A stretch of DNA of 64,000 nt, taken from positions 848,311 through 912,310 of the forward strand of contig CP064994.1 of assembly GCA_016699975.1 (NCBI GenBank). The letters are read 5' to 3'. This document shows, one piece after another, positions 1-64,000 of the stretch (the first letter of the stretch is position 1; the number at the start of each line of letters is the position of its first letter). The translations under genes were made by a program, and so were the position numbers. Under the pieces are notes generated by a model, which saw only the letters and a list, made by a program, of their open reading frames with translations, was not told the DNA's origin and did no database searches. Origin of the DNA: Candidatus Moraniibacteriota bacterium. GTDB taxonomy: Bacteria; Patescibacteriota; Minisyncoccia; Moranbacterales; UBA1568.

Positions 1-1325
1 AATTTTTTCGGAAAAAACAGTTTTTTCACGACAGTGCTCGCAAATGCGACGAACGAGACGCTGCGCCGCAACCGCTTGAATCGAAGAAGAGAGCAAAAAG
101 GGTTCGATACCCATATCAATAAGACGCGGAATGGAGCCGATCGCATCGTTTGTGTGAAGCGTCGAGAAGACCAGGTGTCCCGTAAGCGCCGCATGAATCG
201 CAAGCTCAGCCGTTTCACTGTCGCGAATCTCTCCCACCATGATGACATTCGGATCCTGACGAAGAATCGAACGGAGTCCACTTGCAAATGTGTATCCAAT
301 TTCCGGTTTTACCTGACTCTGATTGATGCCGTCCAAAAAATATTCCACCGGATCTTCGAGGGTCACAATGTTTCGTTCTTCTTTATTTAAAATATTCAAA
401 AAGCCATAGAGCGTCGTCGACTTCCCCGAACCAGTTGGACCCGTAATCAAAATAATTCCGTAGGGCTCCATAATCTTTCGCGTGAGAATTTCATAGTTTC
501 TCCCGGAGAGACCGAGCTTCTCCAAATCAGCAAGACCCGAAGATTTATCGAGAACACGCATCACTACTTTTCTCCTTCCACCACGGGGAGCGTCGAAACG
601 CGAAGATCAATCACCGTATTTCGTTCGGTCACGCGAAACCGACCGTCTTGTGGCTTTCGCTTTTCGTCGATTTTCAGGTTCGCGAGAATTTTGATACGAG
701 AAACCACTGCTCGACCGACCGAGATCGGCAAAACGAGCGACGCGGAAAGTACCCCGTCCACCCGAAAGCGAACGCGATAATTTCCTTCCACAGGTTCAAT
801 ATGAATATCACTCGCGCGTCCTTCGATCGCATGGCCAATCATTACCTGAACCAGCTTTGCAATAGGAGCATCTTGAAAAACACCTTTTTCCTCGACTCCA
901 ACCGAAGAAAACGGTTCATCAGAAATTTCATCGTCGCCAAGCGACTTGATCGCTTCCGAAAGCGCCTGCTCGGTCCCCGAGTACTGAGCGAGAATTCCCT
1001 CGAGATCCTTTTCGGAAATTCGGTACGTCTCAACGGTGAGCCCTTCTTTTTCGGAGAGAAATCGGAGCACGTTTAATGCCTCCAAATTCTCGGGATCTAC
1101 CATGGCAACTCGCAACACCGAACCTTCTCGCTCAAACGATACCATTTGATGCCGCTTTGCCGTTTCCTCGGAGAGAAAATTGAGAACTCGTCGCTCCACT
1201 TTCTTGCCGGAAAATCCTTCGGAAGAATTTCGGTTGGGATCTGTAGTAGAAGCAGAAACGCGTCCCGAATGTTTTGAAAGAGAAGCCGTGCTCGTCATAT
1301 CTGAAAGGTGCTGAGTTTCGGACAT
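1..1325 (-). CDS. pilB: Type IV pilus assembly ATPase PilB/GspE family (T2SSE_N domain plus ATPase core). The gene runs off the window start and has a -1 frame break at ~564.
   Basis: ORF 564..1325 translates to an N-terminal GspE_N-like region ending in the ...RFRVDGVL...[10 protein letters not shown] motif. The adjacent frame over 563..1 gives VVMRVLDKS...[14 protein letters not shown] (Walker A) ...[10 protein letters not shown]. The two parts are separated by one missing base in ggagaaaag|tagtgatg. Confidence 0.8.
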
Positions 1326-1346
1326 AAGGGAAATGAGGAAAGGAAA

Positions 1347-2201
1347 CTAGCGAAGGAAGGGGTTCGAGCGAGCCGCGGGAGAAACTTGGAGCGGTGGGAT
1401 TTCTTTGGTGACGCGCTCTCGAAGGTTCCGAACCGTGGTAAAGTCGAATTGATCGGTATTGAAAGACGTGAGAAACGTTCCGGGAGCAACTTTGACCGCC
1501 GGCAAGTATCCAAATCGAACGGTTATTTTCGATTCGAGAGTTTCCGCCGAACCCGAGTCAGGCATCTGGGTCGTACCAGTCACGAGCTTCTCCCCCACTT
1601 CTATTTTGAGGAAGCGTTGGAAATGATTGGAGTGATAGACCCGATCCAAAAACGTTTTTATCTGATCGTATTTGCCAAAGACAGAGAGGACGACATCCAC
1701 TGATCGCACCTGTTCTTTCGGAGAAGAGGCGACAAATTGCGGCAGGGTGACGGACGATGCGACAGGAAGAATAGCTCCCGGAGTCGATTGCCCCAGTTCA
1801 GCCTGCATCTGCGCTTCCTGCACGGACGCCTGAACGTTTTGGATAAGTTCGCTCGCCACATGGTCGACATCTGCAGAGAAAAGGAGGAGTCCCGATTCCC
1901 CCGCTAGGAAATTCACCTCATCAAGAATACGCTGATCGCTCTCGGTGGCAGGAAGATAGGTCCCGACAAACGTCTCGTTGCCGACATTTTCATCGAGACT
2001 CTGGTTGAGAGTATCAATGTTTGAGAGCACTCCGTTAATTTGTGCGAGCTTCGCTTCTGCTCCATCGAGCTCTTTGCGAAGAGTGAGTATCGCTGAAATT
2101 TCCGGTTTAATCCAAAATATCCCCATGGCAAGCGCCACAACCAACGCGAGCGGAAACAAAAGAATTTTTACTTTCATAGAAGATGGTGAGGAAAGACGCA
2201 T
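1347..2201 (-). CDS. PilO-like type IV pilus assembly protein (N-terminal TM segment plus coiled coil)
   Basis: N-terminal hydrophobic segment, a coiled-coil region (LRKELDGAEAKLAQ...), and position between pilN-like and pilB in a co-directional operon. Confidence 0.5.
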   Translation of the reverse strand: MRLSSPSSMKVKILLFPLALVVALAMGIFWIKPEISAILTLRKELDGAEAKLAQINGVLSNIDTLNQSLDENVGNETFVGTYLPATESDQRILDEVNFLAGESGLLLFSADVDHVASELIQNVQASVQEAQMQAELGQSTPGAILPVASSVTLPQFVASSPKEQVRSVDVVLSVFGKYDQIKTFLDRVYHSNHFQRFLKIEVGEKLVTGTTQMPDSGSAETLESKITVRFGYLPAVKVAPGTFLTSFNTDQFDFTTVRNLRERVTKEIPPLQVSPAARSNPFLR

Positions 2202-2318
2202 GCTCCGTATCCACTATCACAAAGAGTCTCTTTGAGATATTAGGTACAACCATCGCACCTTCCTCGAATAGTTTTTCTTTGAGAGAATTTATATTTCTAT
2301 TGAGAGCACTTCTCGAAA

Positions 2319-2843
2319 TTACGGAATCATGGTAAGCGAGGCTTCTATTTTTCCGCTCTCCCCGATTTCGACCTGCTTATCAATGAGTACCGAAGAGAAA
2401 ACTTGTTTGAACGCCACCATTTGTCGCGCCACCGCGCCAAATGAATCCGCTGACAGCTTTACCTTGATGGAAGACTCTTCCAAAAGAGCAATGTAAGAAA
2501 GGAGGTTCGCTTCCGGCACCAAGGCCGACTCTATTTTTGAGAGAGAATCGGTGGGAGGAAGAGCGGTTTCCGTGAGCTGTTCCTCAATAACCGTGAGGCG
2601 ATCTGAGAAGTCAGCGACACGATCTGCCTTCTCACCCGAAATAAGCGCTGTCCTCGAGGCACTCTCGGATTCGGTTGCAGCAAAATCCCGAGCCAACATC
2701 TCGCGATAAAATACCAAGCCGAAATAGAGTCCGAACGTTCCTGCAAGAATGAGAAATGAGAGGAGCATCGACTTCCCAAGAAAGCGCGTCGTCATTCTCG
2801 AAGAGTCGCTTCCGGAATTTCCTGCCAAATTTATCTGAGCCAT
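2319..2843 (-). CDS. PilN-like fimbrial assembly protein
   Basis: 174-aa protein with a single TM helix near the N-terminus followed by a coiled coil. Located between pilM and pilO-like genes. Confidence 0.5.
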   Translation of the reverse strand: MAQINLAGNSGSDSSRMTTRFLGKSMLLSFLILAGTFGLYFGLVFYREMLARDFAATESESASRTALISGEKADRVADFSDRLTVIEEQLTETALPPTDSLSKIESALVPEANLLSYIALLEESSIKVKLSADSFGAVARQMVAFKQVFSSVLIDKQVEIGESGKIEASLTMIP

Positions 2844-3043
2844 AGAGTATCAAAAATATTGATATGAGTTTTTGTCTCCTGACGAACTGAAATTTTATTT
2901 TTTATTTTCCAAACCAAACTATTGCAAAGTATACCACACAATGATTTTCTCTTAAAAAATTATGTGGGCCGCACGACTTCAAAAAAAATTTTCAATTGTC
3001 GCCTTCCTCTTCTGGTATAAAAGAATCATATGCCCTCCATCTT

Positions 3044-4147
3044 TTATCGCTTTCGATATTGTTCGAGGCCGCCGAGTGCAAGACCGATCGCAATTGTGAA
3101 GGTGGGGCCGAGTCGTTCTAACGACGATTGAAGCGCTCCATCATACTGAAGAGACCGCCATGGATTAGAAACGGATACGGGTACGTGAAATCGATTTGAG
3201 AGGTTGGAAACGAGTCCTTCCATTTGAGAACTTCCTCCGGAAAGGAGAATTTCTTGAACCGGATTTTTCGGATCTCTTGTTGTGTGCATTTCAAAGATTC
3301 GATTCATCTCGGTCACAATGAGATCGAGCGAAGAAAACGAGAGCGATGACTCCGCATGATTGAGAAAATCTTTCGTGCCGCGCTTCAGTTCCTCTGCTCG
3401 TTCCCATGAAACATTGTAGCTCTCCGCGAGCGTTGCCGTCACTTCATGTCCGCCGGCATTGAGACTGCGGTTCAGTCGGATATCGCCGTTTTGCACGAGC
3501 ACCAAATTGGTTGCCCGCGAACCAATGTCCGCAATGAGAAGTGTGCCCGGCTTTTCCTTCGCCACCGCACGAACGAGAGAAAATATTTCGAGTTCCAAGA
3601 GATCGACGGGCAAATTCGTTTTCGCGACGTATCGTTCATACTTCGCCACTTCTTTGCGAAGCGCCGCGACAAGCAGCACTTCCATGGTTTTTCGATCGTC
3701 TCCTCCGGACTCGACCGCGTTTCCCGAAACCACTTCCCAGCTGAACGCGACTTCCTCGAGAGGCGACGGAATATATTTATGCGCTTCAAACTGAATTGCT
3801 TTTTCCAATTCTTCACTCTTCATGAGCGGTATTTCGATGAGCGTAATAAGCCCGCTAAATCCGGGAAGCGCAATACTTACTCCTTTTGAAACAGGATGAA
3901 GCGCCGAAAAAAGCGCGGAGAGATGGTCTTGGACAGTTTTTTCGGGCGACGGAACTCGGAACATTTTTCCCGGATTTTCCGAAACACTCATATCAATGGA
4001 ACCGTAATTCAAGAGCACGGGAAGATCATTCTTGATCGTGAGCTCGACCGCCTTGATGGCGGAAGTTCCGAAATCAATACCGAGGAAATAGGGTTTTTCC
4101 GATACCGAACATACAAAAGAAAAACAACAAACAAAAAGAAAATGCAT
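3044..4147 (-). CDS. pilM: Type IV pilus assembly protein PilM (actin-like ATPase fold)
   Basis: YFLGIDFGTSAIKAVEL... N-terminal phosphate-1 motif and ...IADIGSRATNLVL..., LLSGGSS motifs typical of PilM/FtsA-like proteins. First gene of the pilMNO(B) operon. Confidence 0.75.
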   Translation of the reverse strand: MHFLFVCCFSFVCSVSEKPYFLGIDFGTSAIKAVELTIKNDLPVLLNYGSIDMSVSENPGKMFRVPSPEKTVQDHLSALFSALHPVSKGVSIALPGFSGLITLIEIPLMKSEELEKAIQFEAHKYIPSPLEEVAFSWEVVSGNAVESGGDDRKTMEVLLVAALRKEVAKYERYVAKTNLPVDLLELEIFSLVRAVAKEKPGTLLIADIGSRATNLVLVQNGDIRLNRSLNAGGHEVTATLAESYNVSWERAEELKRGTKDFLNHAESSLSFSSLDLIVTEMNRIFEMHTTRDPKNPVQEILLSGGSSQMEGLVSNLSNRFHVPVSVSNPWRSLQYDGALQSSLERLGPTFTIAIGLALGGLEQYRKR

Positions 4148-4336
4148 TCGATGGAGATCAAATAAAATCTGATGTCCGCGAAATTCGACGGCACTCTGAA
4201 GTATAGCACAACCAGATTCTCAAAAAAATTTTTCAATCGTTTGCTGTTACAAAAGTCATCAATGCCGATCAGACTTCGAATGCTCTGTTTCGCGAAGGCT
4301 TTTGACTTTTCACGACTGCGATGGTTTAATGAACCG

Positions 4337-6886
4337 ATGAAAAAACTTTCACAGACTCATGATTTTCTTGGGAAATTAAGCGGGCATGCCCGTCATATTT
4401 TGCGAGTTGCCTTCTCGGTCGCGCGCGAAAATAAAAGAGACGTTATTCGCCCCGAACACCTGTTCGTGGCTATTCTTCTCGAAAAGAAAAGTTTAGGGAG
4501 CATTCTCCTCAAACGCTTCGGGATTACCGAAAAGGATATCGAAACGATTCTTCGGCCTCCCTCTTCCTCTGTGCGAAAAGGTCGCACGCTCCTCGAGCGC
4601 ACTCCCGCCGTTTCCAGAGAAACGAGAGATATCGTGGCCAATGCCTTTCTCCTTGCGAACCGATTTTCCTACCCGTATGTCGGAAGTGAGCACTTGGTTC
4701 ACGCGCTTCTCGATTCGGGAACGCGAGCAGTCACAAATCTTCTCAATCGAAAGCGCGTGCCGCCGGAGGCCGGGGAACAAGCGGGTGAGGAACCACTAGT
4801 TCCGGAAAACGAATCGAAAGAAGCATCAAAAGAAGCATCGATTTCTCTTCCCGAACTTCCGGGTTTTTCAAAACTTTTTCCTTTTCCGTCCCTCGGCTTC
4901 CCTTTCGAAGAACAAAATGGCAATCGCGAAGAAAGCGATACTCCGGCGCTCGATCAATTTGGCGTGACGCTCGGAAAAGACCGGCCTCGGTCTCGCGAGC
5001 ATTCAAGGACGCGGGAACGCGAGGCTATTTTACGAACACTTGCAAGAAAAACCAAACAGAATCCGCTCCTGATCGGTCCTCCCGGTGTCGGGAAAACAAC
5101 CATTGTCGAATCAGTCGCCGAACTCCTCGCCGCAGGAGCGGGCGGACACACCCTCGAAGGAAAACGGATCGTCTCTCTTGATCTTGGCGCACTCGTCGCT
5201 GGTACAAGCTTCCGTGGAGAATTCGAATCCCGCCTGAAAGATGTCCTCCGAGAAGCCAAAGAACATCCCGATATTATTCTTTTCTTGGATGAAATCCACA
5301 CATTGATCGGCGCCGGAAACGCAAACGGCGGCCTCGACGCCGCCAACATGCTCAAGCCTGCGCTCTCTCGAGGCGAAGTCCGCTGCATCGGTGCCACCAC
5401 ACTTTCCGAATACCGACGCCATATCGAAAAAGATCCCGCCCTCGAACGACGCTTCCATGTCATTCGCATCGAAGAGCCGAGTGTCGAGGAATCAATTCGC
5501 ATTCTCGAAGAAAGCGTCCCTGAATACGAAACACATCATCGCCTTTCCATATCCAAAGAAGCCGTTCATGCAGCCGTCTCTCTTGGAGTTCGCCATTTGC
5601 CGTCGCGATTTCTCCCCGACAAGGCATTCGACATTCTCGACGAGGCCGCTGCCCTTTTGCGCCGCGAACACGACGCTACTCAACCCGAAGATCATCGCCG
5701 GGAACTGATCAGCGCTCACGAAACGCTCCTTGCGAAAAAGCACGAGCTTATCCGTAACAAAAAGTTCGAAGAAGCAAAAGCGCTCCATATCGAAGAATCC
5801 GCTCTCGAAGAACAGCTCAACCACATGGAACGCCTTCGCAAGGAGCGCGAGAAAAAACATCGCCTCGTTCTTTCGCGTGAAACGGTAGAAAAGGCAGCCG
5901 CCCTTCTTTCCGGAACGCCGCTCGAACAGATCACTCGCGAAACACTCGCCGCTCGAAAAACCCTCCTCCCCCAACTCTCGGAAAAAATCATCGGCCAAGA
6001 ATCCGTTCTCTCTGCGCTCTCCGAGGCAATTCTTCGCGCGAAGCTCGGCCTTGGTCGCGATCCAAAACGAACACGCCCGCTCGGCTCCTTCCTTTTTCTT
6101 GGCCCTTCCGGCGTCGGAAAAACTCTCACCGCACGAACCCTCTCCGAAGTTCTCTTCGAAGGAAAAACCTCCTTCCTGCGTTTCGATATGAGTGAGTTCC
6201 GAGAACATCATCACCTCACGCAGTTGGTGGGCTCGCCGGCAGGATACGTGGGTTTCGGCGAAGGCGGCGTCCTCACCGAACACCTCCGTCACCATCCGTC
6301 ATCCGTCATTCTCTTCGACGAAATAGAAAAAGCGCATCCCGATGTGCTGAATATTCTCCTCCAAATCCTTGAAGAGGGCATCCTGACCGATGCCGAAGGA
6401 AAGCGCGCGCACTTCGGCGAAAGTATCATTATCTTGACGTCGAATATCGGCTCCGCTTTGTTTGAAAAAGACACGAAACTCGGATTCTCCGAAACCGATG
6501 CGGCAGCACACTCTTTTGACCAAACTGCTCACGAAGTGCAAAGCGCCTTGAAGCGAGAGATGCGTCCCGAACTCCTTGCTCGACTCGACCACGTTCTCGT
6601 GTTTCGACCGCTCTCGGAAGAAGCGCTCGAGAAAATCGCACTCCTCGAAGGAAAGGCACTTGAAGAAGCCCTTCGGAAAAACGGGATGCGTCTTTCGATT
6701 CCCAAGTCCGTTTTCCGATTTCTCGCAAAAAAAAGCGCGCAAGAGAAAGAAGGAGCGCGTTCGATCCGCAAAAATATGCAGAACCTCATCGAAAATCCGA
6801 TATCATCCCTTCTTCTTGCCGAGTCGAATCTTCCTGCCGAAATATTCGTCACACTCGAGAAAAATTGCATTCATGTACGCGTGTGA
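4337..6886 (+). CDS. clpC: ATP-dependent Clp protease ATP-binding subunit ClpC (Clp_N repeats, two AAA+ modules, UVR-like middle motif)
   Basis: Two Walker A motifs (GPPGVGKT, GPSGVGKT), Clp_N repeats at the N-terminus, a UvrB/C-like segment (LLAKKHELIRNKKFEEAKALHIEES) between the NBDs, and sensor/arginine-finger motifs. ORF track 4172..6886; the likely start is ATG at 4337. Confidence 0.85.
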   Translation: MKKLSQTHDFLGKLSGHARHILRVAFSVARENKRDVIRPEHLFVAILLEKKSLGSILLKRFGITEKDIETILRPPSSSVRKGRTLLERTPAVSRETRDIVANAFLLANRFSYPYVGSEHLVHALLDSGTRAVTNLLNRKRVPPEAGEQAGEEPLVPENESKEASKEASISLPELPGFSKLFPFPSLGFPFEEQNGNREESDTPALDQFGVTLGKDRPRSREHSRTREREAILRTLARKTKQNPLLIGPPGVGKTTIVESVAELLAAGAGGHTLEGKRIVSLDLGALVAGTSFRGEFESRLKDVLREAKEHPDIILFLDEIHTLIGAGNANGGLDAANMLKPALSRGEVRCIGATTLSEYRRHIEKDPALERRFHVIRIEEPSVEESIRILEESVPEYETHHRLSISKEAVHAAVSLGVRHLPSRFLPDKAFDILDEAAALLRREHDATQPEDHRRELISAHETLLAKKHELIRNKKFEEAKALHIEESALEEQLNHMERLRKEREKKHRLVLSRETVEKAAALLSGTPLEQITRETLAARKTLLPQLSEKIIGQESVLSALSEAILRAKLGLGRDPKRTRPLGSFLFLGPSGVGKTLTARTLSEVLFEGKTSFLRFDMSEFREHHHLTQLVGSPAGYVGFGEGGVLTEHLRHHPSSVILFDEIEKAHPDVLNILLQILEEGILTDAEGKRAHFGESIIILTSNIGSALFEKDTKLGFSETDAAAHSFDQTAHEVQSALKREMRPELLARLDHVLVFRPLSEEALEKIALLEGKALEEALRKNGMRLSIPKSVFRFLAKKSAQEKEGARSIRKNMQNLIENPISSLLLAESNLPAEIFVTLEKNCIHVRV

Positions 6887-7638
6887 TACTTCGAACGCTT
6901 CTCTCTCTTTTTGAAGACGCGTTCTTCCCCCTTCGGTGCGTTCTCTGTGAAAAAAATGGGGAATTGTTGTGTGCATCCTGCGCCGCCTCTCTTCCTCGAC
7001 GCAGCTCACAAGTCTGCGGCTTCTGTGGCGCCCGCGAAACTCCGCAGGGCACCCTCTGCCACGAGTGCCACAGCGACAACTCTTCGCTCGACGGCATTTT
7101 TGCAGCCACCCGCTACGATGTTCTGCATATTGCTCGCCTCATTCATCTTTTTAAATATCGCTTTCTTCGTGACCTCGCGGAACCGCTCGGACACATCCTT
7201 TCGGAAGCGGTCTTGCGTTCGGAACTCCCGCTTCCCGACCTCCTTCTTCCCGTACCGCTTCATCCGAGACGCGAGCGGTTCCGCGGATGGAACCAATCAC
7301 TTCTTCTTGCAGAAGAGATGAGAAAGCACTTCCCCGAGCCCATAGCGCCTCGCGTTGATCCCCATCTTCTCAACAGAATTCGTTTCACGGCGCCCCAGAT
7401 GTCTCTTCGGGGCCGAATTGATCGCGCACAAAACATCGAAGGAGCGTTCGCACTCTCTCCCCCTCCAGAAAATAAAAACGAGCCCGAAAAAAACGCATTT
7501 GTTGATGCGCGCATTCTCGGAAAATACGTGTGGCTCATCGACGATGTCGCAGCATCAGGAGCAACCCTTCGCGCCTGCGCCGATGTTCTCAAAAAAAGCG
7601 GCGCCAAAAAAGTGTTTGGGGTCGTTGTGGCGCGTTAA
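6865..7638 (+). CDS. comFC: ComF family phosphoribosyltransferase-domain protein (ComFC-like)
   Basis: N-terminal CxxC...CxxC zinc finger (CVLCEKNGELLCASC...CGFCG), a C-terminal PRTase motif (VWLIDDVAASGATL), and a 22-bp overlap with the clpC stop. Confidence 0.7.
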   Translation: MHSCTRVILRTLLSLFEDAFFPLRCVLCEKNGELLCASCAASLPRRSSQVCGFCGARETPQGTLCHECHSDNSSLDGIFAATRYDVLHIARLIHLFKYRFLRDLAEPLGHILSEAVLRSELPLPDLLLPVPLHPRRERFRGWNQSLLLAEEMRKHFPEPIAPRVDPHLLNRIRFTAPQMSLRGRIDRAQNIEGAFALSPPPENKNEPEKNAFVDARILGKYVWLIDDVAASGATLRACADVLKKSGAKKVFGVVVAR

Positions 7639-8168
7639 AAAGTTTGAGGGTTCTCTCGAGAACAGGAATAAGAGCGACGAGAATTCTCCCGCTCCAAAAC
7701 CAAGAACGAGTACCGAAGATCCCCCGCCATTCGATCCTCCCGACTCACCGTTTTCGGAAAGAGCGTTTCATATTCTGGAAAAAAAACATCCCCCGAAAAG
7801 TGTCCGAAGACGAGGGTGATATACAAGCGATCCGCCCGAGCGATCGCCTCCTTGTACACGACTCCGCCGCCGATCACAAATACTTCTTCGCTCCCGGGAG
7901 CACTCTCTGCCACAGTAAGCGCCTCCTCCAAAGAAGAAGCAATAAGAATACCAGGAGGTGATTCCCATGGAATATCCGAAAGCACGATATTGGTTCGTTC
8001 GGGAAGCGGCTTCCCAATCGAAGAAAACGTCTTCATCCCCAGAATAACGGGGTGGCCCTTTGTTTTCTCCCGAAAATACGCGAGATCGTCAGGAATATGC
8101 CACGGCAATTTCCCTTTATTTCCAATCACACGATTTCCTTCTCCCACTGCCGCGATGAGACTGAGCAT
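7635..8168 (-). CDS. folA: Dihydrofolate reductase
   Basis: LSLIAAVGEGNRVIGNKGKLPWHIPDDLAYFREKTKGHPVILGMKTFSSIGKPLPERTNIVLS is a near-canonical DHFR N-terminus. The GGGVVY motif is also present. Confidence 0.85.
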   Translation of the reverse strand: MLSLIAAVGEGNRVIGNKGKLPWHIPDDLAYFREKTKGHPVILGMKTFSSIGKPLPERTNIVLSDIPWESPPGILIASSLEEALTVAESAPGSEEVFVIGGGVVYKEAIARADRLYITLVFGHFSGDVFFPEYETLFPKTVSREDRMAGDLRYSFLVLERENSRRSYSCSRENPQTF

Positions 8169-8185
8169 AGAAAAAGTCTGTTCTT

Positions 8186-9202
8186 TTATTTCTTTCTCTC
8201 AAATCCTCCAATATTTGCTATCTCTGCACGAATTGCCGGATGAGGATCATAGCCATCAAGAGAAAAATCTTCAAAGACAAAATCATCGATATTTTTTCTA
8301 GAAAGAGAAAGGGAAAGTTGAGGAAATGGTTTCGGTTCTCGGGAAAGCTGTTCTCGAACCTGCTCAAAGTGATTGCTATAAATGTGGGCATCACCAAGAG
8401 TATGAAAAAAATCACCCGGCTTAAGTCCCGTAATATGCGCCACCATCCGCAGAAGTAAGGCGTAACTTGCTATATTAAAAGGAAGACCCAAAAAGACATC
8501 CGCACTCCTTTGATAAAGTCCGAGATTTAAAATGCCATCCCCTGTAACCGCAAACTGAAAGGTAGTGTGACAAAATGGCGGGACGTCGTTGTCATTCCCT
8601 TTCGAGGCCATTTCATAAATAAAGTCGGGATTCCAAGCAGAAACGACATAGGATTTTCGATAGGGCATTTTCCGCAGCCCCTCAATAACCCATCCGAGTT
8701 GATCAATTGCTCTCCCGTCACTCGCAGGCCATCGCCTCCACATCTTTCCGTACGCCACAATAAGATCTCCCCATTCCACAACAAAAGGGTCATTTTCCGG
8801 AAGTGACGCGATTTTTTCTATAAACTCTTTCTGCTCCATATCAGGAAGTCCGCGTTCTCCGCACATTCTGCGGTACCGCTTCCAAGCCCACTCATCCCAA
8901 ATATGCACATTTCTGTCCACGAGATACTTAATATTTGTATAGCCGCGCAAAAACCAAAGCAGTTCTTCAAGAATACCGCGAAAAAAAACTTTCTTGGTAG
9001 TAAGAAGAGGAAAATATTGTCCAACATTAAATCGCATTGAATACCCAAATATTGAACGGATAGTTGGAGGATCCTCCCCCTTCTTTTTGTACCATTCTAA
9101 TATTTCAGGAGCAAAAAAGAGCTTCTTATCCGTTCCCTCTTTGAGAATCTTTTTCAAAAGATCGATATATTGGTATTCCGGATGCTGTATCTTTTGTTCC
9201 AT
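8186..9202 (-). CDS. thyA: Thymidylate synthase ThyA (long form with internal insertion)
   Basis: Catalytic motifs are present: PPFCHTTFQFAV (PCH...QFYV), AYGKMWRRW (GPVYG.QWR), and DAHIY. The protein is 338 aa versus ~264 for short-form ThyA. Confidence 0.85.
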   Translation of the reverse strand: MEQKIQHPEYQYIDLLKKILKEGTDKKLFFAPEILEWYKKKGEDPPTIRSIFGYSMRFNVGQYFPLLTTKKVFFRGILEELLWFLRGYTNIKYLVDRNVHIWDEWAWKRYRRMCGERGLPDMEQKEFIEKIASLPENDPFVVEWGDLIVAYGKMWRRWPASDGRAIDQLGWVIEGLRKMPYRKSYVVSAWNPDFIYEMASKGNDNDVPPFCHTTFQFAVTGDGILNLGLYQRSADVFLGLPFNIASYALLLRMVAHITGLKPGDFFHTLGDAHIYSNHFEQVREQLSREPKPFPQLSLSLSRKNIDDFVFEDFSLDGYDPHPAIRAEIANIGGFERKK

Positions 9203-9232
9203 ATTCGTTTTATAAATGGAGAAGTAAGAGTC

Positions 9233-9853
9233 TTATTTCCGTGAGGGACGACTCTTTTTCGGAGCCTGAAAATTTTCCCAGTTTCTTTCATGAAACCGAC
9301 CTGTTTCACTATAGTCTTGCGAAACTGGTGCCGAGAGCGGCGAAAAGACAAGCTGAGCGATTTCCATTCCGGGACGCAGTATGATCGGCATTCGATTTAT
9401 ATTTGAGAGCTCCAGCGTAATGTTCAAAAAATGGCCGGGATTAATAAGTCCCGCCGTATTATGCACCACAAGACCAACGCGAGCGAGGCTCGATTTGCCA
9501 GAAATTTGAATGAGATACTTCTTACTTCCTACAAAATCACGAATTCTTCCCAGGACTGTTTCACCTGGATACAGCAAGAAGGGTTCCCCATCCTTCACAC
9601 GATGCTCTTTCGTCTTCGGAAACACCTTCTTTTCCGGATCAATGACCAAGGTCGTGTAGGCGTCAGTCACAATGAAATTATTATCAAGAATCACATCATA
9701 ACTTGCGGGTTGGAGTCGATTCTTGTCGAAACCGCGAAGAACAATATCTTTTTTCTTTACCGCCAAAAGAATATCCTGATCAGAGAGATACATAGTCGTT
9801 TCATTCAAGGACAAAAATTCTGTCTGTTCCGTAATATTCTGGCCAGTGTTCAT
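9233..9853 (-). CDS. dcd: dCTP deaminase (dUTPase-fold)
   Basis: LQPASYDVIL signature, a trimeric dUTPase-fold profile, and clustering with thyA and folA. Confidence 0.8.
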   Translation of the reverse strand: MNTGQNITEQTEFLSLNETTMYLSDQDILLAVKKKDIVLRGFDKNRLQPASYDVILDNNFIVTDAYTTLVIDPEKKVFPKTKEHRVKDGEPFLLYPGETVLGRIRDFVGSKKYLIQISGKSSLARVGLVVHNTAGLINPGHFLNITLELSNINRMPIILRPGMEIAQLVFSPLSAPVSQDYSETGRFHERNWENFQAPKKSRPSRK

Positions 9854-10479
9854 TATAAAAAAGCAAACATGCGCTCTAATCTTTCTTGAGGCAACTCCTC
9901 GACTCCCAAGTCACTCATAAACTCAAGAAGTTTCGCTCTCGTTGCTTCAATCTCTGTTTCATTTTGGATAACTTTTTCAAATTCAGCCACATAGCCGTAT
10001 CCTGCATTTCGATCTATACAAATCGTAACGTCACCCGCATCATATTCTTCACGTTCACGGGACCATTTTGCCTGGAAGGAAAAACCCGAAGAAACAAGAA
10101 GTGAATCGAGCTCATCGAGAGAGAGATTCCCTACTTCATCCTCAAATTCCATTCGTGATATTCCGTTAGAGCTCGAGGTTTCGTCCACGGAAGCCTTGAC
10201 CACAAAGAATACCCTTCCATTCACTTCCCGAGTGCGCACTGAGTGTTTCGATCCTTGTTTCACCACTTTTCGTAACTCCTCAAAAGAAGCGGATTTGAGA
10301 TATTTTTCGATACGCGGAAGAAGAATGTTCCAATCGCCCACCAGAAAATAATGATTGAGCTGTGCCCCAGTTTGAATGAGGCGCGCCGGTACTGGAAGAG
10401 AAAACAGCTTGTTGCGGAGTTGGTCTGCTTTTTCTTTTTCTCCAAGAAGACTCTTTATTTCTATCTCAAAATTTCCCAT
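9853..10479 (-). CDS. CYTH-domain protein (CyaB/ThTPase triphosphate tunnel metalloenzyme family)
   Basis: N-terminal EIEIK motif, internal EFEDEV and AEFE glutamate motifs, and a length of ~200 aa. Confidence 0.6.
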   Translation of the reverse strand: MGNFEIEIKSLLGEKEKADQLRNKLFSLPVPARLIQTGAQLNHYFLVGDWNILLPRIEKYLKSASFEELRKVVKQGSKHSVRTREVNGRVFFVVKASVDETSSSNGISRMEFEDEVGNLSLDELDSLLVSSGFSFQAKWSREREEYDAGDVTICIDRNAGYGYVAEFEKVIQNETEIEATRAKLLEFMSDLGVEELPQERLERMFAFL

Positions 10480-10503
10480 ATTCGTGTGTTATAGAAAAAT
10501 GGT

Positions 10504-11214
10504 TCATTCCCCCTTCCCTTTCATTCCCGAAAAAAGCGGCCCATACATATCATCTTCCACTGAAATGGAAAGCTCCGAAGGATCAATTACCTCACAGAAT
10601 TCCACTGGCGGATCGGTAATAACGGCAAGGGGACATTGCTCGTTTCCTTCCCCCATTCCCAAGACCGCACTAGCGGCAAGGCTGTCGGCCACATCAGTTC
10701 TCGAGAGACGAAGAAGTCGGCCGAAAATGTCCGGTTTCCCTCGGTAATCACGTACCCCTCGGAACCCCGCATATCCGAGAGCAACCCCAACCACTCCCGC
10801 ACGAAATGGGAGCGTCCGACTATCAGAAATAATAACGCCGAGCGATCGAACTCCGTACGACTCCTTCAGTTCCTCGCGGAGAAGCGCCGCGGAGCGAAAC
10901 GAATCTTTCGGCAACAGGATAAGCTTTCCATCTCCATTCGACTCATCAATTCCCGAGGAAGGCATCGGGATTCCCTGCCGAACGGTGAGCCAACAGTATT
11001 TGGTATGAATTGCAAACTCACTTTCTTCACGTATCAACTCTTCTTTGCGAGCATCGGAAGAAAATGGTTCGACGCGACCTTCCGCAAGCGCCACGATCTT
11101 CGAAGTCACCACGAGAACGGATCGCTCCGGAAGCGATGGGAGAAATTCCCGAAGAAATGGGAGGAGTGACTCACCCTCCGTAAAAATTCTCGTCTTTCGG
11201 ACGTCAACATTCAT
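10504..11214 (-). CDS. CofE-like (F420-0:gamma-glutamyl ligase family) protein
   Basis: VLVVTSKIVALAEGR ... SGIDESN ... GVIISDS pattern of the CofE/FbiB-N fold. Confidence 0.5.
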   Translation of the reverse strand: MNVDVRKTRIFTEGESLLPFLREFLPSLPERSVLVVTSKIVALAEGRVEPFSSDARKEELIREESEFAIHTKYCWLTVRQGIPMPSSGIDESNGDGKLILLPKDSFRSAALLREELKESYGVRSLGVIISDSRTLPFRAGVVGVALGYAGFRGVRDYRGKPDIFGRLLRLSRTDVADSLAASAVLGMGEGNEQCPLAVITDPPVEFCEVIDPSELSISVEDDMYGPLFSGMKGKGE

Positions 11215-11283
11215 ATCGGGATTGCAGAAAATACTCTTCTGTTCTTTCCTTGCATTTTTTCTCTTCGACTGCGAGTCTTGGTT

Positions 11284-12255
11284 CTATTCCGAACGATTTT
11301 TTGCGCCGAGACGCTCAAAAGCGCGAAGCACTTCAAGCGGTACAGCAAAAACCACAGTATTCGATTGATCGGAAGAGATATCGTTAATCGAATGAAGGGT
11401 GCGAAGGTGGAGGGAGCCGTCGTGCTGCGCAAGAATACCCGCCGCACGAGAAATATTTTCCGCTGCGATCACTTCCCCTTCGGCCTTAATAATGACGGCA
11501 CGGCGTTCACGTTCCGCTTCCGCTTGTTTCCCGATGACGCGCTTCATTTCTTCCGGGAGCGTCACATCTTTGAGTTCCACGGAACTCACCTTGACGCCCC
11601 AGGCATCGGTCGCCTGATCCACAATGCCGCGGATCTTTTCGGCAATCGCGTCTCTATTCGAAAGGAGCTCATCGAGATCGACTTCGCCTACCACGTTTCG
11701 TATAGTAGTCTGCGCAAGTTGTGACACCGCATAGAAAAAGTTTTCTACCTCGATAATCGCTTTCTCAGCATGGGAAATCTTGTAGTAGATGACGGCATTC
11801 ACAGTCACAGAAATATTGTCCTTCGTAATCGCTTCCTGATCCGGCACATCGACGGCGCGGATACGCATATCGACCTTCTGGTAAGACTGAAACACGGGAA
11901 TCACGAGACGCCAGCCGGGCTCCATTGTTCCTGTGTATTTCCCAATTGTGAATTTTACGCCTCGCTCGTACTGATTGATCTGACGAATGGAAAGAACTAG
12001 GACAATGATGATTATGATAGGGAGCAAGAAAAAGATATCCATAGAAAAAATGTTACCAATAAAACGAAAGAACAGGGGCGCACCTACAAAATTGATAATG
12101 GAAAGAAAGAGGAGAATGACCGGGAACATCCGAACCCACGGGTTTTTCATGAATTCACGAAGTTTCTCTTCAAGAGTTTCTGTCTCAAATTCGGGTGGAG
12201 CAGAATACATCATAGAATTTCGATGAGACTTGTACGCTTCTTTGCTCTCCATCAT
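11284..12255 (-). CDS. SPFH/band-7 (stomatin/prohibitin-like) membrane protein
   Basis: N-terminal TM segment followed by an SPFH core (ERGVKFTIGKYTG...VDMRIRAVDVPDQEAITKDNISVTVNAVIYYKI) and a coiled-coil tail. Confidence 0.75.
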   Translation of the reverse strand: MMESKEAYKSHRNSMMYSAPPEFETETLEEKLREFMKNPWVRMFPVILLFLSIINFVGAPLFFRFIGNIFSMDIFFLLPIIIIIVLVLSIRQINQYERGVKFTIGKYTGTMEPGWRLVIPVFQSYQKVDMRIRAVDVPDQEAITKDNISVTVNAVIYYKISHAEKAIIEVENFFYAVSQLAQTTIRNVVGEVDLDELLSNRDAIAEKIRGIVDQATDAWGVKVSSVELKDVTLPEEMKRVIGKQAEAERERRAVIIKAEGEVIAAENISRAAGILAQHDGSLHLRTLHSINDISSDQSNTVVFAVPLEVLRAFERLGAKNRSE

Positions 12256-12285
12256 ATCGCTCTTTTCTTGAAAGTCAAAACTATA

Positions 12286-12318
12286 AAAAAAGCGCTCCTC
12301 AAAGGGAGCGCTTTTCGA
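12286..12318 (-). terminator. Rho-independent terminator (hairpin GCGCTCC...GGAGCGC followed by a T-run on the minus strand) downstream of cysteine-rich gene copy 1
   Basis: A perfect 7-bp GC-rich stem is followed by TTTTTTTA when read on the minus strand. Confidence 0.5.
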
Positions 12319-12398
12319 GAACTAACATAGGGAACCTCTCGTCCCTCCCCACCACTCCCCTCTTCCAGAGACGATTCTCACGAGGCAGGGCTCACTTA

Positions 12399-13905
12399 CT
12401 ACGGAGCAACCTCGGTCCAGTTATCAGCACACTCTTTGGTCCCTCCAAAGCAGGCATTCGCACGTCCGCAGGTATCGGTCCACTTTTCATTGGGGCAGTG
12501 ATTTTCTACTCCGGTACATGTACAGACTTCACACCGAGAGCCGTTCCACTCACCGACGCCGCAATGAAATTCGCATTTTCGAGGAGTATTCGTTTCTGAG
12601 TACTGCCAGGACAAGGGTCCTGACAAACCAGTATTGTCTCCTTCGAAGGAAACGGCGGACGGTGGGACGGATCCGCTACACTTTGGTGTTTCTGCGATTA
12701 TCTGAACAGAGCTCATGATGAAACCCGCGCCATTCGACTGGGCACATCGAATTCCATAGGTATATGTCCCGGGAGCAAGGTTCCCGTGGGGACTCCCGCT
12801 CTGTTCTGAGCTAAGCCGCCGCTTGTCCAAGACGCGTATCCCATGCCATCTATGGCATAGCAACCCGAAACGTTTGTAGAAGTCCACACAAGATTGGCTG
12901 ACGAATAAGCAGGTATCGTAATGGAGTATCCTCTTGTCGGTCTCCCTTGGGGACTCTCTGCAAGAAAGGCGACGCTTCCATTTTGTACCGGTGGTGGTGG
13001 AGGAGTTCCGCGCACACAAGAGTTTCCACTAAAAGTAAAGCCGGCACGACAGGCGATGCAATAACTTCCGCTCCCCCACTACAATCCCAGTCCCATCCCG
13101 ACCATTCTCCTCCAGTAAACAATGCGAAAGGATTTCCTCCCGGCTCTGTCCCAGCATGACCGCTCGCCGTTCCACTGGAACACAGTGTAAACCCATCTAC
13201 TTCCGGACCTCGCTGCGTTGGCATCACTTGACCGTGAGCCGTGCCACAGGCTCCATTTGTCGGTCCTCCTCCACAATTTTTGGCACCTTCCACATTATTG
13301 CATCCGTTCCAACACTGTTGTCCGATACAAGTATTGCTCGCGCAATTATTACTTGGCGTGCAGCCGCCTGGTGGAGGTGTACCCGGACCAGACGGTGGAT
13401 CTTCCACGCTGCGCTCCATGCATCGATAAACATTTTTTCGCCACTCATTTTGTCCTTTTCGCTCACAATTACAGGTAACCGTCAATCCTTCAGAACAAAC
13501 GCTTCCCGGGGCCGGGCAATTCTGCCGATAGTTCGGGTCATACGGTGTTCCCGGGCCACACTCGCGATTACCCTGCCTCACCCATTCTCCACACTCCGCG
13601 CAGGGCTCGCAATGTGCAACGCCTCGGAACCTTCCATCCTGCTGGCATGCACCACATTGTCGCTCGCGACCAGAATTCTTACAATACGTTCCCGTGCTTG
13701 GGCAGGTGAGGAGAGGGTTGGCACTCGCTGAGCACGAGCCTCCGGGAGCAGACACTCGCCATTTTCCGGTTGCGGCTTGCGCTGATTCTGGAGAGAGCAA
13801 TGCAAAACCCACTCCAAAAACAAGTGCGAGAGCCCCAAGGAAAATATTTTGCTTCCATGCTTTCCGAGAAATGAAGGATATATTCATACGATTCGAGATC
13901 GACAC
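12399..13905 (-). CDS. Cysteine-rich secreted protein of ~560 aa, copy 1. It has a signal peptide, many CxxC-like pairs, and Pro-rich linkers, and is broken into 3 frames.
   Basis: ORFs 12850..13905, 12713..13015 and 12399..13019 tile a single protein when compared with copy 2. The N-terminal signal peptide is MSISNRMNISFISRKAWKQNIFLGALALVFGVGFALLSPESAQA. About 60 Cys residues are present. Confidence 0.5.
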
Positions 13906-14005
13906 TTAAAATTCAAAAAGAAAAATGAGGAATTTCGATACTGAGAAAAAGTAAAGATCCAAACCCCTTACTGCGACACAGTTTCCTTCTTTTCACCAGA
14001 GGGGA

Positions 14006-14458
14006 TCACTGCATCGCCGTAGACATATTCTTTTGAAGAAGCATTCTCGAAGTGAAGGATCGTGACAAACACTCCACTACGAAGCTCGTCGAATCCTTCT
14101 GTGGATTCCTGTACGTAAAAAGAGACTCAACTGAAGAGGATGCCTTCTCAGCATTACTCTCGGGAGCCGAGACGAGTTTCACCCAGACTCCATCGGCATC
14201 GTCTTTGGTTATCATTTCTCGAACGAAGCCGGAAGTTGATTGCATGTTTTTCTCTACCTCCTTCGAAAGATTCTCCGGGATACTTTTCTCGCTCTTTGGT
14301 CCAGGAGCGTTCGAGATCATATCTTTTCCTTCGGGATTGTTCTCGCCCACAAACGAACGGAGCGCCAAAAAAACCATCGCCACCATGACGATAATGAGGA
14401 GGAAGAGCGCCCAAAAAAGAAGCGGGCTGCTTGAACGGGAAGGGAGAGGTTGCGACAT
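14006..14458 (-). CDS. Small membrane-anchored protein (N-terminal TM helix, acidic/Ser-rich ectodomain), copy 1, upstream of the cysteine-rich gene
   Basis: 150-aa ORF with TM segment LLFWALFLLIIVMVAMVFLAL. Co-directional with, and immediately upstream of, the cysteine-rich gene. Duplicated at 18807..19299. Confidence 0.4.
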   Translation of the reverse strand: MSQPLPSRSSSPLLFWALFLLIIVMVAMVFLALRSFVGENNPEGKDMISNAPGPKSEKSIPENLSKEVEKNMQSTSGFVREMITKDDADGVWVKLVSAPESNAEKASSSVESLFTYRNPQKDSTSFVVECLSRSFTSRMLLQKNMSTAMQ

Positions 14459-14709
14459 AGCGTTTTTGTTTTAGAGCTGAGGAGCACAAAAAAAGACTTT
14501 TGGTCTCAGTATACCATACACGCTTTAAAACGAGCGCGCTCTTGTCAAGACTTCCCTCTCCCGAGCGAGGAGGGTAGAATCGAAATACGGCTCGTCTTTC
14601 TCTAAAAAAGAAAAATGTGGCTGAATATGAAGATTCCCATCTCTTTCGAGTTCCGTTTTTTCGTTTTTGACTCTCTGTAAGACTTCATGCAATTCCGATT
14701 GATCCTCCT

Positions 14710-14875
14710 ATGCCCTTCGCTCACCTTCACGTTCACTCGCACTACAGTCTTCTGACCGCTCCCGCGAAAATTGATGCACTTCTTGATCGCGCGAAGGCAC
14801 TCGGTATGGAGGCGCTCGCGCTCACAGATTACAGCGCGCTCTATGGTGCGGTCGAGCTTTCGGTTAAAGCGAAAG
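14710..14875 (+). pseudogene. Duplicated 5' fragment of dnaE (first ~55 codons, PHP-domain N-terminus) with no continuation
   Basis: [56 protein letters not shown] is identical to the dnaE start at 19553. Homology ends at 14875, inside the 3' end of rplA. Confidence 0.7.
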
Positions 14876-15553
14876 CCGAAATCCGGGACCCATGGTTGTC
14901 GCGAGAGTCGCCGAGACGATAAGTCTGCCCTTCATACTTTCGGGCTTCAGGCGCTGCACAGTGTCTATGAAGGAGTGAATATTCTCCGTTAATTCCTTCT
15001 CAGGCATCGATATTTTGCCCACTGACTGGTGAATATTTCCGGAATCATCAGTTTTGAAGCTTGCTTTACTTCCTTTCTTGAGCGCAAGAACAGTGTCTTT
15101 CACTTTGGAGGTCACGGTTTCGTTCTTCGGGTTCGGCATCATACCTTTGGGACCCAAAATTTTCGCCACCGTCGCAAGCTTCGGCATTATGTCTGGTGTT
15201 GCAAGAAGAATATCAAAATGAACCCCCGGAGAACACTTCCCTTCTTTTATTTCTGCAATCAACTCTTCTCCGCCAACTAAATCGGCACCCGCCTCTTTCG
15301 CCTCGGATGACTTTGATCCCGTAACAACCGCGATACGCTTTGCTCTTCCGAGACTATTCGGAAAGATAGTCGTGCCGCGGACAAGTTGATCCGTCTTCTT
15401 GGGATCAATCCCTAAGTGAAAATGTATCTCAACGGTCTCATCGAACTGAGCTGCTCGGTTCTCTTTGAGAATTGAGACGGCCTCTTTGATATCGTAAAGC
15501 TTTCCTGCTTCTCGTTTTTCAGCAATCGCTCGATAATTTTTTCCGTACTTCAT
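14864..15553 (-). CDS. rplA: 50S ribosomal protein L1
   Basis: MKYGKNYRAIAEK...GKLYDIKEAVSILK...TMGPG. Conserved secE-nusG-rplK-rplA order. Confidence 0.85.
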   Translation of the reverse strand: MKYGKNYRAIAEKREAGKLYDIKEAVSILKENRAAQFDETVEIHFHLGIDPKKTDQLVRGTTIFPNSLGRAKRIAVVTGSKSSEAKEAGADLVGGEELIAEIKEGKCSPGVHFDILLATPDIMPKLATVAKILGPKGMMPNPKNETVTSKVKDTVLALKKGSKASFKTDDSGNIHQSVGKISMPEKELTENIHSFIDTVQRLKPESMKGRLIVSATLATTMGPGFRLSL

Positions 15554-15651
15554 AGCGTTGTCGTGGTACCAACGTCCGGTTTCCTGAAAAAAGAAACCAA
15601 GACTCCCACAAAGTAAAAAAAGAAAATACTTTGGACACAACCCCTCAGAAT

Positions 15652-16074
15652 CTACCCTTCAACTTTAATACCCATGGAGCGAGCGGTACCCGCGACAATA
15701 TTCATAGCCGCATCGACGTCGTTGGCATTCAAGTCCACCATTTTCATTTCCGCAATTTCACGAAGCTGTGCAGAACTGAGTGATCCTACCTTGTCTTTGA
15801 GGGGATTCGCAGCCCCCTTCGCAGCTTTTGCAGCCTTTTTGAGGAGTTCCGCAGCGGGTGGCGTCTTTAATACAAAGGTGAAAGTACGATCTTCAAACAC
15901 AGTGATTTCGGCCGGAATGATATCGCCCATTTTCTCCTTGGTCGCCTCATTGAACTTTACGCAGAAGTCCTGAATATTGAGACCGTGTTGCCCCAGTGCG
16001 GGACCAACAGGCGGTGCCGGATTGGCTTTTCCTCCAGGAATTTGCAACTTGATAACGGTTTTAATCTTTGCCAT
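15652..16074 (-). CDS. rplK: 50S ribosomal protein L11
   Basis: [46 protein letters not shown] is canonical L11. Confidence 0.9.
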
Positions 16075-16147
16075 AAGTGTCTCTAGAGATTACTGAATGG
16101 AAAGCTCGCCACTCTTTCGGCGCCTCCTCCCATTCTTGCGGACATAT

Positions 16148-16693
16148 CTATACCTTCTTAATCTGCAAAAAGTCGAGTTCGACGGGCGTCTCGCGACCAA
16201 AAAGCGAAACCAAAACTTTTACCTTTCCTTTCGCTTCGTCAAGTTCGTCTACACGGCCATCGAAATTCTTGAATGGGCCGTCAACGATTTTGACTGGATC
16301 TCCTTTTCGAACATCGATTTTGAACTTCGGCTCTTCGACTCCCATGCGCTTTTTGAGCATCTCTATCTCTTTAGGGTCAACTGGAGTTGGTGTGGTACCA
16401 AGACCAATAAATCCCGTCACATTGGGCGTATTACGAACCACATACCAGGACGCGTCGGTGACGATCATATCAACCAAAATATATCCGGGATAAATGCGCT
16501 CTTCCACCATCACGCGCTTCCCGTTTTTCATGTTGATTTTTTTCTCTTTGGGAACCATGACGTCGAAGATGAAGTCCTGCATTCCCATCGATTCGATACG
16601 CTGTGTGAGATTTCGAGAAACATTGTCTTCATAGCCAGAGTAGGTGTGAAGCACATACCATGATCGGCCATGATGTTGCGTTTGCTTTGCCAT
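16148..16693 (-). CDS. nusG: Transcription termination/antitermination factor NusG
   Basis: NGN domain (WYVLHTYSGYEDNV...) plus a C-terminal KOW domain (GDPVKIVDGPFKNFDGRVDELD). Start is the ATG at 16693, inside the longer ORF given in the track. Confidence 0.85.
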   Translation of the reverse strand: MAKQTQHHGRSWYVLHTYSGYEDNVSRNLTQRIESMGMQDFIFDVMVPKEKKINMKNGKRVMVEERIYPGYILVDMIVTDASWYVVRNTPNVTGFIGLGTTPTPVDPKEIEMLKKRMGVEEPKFKIDVRKGDPVKIVDGPFKNFDGRVDELDEAKGKVKVLVSLFGRETPVELDFLQIKKV

Positions 16694-16821
16694 AAAAAAA
16701 GAGAAACGGATGTCGAAAAAAAATCTTGTGATCAGAAAGAATCGCGAGCCTGAGAAAAACGGAAGGTTGTTTTCCACTCTCAATCGCTCTTTCCCAAAAC
16801 AAGCGCTGGCAATTTTTGTCA

Positions 16822-17010
16822 CTATTCCCCAAGAATAATCTTCTTGAAAAGCATGCCGAAAAACGAATCGAGCGTTCCCAAGAGAACAGCAACCGCCGCC
16901 GAAACACTGAGTACAATGAGTGTATATCGCACCACCTGTTCTCGCGAGGGCCACGTGATTTTGAGCGCCTCCCCTTTTGCAAGGAGGAGAAATGAAAAGA
17001 GGGATTTCAT
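16822..17010 (-). CDS. secE: Preprotein translocase subunit SecE
   Basis: 62-aa protein with MKSLFSFLLLAKGEALKITWPSREQVVRYTLIVLSVSAAVAVLLG (KVxWP motif plus a single TM). Located upstream of nusG. Confidence 0.7.
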   Translation of the reverse strand: MKSLFSFLLLAKGEALKITWPSREQVVRYTLIVLSVSAAVAVLLGTLDSFFGMLFKKIILGE

Positions 17011-17144
17011 AAATTTCGGCTTTTTTAAAGAGCCCTTGGGGCTCTTTCTGCTTCCACCATACGCGAAACGACACAAGCTGTCAACCTGACATTTCTCACA
17101 AAATAATTTGATTCCTCTCCATTTTCAAATCACAGAGAAAAAGC

Positions 17145-17185
17145 CGAGCCTCCCCAAAAGAAGAAACTCGGCTTCTGATAGTCCT
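17145..17185 (-). terminator. Rho-independent terminator downstream of cysteine-rich gene copy 2 (GCCGAG...CTCGGC stem, T-run on the minus strand)
   Basis: Hairpin AGCCGAGCC-loop-CTCGGCT followed by TTTTTCTC on the minus-strand transcript. Confidence 0.45.
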
Positions 17186-17237
17186 CCCCACCACTCCCCT
17201 CTTCCAGAGACGATTCTCACGAGGCAGGGCTCACTTA

Positions 17238-18743
17238 CTACGGAGCAACCTCGGTCCAGTTATCAGCACACTCTTTGGTCCCTCCAAAGCAGGCATTCGC
17301 ACGTCCGCAGGTATCGGTCCACTTTTCATTGGGGCAGTGATTTTCTCCGGTACATGTACAGACTTCACACCGAGAGCCGTTCCACTCACCGACGCCGCAA
17401 TGAAATTCGCATTTTCGAGGAGTATTCGTTTCTGAGTACTGCCAGGACAAGGGGCCCTGACAAACCAGTATTGTCTCCTTCGAAGGAAACGGCGGACGGT
17501 GGGACGGATCCGCTACACTTTGGTGTTTCTGCGATTATCTGAACAGAGCTCATGATGAAACCCGCGCCATTCGACTGGGCACATCGAATTCCATAGGTAT
17601 ATGTCCCGGGAGCAAGGTTCCCCGTGGGGACTCCCGCTCTGTTCTGAGCTAAGCCGCCGCTTGTCCAAGACGCGTATCCCATGCCATCTATGGCATAGCA
17701 ACCCGAAACGTTTGTAGAAGTCCACACAAGATTGGCTGACGAATAAGCAGGTATCGTAATGGAGTATCCTCTTGTCGGTCTCCCTTGGGGACTCTCTGCA
17801 AGAAAGGCGACGCTTCCATTTTGTACCGGTGGTGGTGGAGGAGTTCCGCGCACACAAGAGTTTCCACTAAAAGTAAAGCCGGCACGACAGGCGATGCAAT
17901 AACTTCCGCTCCCCCCACTACAATCCCAGTCCCATCCCGACCATTCTCCTCCAGTAAACAATGCGAAAGGATTTCCTCCCGGCTCTGTCCCAGCATGACC
18001 GCTCGCCGTTCCACTGGAACACAGTGTAAACCCATCTACTTCCGGACCTCGCTGCGTTGGCATCACTTGACCGTGAGCCGTGCCACAGGCTCCATTTGTC
18101 GGTCCTCCTCCACAATTTTTGGCACCTTCCACATTATTGCATCCGTTCCAACACTGTTGTCCGATACAAGTATTGCTCGCGCAATTATTACTTGGCGTGC
18201 AGCCGCCTGGTGGAGGTGTACCCGGACCAGACGGTGGATCTTCCACGCTGCGCTCCATGCATCGATAAACATTTTTCGCCACTCATTTTGTCCTTTTCGC
18301 TCACAATTACAGGTAACCGTCAATCCTTCAGAACAAACGCTTCCCGGGGCCGGGCAATTCTGCCGATAGTTCGGGTCATACGGTGTTCCCGGGCCACACT
18401 CGCGATTACCCTGCCTCACCCATTCTCCACACTCCGCGCAGGGCTCGCAATGTGCAACGCCTCGGAACCTTCCATCCTGCTGGCATGCACCACATTGTCG
18501 CTCGCGACCAGAATTCTTACAATACGTTCCCGTGCTTGGGCAGGTGAGGAGAGGGTTGGCACTCGCTGAGCACGAGCCTCCGGGAGCAGACACTCGCCAT
18601 TTTCCGGTTGCGGCTTGCGCTGATTCTGGAGAGAGCAATGCAAAACCCACTCCAAAAACAAGTGCGAGAGCCCCAAGGAAAATATTTTGCTTCCATGCTT
18701 TCCGAGAAATGAAAGATATATTCATACGATTCGAGATCGACAC
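17238..18743 (-). CDS. Cysteine-rich secreted protein of ~560 aa, copy 2 (broken into 3 frames at positions different from copy 1)
   Basis: ORFs 18063..18743, 17386..18282 and 17238..17450. Frame breaks lie at a T5/T6 run (~18275) and at GGGGCCC versus GGGTCC (~17455). Confidence 0.5.
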
Positions 18744-18806
18744 TTAAAATTCAAAAAAGAAAAATGAGGAATTTCGATACTGAGAAAAAGTAAAGATCCA
18801 AACCCC

Positions 18807-19299
18807 TTACTGCGACACAGTTTCCTTCTTTTCACCAGAGGGGATCACTGCATCGCCGTAGACATATTCTTTTGAAGAAGCATTCTCGAAGTGAAGGATC
18901 GTGACAAACACTCCACTACGAAGCTCGTCGAATCCTTCTGTGGATTCCTGTACGTAAAAAAGAGACTCAACTGAAGAGGATGCCTTCTCAGCATTACTCT
19001 CGGGAGCCGAGACGAGTTTCACCCAGACTCCATCGGCATCGTCTTTGGTTATCATTTCTCGAACGAAGCCGGAAGTTGATTGCATGTTTTTCTCTACCTC
19101 CTTCGAAAGATTCTCCGGGATACTTTTCTCGCTCTTTGGTCCAGGAGCGTTCGAGATCATATCTTTTCCTTCGGGATTGTTCTCGCCCACAAAACGAACG
19201 GAGCGCCAAAAAAACCATCGCCACCATGACGATAATGAGGAGGAAGAGCGCCCAAAAAAGAAGCGGGCTGCTTGAACGGGAAGGGAGAGGTTGCGACAT
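18807..19299 (-). CDS. Small membrane-anchored protein, copy 2 (frame differs from copy 1 because of A5/A6 and A3/A4 run differences)
   Basis: ORFs 18994..19299 and 18807..19364 together correspond to 14006..14458. Confidence 0.4.
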
Positions 19300-19552
19300 A
19301 GCGTTTTTGTTTTAGAGCTGAGGAGCACAAAAAAAGAGACTTTTGGTCTCAGTATACCATACACGCTTTAAAACGAGCGCGCTCTTGTCAAGACTTCCCT
19401 CTCCCGAGCGAGGAGGGTAGAATCGAAATACGGCTCGTCTTTCTCTAAAAAAGAAAAATGTGGCTGAATATGAAGATTCCCATCTCTTTCGAGTTCCGTT
19501 TTTTCGTTTTTGACTCTCTGTAAGACTTCATGCAATTCCGATTGATCCTCCT

Positions 19553-22500
19553 ATGCCCTTCGCTCACCTTCACGTTCACTCGCACTACAGTCTTCTGACC
19601 GCTCCCGCGAAAATTGATGCACTTCTTGATCGCGCGAAGGCACTCGGTATGGAGGCGCTCGCGCTCACAGATTACAGCGCGCTCTATGGTGCGGTCGAGC
19701 TTTCGGTTAAAGCGAAAGAGCGCGGCATGAAAGCAATTATCGGTGCCGAAATATATGTCGCGAAAGACATGAGGAGTCGCACTTCGAACGAAGACCGTCG
19801 GCGCTACAACCTCGTACTCTTGGCCGAAAATGAAGTCGGCTATAAGAATCTCATGAAGATTATTTCCGCCTCGCATCTCGAAGGCTTCTACTACAAACCC
19901 CGCGCCGACAAAGCGCTCTTGCGAACGTATCGCGAAGGACTCATTGCCCTTTCAGGATCCGTAACGGGCGAAGTGCCTTCGCTCATCATTGCAGGAAGTG
20001 ACGAGCGCGCGACGAAAGCGGCCCGGGAATACGAATCAATTTTCGGAGCAGGAAACTTTTTCTTGGAACTTCAGCCGCACCGCGACTACGAAAACCAGCT
20101 CCTCGCGAACGCGGGACTCGTGCGAATATCACAGGAAACCGGCATTCCGCTCGTTGCTGCAAACGATGTCCATTATGTGCACCCTGAAGAAGCCGAGCTT
20201 CAGGATATTCTGCTGTGTATTCAAAACAACTGGAAAGTTTCGGACGAAAATCGTCTCTCCCTTCGGCACCTCGACCTCTCCCTTCGAAGTCCAGAAGAGA
20301 TGCGCGCGTTTTTTGAAGACGTGCCGGACGCGTTCGAGAATGCAGCTCGTATTGCCGATCGCTGCGACGTGCATATCAAACTCGGGGAAACACAACTTCC
20401 CCACTTCGATGTGCCTGAGGGAAAAACCGCAGAAGTATATCTGCGCGAACTCTGTGAACAAGGCCTCGTGAAGCGCTTTGGCGACCGCGCGGGAGAGACG
20501 CACCGAGCGCGCATGGAATACGAATTGGGCGTCATCGAAAAAACTGGTTTCGCTTCGTACTTCTTGATCGTGCAGGACTTCGTAAACTGGGCGAAAAATA
20601 AAGGCATCGTGGTCGGCCCGGGTCGCGGAAGCGCCGCCGGCAGCTTCGTTGCGTACCTCACGGGCATTACGAACATGGATCCAATCGAGTATCGCTTGCT
20701 CTTCGAGCGATTTCTTAATCCGGAACGCATCTCAATGCCCGATGTCGATATGGATTTTTCCGACGACCGTCGCGACGACGTACTCAACTACGTTCGAGAA
20801 AAATACGGTCACGACCATGTCGCCCAAATCATCACTTTCGGAACCATGGCAGCGCGCGCCGCGATTCGCGATGCGGGTCGAGCGCTCGGATTTTCCTATG
20901 GTCTCTGCGACTCGGTCGCGAAACTCATTCCGCAGTTCCACACAATAGAGAAGGCACTCGCCGAAGCGCCGGACTTCAAGGCATTCACCGAGAAAAATCC
21001 CGATGCAAAACGCCTCGTCGATGTCGCCAAAAAGATCGAAGGGCTCGCGCGACACGCATCAATGCATGCCTGCGGCGTCGTTATCACCAAAGATCCCGTC
21101 ACCGAATACACACCCATCCAGAATATTTCTGGTTCCAAAGAAGGTATCGTGACACAGTACTCGTCGTCTACCAAGTCGAGTTACATCGAAAAAATCGGCC
21201 TCCTCAAAATGGATTTTCTCGGACTCAAAAACCTCACGATTATCCAAGACACCATCAAGATTCTCAAAGCGCTCGGAAAATTCGATGAGCTCGGACAGAA
21301 AATCGGACTCGATCCCAATTCTGCAACGACCGCCGAAATTATCGATCACCTCCCCCTCGACGACGCCGATACCTTTGCGCTCCTTCAGAAAGCAAGAACG
21401 ACCGGTGTCTTCCAGCTCGAATCAAACGGCATGAAGCGATACCTCAAACAACTTCGCCCGAGCGCGCTCGAAGATATCATCGCCATGGTCGCCCTCTACC
21501 GACCTGGTCCCATGGAATATATTCCCGACTTCATCGCCGGAAAACACGGTCAAAAAACAGTCGAGTATCTCCACCCGAAACTCGAACCCATTTTGGGAAC
21601 GACCTACGGCGTCGCAATCTACCAAGAACAAGTGATGCAGATCGTTCGCGACCTCGCGGGCTTTACCTTGGGCGAGGCGGATATTCTGCGAAAAGCGGTG
21701 GGAAAGAAAATTTTCGAACTCATTCGGGAGCAAAAAATAAAATTCGTAGAGGGCTGTGAGAAACAAGGCATTTCCAAATCAATCGGTGAAAAAGTATTCG
21801 CGTTCATCGAGCCGTTCGCGGGATACGGATTCAATCGCTCGCACGCCGCCTGCTATGCCCTGATCGGCTATCAAACCGCTTACCTCAAAGCCCACTACCC
21901 TGCCGAATTTATGGCAGCCCTTCTCACGAGTGATCAAAGCAATTCCGATCGTGTCTCGATCGAGGTCGCCGAAGCGCGTGACATCGGCATCGAAGTTTTG
22001 CCACCTTCCGTCAACGAAAGTTTCGAAGCGTTCGCCGTGATTCGCGGAGAAGATGGGATCGAGCGCATTCGCTTCGGTCTCAATGCCGTCAAAAATGTAG
22101 GAACGACCGTCGCCGAAGAAATCGTCCGCGAACGAAAAGCCAACGGTCCATTTCAAAACCTCACCGACTTTATCGAACGCGTTCGCGGAAAAGACCTAAA
22201 CAAAAAATCGATCGAAGCGCTCTCCAAGGTGGGCGCGCTCGACTCGTTCGGCGAACGAAAGAGTCTTCTTTCGAGTATCGATACCATTCTCCTCTACGCC
22301 AAAAACAGCGAAAAGGCCAAATCGACCCATTCCGTCAGTCTTTTTCGAGACATGCCGATCGAAACGAGCGAGATTCGGATTGCTCCGGTCCCGGAAGCTA
22401 CCAAGCGCGAGAAACTTCAGTGGGAAAAGGAATTGCTCGGCCTCTATGTGAGCGATCATCCAGCAAGCGACTATGAAGCATACCTCGCCCACGTGGCACT

Positions 22501-23089
22501 CCCTATTCATGAAGTCGAAAAACACCCCGAAGGCGCCTCGACTCAGGTAGGCGGTGTCATCTCCGCGCTTCGCAAGGCCTACACCAAAGATCAAAAAACG
22601 ATGTACTTTGCTACGATCGAAGACACTACTGGCCGCATCGAAGCGGTCGTCTTTCCGCGCGTCGCCGAACAAACGGAGTCGCTCTGGGTCGAAGAAGCCA
22701 TGGTAATCGCCGGCGGAAAAATTTCCCTGCGCGACGGCTCGCCCAAAATCATGGTGGAGCGCGCCGAACGCCTCTCTCCAGCATCAGTCGAGACCTGGAA
22801 ACGAGTTGCTCTCACCCGAAAAAAACATGAGGGAATTTCCAAAGCAGTACCTCCTCAAACAGAAGACTCGAAACCATCCGCTTCTTCGATTACGGTCAGC
22901 CTTCCCGACACAGCAACCGAAACAGATATCGAAATGCTCGCAACTTTACTTCGTTCGCTCTCTCCGGGAGACACACGCGTTTTCATTGAGCTTCGCAGCC
23001 ACGTCATTCGAACAGCATTCACGATTGCCTCCGATAGAGAAACGCTCGATCGTCTCCGCGCCTCAAGCCCAATGAGAGAAATACGATAA
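19553..23089 (+). CDS. dnaE: DNA polymerase III alpha subunit DnaE
   Basis: 1178 aa with a PHP domain ([11 protein letters not shown]), a polymerase core ([15 protein letters not shown]...), an HhH region and an OB domain. Confidence 0.9.
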
Positions 23090-23096
23090 AAAAATT

Positions 23097-24083
23097 TTGA
23101 TGGAAAAAAATGCTCTCCCCATTTCCACGGAGAAAACCAAGCTCCTCGCGATAGCAGGGCCGACCGCGTCCGGAAAATCGTCGCTTGCGATACGTATCGC
23201 CCGAGAAGAACACGGCGAAATCATCTCAGTCGACAGTCGACAAGTCTACCGCGGCATGGACATTGGTACCGGCAAAGTAGAGCAAGACGAGTCACCACAC
23301 GACGTCTTTTTTCCGAGGGCATTCGCCACCATCTTATCGATATCGTGAATCCCGAAGAGGAGTACAACATCTCGCATTTTTTGAAAGATGCGACAGAAAT
23401 CACGATGGAAATCGAGAAGAGAGGAGTGCTACCCCTCCTCTGTGGCGGAACCGGTTTCTGGATGGAGACGTTTCTCGACGAGGCGCCCATTTCTTCGGTT
23501 CCACCCGATCCTACCCTTCGAGCCGAACTTTCGAAAACACCGGCCGAAGATCTGTTCACGCTTCTCACCACTCTCGATCCAAATCGGGCAAAACAAATAG
23601 ATCGGCACAATCCGCATCGCCTCATTCGAGCAATCGAAATCGCTCGTGCCAAAACGGCTGGGCCCCACACGGCCGAACCCCCAACAAACGCGGCGAACAT
23701 ATCACACACCTTCGACATCTGCATCATCGCACTTTGCCCGCCCAAAGAAAATCTCGACGAAAAAAATAAGGGCACGTCTCGACGAACGCTTGTCGTGCGG
23801 CATGGTCGAGGAAGTGCAGACGCTCCACGAACACGGCATTTCCTGGGAACGATTCGAGTCGTTCGGACTCGAGTATCGTCGCATTGCAGAATTTCTCGAA
23901 GGGAAGCACTCTTTCGAAGAAATGAAAATGCGTCTCACCTTCGACATTCTTCATTATGCGAAGCGTCAACGGACGTGGCTACAAAGATGGCACCGCCGAC
24001 ATCCCATTCTCCACTTCGTCGAAACGACAGAAGCGGCAATCGAAGAAGTGCACCTCTTTCTTCATGGCGCCCCCAAAAAGTAA
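23097..24083 (+). CDS. miaA: tRNA dimethylallyltransferase MiaA, interrupted by two 1-nt homopolymer indels
   Basis: P-loop [14 protein letters not shown], ...HHLIDIV..., LCGGTGFW and a C-terminal helical region lie in three consecutive frames. The breaks fall in the T6 run at ~23305 and the A7 run at ~23762. Confidence 0.75.
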
Positions 24084-24105
24084 AAAGCCCGGAACCGCTG
24101 TTCCG
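24020..24105 (+). repeat. 86-bp direct repeat, copy A (miaA 3' end plus stop plus hairpin). Copy B lies at 26997..27082.
   Basis: 83 of 86 positions are identical to 26997..27082. Confidence 0.85.
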
Positions 24106-24406
24106 TATAATGGTCTGACAAATTCGACACCCCCATTTGTTGTTGTCGTATGAAAAAATCTACACCCCCAGCAGAAAGCATGGATGGCGCTTTCCGCCCT
24201 CCGAGGAGAACCGCTCTCCACACTTGGCAGTCTCCACCAGATTCATCCGAACCAAATTGGCAAATGGAGAAGGATATTGGAAGAATCCGCAGAACAACTC
24301 TTCTCCGATAAAAGGAAAAAAGAAAACCACGAAAAGTTCGCACAACTCGCATCCCAACACTCGCACCCCGATGTATCGGGGAGCGGGCGGGCGGGTTTCC
24401 ACCTAA

Positions 24407-26380
24407 CTATTGTCCGGCGCCTTGAATTTGCCAGTAAAAGTTTGTGCAGCTTGTGTCCCTGCAACCACAGCGCCAAGAGCCGCCCTGCACACTGCAGGTC
24501 ATCCCGACAAGATAGGTGGGAGACGCAGCACTTGCGGTTGAAACATTCGGATCGGTGATCGTCGCGGAGACGGGTCCTTGGCACCACTCGCCATTCAACA
24601 CTCCGGTACACGTACCGGTATATTGTCGCCATCCCGCCGTGACGGCATCGTACCAATAGCCTTTGGTGTAGACGATTCTCGTGGTGTCTCCCGTTATGCC
24701 GGTCGTGAGATTCACCGTGTCGGTGTCGGCGCTATTGCACCGGACATTCATCAGGTTCGTGCTCGTTTGAAACGCGTCGAATGGAGCGCCGTAAGAGTTG
24801 TAGGTGGCTTGGGAGAAGTTGGTGGTGGTGACGGTGTTGCAGGAAGTAGTCGTTGCGGATTCCCCGTTCAAGTATCGTTCAAGATTGGAGTAGCCACTCG
24901 TATGAATTGTCGGTCCATCGGAGGCATTGTTCGGGTTCAGACCTTTGACTGTCTCCCACTGATCGGGCATACCGTCGTGGTCGGTGTCGGTGCAGGCAGT
25001 GCCGGGGTCGATAACGGGAAAGCCGCCGACGCTATCTTCATTGACATAATAATTGCCCTGTAAGTTATGGTATTCACTAATAACTCTTCTATCTACCGTA
25101 TCGCGGTTTTCTACCCAGTTACCCATACAGTCGAGCCTATGTGAAGCGCCTACCGTAGGCAATACCTTGTTGTCGAGCTCGGCAGCGGATTGGGCTGTAA
25201 TCGGATATGGAAGCGTGGGAAGTGGTGTGGCGCGGCGATATTGGGCGGGAAGTACCCCTATCAGTTTGGCGGGTGTTTCCCACTCGTCAACTATGCCTTC
25301 ACTGGTCACTTCCCAGATCATTCCCCAGTCGTCGTTGGCGGGAGTCGGGTTGTGATAGCCGATATTGCCAGATGAGAATATGGACGGCGGACCAAGAGGC
25401 GTATCGGGCCCCGGTGTCGGACATACGTAAATTTCGTAGGGGATACGTCCCTGCCTCAGCGGACCAGCCTTATAGTAATTTCCAATAACGTCCAGATTAA
25501 CGCCGCCGATGAGTGCGGTGGCTGAAAATTTCCAATTGTAGATAATGTTATTTACCAGCCGGAAACTCTTGTTTTTTATCAACGGATTGCGATGGGTAGT
25601 GTTGGCCATGAAACTATGATGAATATCAATATTAGTCATATTTTCGGAAGCATTGTTGCCGGAACCCGTTAAAAATCCCTTCGAAAAATTGCTTTCATTG
25701 ACCAACATCAGCGGTTCGTACATCATTAACCATGAATAGGTAAGATTGTTTTGTGGCGCTCCCCACGAGCTCGCGTTTTCATCCGTTCCCCACGACAGAG
25801 ATACATGATCGTAAATCGAACTGGATGCAGCGGTACTTGAAGCAATATTGTCTCCTTCCGAATAACCCGTATAGCCATGGCGTATACGGATATACCGGAG
25901 TATAACATCGTGGGTATAGTTGGTGATGCAATTTCCTTGAACAAAATTTTTCCCCGAGATGGTAATGCCGCCGCCGGGAGCGGTTTGTCCAGCAATCGTG
26001 AGATACGGATTCCTAATTTCCAAACCTTTTTGACCACCCGATATATTGCAATTGATAATACCCGCCACCCTAAATACAATTGTTCGCGGTCCGGTCATCT
26101 CTACCCCTGCCCGCAGACTCCCCGGTCCCGAGTCATTGAGGTTGGTCACCTCATAAACAATGCCTCCGCGCCCGCCGACCGATTCCGCTCCGCCACCCTC
26201 GGCTCCGGGAAACGCGGGGATCGCCTGCGCATTCGCTGATGCAGAAGGAAGGAGGCTTGTTATGCAAAGGATAGACCACAAAAGAACGGGAGGAACGACA
26301 CTACCACCTGTTTGTCTGCATTCGTTCATACCGATGCCCGAAGGCGCTCTTCGCGCAGTGTTCTCCGAAGCTAAACGCAT
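24407..26380 (-). CDS. Secreted right-handed beta-helix protein, pectate lyase (PL1)-like, with a DxDxDG calcium-type motif and a C-terminal Cys-containing domain
   Basis: NIDIHHSF...HRNPLIKNKSFRLVNNIIYN matches the PL1 vWIDH/RxPxxR/NN.Y block. The DTDHDGMPDQWE motif and a signal-peptide-like N-terminus are present. Confidence 0.6.
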   Translation of the reverse strand: MRLASENTARRAPSGIGMNECRQTGGSVVPPVLLWSILCITSLLPSASANAQAIPAFPGAEGGGAESVGGRGGIVYEVTNLNDSGPGSLRAGVEMTGPRTIVFRVAGIINCNISGGQKGLEIRNPYLTIAGQTAPGGGITISGKNFVQGNCITNYTHDVILRYIRIRHGYTGYSEGDNIASSTAASSSIYDHVSLSWGTDENASSWGAPQNNLTYSWLMMYEPLMLVNESNFSKGFLTGSGNNASENMTNIDIHHSFMANTTHRNPLIKNKSFRLVNNIIYNWKFSATALIGGVNLDVIGNYYKAGPLRQGRIPYEIYVCPTPGPDTPLGPPSIFSSGNIGYHNPTPANDDWGMIWEVTSEGIVDEWETPAKLIGVLPAQYRRATPLPTLPYPITAQSAAELDNKVLPTVGASHRLDCMGNWVENRDTVDRRVISEYHNLQGNYYVNEDSVGGFPVIDPGTACTDTDHDGMPDQWETVKGLNPNNASDGPTIHTSGYSNLERYLNGESATTTSCNTVTTTNFSQATYNSYGAPFDAFQTSTNLMNVRCNSADTDTVNLTTGITGDTTRIVYTKGYWYDAVTAGWRQYTGTCTGVLNGEWCQGPVSATITDPNVSTASAASPTYLVGMTCSVQGGSWRCGCRDTSCTNFYWQIQGAGQ

Positions 26381-26606
26381 AAGAGGAGTCTTTGGGGAAA
26401 TAATACAATATTACGCGTTGTATTGGAAATGCGTGTGAATCTTGCCTTCTTCCTTCAAATAGGGTGCTATTCGTCTATGAATATCGACGAAACAGCGCGG
26501 GGGAATTTTGTGTTTCCCAATCCCAAGACGACCGATCCGAGTAAACTGGTCTTGCTTTCCTAGACAACGCTATTCGTTTTTAAAGGTAGATTAAAACCGT
26601 CAAACT

Positions 26607-26990
26607 TCACTGAAAGAATATCACGCTACTTTCTCTTTGAGAAATACACTTCCGCCGGTGTCCGATACTCGATCGATTGATGCAATCTCCGCTCGTTGTA
26701 AAACGGAAAATACTGATCGAGTCCTTCTTTCGCTTCCTTAAGAGTTCCGTATTCATGAAGATATACATCCTCGTAACTTCACCGTTCGTCAGAGCCGTTC
26801 GGTAAAGATATTGTCCATGCATCGTCCCCGTCCGTCCATGCTGATCAGAATGTTGTTTTCTTGGAGAGTCCCGACATATTCCTCGCTCGTATACTGCACT
26901 CCCTGATCGGAATTGTGCATTTCCGGTTCTCCCTTTTCCAAGGCATCATTGGGTGTTTCCGTACAGAATCTTGTTTCCAAACTCGGAGAA
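26607..26990 (-). pseudogene. IS3-family transposase (integrase core, rve domain) C-terminal remnant with multiple frame breaks
   Basis: The minus-strand translation gives ...EMHNSDQGVQYTSEEYVGTLQENNILISMDGRGRCMDNIFTERL... and then ...YEDVYLHEYGTLKEAKEGLDQYF..., which are typical IS3 OrfB C-terminal motifs. Confidence 0.6.
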
Positions 26991-26996
26991 AGTTTC

Positions 26997-27082
26997 CACG
27001 AAACGATAGAAGCGGCAATCGAAGAAGCACACCTCTTTCTTCATGGCGCCCCCAAAAAGTAAAAAGCCCGGAACCGCTGTTC
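26997..27082 (+). repeat. 86-bp direct repeat, copy B (with a complete 9-bp stem hairpin GCCCGGAAC/GTTCCGGGC)
   Basis: Matches 24020..24105. Confidence 0.85.
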
Positions 27083-27117
27083 CGGGCAGAAAATACAATA
27101 TTCAAAATGCAAATTAC

Positions 27118-27854
27118 TCAAAGCTCCTGCCTCTTCATCAAACAAGATCTCCTTACAAAATTTCCCTGAAGCTCTTGTAACCTTCCAAAAATTTGCCGGA
27201 CCTCCTCAACGCTCGGAGGATTTTGAAAGGCTCTCGAAAAGTGTGCCTGAATATTGCAAATCCCTGCAGAACAGCAGGTCATTCCATATTCACCTGCAAT
27301 ACTCCGCAGTTCTGGAAACTGACAGCAACGCCCTTCCCTCCTATCGGCAGGACAAAAATCTCCTAAAGGAGAAAGGATCTGTTGCGAATGAGAAGTTAGG
27401 ATTTGTATTGAAGTTCCCATAAACGTGCCTCCTCAAACATATGAAATGGAATAGTCACAATACCCACAAACTCGCGAATTCTCGGAAGCATACTCCACAC
27501 TCTCTCACGCGAAATCTGAGGAAAGAGACACTCCTCAGTTGTTGAAAGTTTGATAAATTCCCAGAGAGAAAAATCCTTTCCATCGATCCCAAGCCCCGGG
27601 TATGTCTTTCGTATCCAATTCACCCATTTGCTGAAAGGCTCTATGGTAATGCCAACAATCTCATCGCTTTCCGCCAAAAGCGCTGAGAAGTACCACCCAA
27701 AAGACTCGTGTACACAAGGGCAATCTCGGGTTTTATAACTGAGAGTATCCATTCCCTCCTGCCACAAAATATGCGGCTTAAATTCCGGGAATTCAAGTGG
27801 GACATGTTTTTCACCACCAGACAAAACGAGGAGCAGTTCATGAAAATCAGTCAT
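27118..27854 (-). CDS. Hypothetical protein with a Cys-rich C-terminal part (CPADRREGRCCQF...MTCCSAGICN). Two overlapping ORFs suggest one gene with a frame break near 27400.
   Basis: ORFs 27396..27854 and 27118..27420 overlap by 25 nt in different frames. No recognisable family. Confidence 0.3.
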
Positions 27855-28253
27855 ACACTCACCTTGGGTTTCCCCACAAATATATGTTGTTAAGATACAA
27901 AAAATCCGCCACAGAGGCGGATTTCACGCTTTCAAAATATGAGAAATTTTTTTGTTCTTTGATCTCATTGATTCCTATTATTGCTTGAATGGTTTTCTGT
28001 GTCAACAGAAATAACTCAAACAAACTTTCCTTATCAAGGGAGAGAGAAAAAGGGGCCACTGAGACTGAGCATTTAACTGATGGGGCATGCTTCGCCTGTG
28101 GCGTTCATTGTCACGGGTTCTCAAGTATGAAATCAATCATGAAACACTTTCTCAAAGCTCCTTTCAGCGCACGATGTGTTTTGAACTGAAGCTCCAAAGC
28201 ACAGATTCAATATTTCCTGTTGGGGAGAGGCCATGTACGGTTTCGTTATTTCT

Positions 28254-28793
28254 TCACGATGCGTATTCATTCATTTTTTCCATGAGTAACTTCTGTAAAT
28301 CGTCAAATCCCATCTGTAATGTGTGAGAAGAAATACACAGGGGTGAACCATAGTTTTTGTAATTCATTTTCATGACATTTCTTTTGAACGGGTTTGCTAC
28401 TTTGTCCAAGTAGTCTTGTGGGTTTCTCACGATGATCATTAAAAGATCCTGATTCATAACCTTCGATATTCTAATTTCTTGAATATCTGTCCAGGGAATG
28501 AGCCCGACTGATATACCGCTTGAGTTGTCTGTAATGCCCTGCCTGCTGAGCACGAGCCCTGGTTTCTTATCTGAAAATTTGCGAAAGAGTATTCCTGCAA
28601 CCAGTCCAAAAAATATCACTGATACCAGTCCCGCCACAAAAATCACTGTCCGGTTTCCAAAAAGCCAGTGATTCGTTGTCGGTGGATGTACGAGAAACCA
28701 AAGTCCCAGCGCCACAAATACAAGAGAGCCGAGAAAGGCCAAGATCAGTTTCGTCCTACTCAATGGAATTTCAATTCGTTCTTCTCTGGTCAT
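28254..28793 (-). CDS. Membrane protein with two N-terminal TM helices and a PH-like C-terminal domain (resembles the STM3941/bacterial PH domain family)
   Basis: Two hydrophobic helices (LILAFLGSLVFVALGLWFLV; VIFVAGLVSVIFFGLVAGILF) are followed by ...GLVLSRQGITDNSSGISVGLIPWTDIQEIRISK. Confidence 0.4.
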   Translation of the reverse strand: MTREERIEIPLSRTKLILAFLGSLVFVALGLWFLVHPPTTNHWLFGNRTVIFVAGLVSVIFFGLVAGILFRKFSDKKPGLVLSRQGITDNSSGISVGLIPWTDIQEIRISKVMNQDLLMIIVRNPQDYLDKVANPFKRNVMKMNYKNYGSPLCISSHTLQMGFDDLQKLLMEKMNEYAS

Positions 28794-28939
28794 ATTGATT
28801 CATGTTTATCTTCTCACTTCTTTCCGTGTCGCTCTCGAGCGCAACCTCACTCTCTACGGCTTTACAGGAGCTGATGATATAAAATACATACACTTAAATT
28901 GAATTGAATACAATTTAATTTATTTTGCATCTTACTCAT

Positions 28940-29516
28940 TTAGAGAGAAAGTGACTTTAAATCTTTCAAAAGACTTTTAACAAGAGACTGCAAAATCCTT
29001 TTTTCCTCCTCATTCAAATTTATTCTTTCTGATTTTACAAGTTCCTCCTTTAAATCCTTGAATCTCTCTTGAGATATATCGGAAGCAGACAGGATATCAG
29101 AGATACTCTTTCTTAAAATCTGCTGCGCTTCTAGAGGAATATCATCAGAAAAACTCTTTACTCCTTCCGCAACAATAATTGGCAACCCTTTCAGGCAGGC
29201 GTATGCCATCTCCGTTCCTGCACTGTGTCCCACATATCCGTCAACGTTAGCCACATACAAAAAATCAGCCCTGCGTATCTCTCGCATGAAATTCATTTCG
29301 AGCCTGTGGGGGGGGCGTACTCGGGTCATCCGTCGCAAGAAGAACAAATTCTTCATTTGGGTCAAGAATTTCTTTGGTTGTTGGGGAAAGAACTTTTATG
29401 CCAGCCTTTTCAAAATTTTCAATGGCCTCTCCAATTTTCTCCATGTGCTTACGAAAACTTCCAGAGACAACGGTTTCCGGGATTTTGACTGCATGTGGTT
29501 TTCTTTCGAAATTCAT
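28940..29516 (-). CDS. Nucleoside 2-deoxyribosyltransferase-like protein, frame broken at a G8 run (~29306-29316)
   Basis: ADFLYVANVDGYVGHSAGTEMAYACLKGLPII matches the NDT-family core (AD.V.AN.DG...GT..E.G.A...GKP.I). The N-terminal part (ORF 29265..29516) and C-terminal part (ORF 28940..29365) are in different frames. Confidence 0.5.
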
Positions 29517-29760
29517 AATAACAAAAAATTTTTTACACCGAGAGTAAAATAAGATTTCTCAATAAATCAACGATACAATTTATTTCTTCATCAAATCTTT
29601 TATTGCATCTTCAACTCCACCAATTGTCAAGTCATGCATTGAAATAATTTTACTCACTGCTTGAATTGTACCAGAGTCATCTCGACCTTTCCATTCTTTC
29701 TGAAAAACTGGACTTATCCAAATGATTCGTTCATCAGCAGGTAAACAATTTGATTCATAG

Positions 29761-29967
29761 CTATTTCAAGAGTTCGTTAACTGGAACGTCCAACGCATTG
29801 GCAAGGTTAGTAATAGTCGAAAGAGTTGGATTTGTTTTCCCGTTCTCGATGTTGCTAACAAAAGACCTGTTGACTGCTAATTTCTTAGCAATCTCAATTT
29901 GGGTAACACCTTTCTTTGTTCTGATCTTCTTGAGATTTTCCCCAAGCTTTTTCGAGTAGTCTTCCAT
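29761..29967 (-). CDS. XRE-family helix-turn-helix transcriptional regulator (68 aa)
   Basis: LKKIRTKKGVTQIEIAKKLAVNRSFVSNIENGKTNPTLSTITNLANAL is a canonical HTH_XRE. Confidence 0.7.
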   Translation of the reverse strand: MEDYSKKLGENLKKIRTKKGVTQIEIAKKLAVNRSFVSNIENGKTNPTLSTITNLANALDVPVNELLK

Positions 29968-30242
29968 AAAAAGAGTATATCACATTTGTTGTATTTTACT
30001 ACAACAAGACAATGCTTAACAAATGTAACCAAAGCATACAGAATGACTAAAAACCGGCTCACTGTTATGCAATAAATTACTAGTTTTACATAGACTTAGC
30101 AAAAACAGCTATCTGCGTCATCAATTAATATATGGAACCCTATACCACAGCCAGAATCAGCGATGAAGATGATTCTCTGTAGTCAGGCAAAACTGGAAAA
30201 TGACAACAAGTATTAATGTAAAACGAGGGCTACGAACGAGAG

Positions 30243-31080
30243 TTGAAATGGGATTGTGGCCAGGTCCGCCCCCAACTGAATAGATATATGAAAGAGAAGC
30301 GAATGGATCGAAAATGCGAAACTCTTATTGATCCAGAACGAGCACCAATGATAAAAAAGATGTGTGAAACAGTAGCCTATGAACATTGGAGCGGGAGAAA
30401 AATCTACAACTGGCTCAAATTTGATCTGAACTTCAAAAGTGGCACCAGAAAGAGAAACTTAAGCCTCGGCAATATCTACAGGCTCCTCGATAATACCTTC
30501 TACTATGGAGTATTCTAATATCCAAGAAAATCAGGAAACTGGTACACAGGGAAACACAAACCGAGCATTACCAAAGAGCTTTTTGATCTCGTACAAAGTC
30601 AGATAAAAAGCCAAATTCTACGGGTTGAAGGGAAAGAGTTCGCTTTCACGAAAATAATGACTTGCAGACTCTGCGGATCAGGTATAAGTGCCGACGAAAA
30701 GTTCAAAAAGAAAAGAAGTGGCGGAGTTCACCGATAGGTCTCCTACGGCTGTACCAAAGCTAGAGGGACCGATTGTAAGTGTGGCTATACCGAAAAAAAA
30801 GAAATCCTAAAACATTTTGAAGAACTGATAGACAAGATAAGTCTCAATGAGATCGAGGTAAAGGAAAAATAAAAGCAGATATTGATCAGTTTTCCAAAAT
30901 GCAAAAGTTCTTTCTCGGAACAAAAGAAAAAATCAGTATTCCCAGTGTTGATATTCGAGGATATGCCAAATATATCCTCGAAGAAGGTGCGAACGAAGAG
31001 AAGTGAGAAATACTGGGTTGTCTCAAAAGCAGGATCTATCTTGCAGAGAAGAAAATAACTTTGGATAAATAAATAGACAA
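30243..31080 (+). pseudogene. Large serine recombinase remnant (recombinase domain, zinc ribbon and coiled-coil region) with several frame breaks and stops. It has no catalytic N-terminal domain.
   Basis: ...KIYNWLKFDLNFKSGTRKRNLSLGNIYRLLDNTFYYGVF is followed, in shifted frames, by ...CRLCGSGISADEKFKKKRSGGV..YGC.KA..TDCKCGY. The second serine recombinase gene at 39285 has similar motifs. Confidence 0.55.
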
Positions 31081-31089
31081 TCATAAAAG

Positions 31090-31118
31090 TAAAAAGCACG
31101 GATTTTCCGTGCTTTTTA
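31090..31118. terminator. Bidirectional hairpin (AAAAAGCACGGA-TTT-TCCGTGCTTTTT) with T/A runs on both sides
   Basis: 7-bp stem flanked by an A5 run and a T5 run. Confidence 0.4.
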
Positions 31119-31169
31119 CTTTGTAACCGACCAATGTTGCAGGTAAGCGTGTCGTGCTACCTGCTGTTG

Positions 31170-31360
31170 GCGGTGAGATTTTGCGCTTTGCGCGAACTTT
31201 TTTCGAGCAAAGCACCAAATAAGGAAGCCGTCCCCGCCGTTGCGCTCCGCCCACTGGCGGATCGCTGTATCCAGAGAGAAGTTTCTTTACGATTTCGGAT
31301 TTTGCGCGCGGTTTTTTTCTCTCAAAAATGGAAAAGAAATCTTCTCTCTGGATACTCTGC
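31170..31360. repeat. Inverted repeat IR-A (left copy, ~190 bp). Its inverted partner lies at 38945..39133.
   Basis: The reverse complement of 31170..31360 matches 38945..39133 with only a few indels. The unit contains internal hairpins (GTATCCAGAGAGAAG...CTTCTCTCTGGATAC; CCGCCAGTGGGCGG). Confidence 0.85.
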
Positions 31361-31669
31361 TTTGGCAAGCAGAACGGCGGGAACGGCTGCTGTTGGTACG
31401 CCGCAGAGATAGAAATAAATGAGCTTGTGGTTATATTCTATCACATCAGGAAATATTTTGTTCACTCATTTCTCCATCTTTGCGGCGGAGCCATATCTAC
31501 AGTTTTCGGTAGTTCATTTGTTTGTGACTCCGGTTAAGCTGGTGCCAACCCATAATATGGATTGTGCTAGAGCACAATCAAATTTAATTGTGCTTGCCCC
31601 ACCCACCCGTGCGCGCACATCTGCTCGCAAAGGATAAAAGGGTTGCGAGCAAGACTCCCTTTTCATTCC

Positions 31670-33059
31670 CTATACTGAAGCCTTACTATGCTTGCTAATC
31701 TTTATTTGGGGAGTAATACCTAATTCCGAGCATTTTCTTGCCCAGGATTCAATTTTTTGTTTCAAGATTATAGAATTTATTTCAGAGATTTTAGTTGGCA
31801 ATTTTTTGTTTTCTATGCCAATCCAAAGACAGTAAACCCGGAAAGACTGATCCAGCTTTTTAGTATTCGCTTTCTTACTTATAAGTTCAAGTGTATTATT
31901 TGCCTGGTCACAAACATATCCTAGCTTTTGTGCAGTGCCAAATTTTACAGCATACACGGTATCCTCCTTCTTTACATCCCATGCCTCAATAGGCGTGCCC
32001 GATTTAACCTTAATTTTTGAAAAATCTTTATCCGCGATACTGTACCCGTGTTTCTTCAACTCTATATTAAAATCACTTTCTATTCCCATAATTTCAATCA
32101 AATCATCCTCTACTTTCTCTAGTTCTATGGTATCAATATACTCATTGAGTTGATCCAAATAATCTTCGTTAAATCTCATCCATTTACCTTGTGACAAAAT
32201 AACATTTTGACCATCAACGATATAATCAATTGATTCCTTGAGCGTCCGCGAGAACTCATTTGCATCTTCTTTTTTTACTTTAATCTTAATACTAAGTATT
32301 TGATCATCAGGAATCGAATGTTCTGATATAAATCCATTAAGCTGCTCAATCGAAAGCTCATCTAGCTCATTTGAAAAATTTCCTCCCCAATGAAATACAT
32401 ACTTTTCTTGTCCAGAAAATATGAAATCTACACCGACAAGGTCGTGGCTATTTGCGGTAAAGTCTGCACCGTCTTTGATTCCTTTTATTTCTTTGAGAAG
32501 CTTTTCTTCATAAGAAATGACTTCGGGAAGTCCATCTATAATCATCGTTCTGGGGAGCGCGAAAAGTTCTTTTGATTCAGCTAATCTAGTCAATTTATCA
32601 AGAAAATCCTCAAGGTCCTCTTTCTCAATTTCTGGATTAAGATTTACGGATGATCCGAATTTACCAGTTTTGCCGAAGTCAGCTTTTTGCTCTTCCAATA
32701 TAGATGCTTGCAAATAGTCAACGGATTCCCCACTTTCTATATCAAGCTTTGTATGTTTTGTATAGCTTCTTATTTCTTTTTTCTTCTTGCCAGCAAACTT
32801 TTTTGTAGATTTTTGACGAACATCCTGTTTATCAACAGCACGTTTTGCAATTTCTGTTCCAAAATCATGATCGCAGTGTTGCCGAAGATAAAAATGACTC
32901 TTCCCGTAACTAATAACGAAGCAATATTTGTCATTTTCCCAAAGATAAGCTGCAAAATAAATTAAATTCTTTGGCTTATTACCAGAAAAAAATTCCTCAT
33001 ATTCTTCCACCCACGGGATTTGTTTTGAGTTAATATCTTTTGAAAAATAGAAGCTATAT
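31670..33059 (-). CDS. Unknown protein, C-terminal ~462 codons of a ~505-aa gene interrupted by an IS630 element. It is the last gene of the R-M operon.
   Basis: ORF 31670..33073. Its first 5 codons are encoded by the IS terminal inverted repeat. The upstream exon is at 34140..34265. The protein is K/E-rich with no recognised domain. Confidence 0.45.
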
Positions 33060-34138
33060 CCCCCGCAAAACAAAATAGGGGATCTGGTATATTGGATTCA
33101 TGCCCGCAAAAACAAAAACTGAACTCTCCCCCGAAGAGAAAGATTTGCTCAAAGCGTATCTCAAAACATCCCCGCTCATTCTCGTTCGCCTGAAATGCCA
33201 TGCGATTCTTACGAGAGAAAAAGGAATGCCTCTGAAAGACATCGCCGATATTGTTTCGAGACACGAAAATACTATCGGTGTATGGATGAAGAACTGGGAA
33301 AAACAACGCATGGCGAGTATCTTCACCGGACATGAGGGAATCAGAACGCAAGTAAACTCACAGAAGAACAAAAGAAGAAATCAGAGAAGCCCTCGAAAAC
33401 CACCAAGTGAATACACTCTTCCAAAAACCTTTTGGGATGTCCCCGCCCTCAAAACATATGTTCAAGCGATATTTGGAGTCGTATTTGAATCCGTTCGTTC
33501 ATATCACTTCCTCCTTTCTTTTTGCAATCTGAGTTTCAAGTATCCCGATACCTTCGATCTTCACCGGAATGAAACTCATATTGTCGAAAGAATGGTTGAA
33601 ATACAGACAGAAATCAGCCCCTTCTCAAGGATGATTCGTGGGAAGTGTTTGCTTCCGATGAAGTGCGAATGGAATTGGAAGCTCTCACCAGAAAAGCGTG
33701 GCTCAAGAAAGGAGAACGGACGATCGTGCACGTGAATCGAAAGCGAGAAGCGCAAGTTATCTCGATTGCTCAATCAAAAAACTTTCGATGCCATCTTTAT
33801 GAAGTTCCCTGGCAAAACCAAGAAGAAATACTCAAAGCGTTGGAACAATTTCTGAAAGAGTATCCTGATAAAAATCTGTATCGTATGGGACAATGCGCGA
33901 TTTCCAGGGAAGGGGAATACGAAAAGCCCTCCGTAAAGGAGGACTTCTCGAGAGAGTGCATCTCATCAACTTGCCGCCATGCCCCCGATCATAATCCGAT
34001 TGAGCAGTGTGGAATACGGCGAAAGGGATGATGGCAAACACCCAATATGAAAGTTTTGAAAAAATGAAGATGGTGTTTTTCACGTATGTGAATGGACGAG
34101 CGTTTGAGTATCGAATCTAAGATTTTGTTTTGCGGGGG
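33060..34138 (+). mobile_element. IS630/Tc1-mariner family insertion sequence (~1.08 kb) with 17-bp terminal inverted repeats CCCCCGCAAAACAAAAT and TA-type flanks
   Basis: The left TIR is at 33060..33076. Its reverse complement is at 34122..34138. Flanks are ...TATAT| and |ATATAG. Confidence 0.75.
33100..34031 (+). pseudogene. IS630-family transposase (HTH plus DDE domain), frame break near 33650
   Basis: N-terminal HTH (LKCHAILTREKGMPLKDIADIV) and a C-terminal ...APDHNPIEQ motif (the YSPDLNPIE box) occupy two overlapping frames (ORFs 33100..33735 and 33645..34031). Confidence 0.65.
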
Positions 34139-34139
34139 A

Positions 34140-34265
34140 TATAGTTTTCCATTTTCCGTGCACAGAAGAGTGAATAACTTCGAGTCCCACAGACTCAAGC
34201 TTCAATTTCAAATCTAAAACACTGTCTTTTGGAATTTTGAAGATATTCAACTTCATAATGGTCAC
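34140..34265 (-). CDS. 5' exon (42 codons) of the IS630-disrupted unknown gene. Its start overlaps the methyltransferase stop (ATGA).
   Basis: MTIMKLNIFKIPKDSVLDLKLKLESVGLEVIHSSVHGKWKTI, after which the ORF runs into the IS TIR. Confidence 0.4.
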
Positions 34266-35041
34266 TTCATTCTATTTTCTGCAACCTTAAAGTATTTTTT
34301 ATCCTTCTCTATGCCAACCCAAGTTCTGCCAAGTTTTTTTGCAACAAATGTTGTTGTGCCACTCCCGAGAAACGGGTCAAGAACAACGTCGCCTTTATTA
34401 GACGAAGCAAGAATGATTCTTCTCAACATTTCCTCTGGTTTCTGCGTTGGATGAACTGCTCGATTATCCTTTCCGCGTATTCTTTCTTTTCCTTGTACCA
34501 ATGGCAACTGCCAAACATCCCGCATTTGCTTCAAGGAGCCATCTTTTTGTTTTTCAGGATTCAGTTTTTTTAATTCCTCATAGTTGAACACCCATCCCTT
34601 GCCTTTTACCGCCCATACAACAAATTCTGTAGAGTGTGTAAATACGCGCCTCGTCATATTTGGCATCGCATTTGTTTTTTGCCAAGTAATAATATTATTG
34701 ATCTTGAAATCAAGTTGTTTCAAGACAATCATTACCTCTGAAATATTGTGATATGTGCAGGAAATATAGATTGAGCCACCTTCTCTCAAAACACGATACG
34801 CTCCACCAATCCATTTGCGTGTAAACTGCAAGTATTCAGGAGCGGACATCCTGTCCCACTCTTCGTTTACCATGTACCAATCGCCACCTGTTTTATTTCC
34901 CTTCCAATGCAAGCCATTGCCAGAAAGGTTATAGGGAGGATCAGCAAAGATAAGATCAACAGATTCTTTCTCAATCTGCTTAGTCATTATCTCTACACAA
35001 GCTCCTAGGTATAGTTGGTTTTTCTTCATATTTTTATACAA
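34262..35041 (-). CDS. Beta-class DNA methyltransferase (N6-adenine or N4-cytosine; motif IV DPPY before motif I)
   Basis: IFADPPYN near the N-terminus and LDPFLGSGTT near the C-terminus give the permuted beta-class order. The length is 259 aa, typical of the HinfI/RsrI-like group. Confidence 0.8.
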   Translation of the reverse strand: MYKNMKKNQLYLGACVEIMTKQIEKESVDLIFADPPYNLSGNGLHWKGNKTGGDWYMVNEEWDRMSAPEYLQFTRKWIGGAYRVLREGGSIYISCTYHNISEVMIVLKQLDFKINNIITWQKTNAMPNMTRRVFTHSTEFVVWAVKGKGWVFNYEELKKLNPEKQKDGSLKQMRDVWQLPLVQGKERIRGKDNRAVHPTQKPEEMLRRIILASSNKGDVVLDPFLGSGTTTFVAKKLGRTWVGIEKDKKYFKVAENRMK

Positions 35042-36848
35042 GGCTTGCCTGCCATGTTGATATGGCGTTTGGAATATTCTTTAACCACTCTCCCGAGTCC
35101 GTATACGATTTTGATGAACCAATAATTTCTTCGTACAAACGAGAGATTTCATCGTGCTTCAAAAATTTATTCTCAGATTTTATCTTGACGAGAGTTTTCA
35201 AGACTGAAACAAAATCAGTAATTGATAATGGTACTATTTTTTGAGTTTTCCCCTCATATTCATATTTGATAGCTGTCCAAAAAGTATTGACCGTATCACG
35301 ATGAATTTTTGGAGCTATAAAGAGACAATATGTTTTCTTATCAGTGTATTTATTCTCAAAATCCCGCAAATGTCTCATAACTGGCTGCCCCTCATTGTAC
35401 CATTGATCCCTACCTGTAAGCATTGTAACTTCGCAGATAGCATTAAAGTTTCCATAGAAACATTCGATGTCTGGTGTGTTGGCAGGAGCAGTAAAAGTGG
35501 GCTCATTATCGTCTCCGACAGGATAGTTTGGTTGTATTTTGAGTGCGTCATTTAGTGCGTGGAGACCAAGAGAGGACAATTTTTCAAGCAGTATCGGTCG
35601 ATCCTCAAAGTCAAAAATATTTTCGAGGTCTTTGATGTAAGATTCAACTTGTTCTACCGCTTGTGATTTTTTGTGGTTACCCTCTTCTTGTAATGTCCGC
35701 CTCAAAACCCGCAACTCCTCAATGTATGCCTTGAGTTCCGTTTCTTGAAAAGTCTGATAATCCCTTATAGCAATACCTCTCCTCTGTAAGTCACTCTCGT
35801 ATTGCTCAATATCTTGAACGAGGTTTTTGATGATTTCCACATATTTTTCCTTAGTTTCCCAAGGTAGTTGTGGTTGCGAGATATCAGAAATATAGTTTAG
35901 ATACTCATCTTTTGTTGCAAAAACCCTTGATTGCGCATTATCAAAATCAAGCAAAGATTTTATCTCAACTGATCTTCTCGATTCCAAATCAATATAATAA
36001 CCACCACCACGAATAAATATGTAGCGTGTTAGACGAGAATATCGTATTGCATTATCTCCGTAATCGCGTAGATTTTTCAGAAGTCCTGAAACTGCACTTG
36101 TCTTTTTTGTCCCGAGAAATTTACTTACAAATTCTTTTTCATAGGAATCAAAAATTGCTTTCTGTTCATTTCTATTTTTTCCAGAAAGCTTATCGCGCAA
36201 TCCTATGAGGTTTGTCGCATAACCATCAATATCCTTGTAATTTACCAATGTTGGTACGAAAAGCGAAAATTCTTTCTTACTAATTCCTTTCGCCTCTTTG
36301 CCTCGCGCAATTTCTTTTCTGTTTACAGCATCTATCAAGTGAAGCGCACCAATAAATGGTTTAATATCATATCCACTATCCTGCGAATAATCGTCATTAT
36401 CCAAGTTCGGAACTTGCCATTTCAAGAAACTTCTCAAGAAAATTTCTCCAAGATCGAAATTTTCCTTCAAAAACAATCTTCCTAAATCTGTGATAAAAAT
36501 TTTCCCATCTTTAATGGAAACAAATCCGAATTTTTTTAGAGGATTCAATGATTGTCTGCCTCGCATCGAAGGATCCTCATAGTTCTTGGCATTGAAAATT
36601 GCCTCAGCTTCTTTGAAAGAAATTTCTTTTGATTGATCGTCAATCAGGCTTATCTGATCTTCTGAAAGACCATTATAAAACTGGCGGCTTCCATACCCGT
36701 AAACTCTATTTTTAATAAGCAAAATCTGATATTTTTTCTGATTTTCTAAATTCCACTCAAAATTTTCAATCTCCTGCAAAACGACTAGGAAATTTCTTAG
36801 TCTTTCAGGATTACGTAATGTTGTTGTAATTGACCAGGGCTTTTTCAT
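35034..36848 (-). CDS. Type IIS restriction endonuclease or nicking enzyme of the AlwI family (N.BstNBI/PleI/MlyI-like)
   Basis: 604 aa. The C-terminal block ...ICEVTMLTGRDQWYNEGQPVMRHL...YCLFIAPKIHRDT...IVPLSITDF parallels ...LGEVTTSKG...EPVTRH...YCLFIAPEIN...IIPLSLKQF, recalled from N.BstNBI. The N-terminal region is also similar. Confidence 0.7.
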   Translation of the reverse strand: MKKPWSITTTLRNPERLRNFLVVLQEIENFEWNLENQKKYQILLIKNRVYGYGSRQFYNGLSEDQISLIDDQSKEISFKEAEAIFNAKNYEDPSMRGRQSLNPLKKFGFVSIKDGKIFITDLGRLFLKENFDLGEIFLRSFLKWQVPNLDNDDYSQDSGYDIKPFIGALHLIDAVNRKEIARGKEAKGISKKEFSLFVPTLVNYKDIDGYATNLIGLRDKLSGKNRNEQKAIFDSYEKEFVSKFLGTKKTSAVSGLLKNLRDYGDNAIRYSRLTRYIFIRGGGYYIDLESRRSVEIKSLLDFDNAQSRVFATKDEYLNYISDISQPQLPWETKEKYVEIIKNLVQDIEQYESDLQRRGIAIRDYQTFQETELKAYIEELRVLRRTLQEEGNHKKSQAVEQVESYIKDLENIFDFEDRPILLEKLSSLGLHALNDALKIQPNYPVGDDNEPTFTAPANTPDIECFYGNFNAICEVTMLTGRDQWYNEGQPVMRHLRDFENKYTDKKTYCLFIAPKIHRDTVNTFWTAIKYEYEGKTQKIVPLSITDFVSVLKTLVKIKSENKFLKHDEISRLYEEIIGSSKSYTDSGEWLKNIPNAISTWQASLV

Positions 36849-36850
36849 AA

Positions 36851-38659
36851 TTATTTTGTAACTTTACAATAAAAGATTCTCTCGGCATTATCATCGCCAT
36901 TACTTTTTCCAGTTGTAAATGCTTTATACTCTTTTTCGAAAATTTCCACTTCTCCTTTGCTGTTCAAAATTCTCAGTATGTCCTTATCTTTCATTCTCGC
37001 ATTTGATCGCCCATCTTTTGAGTCGCCAGTATTATTATACGAAAGCAAAATATGATTGCATTTTGCATTCATAATCAAGTCTTCAAATGCCTGCGTCGCG
37101 TTCTTTAAACAATAAGAACTTTTAATGTGCGATCGATCCATTTTCTTTCCAATTCCAACGACTGCTGGCTTTTTCCATTCCACCAAGTTTTCTAAAAGAT
37201 GGTATGCGTCAGAATACTGTCTTGAATTGTAAGGGGGATCAATATATAAAACATCACAAGTAATTTTTCGAATAAGAGCGTTTGCATCTTCCCTATAAAC
37301 TTTGTTGTTTTTATTCCGGGAATAATCAAAATCTGGCACTAGCAGCTTCAATGGCTGTACAGTATCTAATTTTTTTCGGAACGCATCATAATGCCCAACG
37401 GTATTAGCAACCTTGTCTACTGCGTAAAGCAATGAACAAATAAGCAGACTTCTTTCGTCTTCATTTTCTGCAATACGGTCAATTTCTTCTCGTATTGCTC
37501 CAATTTTCCTTGCATTTTCTAACGAAAAATATGTTCCTCCAAAATGCTTAGAGAAATAATTATCGTCTTTGCTTTGTAGATTGTTTAAATGGCTTATTTT
37601 ATTTGCTACACTGGCAAGAATATCCTTACTAACACCAAGAAAAGCATTTAAACAAACATAGTTTGCATAAAGAAAATCATTCGAAATGATTTTGACTTCT
37701 GGGGTATTAAACCTTTCACCAACAACGCCCGTTCCAGAAAAAATATCACAAAGAGAATCTATTTTCCCGCATTTCTCAGAAATAATGTCCTCTATAAACC
37801 CGAGAAGTTTATGCTTGTTTCCTAAGTACCTTCTATTTTGCAATTGAAAATACCCGGCTTTTTGTTGTATTGGCTGAAAATAATGTTTCTCGACTTTTCG
37901 AACGCTCATTTCATAAACAGGTCTTTCAATCTCTAATAAGTCAAAAAGTGTCGCCTGTGTTCCATCAGCAACATAATCAAAATCAGTACCAGTCTTTTTT
38001 AACTTTTCACAAAAACTATAATGTTCATTTTCGGAAACAATAATAAAATCAATAACGGGTATCCCCATTATTTCGCCAGCTTGTGCTATTTTCTCAACAA
38101 CTTGAGTATCTTTTTCACTCGGAGTAGTATCTCCTGATGGATGATTATGTACCAATATGACGCTAGCGGCATTTAACTCCGTTGCTGGATGAAAAATTTC
38201 TCGTGGATGTAAGAGTGTTTTATCAAGAAGCCCAACACTCACTACTTCTTTCTTAAGCAAGCCATTCCTTGCATTGAGATATAGGCAGACGAGATGTTCT
38301 TTTTTCTTATCTCGTAGATCATAAATCAAAGACAGTACATCCTGTGAGTTTTTTATGATAAGCTCATTGGATTTTTCTTCTTGATAAAACCTCTTCACGA
38401 GAGAAACAGCAGAAACAACCTGAAGAGCCTTTGCCTGCCCAATTCCTGATATTTTTTGCAAATCATCCACGGATATATCTAAAAATCCTTTTCCAAATTT
38501 TTGGATCACTTGTTGGGATAATTTTTGAACATTTTTCCCTTTGATTCCGCTCCCAAGTAGAATAGCCAAAAGATCACTTTTGGAAAGTGCATCCGGTCCT
38601 TTCTTAAGGAACCTCTCTCTTGGTCTATCCACTTTTGGAATATCTTTTATTTTTGTCAT
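36851..38659 (-). CDS. Fusion protein with an N-terminal RadC-like JAB/MPN domain and a C-terminal Dam-like (D12-class, alpha) N6-adenine DNA methyltransferase
   Basis: Residues 1-225 carry a RadC HhH region (LSKSDLLAILLGSGIKGK...ISGIGQAKALQ) and the JAMM motif HNHPSGDTTPSEKD. Residues ~250-602 carry YLGNKHKLLGFIE...DIFSGTGVVG (D12 motif I) and LYIDPPYN (motif IV). Confidence 0.75.
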   Translation of the reverse strand: MTKIKDIPKVDRPRERFLKKGPDALSKSDLLAILLGSGIKGKNVQKLSQQVIQKFGKGFLDISVDDLQKISGIGQAKALQVVSAVSLVKRFYQEEKSNELIIKNSQDVLSLIYDLRDKKKEHLVCLYLNARNGLLKKEVVSVGLLDKTLLHPREIFHPATELNAASVILVHNHPSGDTTPSEKDTQVVEKIAQAGEIMGIPVIDFIIVSENEHYSFCEKLKKTGTDFDYVADGTQATLFDLLEIERPVYEMSVRKVEKHYFQPIQQKAGYFQLQNRRYLGNKHKLLGFIEDIISEKCGKIDSLCDIFSGTGVVGERFNTPEVKIISNDFLYANYVCLNAFLGVSKDILASVANKISHLNNLQSKDDNYFSKHFGGTYFSLENARKIGAIREEIDRIAENEDERSLLICSLLYAVDKVANTVGHYDAFRKKLDTVQPLKLLVPDFDYSRNKNNKVYREDANALIRKITCDVLYIDPPYNSRQYSDAYHLLENLVEWKKPAVVGIGKKMDRSHIKSSYCLKNATQAFEDLIMNAKCNHILLSYNNTGDSKDGRSNARMKDKDILRILNSKGEVEIFEKEYKAFTTGKSNGDDNAERIFYCKVTK

Positions 38660-38661
38660 AT

Positions 38662-38910
38662 CTATTTCAAAAGCTCATCACTCGCGACATCTAACGCCTG
38701 TGCGATCTTTTCGATTGTTGCAAGGGTGGGGTTTCCTTTCCCTGCTTCAATATTGCTCACTTGAGCACGATCAAAACCGAGCTTACGACAAATGTCGCCT
38801 TGCGACATTTTCTTCTGCTCTCGTATGCGTTTGATGTTTTTCCCAAGCTTGATTGAAGGGGTAGTCATATCTATAGATTTTATTATACCGATTGTTGTGT
38901 TGTATAACAA
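38662..38910 (-). CDS. Controller (C-protein-like) XRE-family HTH regulator at the head of the R-M operon
   Basis: LGKNIKRIREQKKMSQGDICRKLGFDRAQVSNIEAGKGNPTLATIEKIAQAL. The stop is 3 nt before the RadC-methyltransferase start. About 70-80 aa. Confidence 0.6.
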   Translation of the reverse strand: MLYNTTIGIIKSIDMTTPSIKLGKNIKRIREQKKMSQGDICRKLGFDRAQVSNIEAGKGNPTLATIEKIAQALDVASDELLK

Positions 38911-38944
38911 TAATGTGATATATTACAATACACAAAGGAAAAAA

Positions 38945-39133
38945 GCAGAGTATCCAGAGAGAAGTTTTCTTTTCCATTTTTGAGAAAAAAACCGCGCGCA
39001 AAATCCGAAATCGTAAAGAAACTTCTCTCTGGATACAGCGATCCGCCAGTGGGCGGAGCGCAACGGCGGGGACGGCTTCCTTATTTGGTGCTTTGCTCGA
39101 AAAAAGTTCGCGCAAAGCGCAAAATCTCACCGC
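38945..39133. repeat. Inverted repeat IR-A' (right copy)
   Basis: Reverse complement of 31170..31360. Confidence 0.85.
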
Positions 39134-39255
39134 AAATTGAAACTTCCGAATCCGAAAGGGAAAAGGATCGGTGCGCCGAAGGCGCGGAAGAAGACAGAAG
39201 GTGGCGTCGCTCCGCGACGAATCTGAATGGGGTGGACAGGCTGAAGCGGGCGGAT
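39130..39255. repeat. Inverted repeat IR-B (left copy, ~126 bp). Its partner is at 40678..40805, and it directly abuts IR-A'.
   Basis: The reverse complement of 40678..40805 equals 39130..39255 nearly perfectly. It begins with a near-copy (1 mismatch in 9) of the tRNA-Ser 3' end (CTCACCGC versus CTCTCCGC). Confidence 0.85.
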
Positions 39256-39284
39256 TTGTCCTTGTTTCGTATCCAAAAGCAATT

Positions 39285-40690
39285 ATGATCAAACCAAAAT
39301 ATTTTCTCTACGCGCGCAAGAGTACTGAAGACGATGATCGCCAGGTAATGAGTATTGAGGCGCAGCTTTTTGAATTGCGAGAATATGCGCGTAAAGAAAA
39401 TCTTGAAATCCTGAAGGAATTTCAAGAGTCGAAAAGCGCAAAGACGCCAGGGCGAGAGGTATTCGGAAAGTTGATGGAACGAATTGAAAACGTGATGGAG
39501 TCGGTATTCTCGCGTGGCATCCTGATCGCTTGGCGCGTAATTCGATGGATGGCGGGCGCGTGGTGTACGCCGTCGATCAAAAGAAAATCGTGTCTTTGCG
39601 CTTTCCGACTTTTTGGTTTGAACCGACCCCGCAGGGGCTCTTTATGTTGCAAGTGGCGTTCGGACAATCCAAATACTATTCCGACAACCTCGCCGAGAAT
39701 ATCAAGCGAGGAATCCGCCAAAAATTGCGCCGTGGCGAGTGGCTCAACCTCGCTCCCTTTGGTTATATGAACGATCCTGTGAAGCGAAATATTGCGCCAC
39801 ATCCCACGGAAGCGCGGATTGTGCAGCTCGCGTTTGATGAGTACGCAAAAGGAACGCACACTTTCTTGTCTCTTGGCGCATTTTTGGCGGAACTTGGCGT
39901 GGTCAGTCGGAATGGAACGCCACTTGCCAAAGCTTCCATCAAACGGCTCATCACCAACCGTGCCTATCTCGGTTTTGTGAAGCACGGTAAGGAATGGTTT
40001 GATGGAAACTTTGAGCCCCTGATTTCTCCCGCTTTGTTTGAAGCCGTGCAGAAGATACTTTTGGCGAGAGAGCGACCGCGCAAGCGGAAAATGAAGCATG
40101 ATTTTCCGTTTACTGGACTTTTTCGATGTGGCGAGTGTGGTAGTATGATTTCCGCCCAATGGACGACGAATCGGCATGGCACGAAGTATCGCTACTATCG
40201 GTGCTCGAAAAAGCGCGGTCGCTGTTCGCAGTCGTACATTCAGGAGAAAACCCTCGCCAAACAATTACGAGCACGGCTTCAAACCATTTCGCTGTGTGAT
40301 CACTACACTGACTGGATGTTGGGTAAGGTGAAGGAATGGGAGCATGAAGAAGTATCGGCATCACACAGCGAAATACAAAATCTTTCAGCAACTATCAAAG
40401 CGAGTGAGGCGCGCCTGGAGAAGTTGGTTTCGATGTATTTAGATGGTGATGTTACCAAAGAAATCTACCTTCGCAAAAAAGATGAAAGTATGCGCGCCAC
40501 TCTCGCTTTGCGGGAAAAGCTGAAAGATTTGGAAAGCGGGAGAAATCAGTGGGTCGAACCCCTGCGAGAATGGATTTTGGATACGAAACAAGCCGATTTT
40601 TTGGTCGAGCATGAGGATTTGCACCAAACAAAAAGGCTCGTCCAAAAAATCGGAACGAACCCCATTGTTCGTGACAAATCCGCCCGCTTC
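39285..40690 (+). CDS. Large serine recombinase (resolvase catalytic domain, recombinase domain, zinc ribbon, coiled coil) with one frame break near 39500
   Basis: The N-terminal catalytic region is YARKSTEDDDRQVMSIEAQL... The second frame continues with ...GILAWHPDRLARN... The CGECGSMISAQW...YYRCSKKRGRC zinc ribbon follows. The end coordinate is approximate because the ORF runs into IR-B' and the tRNA. Confidence 0.75.
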
Positions 40691-40805
40691 AGCCTGTCCA
40701 CCCCATTCAGATTCGTCGCGGAGCGACGCCACCTTCTGTCTTCTTCCGCGCCTTCGGCGCACCGATCCTTTTCCCTTTCGGATTCGGAAGTTTCAATTTG
40801 CGGAG
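40678..40805. repeat. Inverted repeat IR-B' (right copy). Its last 5 nt overlap the tRNA-Ser 3' end.
   Basis: See IR-B. Confidence 0.85.
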
Positions 40806-40887
40806 AGGCAGGGATTCGAACCCTGGAAGGGGTTTCCCCCTTAACACATTAGCAGTGTGCTGCTTTCAGCCACTCAGCCACCTCTCC
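40801..40887 (-). tRNA. tRNA-Ser (anticodon GCU), class II with long variable arm. No encoded CCA.
   Basis: The minus-strand sequence folds as acceptor GGAGAGG, D-arm GCT..AGC, anticodon stem GCACA/TGTGT with loop CTGCTAA, a long variable arm, and T-arm CAGGG-TTCGAAT-CCCTG. The sequence is GGAGAGGTGGCTGAGTGGCTGAAAGCAGCACACTGCTAATGTGTTAAGGGGGAAACCCCTTCCAGGGTTCGAATCCCTGCCTCTCCG. Confidence 0.8.
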
Positions 40888-41357
40888 GTTTCCTGTATTG
40901 CTCCCCACTTTTCCCTTTCTTTGGGAAAGCAACCAAAGGAGCCTGGAATTTGAAAAGAGCGCTCTGCCATAAGGCAAGGCATCAGCCTTCCCCAGACTCT
41001 CCAAGAAAAGAAAGGCTCGCAGGATGCTCACAAAAAGTTGCAGCCTTCCTGAGAGACCTTTTGGCACTTTTTCTTCACTTTTCTTCGTCAGTTTTCTTCG
41101 TCAGGGACTTTTCCTCCCGCCAGTGTATCACCGAGGAAAGGCGTGTGGCAAGAAGCCTGCTTGCGCAAAGGAAAGAAACATGCTACACTCGCGGCAGTAG
41201 TAAGTTTCTCTCAGGTAGGTTTCTGGCGGAACCTCGTGATGCTTTTAGCAGAGCGAGGCATTCTAAGGGCAAGGTTTCAAGCTTTTAGGGAAAGCGGGAG
41301 CAGTCTACGGAGAAGGTCGTCTTACTCGCGTTATTTTCTTTGAGAACTTCACTTGCT

Positions 41358-41669
41358 ATGGCACAGAAGCTCTACGTCGGAAACCTCTCGTACGGAACAA
41401 CGGATGACTCTCTTCGCGATGCATTCGCAGAAGCGGGTTCTGTTGCCTCGGCGACGGTCATCACCGACCGCGCAACCGGACGTTCGAAAGGTTTCGGCTT
41501 TGTCGAAATGTCTTCGGATGCCGATGCCGAAAAGGCAATCGCCATGTGGAACGGAAAGGATCTCGATGGTCGCACCCTCGTTGTAAACGAGGCTCGCCCA
41601 TTTGAGCCCCGCCCGCGCCAAGGCGGAAACGGCGGCGGATACGCCGGCGGCAACAAGCGAGAGTGGTAA
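41358..41669 (+). CDS. RRM-domain RNA-binding protein with a Gly-rich tail
   Basis: RNP-2 LYVGNL and RNP-1 KGFGFVEM motifs, plus a C-terminal GGNGGGYAGGN stretch. Confidence 0.8.
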   Translation: MAQKLYVGNLSYGTTDDSLRDAFAEAGSVASATVITDRATGRSKGFGFVEMSSDADAEKAIAMWNGKDLDGRTLVVNEARPFEPRPRQGGNGGGYAGGNKREW

Positions 41670-41865
41670 TTCACCCTTCTTGTCACCAAAAAACTCCCTT
41701 TCGGGGGAGTTTTTGTTTTTTATGGAGAAGTAAACATTCTTTGCTCTGAGAGGGTCAGGACAACATTACTCTGCCAAGAACAGCTCCCACGAAAAACTAG
41801 GGAAAAGTAGGGATCAGAGAAGCCGCGCCCCATCCTTCTCGTTCCTTTGAGTTTGAGAAAAAAAT

Positions 41866-44027
41866 TCAGCGAATTACGACGCGGGTTCCGACATCCGCCC
41901 ATTCATACACGCGCTTCGCATTCCCCACTCCGAGCCGAACGCAGCCGTGAGAGACCGGGGTGCCAAGGTGATTCGCACCTTCTTTGTAGCCGCCAGGCCA
42001 TTCGGGGAGTTCATGGAGGCCGAATTTTCCGTCAGAAGTAATCGCCATCCAGTATGGCATATAGAGACTGTAGGCTTTCGACCACGGCCGGAGCGCTTTA
42101 TTGTGAATAGAAAATTCTCCTTTCGGCGTATCCATTCCCCGCTTCCCCGAAGAAACCAGAAAAGAATCGAGAGCCTGCCCTTCTTCGAACAGCACCATCA
42201 CCTGGCTCGAAAGATTAATATCGATATATTTTCCAGTTGAGAAAAGAGGGGTCGTATATCGCTTCGCCTGCGTGAGACGCGTCGGAAAATCTTTGGCCCA
42301 TTCCGAAGGAGCGGGCGGCATCGTCTCGAAACTTCCCCGATAGAGCGTAGTAAATGTCCGCGCACTTGCTTCCCGATGCCGCGCACGAACGCTGAGCTGG
42401 TAACGCTTCCCTGACTCGAGATTTTTCGGCAAGAGACGAAATTCAGCCCGCTCGGGATCGGTCTCATAGAGAAGCGCGCGTTCCCCGTTTACAGAAAATT
42501 CAAAAAACGTATCGGAAGCGGGGCGACTGAGGGTCACCACAATTGGATCCTCGGCACCCATGAGCACATCTTTTTCTCCATCTCGCGGCGAAACCGAGGT
42601 AACCATGGGCGGCTCCCACACACGAAAATGAAAAATTGTCTCCGGGATTTCGCCCATCCATACCGTTTGTCCGGGAGGCAAAGACAGGGTATATTCATTC
42701 CCCGATTCCCATTGTTTCTCTGGAAGAATACGAAGCGTCGCATTCTTTTCTTCCCATTCGAAGAGGACGGGAACCTGAGGACTGATTCGAATCCGTTCCG
42801 TATACTCCGTCGTTTTGACCGGCGAAGTGAAATGCACGCGAAGCGCAGCATCCGGACGAACATCGGTGAGCCCGGACTCAAGTGCGGGGCGCACCTCGAC
42901 AATTCTCGCGTACGATCGAACTCCGTACAAAAACCCCGAAAGGAGAAACAAAAAAATCGAGTTCCCCTTCCCCTTCGCTCTTCTTGGGTGGAAATGGAAA
43001 GAAAATGCTTGTTCTTTTTTGTACGATTCAAAATCAGGGTTTCCCGAAAATTGCTTCTCGAGGAGCGGAACGCCGGATACGAACAGAATGAGTATCGTGA
43101 TGGTGAGAGGGCCGAGAATGGTCCACCATTGCCCACCCGCCGCAGCGATACCATAGATTCCCCACCAGAGCATTACTTCGCCGAAATAGTTGGGGTGTCG
43201 GCTGTATCGCCACAAGCCACGGTCCATGATTTTTCCCCGGTTGGCGGTATCGGAGAGAAAAGTTGCAAGTTGTCTGTCCGCGAATGTTTCAAAGAGAAAT
43301 CCTGTCACCCACACGAGAAGCCCAACACCATACCAGGGAGACCAGCGTGGCAACGGAGCAAGATTGAGGGAAATAACAGGAAGAGCGACCAAAAAAAGAA
43401 GCATCCCTTGAAGAAGAAAAACCTGTACGTAGGAACGAAGCACAAACCACTTTCCCCACGTTTTTCTCCAAAGCGCATAACGAGCATCTTCCGGCTTGGA
43501 ATGATTCCTCTCATGAATATGAAAGGAAAGACGCAATCCCCAGAGCGTTACGGCAACAGTTACCGTGAGAGCGACCCAGTGAACTCCATGCGGAGAAATG
43601 AAGAAAGAGGTCCACGCCGCCAGAATGAATCCGAGTCCCCATGCCGTATCAGCTACGTCGTTTCGTTTCTGAAGAAGCGAAACAAAAAACCATATGGTCA
43701 TATACACGAACACGGCAACAGCGACTGTTGCGTAGAAGTTCATACGACCAATTTTGGCGATCAAAAAGGTGAGAGACGAAACAGATCCTGCAAGCACCAT
43801 ACCCCAAATCATATCCACAATCGTTACCGTGAGAGGCCAGTCCTTGAGTGTTGCAAGGTTGGTAAGGTCATAGGTAGCGTACGTCACGAGTCCGAAGAAG
43901 GCTCCCAAGACAAGAGCATGGGTCAAAGAGTTTTTTCTGTAGCCGGAACTATCACAAAAATGATAAGCGCAGCGATAAACAGAAGATAGAAAATGATCGC
44001 AGCGGTCCAATTGATGTTTAGCGCCAT
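41866..44027 (-). CDS. Multidomain membrane protein combining DUF2177-like and DUF1295-like (RHPNYFGE) N-terminal membrane domains, a linker and a C-terminal L,D-transpeptidase (YkuD) domain. A 1-nt frame break falls near 43930.
   Basis: MALNINWTAAIIFYLLFIAALIIFVIVPATEK (frame 1) is followed in the main ORF by SLTHALVLGAFFGLVTYATYDLTN...WRYSRHPNYFGEVMLWWG ... and at the C-terminus by ...TPKGEFSIHNK...GTPVSHGCVRLGVGNAKRVYEW. Confidence 0.6.
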
Positions 44028-44145
44028 CAAGAATCCCAATTGTTGCTTGTAAATGCACGTGCTATGAAACCTAACCATACCATGTCAATCGCAAAAAAAA
44101 TCGGGAGAGCGATCGCGTAGAGTTTCCAAAACATAATACTGTATC

Positions 44146-44544
44146 TTACTTGTTAAGAGAGGTGACACTGAGCTGTAGAACCGTAGCAAAGAGCCCCCAC
44201 AATAAATAGGGAATATTCACGTAGACGACCCACTTCATGTGAGGCCACACGGCAAAGAAGGCCCATACAAGCGTAGCGACGACCAGGAGAATATCAATAG
44301 ATGCCAGAAAGTTGTTTCTGAGACCAAATTGAAGTGGAGTAAAAGCGAAATTAAAGAGGAGATTGAGCGCAAACGGCACCGCGACAGACGCAGGGATATG
44401 CTTCACAAGGACCTTGTAAAAGACCGCTCCGAAGGAAACGGCAATAATAATATACAATGCTGTCCACACGGGTCCAAAGAGCCAGCTCGGTGGAGCCCAT
44501 GACGGTTTCTCGAGCTCGGCGTACCATTTGTAGGAATTTTCCAT
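44146..44544 (-). CDS. tspO: TspO/MBR family tryptophan-rich sensory protein
   Basis: WYAELEKPSWAPPSWLFGPVWTALYIIIAV is the family N-terminal signature. 132 aa with 4-5 TM helices. Confidence 0.7.
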   Translation of the reverse strand: MENSYKWYAELEKPSWAPPSWLFGPVWTALYIIIAVSFGAVFYKVLVKHIPASVAVPFALNLLFNFAFTPLQFGLRNNFLASIDILLVVATLVWAFFAVWPHMKWVVYVNIPYLLWGLFATVLQLSVTSLNK

Positions 44545-44683
44545 AGTTCGATTGTGAATAATGAACCACCTTTATCATACACCTTTTCAGCGTAGAGCGC
44601 TTCCATGAAACTTGAAAACTGTGCATGTTTCATCTTGATAAAAGATTTTTCTCCTTCTGCACTCACGGCTCTCGATATTAATA

Positions 44684-45043
44684 TCATTTGTAGAGAAGTA
44701 TTCCCTCTATAGCCAACCATATCTTTACAAGAGATTTTCTGTATTCTGCGCAATATTCCCTGCATAAGTTATTTTCCATCCCTCTCCTGCGCCCCGGGTC
44801 TGCGGGTGGGCAGCCAGGCCAACAACAAGGACGCGTCTTTCCTTCGGCGAGTTCAATGCATGCTCGTCTGATATGCTCTCTCCTTGTTTCCAGTTTCTTC
44901 ACGAGAGTGATCCAGCAAATCCACTCGTTTCGGGCGAGCGGCGTGAGTTTGTCCCAGATAGTCTTTACATTCGGCACAGATTTGAGAGTCTCTTTCAAAT
45001 CCTTTGGGACCACGTGCAATCTCTCAAAAGATTTTTTTATCAT
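44684..45043 (-). CDS. YdeI/OmpD-associated (DUF1905-like) family protein with an atypical extended C-terminus
   Basis: ...NEWICWITLVKKLETRREHIRRACIELAEGKTRPCCWPGCP... is the family core. The ORF continues ~45 aa past the usual end. Confidence 0.5.
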   Translation of the reverse strand: MIKKSFERLHVVPKDLKETLKSVPNVKTIWDKLTPLARNEWICWITLVKKLETRREHIRRACIELAEGKTRPCCWPGCPPADPGRRRGMENNLCREYCAEYRKSLVKIWLAIEGILLYK

Positions 45044-45796
45044 AATTAATTAAAAAGAATAGCCGTTTTTATGATTCACCATTTTCTGGATAAAGGAATT
45101 TTTGTCTGACATGCTCTTTCTTCAAAGTTCATATACAGACCTTCAGTGTAAAAAATGGACACCCACTTTTGGTGTAAGGATCTTCGAGGTAAAGAATCTC
45201 AGATAGTTCCGGTATTCTTGAGGAGCAGGCGTTATCAAGGCGACTCATTGACAGAGGAAAAGAAGCATTCCCCCACGTCGAGGGAAACTTATTGATATCA
45301 TGAAGTTCCACTCTTTTTCCCATAGGCTTGAATAAACAAACACTAACCGATATCATGCGACCGAATCTGAAATTACTACGATTTGAAATCTCTTCTACAT
45401 TTTTCTCTCACACGAATACTGGAATACACTCAAAAGGCCGCCTTATTACTTTTAGCCCAGGGCACTTGATATTTCTGGTGATATATCTTCTCGTTCTGTT
45501 TCTGATTTTCAATTTCAAAGGAGAACCTATTTTAGGAAAAAATCCGTAGGTTTTTGTGACGAAGAACACTTGTATCTCAATCACACTCGACAAGCTTGGA
45601 CGGAGCAAAACCAAAAAATTTCCCCATCATTTTTTATGTGAATTTCCTCTAACACTCCCCGTCGCGAAAAGAAAAGGCGCGGCACAATATATTTTTGCAT
45701 CTGTTCACTTTTCCCTCCCGTGCACACGCATCATGACTGCTGTTTTTGAAGAACAACATAAAACGCCGAGAATGACCTCCTGAAATACTACTACCC

Positions 45797-46440
45797 TCAT
45801 AACTTCCTTAAATCAATTCCATCATACGAGTCAATTATCATATCAGCATGGTTCAATTGATCTTGGTAAAGTAGTCGTGATCCCGATACAAAAACATGCC
45901 TGCATTTTCGCTGCTTGAATGCCTTTTTTGGAGAATCCTCAACGACGAAACAATTGCTCGGATCGGTTCCCATTTCTTCGGCAGCGTAAAGATAGATGGC
46001 GGGATTAAGGTTTCGATACATTGCCAACATCGGACGCTTTATAAATATGTTTTCCAAACTTCTTCTCCAGCTCAATATTTTTCTCGCAAGTCCAAGCAAA
46101 TGGTCGTTAGAAGAAGTGGCGATACACGTTTTCAGTCCAGCAGAACAATGCGGCATGGAAATTCTCAAAACCCGTAATGTAGGCAGACTGTTAAATATTC
46201 TTGTTCAAGCAAAGATTGACGCTCGGCAGTCAATGAATCCACGTCGCCTTGAAAATTATATCTTTCTTTGAGTAACACTGTACCTCACGCAAATGCATAC
46301 CCATCAAAGCAGGGCGACTTCTTCGCGGTTATAGACCGCTTCATGTTTCCTGAAAATTCCACATCGGCGTTGTCAAATAGAACTTCACTGTCTATGACAA
46401 CGCCATCCATATCAAAAATGAGAGTGTCGTATTTCACCAC
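45797..46440 (-). pseudogene. HAD-superfamily hydrolase (beta-PGM-like) split by a frame break
   Basis: Motif I LIFDMDGVVIDSE is on the minus strand near 46400, in a different frame from the C-terminal part ...AIYLYAAEEMGTDPSNCFVVEDSPKG...VFVS (ORF 45797..46168). Confidence 0.55.
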
Positions 46441-46554
46441 CGATAAGTCCCTTTCACAAGGTCATCAAAAAATAATTTTGTCCACGGGCGAGCTTTTCTC
46501 TTTATCTTTATAGCTAAACCAGACAACTTCCTCACTTCTGCCGCTGGCCTGATC

Positions 46555-46773
46555 TCACCATGGAAATCGGAAGAATAGCACGTCATCTCGAACCATCGTC
46601 CCTTCTGACTTGCCGTGCGCTTGCGCTTCAAAAGTACCGACATACTGTATAGTTTTGGGAATTAAATCAATAGTCAACTCCTCCTTGATTTCCCGTGTCA
46701 ATGCTTCTTGGTCAGATTCCTGTCCGTCTCGCTTTCCGCCCGGATGTATTAAGTGTCCTTTCCGCGCGAGCAT
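46555..46773 (-). pseudogene. NUDIX hydrolase fragment (Nudix box near the N-terminus, 72 aa)
   Basis: GGKRDGQESDQEALTREIKEELTI matches G(x5)E(x7)REUxEExGU. The protein is too short and lacks the N-terminal beta strands. Confidence 0.5.
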
Positions 46774-46799
46774 GTTCCAAGAATCTTCTTATCCTTTAT

Positions 46800-47885
46800 A
46801 TAAATCCACGCCAACTTATCAATGTAATTTTTTCCATACGAATATAATATACTCTAAGAATTGGTTAGCCGATATTCTTAAGCGCATTAGCCACTTTATG
46901 GATTCTCTTTTCTCAGTTTTTGACGCTTGTTCATACTTACTCATCTAAATTTACTCTGTTGTACTCATAGAGATTTTTTCAAGGTCATAAAAGCGTTTTC
47001 ATATTGGTTTTCCAGATTCGACAAACCGAGTGGGTTTTTCCTAAATAAATAGATTTCGCTTTTTAAGTAGCTTCCTGGGCACGCTTGGGGCGTCCACGTC
47101 TTTCTTGTCAGTTACAAATTTGTTACCAAATCGAAATATACCTTTTTGCGAAAGATAAAATAGTGTGATCTCTTCCAAAATAAAAATTACTTCTCGTTCA
47201 CCAACTCCGTGTCCAGTATCTTTACCATCCTCCTCTGACATATTTTCTAAAAACGGGGTCATTCTTGTATAAATCCAGTACAGCTTTATAGGTGTGTTGG
47301 GAAGGCATTCAGGAATTGTCTAAAAGGAGTTGCCCAAAAGTAGTAAAGGAAAATGCTTTAAGTATCCATTTTTGATCTTTCTTCAAAGATTCAGAAAAAG
47401 CGTTTTTATGCGAAATCATTAACAATTTAAATTTATTCCGCAATTTATAAACTGGGTTATCGGAATTAAAATAGAGATAATCACCACAAAAAATGACCGT
47501 TCCAATACCACCTGTATGCTATATTTCTGAAGCAAGATGTTTTAGATACTCAAAACATTTCTTTGGACTTTTGAGCATTCCCTATACGGCTTTATTGGAA
47601 TACCGAACAAGAGTATCCCTTCACTCCGTAGGAACTTTGTTGATATCGAAAAATTTGTCTCCAGAAAATTTTTTTCATATCTAGGGGATTAAATCCTCGA
47701 TTGTGACATCAAGGGTTTTCGCAATTTTGCTCACAATGAACACTGATGTCTCTTTAATAACATAAGTTTCAATTTTTCGGGAGAGAGAATGGATTCCTTC
47801 GGGGCCGGGCTCATGAGACATTTCGCTCTTCGAATCCTGGGCGCCCAGCAGCTAGCGTTCTTCTCTTCCGTGTTCAATTTCCAAG
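46800..47885. repeat. Tandem direct repeat unit 1 (~1.09 kb, AT-rich, degenerate coding). It ends in a partial tRNA-Ser 3'-end-like sequence.
   Basis: About 93% identity to 48262..49340 with many short indels. The 3' end GGAGAGAGAATGGATTC resembles the tRNA 3' end GGAGAGAGTGGGATTC. Confidence 0.8.
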
Positions 47886-48261
47886 GTGTTTTTGGACGAA
47901 GTTCTGAACATTTTTTGAGCAAACCCCCAATAAGGAAGCTAAATTGTTGCTGCTTGGAAACCTCGCCAATTTTTAAAAGCTACAATTTGATTTATAGCAA
48001 GACTTTTTTCTTCTAAAGGAAAAAAGAAAAACTTTGTAGTATTCTGCTCTGTAATGAGCAGGACGGCGGGGGCTGTCCGCTTTTGTATTCGCTCGGGCGT
48101 GGCGGAATTCCCCCCAAACTCCCCTTCCGCTTTTTCTTCTTCAAACGGAACGGGAACGGAAGCTGTATAGAGCAAAATTCTCCTCCAACCTCTTCTTTGT
48201 CGTCATTTCCGCTTGCTCCCGCCTCTAAAACTTTTCGGCGATTTGCGACTAATTTTCACCT

Positions 48262-49339
48262 TTACAAAATCCACGCCAACTTATCAATGTAATTCTTTCC
48301 ATACGAAAATAATATACTCTAAGAATTGGTTAGCCGATATCTTAAGCGCATTAGCCACTTTATGGATTCTCTTTTCTCAGTTTTTGACGCTTGTTCATAC
48401 TTACTCATCTAAATTTACTCTGTTGTAATCATAGAGTAATTTCCTTTCAAGGTCATAAAAAGTGTTTTCATATTGGTTTTTCAGATTCGACAAACCGAGT
48501 GGGTTTTTCCTAAATAAATAGATTTCGCTTTTTAAGTAGCTTCCTGGGCACGCTTGGAGCGTCCACTTCTTTTCTTGTCAGTTACAAATTTGTTACAAAA
48601 TCGAAATATACCTTTTGCGAAAGATAAAATAGTGTGATCTCTTCCAAAATAAAATTACTTCTCGTTCACCAACCCGTGTCCAGTATCTTTACCATCCTCC
48701 TCGACATATTTTCTAAAAACGGGGTCATTCTTGTATAAATCCAGTACAGCTTTATAGGTGTGTTGGTAGGCATCAGAATTGTCTAAAAGGAGTTGCCCAA
48801 AAGTAGTAAAGGAAAATGCTTTAAGTATCCATTTTCGATCTTTCTCAAAAGATTCAGAAAAGGGTTTTATGCGAAATCATTAACAATTTAAATTTATTCC
48901 GCAATTTATAAACTGGCTATCGGAATTAAAATAGAGATAATCACCACAAAATGACCGTTCAATACCACCTGTATGCTGTATTTCTGAAGCAAGATGTTTT
49001 AGATACTCAAAACATTTCTTTGGACTTTGAGCATTCCCTATACGGCTTATTCGAATACCGAACAAGAGTATCCCTTCACTCGTAGGAACTTTGTTGATAT
49101 CGAAAAATTTGTCTCCAGAAAATTCTTTTTTCATATCTATGGGATTAAATCCTCGGTTTGACATCAAGGGTTTTCGCAATTTTGCTCACAATGAACACTG
49201 ATGTCTCTTTAATAACATAAGTTTCAATTTTTCGGAGAGAGAATGGGATTCCCCTTCGGGGCCGGGCTCGCGAGACATTTCGCTCTTCGAATCCCACTGG
49301 GCGCCCAGCAGCTAGCGTTCTTCTCTTCCGTGTTCAATT

Positions 49340-49340
<1 letters not shown>
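48262..49340. repeat. Tandem direct repeat unit 2. It runs directly into tRNA-Ser(UGA).
   Basis: See unit 1. The partial tRNA 3' copy is at ~49237. Confidence 0.8.
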
Positions 49341-50062
<722 letters not shown>

Positions 50063-50069
50063 TCGGTTC

Positions 50070-50142
50070 GCGCTCGTAGCTCAGTGGATAGAGCGTCTGG
50101 TTGCGGTCCAGAAGGTCGCAGGTTCGATTCCTGCCGAGCGCA
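50070..50142 (+). tRNA. tRNA-Arg (anticodon GCG read from loop TTGCGGT). No encoded CCA.
   Basis: GCGCTCGTAGCTCAGTGGATAGAGCGTCTGGTTGCGGTCCAGAAGGTCGCAGGTTCGATTCCTGCCGAGCGCA folds as a perfect cloverleaf with 7-bp acceptor, D-stem GCTC/GAGC, anticodon stem TCTGG/CCAGA and T-arm GCAGG/CCTGC. Confidence 0.7.
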
Positions 50143-50223
50143 CATCCCAAACTTCTTCTCTTCCAGAATATCGAAACACCGATCACACGGTGTTTTTCGG
50201 TTTCCGAAACACAAACTGAACTA

Positions 50224-50961
50224 TCAGGGGAAATCGGTACAGTTGAAATCGTCGATCAAACGAGGCGCTGTCCGAAGAAGCGAGAACGTCGCACATCTTT
50301 TCGAGAAGAAATCCGCACGAAGCGCACTCTCGATATATTCCGGCATGGTCCGAAAGAAAGAAGGGACCTCGCCATGCCACAAGAACTTTCGAGACTCCTT
50401 TCGGAAAAGTGCGCCGTACGATCGAAGGAAAAGCATCGGCTTTCGAAAGAGCATCCTTCCCCACAAACCGCGCTTCCAGACGCCAACCGGATAGGAATAG
50501 TACGGGTTGGCAACGAAGACAACAAGCATTCCCTCTTCTTGTAAGACATCGAATGCATTCTGCGCCACCCGCTCGATATTCGACACGTCGTGGAGCATCA
50601 TGACAGAGAGCACCATATGAAACGATTCTCTCTCATACGGAAGTTCCCCTTCGACATCAACGGCACGATAGTCACCGAGAGGATCGCGCCGAAGAGCTTC
50701 CGAGAGAAGGAGTGGGGAAATATCACAACCGAGAGTATGGGGATGTGTTTCGCGTATCTTGCGAGTGAGCCACCCATCGCCGCACCCCATATCCAAAATT
50801 CGCGAAGAAAGATCGAGCGGAAGAACCGGGGCAATCGACGAAAAAAGAATTTCGGTTTCAAGGCGCCCATCCAGAGAGAGGCGGTAGGAAAGATATTCCC
50901 GTGCGGAGCATTCGTCTCGGTAATTCTTTCGACCAGTATTTTCCGAGCCAGGAACATTCAT
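50224..50961 (-). CDS. Class I SAM-dependent methyltransferase
   Basis: ILDMGCGDGWLT (motif I) and ...VLSVMMLHDV... (post-I/II). The start is chosen at an internal Met of the 288-aa ORF. Confidence 0.65.
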   Translation of the reverse strand: MNVPGSENTGRKNYRDECSAREYLSYRLSLDGRLETEILFSSIAPVLPLDLSSRILDMGCGDGWLTRKIRETHPHTLGCDISPLLLSEALRRDPLGDYRAVDVEGELPYERESFHMVLSVMMLHDVSNIERVAQNAFDVLQEEGMLVVFVANPYYSYPVGVWKRGLWGRMLFRKPMLFLRSYGALFRKESRKFLWHGEVPSFFRTMPEYIESALRADFFSKRCATFSLLRTAPRLIDDFNCTDFP

Positions 50962-51197
50962 AAGGAAAATAAAGAAAAGATAAATCGCTCTGTCTTGAAA
51001 AACTTCGAGAGCGAATACGAGGGAGTGGGGTACGGGGAGTTTTCGAAGAGAAGCTGGGCTTTCGAGTATGGCGGAGAGGAAAATTTTCACTTTATCTTCT
51101 CTCTTTTACTTAGCCTACGACAAAGTGCGGGAAACGAAAAGAGGTTCCGAAGAGGAACCTCTGTGTACAAACGTCTATAATTCTTCCAAGAGAAACG

Positions 51198-51767
51198 CTA
51201 TTCCCACGAACTCATCATAACCCCGATATCTTTCGTATTTACAACTGAATCACTGTTAACATCGGAGGTGATACCCGAGCCGGACTGATTCCATTGCCCA
51301 ACCAAAGTAGTGAAGTCGTTGATGTTGTAGAGGCGGGTCTGACTTGTTGCAGAAACAGTCGCTGTTTTTTCCGATTCGTCGTTTGGAAAGGCGCCATAGG
51401 TCGTCACTACGTAAGTATAGGACGCACCAGGAGTGAGTCCCGTATCCGCATAGGTTCTCGTGGAAGCATTGGTTGTGCCAACTTCTACCGTAGGAGTGCA
51501 AGAGGCTCCCTGACAACGGTACACTCTGTATCCCATTACCAACCATCCACCCGTCGGTGCATTCCACGAGAGGGTAATTGCCGATCCCGAAACAACGGTT
51601 GCAGTAAGATTTTGCGGCGGAAGTGCTTGATAAGGACTCGGGGGCTCCGGAGTGGTCTGGGCAAAGCTAGACACAGGAACCATGAACAGAAAAGCCAAGA
51701 AAACGAATATAAGGGCTCTTCGTCTGTTCCTTTCTCGTATACGATTGGACATAAGCGATTGATCCAA
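51198..51767 (-). CDS. Secreted fibronectin type III domain protein with a dockerin-like C-terminal tail (paralog 1)
   Basis: Signal peptide, FN3 (LPPQNLTATVVSGSAITLSWNAP...YRVYRC...ASYTYVVTTYG), and a C-terminal ...SDVNSDSVVNTKDIGVMMSSW resembling a dockerin Ca-binding repeat. Confidence 0.55.
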   Translation of the reverse strand: MDQSLMSNRIRERNRRRALIFVFLAFLFMVPVSSFAQTTPEPPSPYQALPPQNLTATVVSGSAITLSWNAPTGGWLVMGYRVYRCQGASCTPTVEVGTTNASTRTYADTGLTPGASYTYVVTTYGAFPNDESEKTATVSATSQTRLYNINDFTTLVGQWNQSGSGITSDVNSDSVVNTKDIGVMMSSWE

Positions 51768-51774
51768 AAAAGAA

Positions 51775-52311
51775 CTAAAGAGTTTCCCACGAACTCATCA
51801 TAACCCCGATATCTTTCGTATTTACAACTGAATCACTGTTAACATCGGAGGTGATACCCGAGCCGGACTGATTCCATTGCCCAACCAAAGTAGTGAAGTC
51901 GTTGATGTTGTAGAGGCGTGGCTGAGTGCTCACTGCATTCGAAGTTACCTTGACCGATTCTCCGAACCCGCTATACGCCGTCACAGCATAGACATATGTT
52001 CCCGAGGAGAGTCCAGAATCGGAATAATTCGTTGTAGTGGAAGGAACTGTGCCGATTTGCACCGTAGGAGTACACCCTGTCCCCGAACAACGATAGACCC
52101 GGTACCCACCGAGCGCGAAAGCAGGTGAGGCGCCCCAAGAAACATTAACCTGTGAAGAAGAGGCGGCAGTAACGCTTATACTTGTTGGCGGCTCCACTAC
52201 TATTCCAGGAGGGGGTGCGATCTGAGCCGACGCCGAGAAAGAGAAACTGATACCGAGTACAATCGCGGAAAAACCCAGAAAAAGACTTTTTGTATGAGAG
52301 AGCCGAGACAT
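51775..52311 (-). CDS. Secreted FN3 domain protein with a dockerin-like C-terminal tail (paralog 2). The last ~57 codons are identical at nucleotide level to paralog 1.
   Basis: Same architecture as paralog 1. The 3' 170 nt are identical to those of 51198..51767. Confidence 0.55.
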   Translation of the reverse strand: MSRLSHTKSLFLGFSAIVLGISFSFSASAQIAPPPGIVVEPPTSISVTAASSSQVNVSWGASPAFALGGYRVYRCSGTGCTPTVQIGTVPSTTTNYSDSGLSSGTYVYAVTAYSGFGESVKVTSNAVSTQPRLYNINDFTTLVGQWNQSGSGITSDVNSDSVVNTKDIGVMMSSWETL

Positions 52312-52361
52312 ATTTTTGAGAGAAGAAGAGATATAGTTCGAGCGTCGAAACCTGTTCAGTT

Positions 52362-54020
52362 CTACAGTACCCGGATCAAAATTCTCTTCACCGTTCTATT
52401 TCCCGCTTCATCATACACTGTGAGCTGGAACGAGTGCATACCAACAGGCGCATCAATCGGAACATTAAACGACTTGCTCTTTGTCTCTTTCGACTTCCCA
52501 AGGAACGTATAGCGGTAATAATCAATTTCTTGGTTGTCTTCGGCATCCCACCAGAGCTTCTCTCCGCGACGAATATTGAAGAAGAGTGGGAGATCGGTAA
52601 TAACAGGTTCTCTTGTATCCACACGCACCTCATATTTATCCGACGTGGCAATTACGTTTCCATCTCGATCAATATAGCGAACCCGATAATCATACGTGCC
52701 ACTATTTTTTTCTCGAACTTTGAGAGACCATGATCCATCGTCTGCCACCGTTTCGCTTTTTCGAACATTGTCTTTTCCAGAGTAAACTTCTACCCTTCCA
52801 CCCTTCAAAGTCTCTTCCTTTCCGGAGAAAGAAATTCGATTACTGTCAGTCAGAATTCTTTCGGAGCTTGAAAAGCTTACTTTTTCATCTTGTATCTCCA
52901 CTTTTCTCTTCCCGCACACTTCTTCCACAACTGGACTTCCCCCAGCACACCCAGCAGGCATCATGTTTGTGATAGAACGTGTTCGCTTCCCATTCTCACC
53001 GCACGTTCCCCATTCCGAATACTCGAAGCTGGTACAAGTCGTTTCTTGACCCGTATAGGTACACGCCTGTGTAGATGAAGGTACGGTAGTCCCCGATGCA
53101 GGCGTACAGTTTGCTGGGACTCCGGCGACACTTCGGAATTGTCGATTGCTCGGCTGGCATGCGCCCCATGCGCCCACCGTAAAGCTGGTACACGTTGTTC
53201 CTCCTCCGGCATAAGTGCAGTCCTCAACGTCGCTCGGCCTTGTGCCCCCAGTACAACCCGCTGGCACACCAACCACGCTTCGGAACCTTTGGTTGTCTAG
53301 CTGACATGCGCCCCATGTTCCCACGGTAAAACTCGTACAGGTCGGCGGAACATAGGTACACGGCTGTGTAAGATCTGGCGTCACGCCCCCGCACATCCTG
53401 AGGGGAGTTCCAGAAACGACCGTTCTCGTTTGTGTTCCATTCTGCGCGCACGTACCCCACGCGGAATAGGTATAACTTGTACAAAGTGGCGCTCCTACCA
53501 AAGCACGGATACCAGTTGCACTTGAAAGCAAGTCGTTCGATCCACCACTTTCTATGACATCTGAATCGGTAGCGTTATCCGCGCCCACGAAGGTATAGAC
53601 AATATTATTGGTAGACGAAGAAACTGTTCTCAAACCACGGAAGGTAAGCGTTCCCAAAACTCCCGAATTTGTTTGAACGCCTGGAAGCGGTTTGGCAAGC
53701 GTAAGAACGATTCTCCCGTTCGCTGTATCGTTTTCGACAATTTCACACGCTTTCCCTTGGTAGACGCAAGTATTTGAAACTGCAAAAATCGAGTTACTGG
53801 TATTCCAGGCGGTAAGCTGAAAGTCTGCAGGATTGTAGGTTACGATCGCTCGAACAGCAACCGCCGTCGCTCCGGCCGTATTCACGACGAGGTCAACGTC
53901 AAACGTGGTGTTCTGCGTAATATTTACAACACCACCGGATGCCTGAGGAGAAGTCATCGTGAGCGTTGCGGAACCGCTCGCATCCGACTTACTCTGAAAT
54001 TTCAAAGAGGCGCTCCACAA
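52362..54020 (-). CDS. Large secreted protein with an N-terminal cohesin-like domain, four ~45-aa thrombospondin type-1-like Cys repeats (W..C...R.R..C) and a C-terminal beta-rich domain
   Basis: The cohesin-like block is ATLTMTSPQASGGVVNITQNTTFDVDLVVNTAG...AIVTYNPADFQL...NGRIVLTLAKPLPGVQTNSGVLGTLTFRG. The repeats are CTSFTVGTWGACQLDNQRFRSVVGVPAGC, repeated four times. The N-terminus probably extends upstream of 54020 into a signal peptide. Confidence 0.5.
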   Translation of the reverse strand: MWSASLKFQSKSDASGSATLTMTSPQASGGVVNITQNTTFDVDLVVNTAGATAVAVRAIVTYNPADFQLTAWNTSNSIFAVSNTCVYQGKACEIVENDTANGRIVLTLAKPLPGVQTNSGVLGTLTFRGLRTVSSSTNNIVYTFVGADNATDSDVIESGGSNDLLSSATGIRALVGAPLCTSYTYSAWGTCAQNGTQTRTVVSGTPLRMCGGVTPDLTQPCTYVPPTCTSFTVGTWGACQLDNQRFRSVVGVPAGCTGGTRPSDVEDCTYAGGGTTCTSFTVGAWGACQPSNRQFRSVAGVPANCTPASGTTVPSSTQACTYTGQETTCTSFEYSEWGTCGENGKRTRSITNMMPAGCAGGSPVVEEVCGKRKVEIQDEKVSFSSSERILTDSNRISFSGKEETLKGGRVEVYSGKDNVRKSETVADDGSWSLKVREKNSGTYDYRVRYIDRDGNVIATSDKYEVRVDTREPVITDLPLFFNIRRGEKLWWDAEDNQEIDYYRYTFLGKSKETKSKSFNVPIDAPVGMHSFQLTVYDEAGNRTVKRILIRVL

Positions 54021-54388
54021 AAAGACAAAAACGCTCCTGACAAGAACGTTATAAAAAAAGCCCCTGCCACGTTTTTCGACGGATGCCTCTTACAAAAGCC
54101 CACGGTTTTTCAAGCACTGAGTACGACGTCTGTGCCGCTCTATCGATAGTTCGATGTTTCGACGAGAGGAAAGCGCTCGGTCGATATTTTTGTTTTTCTT
54201 CTGTATTCATAGCGCCGCAAAAAGAGTTTACGTGGCTTATGGAAAAATATGATGACTACGAGACTCCACGAGCAATAAAATTATTATACATCAAAGAAAT
54301 AATTTTAAAAACGCGCCGTCAAGAGCGTGGGCACAAACATCACTCTGTGCAGCAGTCAGATGAAAAAGACTGTGGCTTCACAAAATTA

Positions 54389-54850
54389 TTATACATCGAA
54401 TGATCGAAAAACATCAACTACGGTCACAACTCCCGAAAGAGAGCCAGAATCGTTCGTTACCGGAAAGAAGGTAAGCTCACTTTCTTTGAAAAGACGTATA
54501 AGCGCTCTCACCGAGAGCGACTCACGCACTGTTTTACACGGAGCGCTCATAATGTCACGGGCGCGCGCTTCAAGCAATCGATCCACCGCCTTACGATTTG
54601 TGCCACGTATTCCCTTCGAAATCCCGGTTTTCTTGAGAAACTGAATATAGGAAGGGAGATAAATCTTGGACGAATCTTTGGTAAAAAAATCGGTTTCCGT
54701 AATCACACCTGCCAATACTCCTTCAGAAACAACCGGGACTCCGTGGATCCGATTTTCCGTCAAAATGCGCGCTACTTCCTGAAGCGGCGTATCGGGAGTA
54801 ACGGAAAGCACTTCCGAAGTCATAATGTCTTTCACGATCGGTTCGTCCAT
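54389..54850 (-). CDS. CBS domain pair protein
   Basis: Two CBS motifs (IVKDIMTSEVLSVTPDTPLQEVARIL...HGVPVV and ARDIMSAPCKTV...FFPVTNDSGSLSGVVTVVD). Confidence 0.65.
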   Translation of the reverse strand: MDEPIVKDIMTSEVLSVTPDTPLQEVARILTENRIHGVPVVSEGVLAGVITETDFFTKDSSKIYLPSYIQFLKKTGISKGIRGTNRKAVDRLLEARARDIMSAPCKTVRESLSVRALIRLFKESELTFFPVTNDSGSLSGVVTVVDVFRSFDV

Positions 54851-55113
54851 ACCCACAGAATTTTGAGGAAATATCTTTTGGAATACTCCAAAAAATGCCC
54901 GCAGAGTGAACAAGAGAAAAACCACACTTGCTCTCTCCTCGCGCGCAGTATTCTTAGTATACACTACCCTTCCAAGTTTACGAGCGAGGTTCCCGAATAA
55001 CTTCCGACCAGCCTCTTACATACGCTACTCTCGAGAGAATTCAGAAGGTACTTCCCTTTACAAAACCCAGAAAAGAGAGAGGATGAGAGTACAGCTTTTT
55101 TCCTTTTCTTGAT

Positions 55114-57195
55114 ATGATCTCCCTCCAGACTCCCCTTGCCGAACTTTCCTCCATGAAAAAAAACTTTTTGCCGAAGCTCGAGACGCTCGGCCTTGTGTCT
55201 GTCCGCGATCTCCTGTTTCATTTCCCCGTCCGATACGAAGACTTTTCGACAATCAAGCCTCTCGCGGAGGTAGTTGAGAATGAAAAGACAACAGTGGAAG
55301 GAACCCTCTCTGCCATTGTTGAAAAGAAAACCTGGAAACGCAGTATGCGGATCTTCGAAGCCGAACTCTCCGACGACTCGGGGCGAATTCGTCTCGTCTG
55401 GTTCAACCAAAAACTGGTGACGGATCAACTGAAGTCCGGTGTCCGCATTCGCGTTTCAGGAAAAGTAGAAAGCGATCGGGACGGGCTCGTTTTTCGCTCT
55501 CCCTTCTTCGAACACGCGAGTCGTCGCCCCACCCACACAGCGCGTCTTGTGCCAATCTATCCCGAAACTTACGGACTCACTTCCAAATTTCTCCGCTGGC
55601 AAATCGAATTTCTCTTCGGAAAAAAGATAGCGGTTCCCGATCCTGTTCCCGAGACAATACTCGCCCGACTCCATCTCCCACCCACTCCCCGCGCGCTTCG
55701 CATGATGCACTTCCCCGCTTCACTCACGGAAGTTGAAGTCGCGAAAAAGCGTCTCGCTTTCGATGCCATGTTTCTCTCCCAACTCAAAAGCCTCGAGCTC
55801 AAGTCCCTCTGGAAAAAAGAACAGGCCGTCTCGTTTCCCGATATTCCGGAATTTTTGGAGACATTCGAAAAGACACTGCCGTTTGCACTGACAGGCGCAC
55901 AACAAAACGCAGCAAGAGATATTCTCGCCGACCTCAGGAAAGACGTTCCCATGAACCGTCTCATAAATGGCGATGTCGGCTCCGGAAAAACCGCCGTCGC
56001 CGCACTCTCGGCGCGACGTGTTGCAGAAGACGGATTCCAAACCGCGCTCCTCGCACCGACTGAAGTACTCGCCTTTCAACACTTTACGACTTTCCGAAAT
56101 TTCTTCTCACACACCCCGTTCCAGATCGCTTTACTTACCCGCTCCTATCATTTTCTCGACGCGGAAAAGAGCACGAAAGAAACACTCAAGAATGCGATCC
56201 GAGCCGGACTGCCGAGCATTATTATCGGAACACACGCCCTCCTCCAAGACGACGTTCGGTTTGAAAAACTTGCACTCGTCATTGTGGACGAACAGCATCG
56301 TTTCGGTGTCGCAGAGCGTGGGAAGCTTCAGGAAAAAACGAAGGTGGCGGCAGACGGACTGCCGTCTGCCATTCCACATTTCCTCACACTCACCGCAACA
56401 CCCATTCCTCGTACGCTCGCGCTTTCCTTCCTCGGCAATCTCGATCTCTCGGTACTCGACGAAGTGCCGAAAAATCGTCCGCCCGTCGTCACAAAAATTG
56501 CCGCGACCCGCGAAGCTCGCGAGACTGTTTTTAAATTTTCTCGACAAGAATTGAAACGAGGTCGACAAGTGTTTGTCATACTCCCACTCGTCGAAACGTC
56601 GTCCACTCTCTCGGAAATGAAGACTGCGAAAACCAAACACGAAAAACTCTCCACGAAAATTTTTCCAGAATTCCACGTCGGCCTCCTGCATGGAAAGATG
56701 AAATCAAGCGACAAAGAAAGCGTCCTTCGAAAATTCAAAGAAGGAGAGATCAATGTCTTAGTTTCCACCTCGGTCGTCGAAGTGGGCATCGATATTCCAA
56801 ACGCGACCGTCATGATTATCGAAAATGCAGAGCGATTTGGGCTTTCTCAACTCCACCAATTCCGCGGCCGCGTCGGTCGTGGCACCGAGTCGTCGTACTG
56901 TTTCCTCCTCCCTGGAAAAAACGGGGATCACGATCGCCTCAATGCGCTCGTGGAGAGTGGGAACGGATTTTTTCTCGCCGAAAAAGATTTGGAACTTCGC
57001 GGGCCTGGGTCGTTTTTCGGGCTGAGGCAGTCCGGCATTCCCGATATCGCGATGAGTCACCTCGGAAACGCTCGGCTCATCGCGATCGCCAAAAAAGAAG
57101 CTGAGTCGATTCTCGAGCGCGATCCCGAGCTTGTCGAATTTCCTCTCCTCAAAGCCGCTCTGCAGGAACTTTCCGACAACGTTCACCTCGAATGA
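55114..57195 (+). CDS. recG: ATP-dependent DNA helicase RecG
   Basis: Wedge/OB domain, Walker A GDVGSGKT, DEQHRFG (DExH), TATPIPRT, a helicase C-terminal domain, and a length of 693 aa. Confidence 0.9.
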   Translation: MISLQTPLAELSSMKKNFLPKLETLGLVSVRDLLFHFPVRYEDFSTIKPLAEVVENEKTTVEGTLSAIVEKKTWKRSMRIFEAELSDDSGRIRLVWFNQKLVTDQLKSGVRIRVSGKVESDRDGLVFRSPFFEHASRRPTHTARLVPIYPETYGLTSKFLRWQIEFLFGKKIAVPDPVPETILARLHLPPTPRALRMMHFPASLTEVEVAKKRLAFDAMFLSQLKSLELKSLWKKEQAVSFPDIPEFLETFEKTLPFALTGAQQNAARDILADLRKDVPMNRLINGDVGSGKTAVAALSARRVAEDGFQTALLAPTEVLAFQHFTTFRNFFSHTPFQIALLTRSYHFLDAEKSTKETLKNAIRAGLPSIIIGTHALLQDDVRFEKLALVIVDEQHRFGVAERGKLQEKTKVAADGLPSAIPHFLTLTATPIPRTLALSFLGNLDLSVLDEVPKNRPPVVTKIAATREARETVFKFSRQELKRGRQVFVILPLVETSSTLSEMKTAKTKHEKLSTKIFPEFHVGLLHGKMKSSDKESVLRKFKEGEINVLVSTSVVEVGIDIPNATVMIIENAERFGLSQLHQFRGRVGRGTESSYCFLLPGKNGDHDRLNALVESGNGFFLAEKDLELRGPGSFFGLRQSGIPDIAMSHLGNARLIAIAKKEAESILERDPELVEFPLLKAALQELSDNVHLE

Positions 57196-57734
57196 GGAAG
57201 CGATTCTTCTTTCAGCACAAACCGCCACGGAAAGTCGCGGGAATTTTTGGCATACTCGATCCCAATTCGCGGCGTGACCAAAATACACCGATCGGAAACG
57301 AGAGCGCCGCGTTCAATCGAGAGACGGTCTCCCTTCACCATATCAATTCCGTTTTCCTCCTTCGTAATACCGAAAAATCGGCAAAGTTTTCCCGGACCAT
57401 TCACCTCCGAAAAAGAAACGTGAGGAACAGAAACGGCGCGGATAAGAACGGCTGCAGGAAATTCCCGAGACATTGTCACCACATTGAGACAATGATACAT
57501 ACCATAAATGAGATACACGTAGGCATGTCCGGGCGCGCCATACATCGTTTCCGTTCGCTTCGTTCGACCGCGACTTGCGTGACAGGCAAGATCGTCTTCT
57601 CCGTGATAGGCTTCCGTCTCGACGATGCGTCCGCGAATCAATCGTCCATCGATCCGGCTCGTCAGTGTCGCGCCAAGCAATTCGCGCGCAATGATCGTCG
57701 TCTCACGCTCATAAAATGTTCGAGGAAGTCGCAT
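57183..57734 (-). CDS. mpg: DNA-3-methyladenine glycosylase (Mpg/AAG family)
   Basis: ARELLGATL...GRIVETEAYHGEDDLACHASRGRTKRTETMYGAPGHAYVYLIYGMYHCLNVV is the family core. Confidence 0.8.
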   Translation of the reverse strand: MRLPRTFYERETTIIARELLGATLTSRIDGRLIRGRIVETEAYHGEDDLACHASRGRTKRTETMYGAPGHAYVYLIYGMYHCLNVVTMSREFPAAVLIRAVSVPHVSFSEVNGPGKLCRFFGITKEENGIDMVKGDRLSIERGALVSDRCILVTPRIGIEYAKNSRDFPWRFVLKEESLPHSR

Positions 57735-57996
57735 GGGCCGTGTTGAAAAATTAAGGGAAAAAGAGAAAAAGAAAGAGAAACGTTATTTTAGAAGATTCGC
57801 CAAAGCATTGCCTCAAAAGTCGAAGAGTTTTCCTCGGACTCGAAAACAAACAATGCTCGTCAAACTTCCCCTATCCCAAAATGATGAATCACACTCATTT
57901 GAAAAAGGAAGAGAAGTGGGTACGTTTGTTTCCAGAAAGAATGCGTGAGAGAAAAATTTTCTCCTCAAAAAAGAAGACATTGATGCAGACGCCACT

Positions 57997-59886
57997 TTAG
58001 TTTCCTTTCTTCGGTTCTTTTCGAATTTTTTCGGTCACCCAAAATTCACCGAAATATTTTCCAAAAAGAAGGCGCGTTTGCGAATCGAGCGCAGGAATCG
58101 CCGAAAGGAATGCAACAACTGGGGACAGCACCCACTGAAAAAGCATGAGGAAGTATCGAGACCAGTGGTAGTGGGAAGGCCGTGGGGGAAGAGAAAGGAG
58201 TGAGAGAGGAATCGAAATCACCATCCCGAACATCGCGAGTGTCATCAGCTGTTCGGTGACGAGGGGAAGATTGTGCGCCAGAACACTTTCGCGAAACGCC
58301 GCTCCGCCGAGGAGAAGGGGGAGCCATCCAAGAAATGCGAGAATAAAGGACGTGGTCGCCCAGGAGTAGTGGCCTTCGAGCATTTCGAACGAGATAGGAA
58401 GTTTTGTGCGAAGCGAGATTTTGGGATCGGGCCAAATCGCACGCATCGTCACCGGAAAGTTTTCGATACCATAGGCCCAGTGATGTTTCTGTTTGTATTG
58501 ATTTTTAATGGTTTTTTAGTATGTTTCGGCGAGGACGGTATTAAGAGAAATGGGGAGCGGAATCGGTTTCACTTCGTAATCGCCGTGAAAGTACGAGATG
58601 CACTTCCAGTAAATCACCGAGTCTTCACTAATCATGTTGACCGGCCAAAAGTCGACCTTGACGAGCGTATCAAACGATTCAGAGTGCGACGAGAACGTTA
58701 CCATCTCGCGACGCGTACTCTGAAACAAGTGCCAAAACGAAGATCCGGTAACAACAAGGCGCACGAATGCGTTCGTATCCCAGATATTATTGTGATACAT
58801 CGGGATCGGCTGATAGGCTCTTCTCAATCGATTGGGATCCGTAACGAATGCATATGTGAGCGCAGCGAAATATTCTGGATGCGCAACCGAATCGCAATCG
58901 AAATTCGAAAAAATGACGCGGCGATAATCAATGCCTCGTTCATCAAGAAAGCGCTGAAGCTCCTTCGCGGCGAACTTTGCATTCGAGGCTTTGCATTTCA
59001 TTTCTCCTGCCGAGACCACGTGCGTTGTCACGAGAAAGTCCCGAAAAACACCGGAAAATTTTTCTGTGAGGTATCGGACTTTCGCCTCACGATATTCACG
59101 GTCTTCCCGCTCCTCGGTCGCGAGAAGCACTATCATTTGCTCTTTCGGAAAGTTCGCTTCGGCGAGTGATCGAATGGCGGGCTCGATGATTTCGGCGCCC
59201 TCCCCGGCGGTCGGCAGAAGAATGACATGAAGAATACTCCGCCAATCTTCCGGAGGTTCAGAAAGAGCCAAAAGACGATCCGCCTCTCGAAGTGACGATC
59301 GCAGCCGATCATACTCGCGCCGCCAGGCGAGTCGTTTTGAAAGAGCAAATATCGAGAGTCTCGATCGTGCTTCACGCATGTCCTTTCGGCGTGCCTCAAG
59401 CGAGTCCCGATATTCTGTGGGACGAAGCGTCATCTGACAGCGCTCCCACCAGTCAATTTTTTTTCCTTCCGCTAGGCGAAGTTGCGCGCGCGTCGAATAA
59501 AAAGAGATAAATACAATCCGATAGAGCCAGTAGAGATCAAAGAGAATAATGAAAACCGCCGCCCACACCGGAAGAAAAAAAGACAGGAAAAACATGCCAA
59601 ACAGCGTTCCCCACGCAAGTGTTCCCGGCACCATTTCGAGAATCCGCTGAAGACGGCGTTCTCTGGGATCGGTAGTTTTGGGATCAGGAAAAACGAATGG
59701 CGATGTGTCGGAAGACATGGACCGAAAATACCATGAACCCTCCCCGAAATCAATTCTCCCTTCTCGCGTGTGAAGCAAAGAAGAAGACACGAGAGCTGCT
59801 TCCTTCCACGCAGTTGAAGTGATCGAGATGCTCCCTTCATAGCAAAAACACGTGCGAGAAAAAGTATCTTTTCCGATCTCCTTCAT
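57997..59886 (-). CDS. Family 2 glycosyltransferase (membrane-embedded, cellulose-synthase-like) interrupted by a single in-frame TAA at 58514..58516 just before the Q..HW motif
   Basis: N-terminal TM helices, ...VIFSNFDCDS (DxD), and then AETY-TAA-KTIKNQYKQKHHWAYG continuing in the same frame into 4 more TM helices (ORF 57997..58452). Confidence 0.55.
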
Positions 59887-60156
59887 TCCTCAGAATAACT
59901 TTCGTCGAAAAGTACAGGTTTCCACATGTTCGTGAGACCAAAACTATCGTCAGAAAAAAATCCCTTCCATGGTCCGTGACCATGAAAGGGATAATAATAA
60001 AGGTATGAGGATTTAAAGCAACTGAGATTTCGTTAATTTTTCCCAGTTTTCCTCGCTCGCTTTGGGAGCTATAGGTTGGGAGCCTTTGTTACATAATCGA
60101 CATTCTTGAGGTTCCCATTCGTGTAGACGATATTCACAAAGAGCGACTACTTGAAA

Positions 60157-60792
60157 TTAGATACCTTCAACGAAGATCTGGTGAATACCTCCCCGGTTGA
60201 GAATGACAGGACAAAGAGGAACAAAACGAATTGCTCCATTATACGCTTCCTTGAGAGTGGTAACTGCTTGCGAAAAACCTGTCCCTCTGGTACAAACATC
60301 CTCCACAATAAGGATATAAGGATCACAGCCCATGCCATTCATGAGAGAGAAGACGTTCTCCCCGTTCCAATCTTTGTTGAGTTTCCCATATTGGATTCCT
60401 AAAAAAGTCGCCATACTCTCAGCAAGAGCAGTAGCTCCGTTTGGAACCCCAACAATTCCATCTATCCTCGACTCACATTCCTTCAATACTCTTTGTAAGA
60501 GCTGCGTCGCGAAAATCATCCGTATATTTTCTTGTTTAAGAAGAGCCCGCATGTTAAAGAATCCATCACTATGAAGACCCGATTTGAGCTCCGCATGAAA
60601 ACCAGATAACGGCGATTCATAGTCGTATATCCACAAAGCTCCCAGCACTCTTCCGAGATGCGCTATATCTTCCCATGAAAGCGTGCCTACATCCGAGTAA
60701 TGAAGCTTGGGAATGTCTTTATATTGAATATCGGAAATAATCATCATTTCCTCCTTTTCTTCTCTTCGAAGAGGGGTAAGAGAGGGCGACAA
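60157..60792 (-). CDS. pyrE: Type I phosphoribosyltransferase, probably orotate phosphoribosyltransferase
   Basis: PRPP-binding motif ILIVEDVCTRGTG, GIVGVPNGATALA, and an adjacent downstream position relative to pyrF. Confidence 0.55.
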   Translation of the reverse strand: MSPSLTPLRREEKEEMMIISDIQYKDIPKLHYSDVGTLSWEDIAHLGRVLGALWIYDYESPLSGFHAELKSGLHSDGFFNMRALLKQENIRMIFATQLLQRVLKECESRIDGIVGVPNGATALAESMATFLGIQYGKLNKDWNGENVFSLMNGMGCDPYILIVEDVCTRGTGFSQAVTTLKEAYNGAIRFVPLCPVILNRGGIHQIFVEGI

Positions 60793-60894
60793 CAGCGCCC
60801 TCCAGTGAGAATATAACCAATGATCTACATACCAAGAAATATTTCTTATCCTTGGTAATGCAAGCGGAGCTCCTCAACTGTTCTTCGGCATGAT

Positions 60895-61617
60895 TCATTT
60901 AGAGATAGCTGGCACCTGGATTTCCAAAAAAAGTTGCGAGCCCAATACAATGCGATCTGCGCCCAGCCTGAGCGCCTTTCTTGGCGTCATCACTCGACGC
61001 TGATTCTGATTCCCCATCCAGCTGCTCCGTATTCCAGGCACCACTAACTGGTAACGCTTTCCGAAACGATCACGGAGCGCCGTAAGTTCTTGACCACTAC
61101 AAATACACGAATTGATGGGATTTTCCATTTCCAATAGATCTTCAAATTGTTGAAGAAAACGCGTAATCACATTTTCGGGAGATGTCTTCCATACCCTCAT
61201 CACCTCTAGCACATCCATATCGGTTGGCACGATAAAAAGAGAGAGAGACGTGCAAGGGTTCAGTTCATGAAGCTGGAGAACAGCGCGAAAAGAGATAATG
61301 CCGGCGAAAGTAACTCGTAACGGACAAAAGTCTCTATATCGACTGAGCACATTAACATTGGTATCACCAATATCCGCCAGTTTGAGATCAAGAAAAAAAC
61401 CTATACGTGGCCAAAGATCGGAGGACTCCAGAAATCTTCTTATTTCTTGGAGAAACCAGAGCGCATCTTCTCCCCAAAGAAGGTGATTCACTTTTATTTC
61501 ACTCACAAAAGGAATGATTTGAGGGTGGCGATCAAAAAGATGGCGTATAGATCTTAATGCGTCCAGAGCCTTCATATTGTCAGCCGCGAGAATAACAGGT
61601 CTTGGGTGTTCTTGCAT
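60895..61617 (-). CDS. pyrF: Orotidine 5'-phosphate decarboxylase family protein
   Basis: VILAADNM..., LDLKLADIGDT (D.K..DI..T motif) and a C-terminal ...PGIRS...RIVLGSQ. The start is at an internal Met of the 270-aa ORF. Confidence 0.65.
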   Translation of the reverse strand: MQEHPRPVILAADNMKALDALRSIRHLFDRHPQIIPFVSEIKVNHLLWGEDALWFLQEIRRFLESSDLWPRIGFFLDLKLADIGDTNVNVLSRYRDFCPLRVTFAGIISFRAVLQLHELNPCTSLSLFIVPTDMDVLEVMRVWKTSPENVITRFLQQFEDLLEMENPINSCICSGQELTALRDRFGKRYQLVVPGIRSSWMGNQNQRRVMTPRKALRLGADRIVLGSQLFLEIQVPAISK

Positions 61618-61710
61618 GAGAACTTCTCCTCTTGGAAAAATTTTTAAACAAACTCGCTTCGGACATTGCCGAAAGCTCGTTAAGAGCGTAGACGAATGGC
61701 AGGGCACCTG

Positions 61711-64000
61711 TCAATGTTCGTTCGATCGCGAAAGAGAGAGAGCTTCATCCCGATCGCGTACCACAAAATTTATCAACCGGTCGGGCACAAAAATCGTTTT
61801 CACTCGTTCTTTGCCCGAGAGAAACTTCTGCACGTCTTTGTGCTCGAGTACTTTTTCGACCGCGTCTTGTTCCGAGAGACCAGGCACAATCGAAAGCCGC
61901 GCGCGCAACTTACCATTTACCTGAACCGCACATTCCACCCGTTCTTCCTGGAGCAACGACTCATCAAAAGAAGGCCATTCGGAAAACACAATGGATGAGG
62001 GATTCCCGAGACGTTCCCACAACTCTTCCGCAATATGTGGCGCGAAAGGTGAGAGCAGTCGCAAGAGAATTTCGAGTGTATTTCGTGATACTGTCTCTCG
62101 ACGTTCAAACTCGTTTACAAGAATCATGAGGGCGGATATCGCGGTATTGAATCGCATTGCTTCGATGTCTTCCGAAACTTTGCGAATCGTTTTGTGGAGA
62201 AGCGGAAGCAACTGTTCGTCGGCGTTCTCCTTTCCGTCCTTCACGTTCGTCTTCTCCTCATTCATCGCGCTTCCTCCCCTCTTCGGGCTCTCCATATCCA
62301 TTTCATCACTTCTCTCCTCTCTCTTTCTTGCAATCTTCCATATTTTTTCCAGGAAACGACGCGCCCCAGCAATACTCTCCGTGCTCCAAGCAACATTCCG
62401 CTCAAACGGCCCCATGAACATTTCGTACACCCGAAGCGTATCCGCGCCAAATCGTCGCACAATGTCGTCGGGACTGACAACATTCCCTTTCGACTTACTC
62501 ATTTTGACACCGCCTTCGGCCAGAATGAGTCCATGGCTCGTGCGCTTCCTGTAGGGTTCGGATGTCGGAACTACTCCAATGTCGAAGAGAAACTTATGCC
62601 AGAAACGCGAATACAAAAGGTGAAGAGTCGTGTGCTCCATACCGCCATTGTACCAATCAACCGGGGTCCAGAAACGAAGCGCGGCGTCTCCCGCAAGGCA
62701 CTCGCGATTTTTCGGATCAGCATAGCGCAAAAAATACCAACTCGAACCTGCCCAATTGGGCATGGTGTCGGTCTCGCGGCGCGCGGGAGCACCACAAACC
62801 GGGCAGGGCACGCGTACCCACGATTCGATTTCGGCAAGTGGCGATTCTCCCGTATCGGTCGGCTGATACGACGAAACGTTCGGAAGCGTAACTGGCAATT
62901 GCTCTTCCGGAACGGGAATCCAGCCAGCATTCGCCCAGTCCCTTTCCCGGCTCTCATCCTTCGAAACTTCCAACTGAGGGCGATCGACAGGCGAAGTTGT
63001 TGACGCTCCCGGCGCGTGAGAGAGAGGAGTCTCAGAATCGTGCATCTTGGCGTTTGCCCGACACGCTTCACAAAAAATAAGAGGGATCGGTTCGCCCCAG
63101 TATCGCTGCCGAGAAAATACCCAGTCGCGCAATTTATACCGCACCGTTTTTTCTCCACGGCCTCGTTTTTGGAGCCACGCCGTGATTTTCTCCCGCGCTT
63201 CCTCTGAAGAGAGACCGGAAAATTCGCCGGAATGAATAACGATACCGTCCCCCGTAAAACATTCCTCTTTTTTACAAAGTATATTCCACAGATAACGAAA
63301 GTTGGAAAGATTCAAAAATGAATCCATGTCGTTTGCATGAACCCATATTGGGTCGTGATGAAGCGAGTGCTCTTCCTTGGGTTTTTCCCATTCTTCATTC
63401 TCCAACTCAAAAAGCATGCCGACTCCTTCCGCATATCGATTCACATCTTTATGAGCGGCAAAAAAATTCGTGTGAACTTCCCCGCCAATCATTCGAACAA
63501 ATTTCGGATTTCGATATCCAGTCTCCTCGATAATTTCTCTGGTCGCCGCTTCTCCCGGATCTTCACCCTCTTCTACTCCTCCAATAATTCCGGAATGCCA
63601 GCCGAATTTTTTCCAATCGAGGCACAAGTATCGATCTTCATTGCTCCGCTTCAAAAATACGAAAACTGTTTTTCGTCGAACGGTCGGCTTGTCTGAACGA
63701 ACTGCATCTTTTCCGCTCGAATCCGAAAAAAACGGAGCAATCGACTGTCGTATCGAAATGCCGTGTTGCTTCGCAAACGCATTGTCCCGTTCATCATGGG
63801 CGGGAACAGACATCACGGCACCCGTCCCGTAGTGCGCGAGCACATATTCCGCAACAAAGAGTGGCACCCGTTCTTTAGTACAGGGGTGTACCGCCTCGAT
63901 TCCTTCGAGCCTCACCCCTGTTTTTTCTTTCGTGAGATCGGTTCGTTCTTCTTCGGTTTTCCGCCGGACACCGATACAGTATTCCTTGACCGCCTCCCAA
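61711..64000 (-). CDS. leuS: Leucyl-tRNA synthetase. It is partial because the N-terminal HIGH and CP1 editing regions lie beyond the window end. A complete NUDIX domain is inserted in frame at the leucyl-specific-domain position.
   Basis: GTGAVMSVPAHDERDNAFAKQHGI, GEFSGL...YKLRDWVFSRQRYWGEPIP, VKMSKSKGN and the C-terminal anticodon-binding region are present. Residues ~57-245 (nt ~63180..63747) contain GGVEEGEDPGEAATREIIEETGY, a Nudix box. Confidence 0.85.
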   Translation of the reverse strand, partial: WEAVKEYCIGVRRKTEEERTDLTKEKTGVRLEGIEAVHPCTKERVPLFVAEYVLAHYGTGAVMSVPAHDERDNAFAKQHGISIRQSIAPFFSDSSGKDAVRSDKPTVRRKTVFVFLKRSNEDRYLCLDWKKFGWHSGIIGGVEEGEDPGEAATREIIEETGYRNPKFVRMIGGEVHTNFFAAHKDVNRYAEGVGMLFELENEEWEKPKEEHSLHHDPIWVHANDMDSFLNLSNFRYLWNILCKKEECFTGDGIVIHSGEFSGLSSEEAREKITAWLQKRGRGEKTVRYKLRDWVFSRQRYWGEPIPLIFCEACRANAKMHDSETPLSHAPGASTTSPVDRPQLEVSKDESRERDWANAGWIPVPEEQLPVTLPNVSSYQPTDTGESPLAEIESWVRVPCPVCGAPARRETDTMPNWAGSSWYFLRYADPKNRECLAGDAALRFWTPVDWYNGGMEHTTLHLLYSRFWHKFLFDIGVVPTSEPYRKRTSHGLILAEGGVKMSKSKGNVVSPDDIVRRFGADTLRVYEMFMGPFERNVAWSTESIAGARRFLEKIWKIARKREERSDEMDMESPKRGGSAMNEEKTNVKDGKENADEQLLPLLHKTIRKVSEDIEAMRFNTAISALMILVNEFERRETVSRNTLEILLRLLSPFAPHIAEELWERLGNPSSIVFSEWPSFDESLLQEERVECAVQVNGKLRARLSIVPGLSEQDAVEKVLEHKDVQKFLSGKERVKTIFVPDRLINFVVRDRDEALSLSRSNEH

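Follow-up and report, generated by a model that had tools for sequence, protein, structure and literature searches.

N.BstNBI/BspD6I is the large subunit of a heterodimeric cutter, and MlyI and AlwI are single-chain enzymes that dimerise to cut both strands (PMC3017599). A first-pass annotation of the locus described here supposed that systems of this family need two strand-specific methylases; AlwI does have two, fused in one chain, but the requirement is not general, since MlyI is accompanied by a single GASTC methylase (PMC4081073). The present locus was analysed within a 64,000-nucleotide stretch of DNA (the window) from a Candidatus Moraniibacteriota bacterium (GCA_016699975.1, CP064994.1:848311-912310). 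It is an intact mobile restriction-modification (R-M, anti-phage) operon of the known AlwI/BstNBI family, and as a defence system it is ordinary; its most unusual element is the fusion of RadC to one of its two methylases.

Gene content and genomic setting

Four co-directional, tightly packed genes on the minus strand occupy positions 34262-38910, where the first-pass annotation had placed them, and encode in order a control (C) protein, the fused methylase M2, the endonuclease R and the methylase M1 (Table 1). Their stops and starts had been described as overlapping; for the most part the genes are instead 2 to 4 nt apart (the C stop TAG is followed by AT and the ATG of M2, and the M2 stop TAA by TT and the ATG of R), and only R and M1 overlap, if M1 is read from TTG 35041. 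Homologues of M1 are called from the ATG equivalent to 35029, which lies 4 nt past the R stop. Such short spacers suggest translational coupling, and all four genes would share a single promoter situated directly before the C gene. Every ORF is full length and intact, as are the catalytic and SAM/DPPY motifs of the encoded proteins. Relatives with 85-92% DNA identity contain these four genes too, and their cassettes begin and end at the equivalents of window positions 38930 and 34264; the operon differs from these intact relatives by substitutions only, across its whole 4.67 kb.

Table 1. Features of the operon and its surroundings, numbered from the first nucleotide of the window.
Feature	Position	Strand	Description
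Left arm of inverted repeat	31167..31363	.	Bounds cassette and cargo; 98% over 197 nt with gaps versus right arm
DUF6119/TIGR04141 gene	31670..33073	-	467 aa; island cargo downstream of R-M; Pfam DUF6119 E=1e-23, NCBIfam
IS630-like remnant	33042..34156	+	HTH_23 and DDE_3 ORF fragments, 35-nt terminal inverted repeats; between M1 and DUF6119 gene
M1	34262..35029	-	255 aa from ATG 35029; beta-class N6-adenine DNA methyltransferase
M1 ORF from TTG	34262-35041	-	259 aa; N6_N4_Mtase (Pfam)
R	35034..36848	-	604-aa AlwI/BstNBI-family Type IIS-type endonuclease; RE_AlwI (Pfam)
M2	36851..38659	-	602-aa fusion: RadC HhH, RadC JAB, linker, D12; UPF0758_N+RadC+MethyltransfD12 (Pfam)
M2 D12/alpha-class N6-adenine DNA methyltransferase	36857-37849	-	Residues 271-601; DIFSGTG (motif I), DPPY (motif IV)
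M2 linker motif Q235-A-T-L-F239	37943..37957	-	In DYVADGtQATLFDLLE; candidate beta-sliding-clamp-binding motif
M2 RadC JAB domain	38003-38356	-	Residues 102-219; JAMM E154, H171, H173, S181, D184
M2 RadC N-terminal HhH domain	38426-38650	-	Residues 4-78; Pfam UPF0758_N
C (control) protein gene	38662..38868	-	68 aa; XRE/HTH_3 type
C regulator ORF as first called from TTG	38662-38910	-	HTH_3
Putative promoter/operator region	38869..38933	-	-35, -10, candidate C-box dyads
Right arm of inverted repeat	38942..39136	.	Immediately upstream of operon promoter; internal 15-bp-stem hairpin
Large serine recombinase	~39285..40672	+	Pfam Resolvase, Recombinase, Zn_ribbon_recom over two frames; divergent from operon
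tRNA-Ser(GCT)	40800..40887	-	ARAGORN and Rfam

The operon has a GC content of 0.365 and its flanks one of 0.47-0.50, and the first-pass picture of an AT-rich, inverted-repeat-bounded, IS-bearing island next to a serine recombinase holds in each of these respects. Counterparts of the inverted repeat flank the cassette and a different cargo in related loci L083-L086; L083 and L084 also share the order recombinase, inverted repeat, cassette, variable cargo and second repeat copy, and their recombinase homologues (58-63% identity) are placed and oriented as in the window. A second inverted repeat (39126-39260 and 40673-40807, 99%) flanks the recombinase gene in the window, which is broken by a 1-nt deletion near 39494, as seen when its frames are compared with the intact homologue in L084. 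The DUF6119 gene has no PADLOC match. A homologue, 67% identical, directly follows M1 in L010, so the IS630-like element that separates the two genes here is an insertion. The tRNA-Ser(GCT) gene is the probable integration target of the island; it also lies just upstream of the cassette and in the same orientation in L004 and L025, and is adjacent in three genomes.

On sequence grounds we think it likely that this is a complete and probably functional Type IIS-like R-M cassette of an uncharacterised AlwI/BstNBI subfamily, horizontally acquired in a serine-recombinase-associated island by tRNA-Ser(GCT). The cassette could also be a decaying or inactive remnant in a degenerating island, or its methylases might now be orphans: an IS630-like remnant lies 105 nt downstream of M1, the neighbouring recombinase is frameshifted, and recombinase and integrase fragments are present further left. 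The four full-length ORFs, their intact motifs and the substitution-only divergence described above argue against such decay, which we consider very improbable. Inactivation of the R-M genes by a point mutation is conceivable given the decay of the island (IS remnant, frameshifted recombinase), and an inactive R accompanied by active methylases would look the same in the sequence as an intact system.

The C protein matches Pfam HTH_3 (E=4e-16) and the PADLOC Control_protein model PDLC03665 (E=6e-14), and the latter match bears out its earlier assignment. Its start is most likely ATG 38868, giving 68 aa as in homologues of 68-70 aa, and not TTG 38910. A C gene is also found upstream of M2 in L083-L086, L004, L021 and L091, and its position at the head of the operon is kept in close relatives; most relatives of the cassette lack it. 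Upstream of the gene are a predicted -35 (TTGTTA, 38910-38905), a 17-nt spacer and a predicted -10 (TATAAT, 38887-38882) that ends 13 nt before the C start codon; the leader is very short. This promoter-like site is the best in the region (10 of 12 matches), the total of such sites being no higher than in shuffles, and homology with the L083-L086 cassettes starts exactly where this promoter/operator region does, at ~38930. Two candidate C-box dyads, ATTGTT-N9-AACAAT and TTGTA...TACAA, overlap the -35; they match no known C-box consensus, and conservation among the close relatives says little, so alike are their sequences. By analogy with other C-controlled R-M systems, the C protein may bind these dyads and so govern when, and how strongly, the operon is expressed once it has entered a new cell. 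In classical C systems separate promoters let methylation come before restriction. The promoter scan did not establish internal promoters in the present operon, and if a single C-controlled promoter serves all four genes, methylation cannot precede restriction by means of separate promoters. For the paralogous HTH gene at 29967, the -10 is preceded by a perfect dyad, TTGTTGTA-N6-TACAACAA.

The endonuclease and its mode of cleavage

R is matched by positions 3-441 of the 441-position Pfam profile RE_AlwI (PF09491; E=9e-84, 282 bits, cut-off 23.1), by the PADLOC model PDLC03393, "Type II nicking endonuclease", over its full length (E=2e-128), and by N.BspD6I over residues 92-583 in a phmmer search (E=2e-30). 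When an AF2 model of R (pLDDT 79, pTM 0.74) was submitted to Foldseek, the top eight PDB matches were all N.BspD6I (E about 1e-21, E=7e-22 at best, TM 0.56-0.60), and the next was the BspD6I small subunit, on the catalytic domain. All of these approaches thus agree with the first-pass assignment to the AlwI/N.BstNBI family. The recognition region makes up the N-terminal two-thirds of R, and the PD-(D/E)XK domain is C-terminal (residues ~410-604, nt 35037-35621). The three peptides that had been quoted as shared family blocks all lie in this catalytic domain and have counterparts in the N.BspD6I alignment; YCLFIAPKI, for instance, is paired with YCLFIAPEI, and the equivalent of the catalytic E482 is in the NEGQ block. 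The catalytic set E422, D460 (in PD), E473 (in EVT) and E486, which aligns with N.BspD6I E418/D456/E469/E482, is complete in R and invariant in 75/75 of its relatives; the loss of catalytic residues, which the first-pass annotation had named as a ground for refutation, is therefore not seen. As a sequence R is not new: an identical protein is in NCBI ([quoted passage not shown]), and its close relatives number in the hundreds.

We propose, from the modelled fold and the four catalytic residues, that R would bind its site through the N-terminal region and cut a few bases to one side with its single PD-(D/E)XK centre. Searches by tblastn with the R catalytic domain found no gene for a small catalytic subunit of the BspD6I type in the window or in 80 related loci. 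An extra match in L055, considered as a partner subunit, comes from an R gene that lies in two separate pieces in that locus, and represents its displaced 3' end. The heterodimeric BspD6I/BstNBI subtype was rejected, there being no second copy of the catalytic domain in the window or the 80 loci. Since a small subunit gene is absent, R is likeliest, by analogy, to be a single-chain Type IIS cutter of the MlyI/AlwI kind that dimerises on DNA, and double-strand cleavage would most likely proceed through transient dimerisation, as in MlyI, AlwI and FokI.

R might instead be a natural strand-specific nicking endonuclease that restricts by nicking or has a non-defence role. Its best REBASE-derived PADLOC model carries the nicking label, the sole solved relative is the nickase N.BspD6I, and there is one catalytic centre per chain with no small subunit gene. 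However, that label is a homology naming and not an assay; N.BstNBI/BspD6I proved to be part of a heterodimeric cutter, and the single-chain MlyI and AlwI cut both strands after dimerising (PMC3017599). In addition, two dedicated methylases and a C regulator would be expected for a lethal double-strand cutter. We therefore regard a nickase as unlikely and favour the dimerising cutter; the nickase potential of R as such is neither supported nor excluded.

Two methylases and a RadC fusion

M1 shows the beta-class motif order (DPPY near residue 35, LDPFLGSGTT near residue 222) and matches Pfam N6_N4_Mtase (E=3e-63) and CcrM (6pbd; E=2e-58, ~50% identity over the catalytic domain), in keeping with its first-pass class. 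By the sequence of its catalytic domain M1 is a CcrM/HinfI-like beta-class methylase, with an NCBIfam CcrM score of 258 bits that is well under the equivalog cut-off of 830. It is without the C-terminal non-specific DNA-binding domain of CcrM (CcrM residues 271-358): M1 ends at residue 259, which aligns at about CcrM 249. Arg44, Pro45, Leu38/Leu42 and Arg129 of CcrM contact bases G1, N3 and T4 (PMC6787082); in the alignment with 6pbd these residues are not conserved in M1, which has Lys, Gly, Gly/His and Val at the contact positions and two additional residues in loop 2B. If the site were GAGTC, a single GANTC/GASTC enzyme would protect both strands, and M2 would thus be redundant. By k-mer counts there is no avoidance of GAGTC, GGATC or GATC in the host part of the window, a null result that is uninformative because avoidance is expected only after long residence. 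Identity of R to characterised or plasmid-borne family members is ~20-28%. The recognition sequence, be it GAGTC, GGATC or another, cannot be inferred from the identity of R, the contacts of M1 or the k-mers.

The domains and motifs of both N6-adenine methylases are present, and the host might be protected by a division of labour at an asymmetric site, with one strand methylated by the D12 domain of M2 (alpha class) and the other by M1 (beta class). Some 50 loci from many phyla keep the gene order Dam-R-M1. In the more distant clade a further D12 domain, joined to the first as in AlwI, serves as second methylase; these observations indicate that two methylases per system are the rule in this branch of the family (PMC4081073).

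The RadC part of M2 scores 221 bits against the NCBIfam equivalog PRK00024 (cut-off 180), and the remainder matches Pfam MethyltransfD12 (E=1e-33) and PADLOC MTase_II PDLC03373 (E=9e-116, residues 271-601). The RadC-Dam fusion had thus been correctly named, but not singled out as noteworthy, in the first-pass annotation. Membership of M2 in the Dam (GATC) subfamily was considered and rejected (TIGR00571, 16 bits against a cut-off of 115; no PDB Dam/DpnM match at E<0.01), and the D12 N-terminal motif RRYLGNK looks more like the M.FokI type than like Dam. The three-domain architecture recurs in at least 120 database clusters (74-95% identity), and 26/28 fused proteins retain an intact JAMM motif; in alignment A2, E154, H171-N-H173, S181 and D184 are invariant or nearly so. 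RadC-methylase fusions occur also in NgoFVII-, EcoRII- and HpaII-type systems, and methylases of the alpha, beta and C5 classes that have a complete HhH+JAB RadC fused at the front belong to at least five unrelated Type II systems. Depending on the lineage, the D12 methylase carries RadC, LexA (wHTH+S24), HTH_3, HTH_26 or nothing in its N-terminal slot; LexA, which fills it in sister lineages, is like RadC a DNA-binding domain followed by a peptidase. RadC occurs in nearly all bacteria. No activity has been established for it (PMC11981726), and we found no description of a RadC-methylase fusion in the literature searched.

From its position, the RadC of M2 is most plausibly an accessory DNA-targeting or regulatory module rather than part of the catalytic core. 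It could also be a passenger without R-M-specific function, the product of an accidental fusion to housekeeping radC: it scores as an ordinary RadC equivalog, about one third of close relatives are without it and presumably still work, and some RadC-methylase loci lie among housekeeping genes (L087, for example). On the other hand, the fusion moves with the cassette across phyla, the RadC part is conserved (63-85% identity) to a similar degree as the Dam part, and the JAMM motif has been kept. Moreover, RadC has become joined on separate occasions to methylases of the D12, beta and C5 types, whose neighbouring restriction enzyme differs in each case, and LexA or HTH regulators occupy the same slot in sister lineages. 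A passenger is possible, but we are inclined to doubt it.

A more specific form of the accessory-module idea concerns the linker. The Q, L and F of its QxxLF motif are invariant and the x positions variable in 117/117 RadC-D12 fusions (background 7% per 70-aa window), and 36-40 aa separate it from the D12 N-terminal motif. RadC-less variants have it too, at their N-terminus, as do fusions of the RadC-C5 and LexA-D12 kinds. It resembles the bacterial clamp-binding consensus QL(S/D)LF, and in eukaryotes Dnmt1 is tethered to PCNA through a clamp-binding motif (PMC9690074). The residues flanking QxxLF are also conserved, which is atypical of a simple linear motif, and in the AF2 model of M2, which is poor overall, the linker has the lowest confidence and forms a short helix (236-241). 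The literature searched held no description of a clamp-binding bacterial R-M methylase. We can imagine RadC as an accessory module of R-M DNA methylases in which QxxLF is a clamp tether and the JAB domain senses DNA or cleaves the fusion, though this is speculative and on balance improbable. If true, the linker would hold the methylase on the sliding clamp during replication, in a bacterial parallel to Dnmt1 and PCNA, and the JAB domain might sense the state of the DNA or cut the fusion after the invariant Gly233, freeing a methylase with the clamp-binding motif as its new N-terminus. RadC-less variants start about where the product of cleavage at Gly233 would.

Comparison with known systems

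As in C-controlled Type II systems such as PvuII, AhdI and Esp1396I, the operon opens with a gene for a small HTH_3 protein, directly ahead of the others and in their orientation; the candidate dyads over the -35, the very short leader and the match to a REBASE-derived control-protein profile are further points of likeness. The present operon differs from them in that its methylase genes lie downstream of C in the same apparent transcription unit, with no evident promoter of their own, and in that most related cassettes have no C gene. Methylases of the M.SsoII type have an N-terminal regulatory HTH, and sister lineages of M2 hold HTH_3, HTH_26 or LexA there, whereas in M2 the slot is taken by a complete RadC (HhH + JAB).

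The BspD6I/BstNBI large subunit (Nt.BspD6I/Nt.BstNBI, GAGTC 4/6, PDB 2EWF) has the same length of 604 aa and the same Pfam family as R, and shares with it the modelled full-length fold, the four catalytic residues and the YCLFIAP block. Identity in the structural alignment is ~20%, and the recognition region is poorly conserved, so that the specificity of BspD6I is not transferable to R. In addition, BspD6I has a gene for a 186-aa small subunit, and none is adjacent to R in any of the 80 loci. Plasmid-borne enzymes of the AlwI family, including those of Acinetobacter, are 22-28% identical to R. MlyI/PleI (GAGTC 5/5) resembles R in being a single chain that has one catalytic site and lacks a partner subunit, and M1 is related to GANTC-type methylases as the GASTC companion methylase of MlyI would be (PMC4081073, PMC3017599); M1 nevertheless lacks the CcrM contacts Arg44, Pro45 and Arg129, and MlyI has a single companion methylase where the present system has two of different classes. 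Finally, the AlwI system (GGATC 4/5) combines the same endonuclease family with two adenine methylases, as here (PMC4081073, PMC12898733), and the M2 D12 domain shares ~50% identity with the first of the two D12 domains in the D12-D12 methylases found beside the more distant relatives of R; the AlwI system differs in that the second D12 is replaced here by a separate beta-class methylase after R, and the first bears an N-terminal RadC.

The operon and its endonuclease

The evidence supports the reading of the minus-strand operon (gene order C, M2, R, M1) as a complete Type IIS-like R-M cassette from a branch of the AlwI/BstNBI family that is large, widely transferred and entirely uncharacterised. 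As a defence system the cassette is ordinary, and it is already in public databases under its correct name: a protein identical to the endonuclease R, encoded on a 1.05-Mb contig, is deposited at NCBI under the name 'AlwI family type II restriction endonuclease [Candidatus Moraniibacteriota bacterium]', so R is not a new sequence, where the first-pass annotation had suggested a new enzyme if intact. What stands above the routine is the architecture of M2, a fusion of RadC with a D12 (alpha-class) methylase through a conserved clamp-binding-like linker. RadC-methylase fusions recur across unrelated R-M systems, and RadC sits in a position that LexA or HTH regulators can also fill.

Features of the operon and its surroundings (window coordinates)
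Feature	Position	Strand	Assignment or remark
C	ORF 38662-38910	-	Pfam HTH_3
M2	36851-38659	-	Pfam UPF0758_N + RadC + MethyltransfD12
R	35034-36848	-	Pfam RE_AlwI, E=9e-84, whole profile covered
M1	ORF 34262-35041	-	Pfam N6_N4_Mtase, E=3e-63
IS630-like remnant	33042-34156		between operon and DUF6119 gene
DUF6119/TIGR04141 gene	31670-33073	-	
First inverted repeat (IR)	31167-31363 / 38942-39136		197 nt, 98%
Second IR	39126-39260 / 40673-40807		135 nt, 99%
Large serine recombinase gene	39285-40672	+	split over two frames
Second HTH_3 gene	29761-29967	-	68 aa, 52% identical to C protein
Small ORFs after second HTH_3 gene	29265-29516, 28940-29365, 28254-28793, 27396-27854		without family matches
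Second large serine recombinase and rve integrase, fragments	30243-31100	+	Recombinase domain, E=5e-4
	26789-26980	-	
Second AT-rich stretch	~45000-49400		GC 0.37-0.41
tRNA-Ser(TGA)	49341-49431		

The four co-directional ORFs and their family matches bear out the earlier call of a four-gene R-M operon. Its coordinates and genes stand; the overlapping stops and starts described with them do not, the spacers being 2–4 nt unless M1 uses the TTG at 35041, and M1 homologues are called from an ATG equivalent to 35029. ATG 38868 is the most likely start codon of the C gene, whose product then has 68 aa. The REBASE-derived profiles of PADLOC identify C as Control_protein (E=6e-14), both methylases as Type II MTase and R, over its full length, as 'Type II nicking endonuclease' (PDLC03393, E=2e-128). 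By NCBIfam the N-terminal 219 residues of M2 are a RadC equivalog (221 bits vs a cut-off of 180), and M1 is CcrM-like with a score far under that model's cut-off. Promoter and terminator scans of the operon returned no more sites than shuffled sequence did, and the position alone of the best promoter site is suggestive. No match to any known C-box consensus was found upstream of the C gene, and the close relatives align there with too little divergence to be informative.

R belongs to the AlwI/BstNBI family at the levels of profile, fold and active site. A phmmer search of PDB sequences matched solely N.BspD6I (E=2e-30, residues 92–583 of R) and its small subunit. In this alignment E418, D456, E469 and E482 of N.BspD6I, whose numbering we confirmed from the mutant entries E418A and D456A, correspond to R residues E422, D460, E473 and E486. 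All four are intact in R, where their loss would have spoken against the assignment, and in a MAFFT alignment they are invariant in 75 of 75 full-length relatives; block 451–500 is the best conserved portion of the protein. The eight top PDB matches of an AlphaFold2 model made from 42 sequences (pLDDT 79, pTM 0.74) are all N.BspD6I (E ~1e-21, TM 0.56–0.60, ~20% identity), followed by the BspD6I small subunit, which matches on the catalytic domain. Pfam, phmmer, PADLOC and predicted fold thus all agree with the family originally proposed.

Members of this family differ in how they cut. BstNBI/BspD6I works as a heterodimer, with a large subunit that can nick alone; in MlyI and AlwI each chain carries a single catalytic site, and the chains dimerise on the DNA (PMC3017599, PMC4081073). 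A tblastn search found no second copy of the R catalytic domain in the window or in 80 related loci; therefore a BspD6I-like small subunit, and with it the heterodimer subtype, is ruled out. The likeliest mode of cleavage is transient homodimerisation, the rival being that R is a true nickase. The AlwI/BstNBI family is a source of nicking enzymes for isothermal amplification, and this branch may include an enzyme of new specificity or a nickase that is naturally monomeric.

Methylases, recognition sequence and the RadC fusion

The motif order of M1 is that of the beta class. It shares about half of its residues with the catalytic domain of CcrM (6pbd, E=2e-58), and it has no counterpart of the CcrM C-terminal DNA-binding domain. 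In the CcrM-DNA structure Arg44, Pro45, Leu38/Leu42 and Arg129 read G1, N3 and T4 (PMC6787082); M1 has Lys, Gly, Gly/His and Val at these positions. Because these base contacts differ, we rejected a transfer of CcrM specificity, and GANTC is not to be assumed for M1. The D12 domain of M2 is no Dam orthologue (TIGR00571, 16 bits vs a cut-off of 115) and had no match in a search of solved structures in the PDB. Carrying over a specificity to R was likewise rejected on identity, which is ~20% with N.BspD6I and just 22–28% with plasmid-borne AlwI-family enzymes (Acinetobacter, Geobacillus and others). Markov-model observed/expected ratios for 4–6-mers in the host part of the window revealed no depletion (GAGTC/GACTC 1.06, GGATC/GATCC 1.04, GATC 0.98) and carry no information on specificity. 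GAGTC-like and GGATC-like sites are candidates at most for the recognition sequence.

The RadC-D12 ORF of M2 is not an annotation or frameshift artefact, since the same continuous three-domain architecture is present in at least 120 independent database clusters (74–95% identity). Across the related loci the N-terminal slot of the D12 methylase holds a complete RadC in 28 (26 of which retain the metal-binding JAMM residues), a complete LexA (LexA_DNA_bind + Peptidase_S24) in L035, L036, L048 and L050, HTH_3 in L052 and HTH_26 in L077. In L062, L066 and L073 it is a short region resembling a MerR/excisionase-type HTH (Pfam, run on L062 only, reports no HTH there), and in other loci it is empty, the D12 proteins being ~330–400 aa. 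The LexA-D12 fusions lie at about positions 3300–5000 of their loci, within a clade of this cassette from Parcubacteria, and also occur as database proteins P0246 and P0296. Such a fusion, of which we found no description in the literature searched, would connect a self-cleaving repressor of the SOS type with an R-M methylase.

RadC is also fused to further classes of methylase, each adjoining a different partner gene, as found by an exhaustive search of 1.84 billion representatives followed by Pfam and context look-ups. The C5 methylase fusions P0335 (locus L087), P0271 (L090) and P0267 (L091) adjoin RE_NgoFVII_C, MTaX1 and RE_HpaII, respectively, and the beta N6/N4 methylase fusion P0325 (L088, L089) adjoins EcoRII-C. 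In L091 RE_HpaII is followed by Vsr and AAA_13, and a C gene lies upstream; its C part is 59% and its RadC part 60% identical to those of the window, with the similarity ending in the linker, as expected if methylase-endonuclease modules were swapped behind a common C-RadC front end. The downstream AAA_13 and upstream C gene of L091 are also seen in the window's close relatives. RadC fusions on record are to HhH, ArdC, DnaG primase and DinG helicases, with none to a methylase described in the literature searched (PMC3239186, PMC5512222), and what the RadC domain does was still given as unknown in a review of 2025 (PMC11981726).

The RadC-D12 linker has the consensus DYVADG-x-Q-x-x-L-F-D-L-L-E, represented in M2 by DGTQATLFDLLE with motif residues Q235, L238 and F239, and QxxLF lies 36–40 residues ahead of the D12 N-terminal motif. 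All of the 117 fusions share Q, L and F and vary at the x positions, against a background for this pattern of 7% per 70-residue window, with the caveat that these fusions are closely related and the residues flanking QxxLF are conserved too. QxxLF is kept at the extreme N-terminus of variants that have no RadC (for example 'MGIQRTLFDL'). RadC-C5 fusions have it as QSSLF and QKSLF, a LexA-D12 fusion as QLPLF, and a plain D12 enzyme as QLALF, at residue 5. QxxLF is similar to QL(S/D)LF, the consensus for clamp binding in bacteria, and eukaryotic Dnmt1 is tethered to PCNA (PMC9690074). We hypothesise that the QxxLF linker of M2 is a candidate clamp-binding motif. The AlphaFold2 model of M2 is poor (pLDDT 54, pTM 0.34), too low to judge domain packing or linker exposure; it places a short helix at 236–241 in a linker of pLDDT below 50. 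We found no description of an M2-type architecture with a clamp-binding-like linker in the literature searched. The RadC-methylase fusions, the LexA/HTH/RadC slot and the QxxLF linker offer a testable handle on the long-open function of RadC, and all three also bear on whether bacterial R-M methylases can couple to the replisome.

The surrounding island

The operon had been placed beside a serine recombinase in an island that is AT-rich, is bounded by IRs and carries an IS, and base composition, repeats and the IS630-like remnant confirm this. GC is 0.365 in the operon vs 0.47–0.50 in the flanks. The first IR encloses the operon, the IS remnant and the DUF6119 gene; the second brackets the divergent recombinase gene, and beyond it lies tRNA-Ser(GCT), whose 3' end is overlapped by 8 nt by the right arm. 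DNA homology to the close relatives L083–L086 (85–92%) covers exactly 38930–34264, the candidate promoter and four genes; different cargo (AAA-type ATPase genes) follows the cassette in these loci, and homology returns at the repeat. The island arrangement is conserved, L083 and L084 also having a divergent recombinase (58–63% identity) and a repeat copy upstream of the cassette, and tRNA-Ser(GCT) also precedes the cassette in L004 and L025. In L010 a DUF6119 gene (7723–9084, 67% identity to that of the window) directly follows M1, and therefore the IS remnant of the window is an insertion. Compared with the intact L084 homologue, the window recombinase has a 1-nt deletion near 39494 ('gaaaacg-tgatgga'), so it could be a pseudogene or reflect a homopolymer or assembly error. 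Rfam found no match on the IR segments except the tRNA. The arms of the first IR contain an internal hairpin with a 15-bp stem (CTTCTCTCTGGATAC / GTATCCAGAGAGAAG) and a loop of ~57 nt; inversion sites, element ends or something else are all candidates for these 197-nt repeats.

Other observations concern neighbouring sequence. DUF6119/TIGR04141 is a 'sporadically distributed' gene, here parted from the cassette by just the IS remnant; it had no PADLOC match and may be a defence-island passenger. Upstream of the second HTH_3 gene (to ~30040) a perfect dyad, TTGTTGTA-N6-TACAACAA, directly precedes a TATACT -10 element, and this gene may serve a further module of this AT-rich island, decayed or unknown, as its control gene. 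Fragments of a second large serine recombinase lie directly left of the left IR arm with an rve integrase fragment farther left, which suggests that successive mobile elements have stacked and decayed between ~26.5 and 31 kb. The second AT-rich stretch has internal repeats, no ORF above 125 aa, HAD- and NUDIX-like gene fragments (judged by eye) and, at ~47789, a duplicate of sequence flanking tRNA-Ser(TGA); it has the look of a further decayed element, integrated at a tRNA-Ser gene.

Distribution of the cassette and comparison with AlwI

At E<=1e-10, 2534 proteins match R, with an identity of 66% or more in each of the 120 best clusters. A scan of one genome per species gave the 80 related loci, which come from Patescibacteria/CPR lineages, Gammaproteobacteria, Chloroflexota, Poribacteria, Omnitrophota, Cloacimonadota, Nitrospirae, Spirochaetes, Melainabacteria, Firmicutes and DPANN archaea. 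Five of the loci that carry the cassette (L005, L009, L017, L019, L020) belong to complete MAGs of the OZ series. Searching the 80 loci with each window protein (tblastn) defined a conserved core of D12 methylase, R and beta methylase, in that order; the C gene is confined to the closest relatives L083–L086 plus L004, L021 and L091.

One locus, L073 of Harryflintia acetispora DSM 100433, has a single continuous ORF (2529–6791, ~1340–1420 aa) with two D12 domains, an AlwI-family endonuclease and, as judged by eye, a possible HTH at the N-terminus. This looks like a single-chain M-M-R enzyme from an organism in culture, and could give an experimental entry point to this branch.

Relatives with 41–51% R identity are without the beta methylase and instead have a further D12 domain joined to their D12 methylase. 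Because the one gives way to the other, sequence comparison indicates that the second-strand methylase is replaced non-orthologously within this AlwI/BstNBI branch, and the cassette illustrates such replacement inside one enzyme family. The fused two-methylase layout of the distant clade is the arrangement of AlwI (PMC4081073, PMC12898733); the window has a separate beta-class enzyme instead.

Follow-up and report, generated by a model that had tools for sequence, protein, structure and literature searches.

Why should a RadC protein be built into the modification enzyme of a restriction–modification (R-M) system, and what might it do there? RadC is nearly universal in bacteria and common on mobile elements, and to our knowledge it has lacked a known function ever since its first designation as a "DNA repair" protein was retracted. 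The question is raised by one gene in a 64,000-nucleotide stretch of the genome of a Candidatus Moraniibacteriota bacterium (the whole of which is referred to here as the window), in which an earlier note, made from the sequence alone, had seen RadC joined to an adenine methyltransferase. A strongly selected fusion that physically links RadC to a DNA methyltransferase, within a self-contained four-gene cassette, offers a testable handle on RadC function.

The fusion gene (36851..38659, minus strand) begins with ATG and encodes 602 residues followed by a stop codon, with no internal stops, in agreement with the single continuous reading frame that had been claimed for it. Searched as an exact match, the protein sequence is not among recorded entries. 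The earlier note had considered that a frame break between residues ~225 and 250 might turn one gene into two. Because the 236 full-length fused homologues retrieved here share one common reading frame, no such split exists, and the possibility of an assembly or frameshift artefact is already refuted.

The N-terminal 220 residues reproduce the two-domain architecture of stand-alone RadC/YicR (PF20582 and PF04002; PRK00024/TIGR00608; PDB 2QLC), with all JAMM residues present and the zinc site intact. The HhH-containing UPF0758_N domain (residues 4–78; 38426..38650, minus strand; Pfam 2.9e-23) has a mean column conservation of 0.84 across 122 fused proteins. It is followed by the JAB/MPN domain (residues 102–219; 38003..38356, minus strand; Pfam 2.4e-38), in which the JAMM pattern E...HxH-x7-S-xx-D is found as E154 (in HPRE), H171-x-H173, S181, and D184 in HNHPSGDTTPSEKD. 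A full RadC module was thus correctly recognized from the sequence, and the JAMM residues align with the RadC family positions, a check that had been named beforehand: across 67 aligned fused proteins of 49–95% identity, each is either invariant or no less than 90% conserved. For the JAB domain, pN is 0.08–0.10 and pS ~0.8. The RadC half scores 221 bits against the NCBIfam equivalog PRK00024 (cut-off 180) and matches 2QLC both in sequence (2e-26) and in fold (TM 0.85, 40% identity). In contrast to the fusion, stand-alone RadC has neither the ~50-residue QxxLF linker nor the 330-residue DNA methyltransferase, nor is it part of an R-M operon on a mobile island.

The C-terminal half (residues 271–602 plus the stop codon; 36851..37849, minus strand) is an alpha-class D12 N6-adenine methyltransferase (MethyltransfD12, Pfam 1e-33, residues 278–529). 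Motif I, DIFSGTG at 305–311 beginning with D305, precedes motif IV, DPPY at 474–477 beginning with D474, in the alpha order described previously; a target-recognition region of ~160 residues separates the two, and both are invariant across the aligned fused proteins. Judged by its sequence, the domain has the full motif set of an active m6A DNA methyltransferase. It scores 385 bits against the PADLOC model MTase_II PDLC03373. A sequence search of the PDB returned no match for this half, even at E = 10, and it was a Foldseek comparison that retrieved E. coli Dam and DpnM as fold matches. The label "Dam-like" therefore holds at the level of class (D12, with the Dam/DpnM fold) and fails at the level of subfamily, where the Dam model TIGR00571 gives 16.4 bits against a cut-off of 114.85. 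An AF2 model of the whole fusion contains two confidently folded halves with an overall pTM of 0.55, the geometry between the domains not being confident.

The genes around the fusion place it, with little room for doubt, in an R-M operon, whose order is C protein, RadC–M1, AlwI-family endonuclease, and CcrM-like beta-class methyltransferase. A consensus scan and reading of the sequence point to a candidate operon promoter and C-box region with a sigma-70-like TTGTTA-17-TATAAT element (38882..38910, minus strand), a putative promoter stretch that is AT-rich, partly palindromic, and located just upstream of the C gene. The controller gene itself (38662..38910, minus strand) encodes a Cro/C1-type HTH protein (Pfam HTH_3, 3.7e-16; PADLOC Control_protein, 9.3e-14). 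Its true start is likely the ATG at 38868, which would give a protein of 68 residues; the orthologue in three sister loci (L002–L004) has 69. Its stop codon lies 2 nucleotides ahead of the ATG of the fusion, and the endonuclease gene begins 2 nucleotides past the stop codon of the fusion, as expected from the claim that the gene sits between a C-protein gene and an AlwI-family endonuclease gene.

The endonuclease (604 residues; 35034..36848, minus strand; Pfam RE_AlwI, 9e-84) matches PDLC03393 over its full length with 427 bits, its best PADLOC model, which is derived from REBASE and named "Type II nicking endonuclease." It also aligns with Nt.BspD6I (PDB 2EWF; 109 bits) through the PD...EVT catalytic region, and no BspD6I-like small-subunit partner is encoded in the window. 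The gene that follows (34262..35041, minus strand), which overlaps the endonuclease gene by 8 nucleotides, encodes a second methyltransferase of 259 residues, beta-class and CcrM/HinfI-like (Pfam N6_N4_Mtase, 2.9e-63; 201 bits against CcrM, PDB 6PBD). This gene had been omitted from the earlier note.

Two 181-nucleotide arms of an inverted repeat (31167..31347 and 38956..39136, 93% complementary), the right one directly upstream of the putative promoter, enclose the cassette, along with IS remnants and a DUF6119 gene. The GC fraction is 0.35–0.40 across the interval from 28 to 40 kb, compared to ~0.50 in the flanks. No second radC gene occurs in the window. Based on these sequence features, the fusion gene is very probably the M1 modification gene of a mobile, Type IIS-like R-M cassette of the AlwI family, and the operon type proposed previously is recovered as a conserved cassette with a second methyltransferase gene; we hold the anatomy of the fusion and its membership in an R-M system with equally high confidence.

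AlwI, PleI, MlyI, and N.BstNBI/Nt.BspD6I are members of the same endonuclease family. With Type IIS systems of this family the cassette appears to share, in addition to the endonuclease, the use of two methyltransferases for an asymmetric site: M1 would methylate one strand and the CcrM-like M2 the other. Annotated AlwI-family examples on plasmids (S. aureus SAP055A and one L. lactis plasmid) have the same pairing with the M1 clade. Their M1 genes, of the same clade as the M1 of the fusion and 44–48% identical to it, differ in having no N-terminal RadC, only an HTH domain or a fused second methyltransferase.

As for the recognition site, GATC is unlikely because an orthologous sister cassette, in which a LexA domain takes the place of RadC, adjoins a gene for DpnI, an enzyme that cuts GATC when it is methylated. 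The target is probably related to GANTC, for instance GAGTC, rather than GATC. Within the window, k-mer counts give observed/expected ratios of 1.04 for GAGTC/GACTC and 1.00 for GGATC/GATCC, with or without the island, and thus no avoidance of either.

Is RadC a functional part of this enzyme or a passenger? The most trivial answer would be a neutral accident, in which a housekeeping radC was captured by the adjacent methyltransferase gene, or an artefact, in either case without any contribution of RadC to the R-M system. Reduced genomes often contain gene fusions, and no separate radC gene was seen beside unfused relatives in the loci of the genome scan, so that there is no independent operon linkage. 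Against this stand the number and spread of the 236 fused homologues, which travel with the cassette and come from CPR bacteria, Planctomycetota, Nitrospirota, Proteobacteria, Bacteroidota, and others. Species-level genome matches fall in Gammaproteobacteria, Patescibacteria, Fusobacteriales, Marinimicrobia, Planctomycetia, and Saccharibacteria. One subfamily comprises at least 120 clusters at 74–95% identity and a second at least 120 clusters, and two cassette types are seen, one with RadC–D12, RE_AlwI, and a beta-class methyltransferase, the other with RadC–D12, D12, and RE_AlwI. An AlwI-family endonuclease is present at about 65 of 80 loci of the D12 clade, which is nearly always found beside such an endonuclease and a second methyltransferase.

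Selection on the RadC half argues in the same direction. Purifying selection on it is very strong (pN 0.08–0.14, pS 0.72–0.93) and no weaker than on the methyltransferase; its catalytic residues are invariant, and one and the same RadC–linker unit occurs both on two D12 subfamilies and ahead of C5 methyltransferase starts. A neutral origin is accordingly highly improbable.

The two cassette types also reveal how unevenly the components have changed. Between them the RadC halves are 80–89% identical, the methyltransferase halves 43–44%, and the endonucleases only ~25%. A recent module swap, considered as an explanation for 85% identity in RadC next to 43% in the methyltransferase, was rejected because synonymous sites are saturated in both halves; the gap is due to RadC evolving slowly or to an exchange long ago. 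Fused RadC retains its 80–89% identity across phyla, whereas the stand-alone RadCs compared are ~41–51% identical to one another.

These values bear directly on a further alternative, that RadC is a protease against the cognate endonuclease, a built-in restriction-alleviation or antitoxin-like device that limits self-restriction. The idea has some foundation in that JAB domains are metallopeptidases and that RadC-like genes, in the parts of the literature consulted, adjoin anti-restriction genes on mobile elements. In this case, however, a highly conserved protease would have to face very different targets, and the RadC–linker unit is, moreover, part of a HaeII-family cassette whose endonuclease is unrelated. 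The disparity between RadC halves and endonucleases indicates that the target of RadC is conserved and is not the restriction enzyme. The alternative is therefore very unlikely, and the sequence comparisons disfavour the endonuclease-directed peptidase role that the earlier note had entertained.

A regulatory function deserves closer consideration, because other domains fill the N-terminal slot in sister cassettes. In these, LexA, HTH, or RHH domains replace RadC. Fusions of LexA_DNA_bind and Peptidase_S24 to D12 (P0122; L007–L009, L023, L052) belong to orthologous cassettes, and in P0122 both the Ser/Lys dyad and the Ala-Gly cleavage site are retained; at L022, L078, and L094, a LexA-like gene stands on its own upstream. 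HTH_3 fusions are represented by P0163, P0171, P0151, and L063, plasmid M1 genes have Xis/MerR-like HTH extensions, and C5 methyltransferases have RHH extensions. R-M methyltransferases with N-terminal autoregulatory DNA-binding domains are familiar from M.SsoII-type enzymes. The LexA-, HTH_3-, Xis-, and RHH-fused relatives resemble the fusion in carrying an add-on in the same position, on the same M1 clade, and in orthologous cassettes; RadC differs from their extensions in having a conserved catalytic metal site, in being accompanied by a separate C protein, and in not being known as a sequence-specific binder.

By analogy with these relatives, RadC could be a regulatory module whose HhH region binds near the operon or senses DNA structure and whose JAB domain cleaves the fusion or a partner on a signal such as damage or single-stranded DNA, so as to adjust how active the methyltransferase is or how strongly the operon is expressed. 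The DNA binding of HhH motifs is not sequence-specific, which counts against such a role. The regulator position is, in addition, already filled by the C protein, which exists separately alongside RadC–M1 in the window and in L002–L004 and L049. Neither Gly-Gly nor any other motif of cleavage type is conserved in the linker, QxxLF being the only motif kept, and no ubiquitin-like gene was found in any cassette inspected. Characterized JAB domains are peptidases according to the part of PMC3239186 that concerns them, in favour of cleavage, and Iyer et al., in the RadC passages of PMC5512222, argue that RadC has no ubiquitin-tail groove, which speaks against it. On balance a regulatory module is an unlikely explanation, though one with a real share of the probability. 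Given that the RadC fusion has a C protein beside it as a distinct gene (window, L002, L049), and given the endonuclease comparison above, we infer that RadC is neither the transcription regulator of the operon nor a protease against its endonuclease. As a separate observation, the presence of regulator domains in the same N-terminal slot would just as well point to RadC being regulatory and so weighs against reading it as an accessory.

The segment between the two halves provides a different lead. Residues 220–270 (37850..38002, minus strand) form a disordered interdomain linker of ~50 residues, as judged from AF2 pLDDT and low conservation: pLDDT is about 30–50 for residues 223–262, and the conservation of 0.61 among 122 fused proteins is the lowest in the whole protein. 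Apart from L220 at the JAB boundary, its only invariant columns are Q235, L238, and F239, which belong to Q235-A-T-L238-F239 (37943..37957, minus strand), a consensus match to the QxxLF motif that binds the beta sliding clamp. Qxx[LIM]F was found in 234 of 236 fused proteins. Positions 1, 4, and 5 of the clamp-binding consensus are the critical ones (PMC12309361). Known clamp clients carrying QL[S/D]LF or QxxLF include polymerases, MutS/MutL, Hda, and some transposases, and the fusion would resemble them in presenting Q-x-x-L-F, with positions 1, 4, and 5 invariant, in a segment predicted to be disordered. The linker motif, only five residues long, is tentatively proposed as a candidate clamp-docking peptide.

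The motif is not confined to RadC fusions. It lies at the extreme N-terminus of 7 of 40 unfused relatives, where 0.64 would be expected and none of 5,000 shuffles reached 7; LexA-fused relatives carry it as QLPLF, RHH-C5 methyltransferases as QLSLF, and RadC-C5 fusions as QASLF or QAALF. Among non-RadC loci with N-terminal extensions in the genome scan, 2 of 39 have the motif (P about 0.15), which is no significant enrichment. That QxxLF is a feature of methyltransferase N-termini alone was considered and rejected, since RadC-C5 fusions and a stand-alone RadC (P0392) carry it as well; it travels with RadC as well as with methyltransferase N-termini. The closest unfused relatives, P0123, P0125, and P0127, sit on contigs that are too short or too poorly annotated to show their gene neighbourhoods.

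The overall explanation that we consider best, at a little under an even chance, is that the fusion is the M1 of a mobile cassette, tethered to the clamp, with RadC as a DNA-directed accessory. The beta sliding clamp that stays behind on freshly replicated DNA would be the docking site of the QxxLF linker, and docking would let modification keep up with DNA synthesis. RadC would be an enzymatic accessory of the modification enzyme, its HhH domain binding DNA and its JAMM site acting on something conserved, which could be DNA or a DNA-bound factor of universal occurrence. Of these components, clamp tethering, suggested by the invariant linker residues, is a possibility that we regard as serious but somewhat short of probable, and much the same tentative standing is given to an enzymatic action of RadC on DNA or a DNA-bound target. 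The RadC passages of PMC3239186 and PMC5512222 offer predictions only, with no established biochemical activity. No report of an R-M methyltransferase as a clamp client was found in the literature. If the linker does bind the clamp, this would provide first evidence of the replication machinery delivering R-M methyltransferases to nascent DNA, and it would give a new view of the timing problem that self-protection meets after replication.

A role on incoming DNA can be set against this explanation. Instead of docking on replication clamps, the methyltransferase would then be brought by RadC to DNA that is single-stranded or entering the cell, such as the intermediates of natural transformation or recombination, in the manner of DpnA, the competence-induced single-stranded DNA methylase that protects transforming DNA. 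That radC belongs to the competence regulons of several bacteria counts in favour, and the fusion occurs chiefly among uncultured groundwater lineages, CPR included. The work of Attaiech in 2008, however, reportedly contains no transformation defect for RadC mutants, and the QxxLF motif would be left unexplained. On elements entering cells as single-stranded DNA, RadC-like genes are found with anti-restriction genes, according to the relevant parts of PMC5512222 and PMC12458937. Recruitment of this kind has, in our estimation, a slim chance of being correct.

Fusions of RadC to other proteins have been described, namely the RadC-containing polyvalent proteins that conjugative elements encode and fusions with ArdC, DnaG primase, and DinG helicase as partners (Iyer et al. 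2011, 2017; PMC3239186, PMC5512222). As far as the RadC passages of these two papers extend, they mention no R-M cassette in which RadC is partnered with a D12 or C5 methyltransferase. Like the fusion, the polyvalent proteins, as portrayed there, combine RadC with DNA-acting domains on mobile DNA, which supports a nucleic-acid-related role. They differ in being large multi-domain plasmid or ICE effectors that are delivered to recipients, whereas the fusion consists of two modules in a chromosomal R-M operon. Many-domain effectors of plasmids, ICEs, and phages typically contain ArdC-N or a processing peptidase; the fusion has two modules only and no full-length match in 72,556 plasmids and 50,697 phages.

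RadC is also found beyond the D12 methyltransferases. In 13 protein clusters, RadC and the same linker stand ahead of the start of a C5 cytosine methyltransferase, which, together with the HaeII-family cassette, suggests that RadC and its linker are a portable unit attached to different R-M methyltransferases. The single RadC-C5 fusion read at the DNA level has a methyltransferase truncated after motif VI; it is therefore not established that RadC attaches in general to functional methyltransferases outside the D12 clade. A 249-residue gene that follows this fusion was examined as the C-terminal half of a split C5 methyltransferase and rejected, as it encodes a NOV_C/PD-(D/E)xK-like protein.

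A broader and rather speculative proposal, which we consider unlikely, is that RadC and the QxxLF linker constitute a clamp-tethered DNA-processing unit recruited by several kinds of R-M system (AlwI/D12 and HaeII/C5), coupling self-protection to replication, repair, or DNA entry. RadC would then be a clamp- or fork-associated enzyme, the cassette would become the first genetically tractable assay of RadC activity, and the arrangement would be the first bacterial parallel to the PCNA-tethered maintenance methylation by eukaryotic DNMT1.

The earlier impression that the fusion is uncharacterized agrees with the literature, in which no publication describing a RadC–methyltransferase fusion was found, yet the fusion is not rare: it is present hundreds of times in public databases, auto-annotated as "RadC" or "adenine methyltransferase." For annotation this means that hundreds of entries named only "DNA repair protein RadC" are R-M modification subunits.

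The fusion gene (window 36851–38659, minus strand) is a single uninterrupted reading frame of 602 codons with an ATG start. Pfam models place a UPF0758_N domain at residues 4–78 (2.9e-23), a RadC JAB domain at residues 102–219 (2.4e-38), and a MethyltransfD12 domain at residues 278–529 (1e-33). The NCBIfam RadC equivalog model scores 221 bits (cut-off 180), and the Dam subfamily model only 16 bits. The JAMM metal-site residues of the JAB domain are E154, H171, H173, S181, and D184. In the methyltransferase half, motif I (DIFSGTG, 305–311) lies approximately 160 residues ahead of motif IV (DPPY, 474–477), which establishes alpha-class order. Reading frame, Pfam matches, and motif positions thus bear out the earlier note, which had described a continuous frame joining a RadC module with its JAMM site to a D12 methyltransferase in alpha order. 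A sequence search of the PDB returned RadC 2QLC (2e-26) as the sole solved structure, with zero matches to the methyltransferase half. In an AlphaFold2 model built from the family alignment, both halves are well folded, the RadC half superimposing on 2QLC at a TM of 0.85 and the C-terminal half resembling E. coli Dam and DpnM. The linker between them (residues 223–262) has a pLDDT of approximately 30–50 and the whole model a pTM of 0.55, which indicates that there is no fixed packing between the two halves.

The fusion is the second of four closely packed minus-strand genes. The first encodes an HTH_3 controller protein (38662–38910; probable start at the ATG at 38868) and is preceded by a promoter-like site, TTGTTA-17-TATAAT; the others encode a 604-residue AlwI-family endonuclease (35034–36848; 9e-84) and a 259-residue beta-class methyltransferase (34262–35041; 201 bits to CcrM), the junctions in order being two gaps of 2 nt each and then an overlap of 8 nt. 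The best PADLOC model for the endonuclease is a REBASE-derived “Type II nicking endonuclease” cluster (427 bits, full length), whereas ordinary restriction endonuclease clusters give just ~106 bits; Nt.BspD6I is distant kin (109 bits), with an alignable catalytic region. It is firmly supported that the fusion protein is a restriction–modification (R-M) subunit for modification (M1) with an intact RadC attached. M1 and the second methyltransferase, M2, would each modify one strand.

The cassette resides on a genomic island, as indicated by its low GC content (0.35–0.40 versus ~0.50), flanking inverted repeats, and its neighbors, a seemingly frameshifted large serine recombinase gene and tRNA-Ser. 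The repeats (181 nt, 93%; 31167–31347 and 38956–39136) enclose the R-M cassette, a DUF6119 gene, and IS remnants. The DUF6119 protein of this segment (31670–33073, minus strand, 467 residues; Pfam 1e-23) matched none of the PADLOC models. Between its gene and the cassette, overlapping frames of 211 and 128 residues (33100–34031, plus strand) look, from a reading of the sequence alone, like a frameshifted IS-type transposase. A second inverted-repeat pair (39126–39260 and 40673–40807; 135 nt, 99%) touches the 3′ end of tRNA-Ser(gct) (40800–40887) and encloses the recombinase gene (39171–40852, plus strand), which appears split by a frameshift into a frame with a resolvase N-terminal motif (39171–39770) and one with Recombinase and Zn_ribbon_recom domains (39530–40852). 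The two repeat pairs could mark an invertible or composite island.

A homology search recovered at least 120 clusters (90% identity) of proteins of 600–617 residues, 74–95% identical to the window fusion and all carrying the same three Pfam domains; their source names are “DNA repair protein RadC” or “adenine-specific DNA-methyltransferase.” The same AlwI-family endonuclease and beta-methyltransferase follow the fusion in a 4.9-Mb Planctomycetota-like contig and in a Candidatus Yonathbacteria genome. A second subfamily, also of at least 120 clusters, spans many CPR lineages, Nitrospirota, Deltaproteobacteria, Saprospiraceae, and one Nanoarchaeota bin, and its cassette combines the RadC–D12 fusion with a 301-residue second D12 methyltransferase and a 505-residue AlwI-family endonuclease. 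In a genome scan with an alignment of the methyltransferase half as query and one genome per species, 354 relatives were confirmed and the best 80 annotated. Because an AlwI-family endonuclease adjoins the methyltransferase in approximately 65 of these 80 loci, this D12 clade supplies the M1 enzyme in systems of the AlwI type. Six of the best 80 carry the RadC fusion (Ca. Thiodubiliella, Patescibacteria UBA1400, Fusobacteriales, Neomarinimicrobiota, Planctomycetia, and Saccharibacteria), and none has a separate radC beside an unfused M1. No RadC fusion was found in 72,556 plasmids or 50,697 phage records; the plasmid relatives are unfused M1 genes (with M2) whose annotated neighbor is an “AlwI family type II restriction endonuclease.” Overall, this gene fusion is genuine, common, and mobile.

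Directly 3′ of RadC-type cassettes in two unrelated hosts are genes for large AAA-type ATPases (AAA_13, 733 residues, locus L002 12416–14617; SMC_N/AAA_15/AAA_21, 488 residues, L015 11229–12695), which may constitute an extra defence module. Several RadC–D12 genes diverge or end straight after motif I, or are split by frameshifts (proteins P0396, P0402, P0413, and P0421, the last standing for 20 member sequences; L024 6326–8139), which suggests that the methyltransferase half decays often.

Across 122 aligned fused proteins, mean column conservation reaches 0.84 in the RadC N-domain, 0.83 in the JAB domain, and 0.79 in the methyltransferase, and falls to 0.61 in the linker. A 67-sequence alignment (49–95% identity) shows little or no variation at the JAMM residues or in either methyltransferase motif. 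When the window gene is compared codon by codon with five relatives, the RadC half has a pN of 0.08–0.14, with pS saturated at 0.72–0.93, and the methyltransferase half a pN of 0.12–0.13 within the subfamily; hence purifying selection on RadC is at least equal to that on its partner. There is firm support both for selection on the fusion and for the importance of the RadC catalytic site. Between the two cassette types, RadC halves are 80–89% identical, methyltransferase halves 43–44%, and endonucleases 25–26%. The disparity between RadC and endonuclease firmly supports a RadC target that is conserved from cassette to cassette, which in turn speaks against RadC acting on the cognate endonuclease.

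Other domains occupy the same N-terminal slot. Among the 150 best cluster representatives retrieved with the methyltransferase half from a 1.84-billion-protein library, the partners are RadC, LexA_DNA_bind plus Peptidase_S24 (P0122), Peptidase_S24 (P0166), and HTH_3 (P0163, P0171, and P0151). P0122 shares 59% identity with the methyltransferase half of the window fusion and retains the Ala-Gly site and the Ser/Lys dyad. Three independent contigs and the complete WWE3 RAAC2 genome carry this LexA variant within an orthologous cassette. The LexA–M1 loci (L007 3121–8282, L008, L009, L023, and L052, the last being CP006914.1 of WWE3 RAAC2) encode a full LexA (DNA-binding domain and S24 peptidase, with Ala-Gly site and Ser/Lys dyad), a QLPLF linker, and M1 in an AlwI-endonuclease/beta-methyltransferase cassette that lacks a controller gene, and may be SOS-responsive R-M systems. 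In L007, a DpnI gene lies 3′ of the cassette; this neighbor and the CcrM-like M2 suggest that the recognition site is probably GANTC-like, not GATC. Unfused LexA-like genes also occur directly upstream of M1, and plasmid M1 genes carry Xis/MerR-like HTH extensions. Since the slot is usually regulatory in these relatives, RadC may itself be a regulatory module of the cassette, although a separate controller protein accompanies RadC in the window and in L002–L004 and L049.

Four alignment columns within residues 220–270 never vary: L220, which marks the JAB boundary, plus Q235, L238, and F239. Qxx[LIM]F is present in 234 of 236 full-length fused proteins (QGTLF in 171, QATLF in 21, QRTLF in 11), with positions 2 and 3 varying freely. 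The pattern fits the bacterial beta-clamp-binding consensus, “QL[S/D]LF or more generally QxxLF,” whose critical positions are 1, 4, and 5 (PMC12309361). Several unfused M1 relatives have the motif at N-terminal residues 4–9 (e.g., MSAAQLALF, MSYQLEIF, and MELTQPYLF), and it occurs in 7 of 40 short N-terminal extensions versus 0.64 expected, a count reached by none of 5000 shuffles. In control loci from the genome scan, with homologous RadC linkers removed, 2 of 39 had the motif (P ~0.15, not significant), and many M1 proteins have no N-terminal extension whatever; QxxLF is therefore a trait of an M1 subset. The host DnaE (Pol III alpha; 19514–23086, plus strand) lacks Qxx[LMI]F, so that the host clamp may accept degenerate motifs; the lone LF-type candidate in its residues 881–1000 is ...HSVSLF.... 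From the motif, disorder, and conservation, we infer that the linker would tether the fusion to the sliding clamp, where RadC would act on DNA or a DNA-bound factor. Literature searches yielded no account of RadC–methyltransferase fusions or of clamp-binding R-M methyltransferases. The architecture is genuine, conserved, and uncharacterised, within a Type IIS R-M system rather than a new category; its value lies in opening the RadC question to experiment and in the clamp-tethering hypothesis.

A search that took as query the RadC portion of P0124, a divergent fusion (47–49% identical to the window's RadC), returned stand-alone RadCs as 87 of 116 hits. It also yielded 13 clusters in which RadC is joined by this same kind of linker, (D/E)Y(V/I)A(D/E)G-Q-x-x-L-F-D-L-L, with QASLF or QAALF as the motif, to the beginning of a C-5 cytosine methyltransferase; at least three sequence types of the latter are represented. 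The P0422 cassette, in four contigs, comprises RadC–C5, a NOV_C-like protein, a HaeII-family endonuclease, and Vsr; there, a real stop codon terminates the C5 domain after motif VI. All remaining RadC–C5 examples are at most 379 residues long, cut short by contig ends or frameshifts, and in ordinary HaeII cassettes the methyltransferases are unfused (336–339 residues). At the level of sequence, a second methyltransferase family, unrelated to the first and belonging to another R-M type, has thus also acquired the RadC–linker unit. At L101 99–3467 (also L100 and L102–L104), RadC, a QASLF linker, and the truncated C5 precede a NOV_C/PD-(D/E)xK-like gene, the HaeII-family endonuclease, and Vsr; L100 and L103 have the endonuclease shortened to 85 residues, and at L119 this truncated C5 gene recurs with NOV_C but lacks RadC.

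Two C5 methyltransferases with an RHH-like N-domain (MAKQIHIKLPDEVH...; L125 4905–6110 and L126 1646–2809) carry QLTLY or QLSLF directly ahead of the catalytic core, just before motif I. The stand-alone RadC P0392 (264 residues) has QKSLF in its C-terminal tail, a hint that the motif may be a feature of RadC proper. Its close relatives P0391 and P0393 (250 residues; the latter annotated Sulfurimonas) lack exactly this segment, apparently through deletion between two DFY repeats.

Follow-up and report, generated by a model that had tools for sequence, protein, structure and literature searches.

Few enzymes have been studied as thoroughly as aminoacyl-tRNA synthetases (aaRSs), and the architecture of the bacterial forms is considered conservative. 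In leucyl-tRNA synthetase (LeuRS), CP1 is the domain that docks the CCA end of the tRNA, and a leucine-specific domain (LSD) is present in most members of the family. In Escherichia coli, LeuRS is not known as one of the strongest producers of Ap4A. As a group, aaRSs are the main cellular source of this compound, which Nudix enzymes cleave asymmetrically (PMC13627108). A GNAT-bearing IleRS (NCBIfam NF040702) is a precedent for a class Ia synthetase with an unrelated enzyme domain, and the LeuRS from an ultra-small Patescibacteria/CPR bacterium that we report here also has one. Unlike in that case, for which a curated model exists, our NCBIfam profile search returned no model for a LeuRS with Nudix among its matches, and both the synthetase and the added domain are different ones. 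An earlier note on this DNA knew of no description of such an architecture. In agreement with this, our literature searches found no paper on a LeuRS-Nudix fusion, and a survey of the Nudix clan makes no mention of tRNA or synthetase (PMC5389931).

The window, which is the whole stretch of 64,000 nucleotides analysed, contains on its minus strand, at 61711-63999, the C-terminal 762 codons and the stop codon of a LeuRS gene, whose first 301 codons lie past the right end of the window. Translation of 61714-63999 on this strand gave 762 residues free of stops, followed by the stop codon at 61711-61713; a plus-strand reading at the coordinates of the earlier note contained no ORF. From the 762-residue fragment alone, the TIGR00396 leuS_bact model scored 564.7 bits (cut-off 548.4), which identifies a bacterial-type LeuRS. 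A full-length protein of 1,063 residues with 99% identity (P0009) was found on an independently assembled Logan contig. Its gene differed from that in the window at 13 of 2,289 nucleotides (6 synonymous and 7 non-synonymous differences, too few for dN/dS), with zero indels. As the same gene is present without indels on an independent contig, the possibility of a chimeric join, which had been raised previously, was rejected. Both class I signatures were intact, the HIGH motif as HTGH at residues 56-59 of P0009 (the HIGH region of the source gene is outside the window) and KMSKS in the window itself. That the LeuRS is a functional bacterial-type enzyme is one part of the joint explanation that we tentatively prefer below.

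An entire Nudix fold, autonomous and with a textbook catalytic box, is inserted in frame in this LeuRS. The claim had been made from the sequence, and the stop-free translation, a profile search and a predicted fold all bore it out. Pfam NUDIX (PF00293, gathering score 21.1) scored the whole fragment at 38.9 bits and the interval originally proposed, 63180-63747, at 41.9 bits, covering profile positions 2-118 of 134 with an E value of ~1e-10. The insert was predicted to fold autonomously into the alpha/beta/alpha Nudix fold with a pLDDT of 95, and in a model of the full-length LeuRS (pTM 0.79) both insert junctions had pLDDT values of 85-93. The exact fit of the box was confirmed, and all sequences that had been quoted are present. 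The interval 63180-63747 does hold the domain, together with 3 LeuRS residues upstream and ~29 downstream of the insert. The length had accordingly been overestimated at ~190 residues; relative to the Thermus thermophilus LeuRS, the insert comprises 157. Between the same two blocks, where 35-60 residues had been thought normal, an insert-free relative (P0283) has 9, QGNNFNDEG.

Apart from the odd architecture, nothing suggests that the insert is an artefact or a selfish element, be it an assembly chimera, an intein or a mobile insertion, and we give this explanation practically no credence. The independent assembly carries the same gene free of indels, more than 100 homologous LeuRSs carry the Nudix insert, and all 157 residues are accounted for by the Nudix fold. 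An intein was rejected on the basis of the junctions, RQSI/APFF and LCKK/EECFT: the insert neither starts with nor is directly followed by a Cys, Ser or Thr nucleophile, and it does not end in His-Asn. The junction residues together with the Nudix fold also rule out a mobile element.

The position of the insert was then defined by alignment. The CP1 profile PF13603 is interrupted by the insert between profile positions 146 and 152, and the Nudix domain takes the place of residues 363-373 of the T. thermophilus LeuRS, an 11-residue loop. It begins 16 residues past the editing-site Asp, in a surface loop of CP1. The site had previously been taken for that of the leucine-specific insertion; the alignments to the T. 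thermophilus and Mycoplasma mobile enzymes rule this out, and the LSD is missing altogether from this LeuRS. The sequence LILAEGGVKMSKS aligns without gaps to the LSD-less M. mobile LeuRS (3ZIU), whereas its alignment to E. coli LeuRS falls into two pieces; no LSD was present before KMSKS. The canonical editing motifs, TTRxDT (T272, R273, D275, T276) and HDxRD (H369, D370, R372, D373), were invariant in 69 relatives. With these motifs fully conserved, the Nudix domain would add to editing and not substitute for it. Further insertions had also been proposed. One of them, the CEAC...CPVC region, proved to be the conserved zinc motif that is usual in LeuRSs of the Thermus type: CEAC aligns to CEACG of T. 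thermophilus, and the cysteines are invariant or nearly so among relatives. The actual lineage-specific additions are two stretches, both predicted to be disordered, one enclosed by the zinc module and the other preceding the anticodon-binding domain. The features are listed in Table 1.

Table 1. Features of the LeuRS gene fragment in the window
Feature	Position	Strand	Remarks
CP1 editing domain, part preceding the insert	63739-63999	minus	fragment residues 1-87; PF13603 profile positions 56-146; T. thermophilus LeuRS 279-362
Editing-site motif AHDERD	63784-63801	minus	within the CP1 part before the insert
Inserted Nudix domain	63268-63738	minus	157 residues, fragment residues 88-244, P0009 residues 389-545, APFFSD...NILCKK; limits from alignment to T. 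thermophilus LeuRS
Nudix box GGVEEGEDPGEAATREIIEETGY	63514-63582	minus	metal-binding catalytic motif; exact match to GX5EX7REUXEEXGU, 23 residues
X-loop specificity region FFAAHKDVNR	63436-63465	minus	aromatic pair +17/+18 after the box, then conserved K..NR
CP1 remainder and linker back to the catalytic core (ECFTGDGIVIHSGEFSGL...)	63130-63267	minus	PF13603 profile positions 152-181; T. thermophilus 374-417
Zinc module CxxC...CxxC	62794-63072	minus	CEAC 63061-63072, CPVC 62794-62805; encloses lineage-specific 62923-63042, core predicted disordered (P0009 residues 625-646, pLDDT <50)
KMSKS catalytic loop	62491-62505	minus	EGGV just before, at the usual position of the LSD
Glu/Lys-rich linker before the anticodon-binding domain	62212-62325	minus	core predicted disordered (P0009 residues 865-892, pLDDT <50)

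We examined how far the catalytic residues are retained in relatives. In an alignment of 75 sequences, the box residues G56, E62, R70, E71, E74, E75 and G77 were invariant. The strict box was found in 113 of 120 relatives in the set collected through LeuRS, and in the widest set, obtained by exhaustive phmmer, R-E..EE was retained in 130 of 162 domains. A genome scan had used the pattern REIxEETGY, so that conservation of the box in its loci is true by construction; the figures given here come from the LeuRS-found sets and the exhaustive phmmer search instead. By these counts the catalytic motif is under strong conservation, and the domain is apparently catalytically competent. In the X-loop, K100, N103 and R104 were invariant or nearly so among relatives, and an aromatic (Phe/Tyr) pair at +17/+18 after the box was present in 167 of 168 family members, the window having Phe at both positions. 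A non-catalytic Nudix fold, co-opted to sense nucleotides, to brace the structure or to offer a surface for tRNA binding, would agree with the failure of 47 of 162 domains to match the strict box, some of these failures being code-25 mistranslations, and with one sub-lineage in which two box residues have changed jointly (GX5E to Q, and the R of RE to M, A, Q or T). Considering that the box in the window is perfect and that the metal-binding E..EE is almost universally kept, we regard such a role as very unlikely.

The distribution of the insert was examined among related LeuRSs. With the full-length query, all of the 120 nearest LeuRSs carried the insert, a ranking inflated by the insert itself; when the insert was deleted from the query, about half of the 120 nearest LeuRSs carried it, all named ones being from Patescibacteria. 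A homology search with the insert only gave 8 matches owing to the word index, a figure that understates its abundance. Hundreds of Patescibacteria LeuRSs in public databases have a Pfam NUDIX match, and the uniqueness that had been implied for this gene does not hold. The NCBI name of the insert-bearing proteins is just "class I tRNA ligase family protein", a vague pipeline naming of essential enzymes that is due to the insert. The architecture is thus already visible in public databases, yet undiscussed in the literature that we found. Five loci bore archaeal labels; of the genes next to these, one codes for a DnaA_N domain of bacterial type and the others were uninformative.

In other close LeuRSs, the same CP1 loop contains nothing, a nucleotidyltransferase-like domain, a serine hydrolase or inserts that we could not assign to a family, and LeuRSs lacking an insert occur even within one candidate phylum. 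A second hotspot, located before CP1, contains Ham1/ITPase, a MutT-like Nudix, an alpha/beta hydrolase or DUF559. Some LeuRS proteins carry two or three Nudix copies, the subfamily having been duplicated within single proteins. Judged from the sequences compared, the CP1 loop behaves as a cassette site.

Of the Nudix subfamily itself, a search of 1.84 billion proteins gave only 193 cluster representatives at E<=1e-10; 148 of them were newly listed, and 103 of these were linked to LeuRS. The subfamily is thus small and almost confined to Patescibacteria LeuRS. Free-standing Nudix proteins of ~160 residues are also found in Patescibacteria (P0002-P0007, L028, L059 and L062). They belong to the same subfamily, are 41-52% identical to the insert end to end and share with it the box, the aromatic pair and the K..NR motif. 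They differ from the insert in being independent genes, and form one clade that includes a single LeuRS-embedded sequence. The neighbours of the free-standing gene, encoding UDG, a transposase and T2SS, gave no clue to function. In free-standing versions of 280 residues, half of CP1 is kept as a scaffold and its editing residues have decayed. That CP1 flanks are retained in spite of this decay points to some importance of the CP1 piece for the Nudix domain.

We also compared Nudix similarity with that of the LeuRS core. In the GTDB set, the correlation was weak but significant (Mantel r 0.21), and the nearest neighbour was the same in 5 of 56 cases; in the set found with the insert-containing query, r was ~0, probably as a result of selection bias. 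A single origin and domain shuffling would both fit this weak congruence. These observations bear on the possibility that the insert is a hitchhiking housekeeping enzyme with a general job, such as sanitising the nucleotide pool, and no mechanistic connection with LeuRS. The CP1 loop would then simply be a place that tolerates insertions, within a gene that is essential and constitutively expressed. The other or missing inserts in the same loop of close relatives, the second hotspot, the ~160-residue homologues, which indicate a domain able to work alone, and the weak congruence with the core would all be expected in that case. Patchy occurrence, alternative cassettes and weak congruence are equally compatible with an exchangeable accessory module, with mere hitchhiking and with a role specific to LeuRS. 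On the other hand, the subfamily is nearly restricted to LeuRS and has been re-duplicated there up to three times, the 280-residue free-standing forms keep their CP1 flanks, and the equivalog models for MutT (8-oxo-dGTPase, NF008044; 13.2 bits against 148), RppH and NudE all scored far under their cut-offs. Hitchhiking therefore seems possible but doubtful to us.

Concerning the substrate, a Tyr or Phe located 17 residues past the box stacks on the adenine in all Nudix Ap4A hydrolases (PMC2425470), and the domain in the window has an aromatic residue at this position, within the X-loop, the region that sets specificity in Nudix enzymes (PMC5389931). The residue is necessary, yet insufficient, for assignment as an Ap4A hydrolase. 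Characterised structural neighbours included the Aquifex aeolicus Ap4A hydrolase (3I7U), Rv2985, T. thermophilus Ndx1, CT771 and RppH; the highest-ranking structural match, 2AZW, comes from structural genomics and has no known function. The best single-sequence matches in the PDB were the lupin Ap4A hydrolase and DR1025, and the best profile-to-PDB match was AvrM14 (E 6e-9, profile positions 48-158 including the K..R motif). Identities to every characterised Nudix enzyme matched were just 14-23%, and the fold by itself therefore does not reveal the substrate class.

The reading that we favour most, held tentatively and at somewhat less than even confidence, is that a functional LeuRS carries in CP1 a nested Nudix enzyme that cleaves adenine-linked polyphosphates, disposing of the alarmone by-product of its own synthetase. 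The autonomous Nudix domain in the surface loop just past HDxRD would be a pyrophosphohydrolase, presumably catalysing Mg2+-dependent cleavage of an adenine-linked polyphosphate bridge, with Ap4A-type dinucleoside polyphosphates, or a chemically equivalent 5'-polyphosphate or Np4 RNA end, as candidate substrates. The synthetase would make Ap4A from the aminoacyl-adenylate and ATP, and the attached Nudix domain would destroy it; aminoacylation and post-transfer editing would be expected to proceed unaffected. Of the substrates suggested in the earlier note, Ap4A is thus the one retained. Hydrolysis of Leu-AMP or of mis-activated aminoacyl-adenylates, that is, pre-transfer editing, would suit the location of the insert within the editing domain, and is chemically the least likely of the suggestions because aminoacyl-adenylates are acyl-phosphates and do not belong to the nucleoside diphosphates linked to another moiety. 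Known aminoacyl-AMP hydrolases are enzymes of the HIT family. With the canonical CP1 editing site intact and many sister LeuRSs lacking the insert, we consider pre-transfer editing most improbable.

A Nudix domain tethered to CP1 might also act on RNA or tRNA ends. The group removed would be of pyrophosphate type: a 5'-PPP, a cap (NAD or Np4) or, on tRNA, a 3'-pyrophosphate installed by a toxin. In this view, the acceptor end would also be the target of the alternative cassettes, the nucleotidyltransferase and the esterase-type hydrolase. The location in CP1 agrees with this, as do the alternative cassettes at the loop, all plausible RNA-end enzymes. RppH occurs among the structural neighbours as well, and RppH models headed the NCBIfam matches, although with weak scores. 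The best profile match, AvrM14, is an mRNA-decapping Nudix (10.1101/2023.11.14.566975). Against this, the curated RppH equivalog models (PRK00714) gave only 21-24 bits, at best 23.8 against 116, with cut-offs of 116-259. There is no evident RNA-binding extension, and the link to tRNA is one of position alone. Furthermore, the 5' ends of mature tRNAs are already monophosphates. Action on RNA ends is, in our estimate, rather unlikely. A broader proposal, which we likewise consider unlikely, is that the CP1 loop is a swappable cassette site at which each enzyme acts on what LeuRS presents or produces, by alarmone destruction or by repair or de-modification of tRNA ends. Nudix, nucleotidyltransferase and serine hydrolase domains, sometimes in multiple copies, would then be attached to the domain that docks the acceptor end, and de-modification could be, for example, removal of toxin-installed pyrophosphate or of caps.

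A major bacterial radiation appears to have repeatedly nested whole enzymes, mostly of a dedicated Nudix subfamily, in the proofreading domain of LeuRS. If the Nudix domain degrades Ap4A-type nucleotides, as we favour, this would be the first aaRS covalently joined to a hydrolase of its own alarmone by-product, and would provide a direct handle on the role of Ap4A in cells of minimal regulatory capacity. If RNA or tRNA ends are the target, the proofreading domain would become a platform for RNA-end repair, and a set of swappable cassettes would represent a previously unrecognised layer of alarmone control or tRNA repair built into an aaRS. The variable cassette could also be of use as a lineage marker within Patescibacteria.

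In comparison with known systems, the insert shares the fold, the box and the +17 aromatic residue with Nudix ApnA hydrolases and RppH (3I7U, Rv2985 9CXX, Ndx1 1VC8, CT771, lupin 1F3Y and E. coli RppH). Unlike the insert, these are not nested in another enzyme; identities are 14-21%, and scores against the curated RppH models were below their cut-offs. AvrM14 (8DP8/8DP9), a secreted eukaryotic effector of flax rust, and the uncharacterised 2AZW from Enterococcus faecalis are 16-23% identical to the insert. Regarding the synthetase, the LeuRS of M. mobile (3ZIU) similarly lacks the LSD and has a tetrapeptide before KMSKS, GKDG in place of the EGGV found here (PMC3643597). CP1 is wholly missing from the M. 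mobile enzyme, whereas in this LeuRS it is present and enlarged. With the canonical bacterial LeuRSs of T. thermophilus (1H3N/2BYT) and E. coli (4AQ7), the protein shares the class Ia core with HIGH and KMSKS, CP1 with TTRxDT and HDxRD, the CxxC zinc motifs and the anticodon-binding domain. It differs from them in that it has no LSD, contains two stretches predicted to be disordered, and harbours a 157-residue Nudix domain in place of an 11-residue CP1 loop.

The window ends within a leuS gene whose product, judged by profile matching, is a bacterial-type leucyl-tRNA synthetase (LeuRS); it matched TIGR00396 at 564.7 bits (cut-off 548.4) despite the absence of about 300 residues from the fragment. 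Plus-strand translation of the interval marked in the earlier note gave stop codons throughout and no reading frame. A full-length database LeuRS (P0009, 1063 aa, 99% identical) is encoded on a separately assembled 6.9-kb contig from another sequencing run. The two differ by 13 mismatches and no indels over the 2289 nt in common, and both carry an OMP-decarboxylase-like gene downstream of leuS. Because this independent assembly contains the same gene without indels, followed by the same neighbour, an assembly chimera was ruled out as the source of the in-frame insert. An artefact or an intein has a practically negligible probability.

Features of the window and of related proteins and loci (P, database proteins; L, loci from the GTDB scan)
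Feature	Position	Strand or site	Remarks
LeuRS ORF	61714-63999, stop 61711-61713	minus	762 codons open; gene continues past the window's right end
Nudix insert	63268-63738, fragment aa 88-244	minus	157 residues in place of 11-residue CP1 loop, T. thermophilus 363-373
Nudix fragment, 72-aa ORF	46558-46773	minus	near-canonical box GGKRDGQESDQEALTREIKEELTI; Pfam NUDIX 27.6 bits
Two adjacent ORFs, ~600 aa each	35034-38659	minus	within low-GC 28000-40000
tRNA-Arg, anticodon GCG	50070-50143	plus	ARAGORN
Nucleotidyltransferase-like domain	P0277, P0278, P0303, aa ~400-494	CP1 loop	PF10706/PF14907
Serine hydrolase	P0345, 392-552	CP1 loop	PF06821; 1/120 nearest LeuRS
Unknown inserts, ~115 aa	P0290, P0309	CP1 loop	2/120 nearest LeuRS
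Free-standing 277-287-aa proteins	L044:1574-2407, L046:3746-4609, L076:3731-4591		three MAGs labelled Bacteroidaceae or Clostridia

The Nudix domain is genuine and complete. The earlier note had assigned it to the leucyl-specific insertion, but alignment with the T. thermophilus enzyme (1H3N) and a split Pfam match place it in a loop of the CP1 editing domain. Residues 279-362 and 374-444 of 1H3N correspond to fragment residues 3-87 and 245-315, so that the insert replaces the loop between them, and the match to the Pfam LeuRS editing-domain model is broken between profile positions 146 and 152. The editing-site Asp lies 16 residues ahead of the insert. P0283, an insert-free LeuRS of the same candidate phylum, shows only QGNNFNDEG between the corresponding blocks. 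In a model of the full-length protein (pLDDT 86.5, pTM 0.79), both Nudix junctions were predicted with confidence (85-93), which suggests that the attachment is fixed rather than floppy. There is essentially no doubt about what the domain is, where it sits or how it is distributed.

Scanning one genome per GTDB species revealed at least 164 loci with a LeuRS-type Nudix. In about 68 of the 80 retained, the domain lies within an ORF of 930-1700 aa bearing HIGH and KMSKS. Those of the 68 with informative labels are nearly all from Patescibacteria (Moran-, Sacchari-, Paceibacterota, Kaiser-, Taylor-, Magasanik-, Berkel-, Uhr- and Buchananbacteria), and Gracilibacteria and Peribacteria are also included when UGA is read as Gly. 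Five MAG loci carry archaeal labels, Woesearchaeota or Methanosarcinales (L010, L015, L022, L067, L079); that of L010, at least, is doubtful because an adjacent gene encodes a DnaA N-terminal domain. In L022, L067 and L079, alaS adjoins leuS. All 120 best LeuRS found with the whole fragment contain the insert, a ranking inflated by the insert itself; an insert-deleted query gave a different picture for the 120 nearest LeuRS. About 58-60 of these have Nudix in the CP1 loop, and in at least 46 the loop is free of any insert (HDxRD-to-SRQRYWG distance, 61-100 residues). Occupancy is patchy even within one candidate phylum, as the Moraniibacteriota proteins P0010 and P0030 possess the domain and P0283 does not. 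The class is large and unstudied, and the window gene is an ordinary example of it.

The same loop accommodates other enzymes. A nucleotidyltransferase-like domain occurs at exactly the same junction (LPIRQSI/ALNVSDF...) in 3 of the 120 nearest LeuRS, and a second insertion hotspot, at about aa 240-400, lies after the catalytic core and ahead of CP1. There, depending on lineage, we found Ham1/ITPase, a MutT-like second Nudix (GGKHENESPDECVKRECREELGI), an alpha/beta hydrolase or a DUF559 endonuclease-like domain (examples: P0015, P0082, P0016, P0050, P0095, P0020, P0115, P0017). P0017 has an additional block of ~110 aa in the zinc-motif region that looks ASCH-like. The varied occupants and the insert-free relatives indicate that the CP1 loop is a cassette site, with Nudix as its commonest occupant.

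An exhaustive phmmer search of 1.84 billion cluster representatives with the insert gave just 319 matches at E<=1e-3, of which 193 reached E<=1e-10. Of 148 newly listed representatives, 103 bear LeuRS motifs, another 26 are free-standing proteins of <=215 aa, and the remaining 19 are of other kinds, many of ~280 aa; on these counts the subfamily is almost LeuRS-specific. Some synthetases contain two or three copies (P0129, 941 aa; P0130, 1140 aa; P0148, 923 aa), the additional ones often with the variant box GQT...A.xEI.EETGY. The free-standing 277-287-aa proteins consist of half of CP1 (profile ~84-143), the Nudix domain and the CP1 C-terminal segment, and their editing residues have decayed to SHNQKD or AHIPEH. 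A CYTH-domain gene is directly upstream in two of the three (L044, L046), and in L044 a gene for an AMP-binding (adenylate-forming) enzyme follows. In a neighbour-joining tree, free-standing 160-aa Nudix proteins group in one clade, which also includes a single LeuRS-embedded sequence. Nudix similarity tracks that of the LeuRS core weakly (Mantel r 0.21, reached in 0/999 permutations; CP1 against core, rho 0.42), and the nearest neighbour is identical in 5 of 56 cases. With a mean pairwise identity of 0.33 versus 0.50, the Nudix domain also evolves faster. Cassette behaviour and patchy presence would suit a housekeeping enzyme hitchhiking in LeuRS. However, a subfamily restricted to LeuRS, its duplication inside the synthetase and the CP1 scaffold kept in free-standing forms speak against this, and we consider it somewhat unlikely.

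The strict Nudix box is present in 113 of 120 relatives, and 75 sequences show no variation at G56, E62, R70, E71, E74, E75 and G77. In the widest set of 162 domains, 115 have the strict box and 130 keep R-E..EE. The non-strict boxes derive partly from code-25 mistranslation (W for G) and partly from a sub-lineage with paired changes of E to Q and R to M/A/Q/T. Trp occupies the box Gly position (for example WWVEENE...EETWY) in P0162, P0163, P0169, P0197, P0227 and P0270, most likely proteins of code-25 organisms (UGA=Gly) translated with UGA as Trp. That the domain is a non-catalytic module is highly improbable. Family-specific invariants beyond the box are W45, W50, K100, N103, R104 and W135, and 167 of 168 members have an aromatic pair at +17/+18 after the box, in the 'X-loop' that determines Nudix specificity (PMC5389931). 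All Nudix Ap4A hydrolases share an adenine-stacking Tyr/Phe 17 residues downstream of the box (PMC2425470). The top structural neighbour, 2AZW, is uncharacterised; several ApnA hydrolases and RppH enzymes (3I7U, 9CXX, 1VC8, 4MPO, 4S2X) are among the characterised ones that follow it. Scores against the curated MutT, RppH and NudE models were far below cut-off, and the best profile match was AvrM14, an mRNA-decapping Nudix. An enzyme acting on RNA or tRNA ends, with CP1 as its docking platform, is an unlikely reading. Ap4A and related Ap4N come chiefly from aminoacyl-tRNA synthetases and are cleaved asymmetrically by Nudix enzymes (PMC13627108). We therefore tentatively favour an ApnA-hydrolase/RppH-class activity on adenine-linked polyphosphates. 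The simplest substrate would be Ap4A produced by the synthetase itself, and we regard this as quite possible. Chemistry speaks against pre-transfer editing of aminoacyl-adenylates by the domain, as does the invariance of the CP1 editing motifs TTRxDT and HDxRD; we give it very little weight.

Public databases already show the architecture plainly through precomputed Pfam hits, for example in a Magasanikbacteria UniRef entry of 2015. Literature searches and the main Nudix-clan survey (PMC5389931) provided no description of it, and the NCBIfam profile matches included no model for LeuRS with Nudix. In NCBI records, LeuRS with the insert go by the name 'class I tRNA ligase family protein' and their insert-free sisters by 'leucine--tRNA ligase'; apparently the insert takes the protein outside the equivalog naming rule. 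A class of LeuRS with Nudix or another enzyme nested in the editing domain is readily testable.

Elsewhere in the window, a decayed Nudix fragment proposed earlier was borne out: the 72-aa ORF is truncated, overlapped by out-of-frame ORFs and probably a pseudogene fragment. It did not match the LeuRS-type Nudix family HMM and is outside the subfamily. The surrounding 5 kb (44100-49300; GC 0.41 versus ~0.49 in neighbours) contains no ORF of >=150 aa, includes HAD-hydrolase fragments (45800-46168 and 46285-46440, minus strand), and resembles a zone of gene decay, unusual in a compact Patescibacteria genome. Region 28000-40000 (GC 0.38-0.40 versus 0.46-0.53 elsewhere) may have been horizontally acquired.

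The leucine-specific domain (LSD) itself is wholly absent from the window LeuRS. The segment LILAEGGVKMSKS aligns without gaps to the LeuRS of Mycoplasma mobile, an enzyme without LSD (compare PMC3643597). Short spacing ahead of KMSKS is also seen in the alignment consensus for most of 69 Patescibacteria relatives. Lineage-specific extras are two stretches with predicted disorder (P0009 625-646 and 865-892, each pLDDT <50 in the model). The CEAC...CPVC motif, previously listed as a further insertion, is simply the zinc module normally present in Thermus-type LeuRS, and before KMSKS the window enzyme (62491-62530) has EGGV where that of M. mobile has GKDG.
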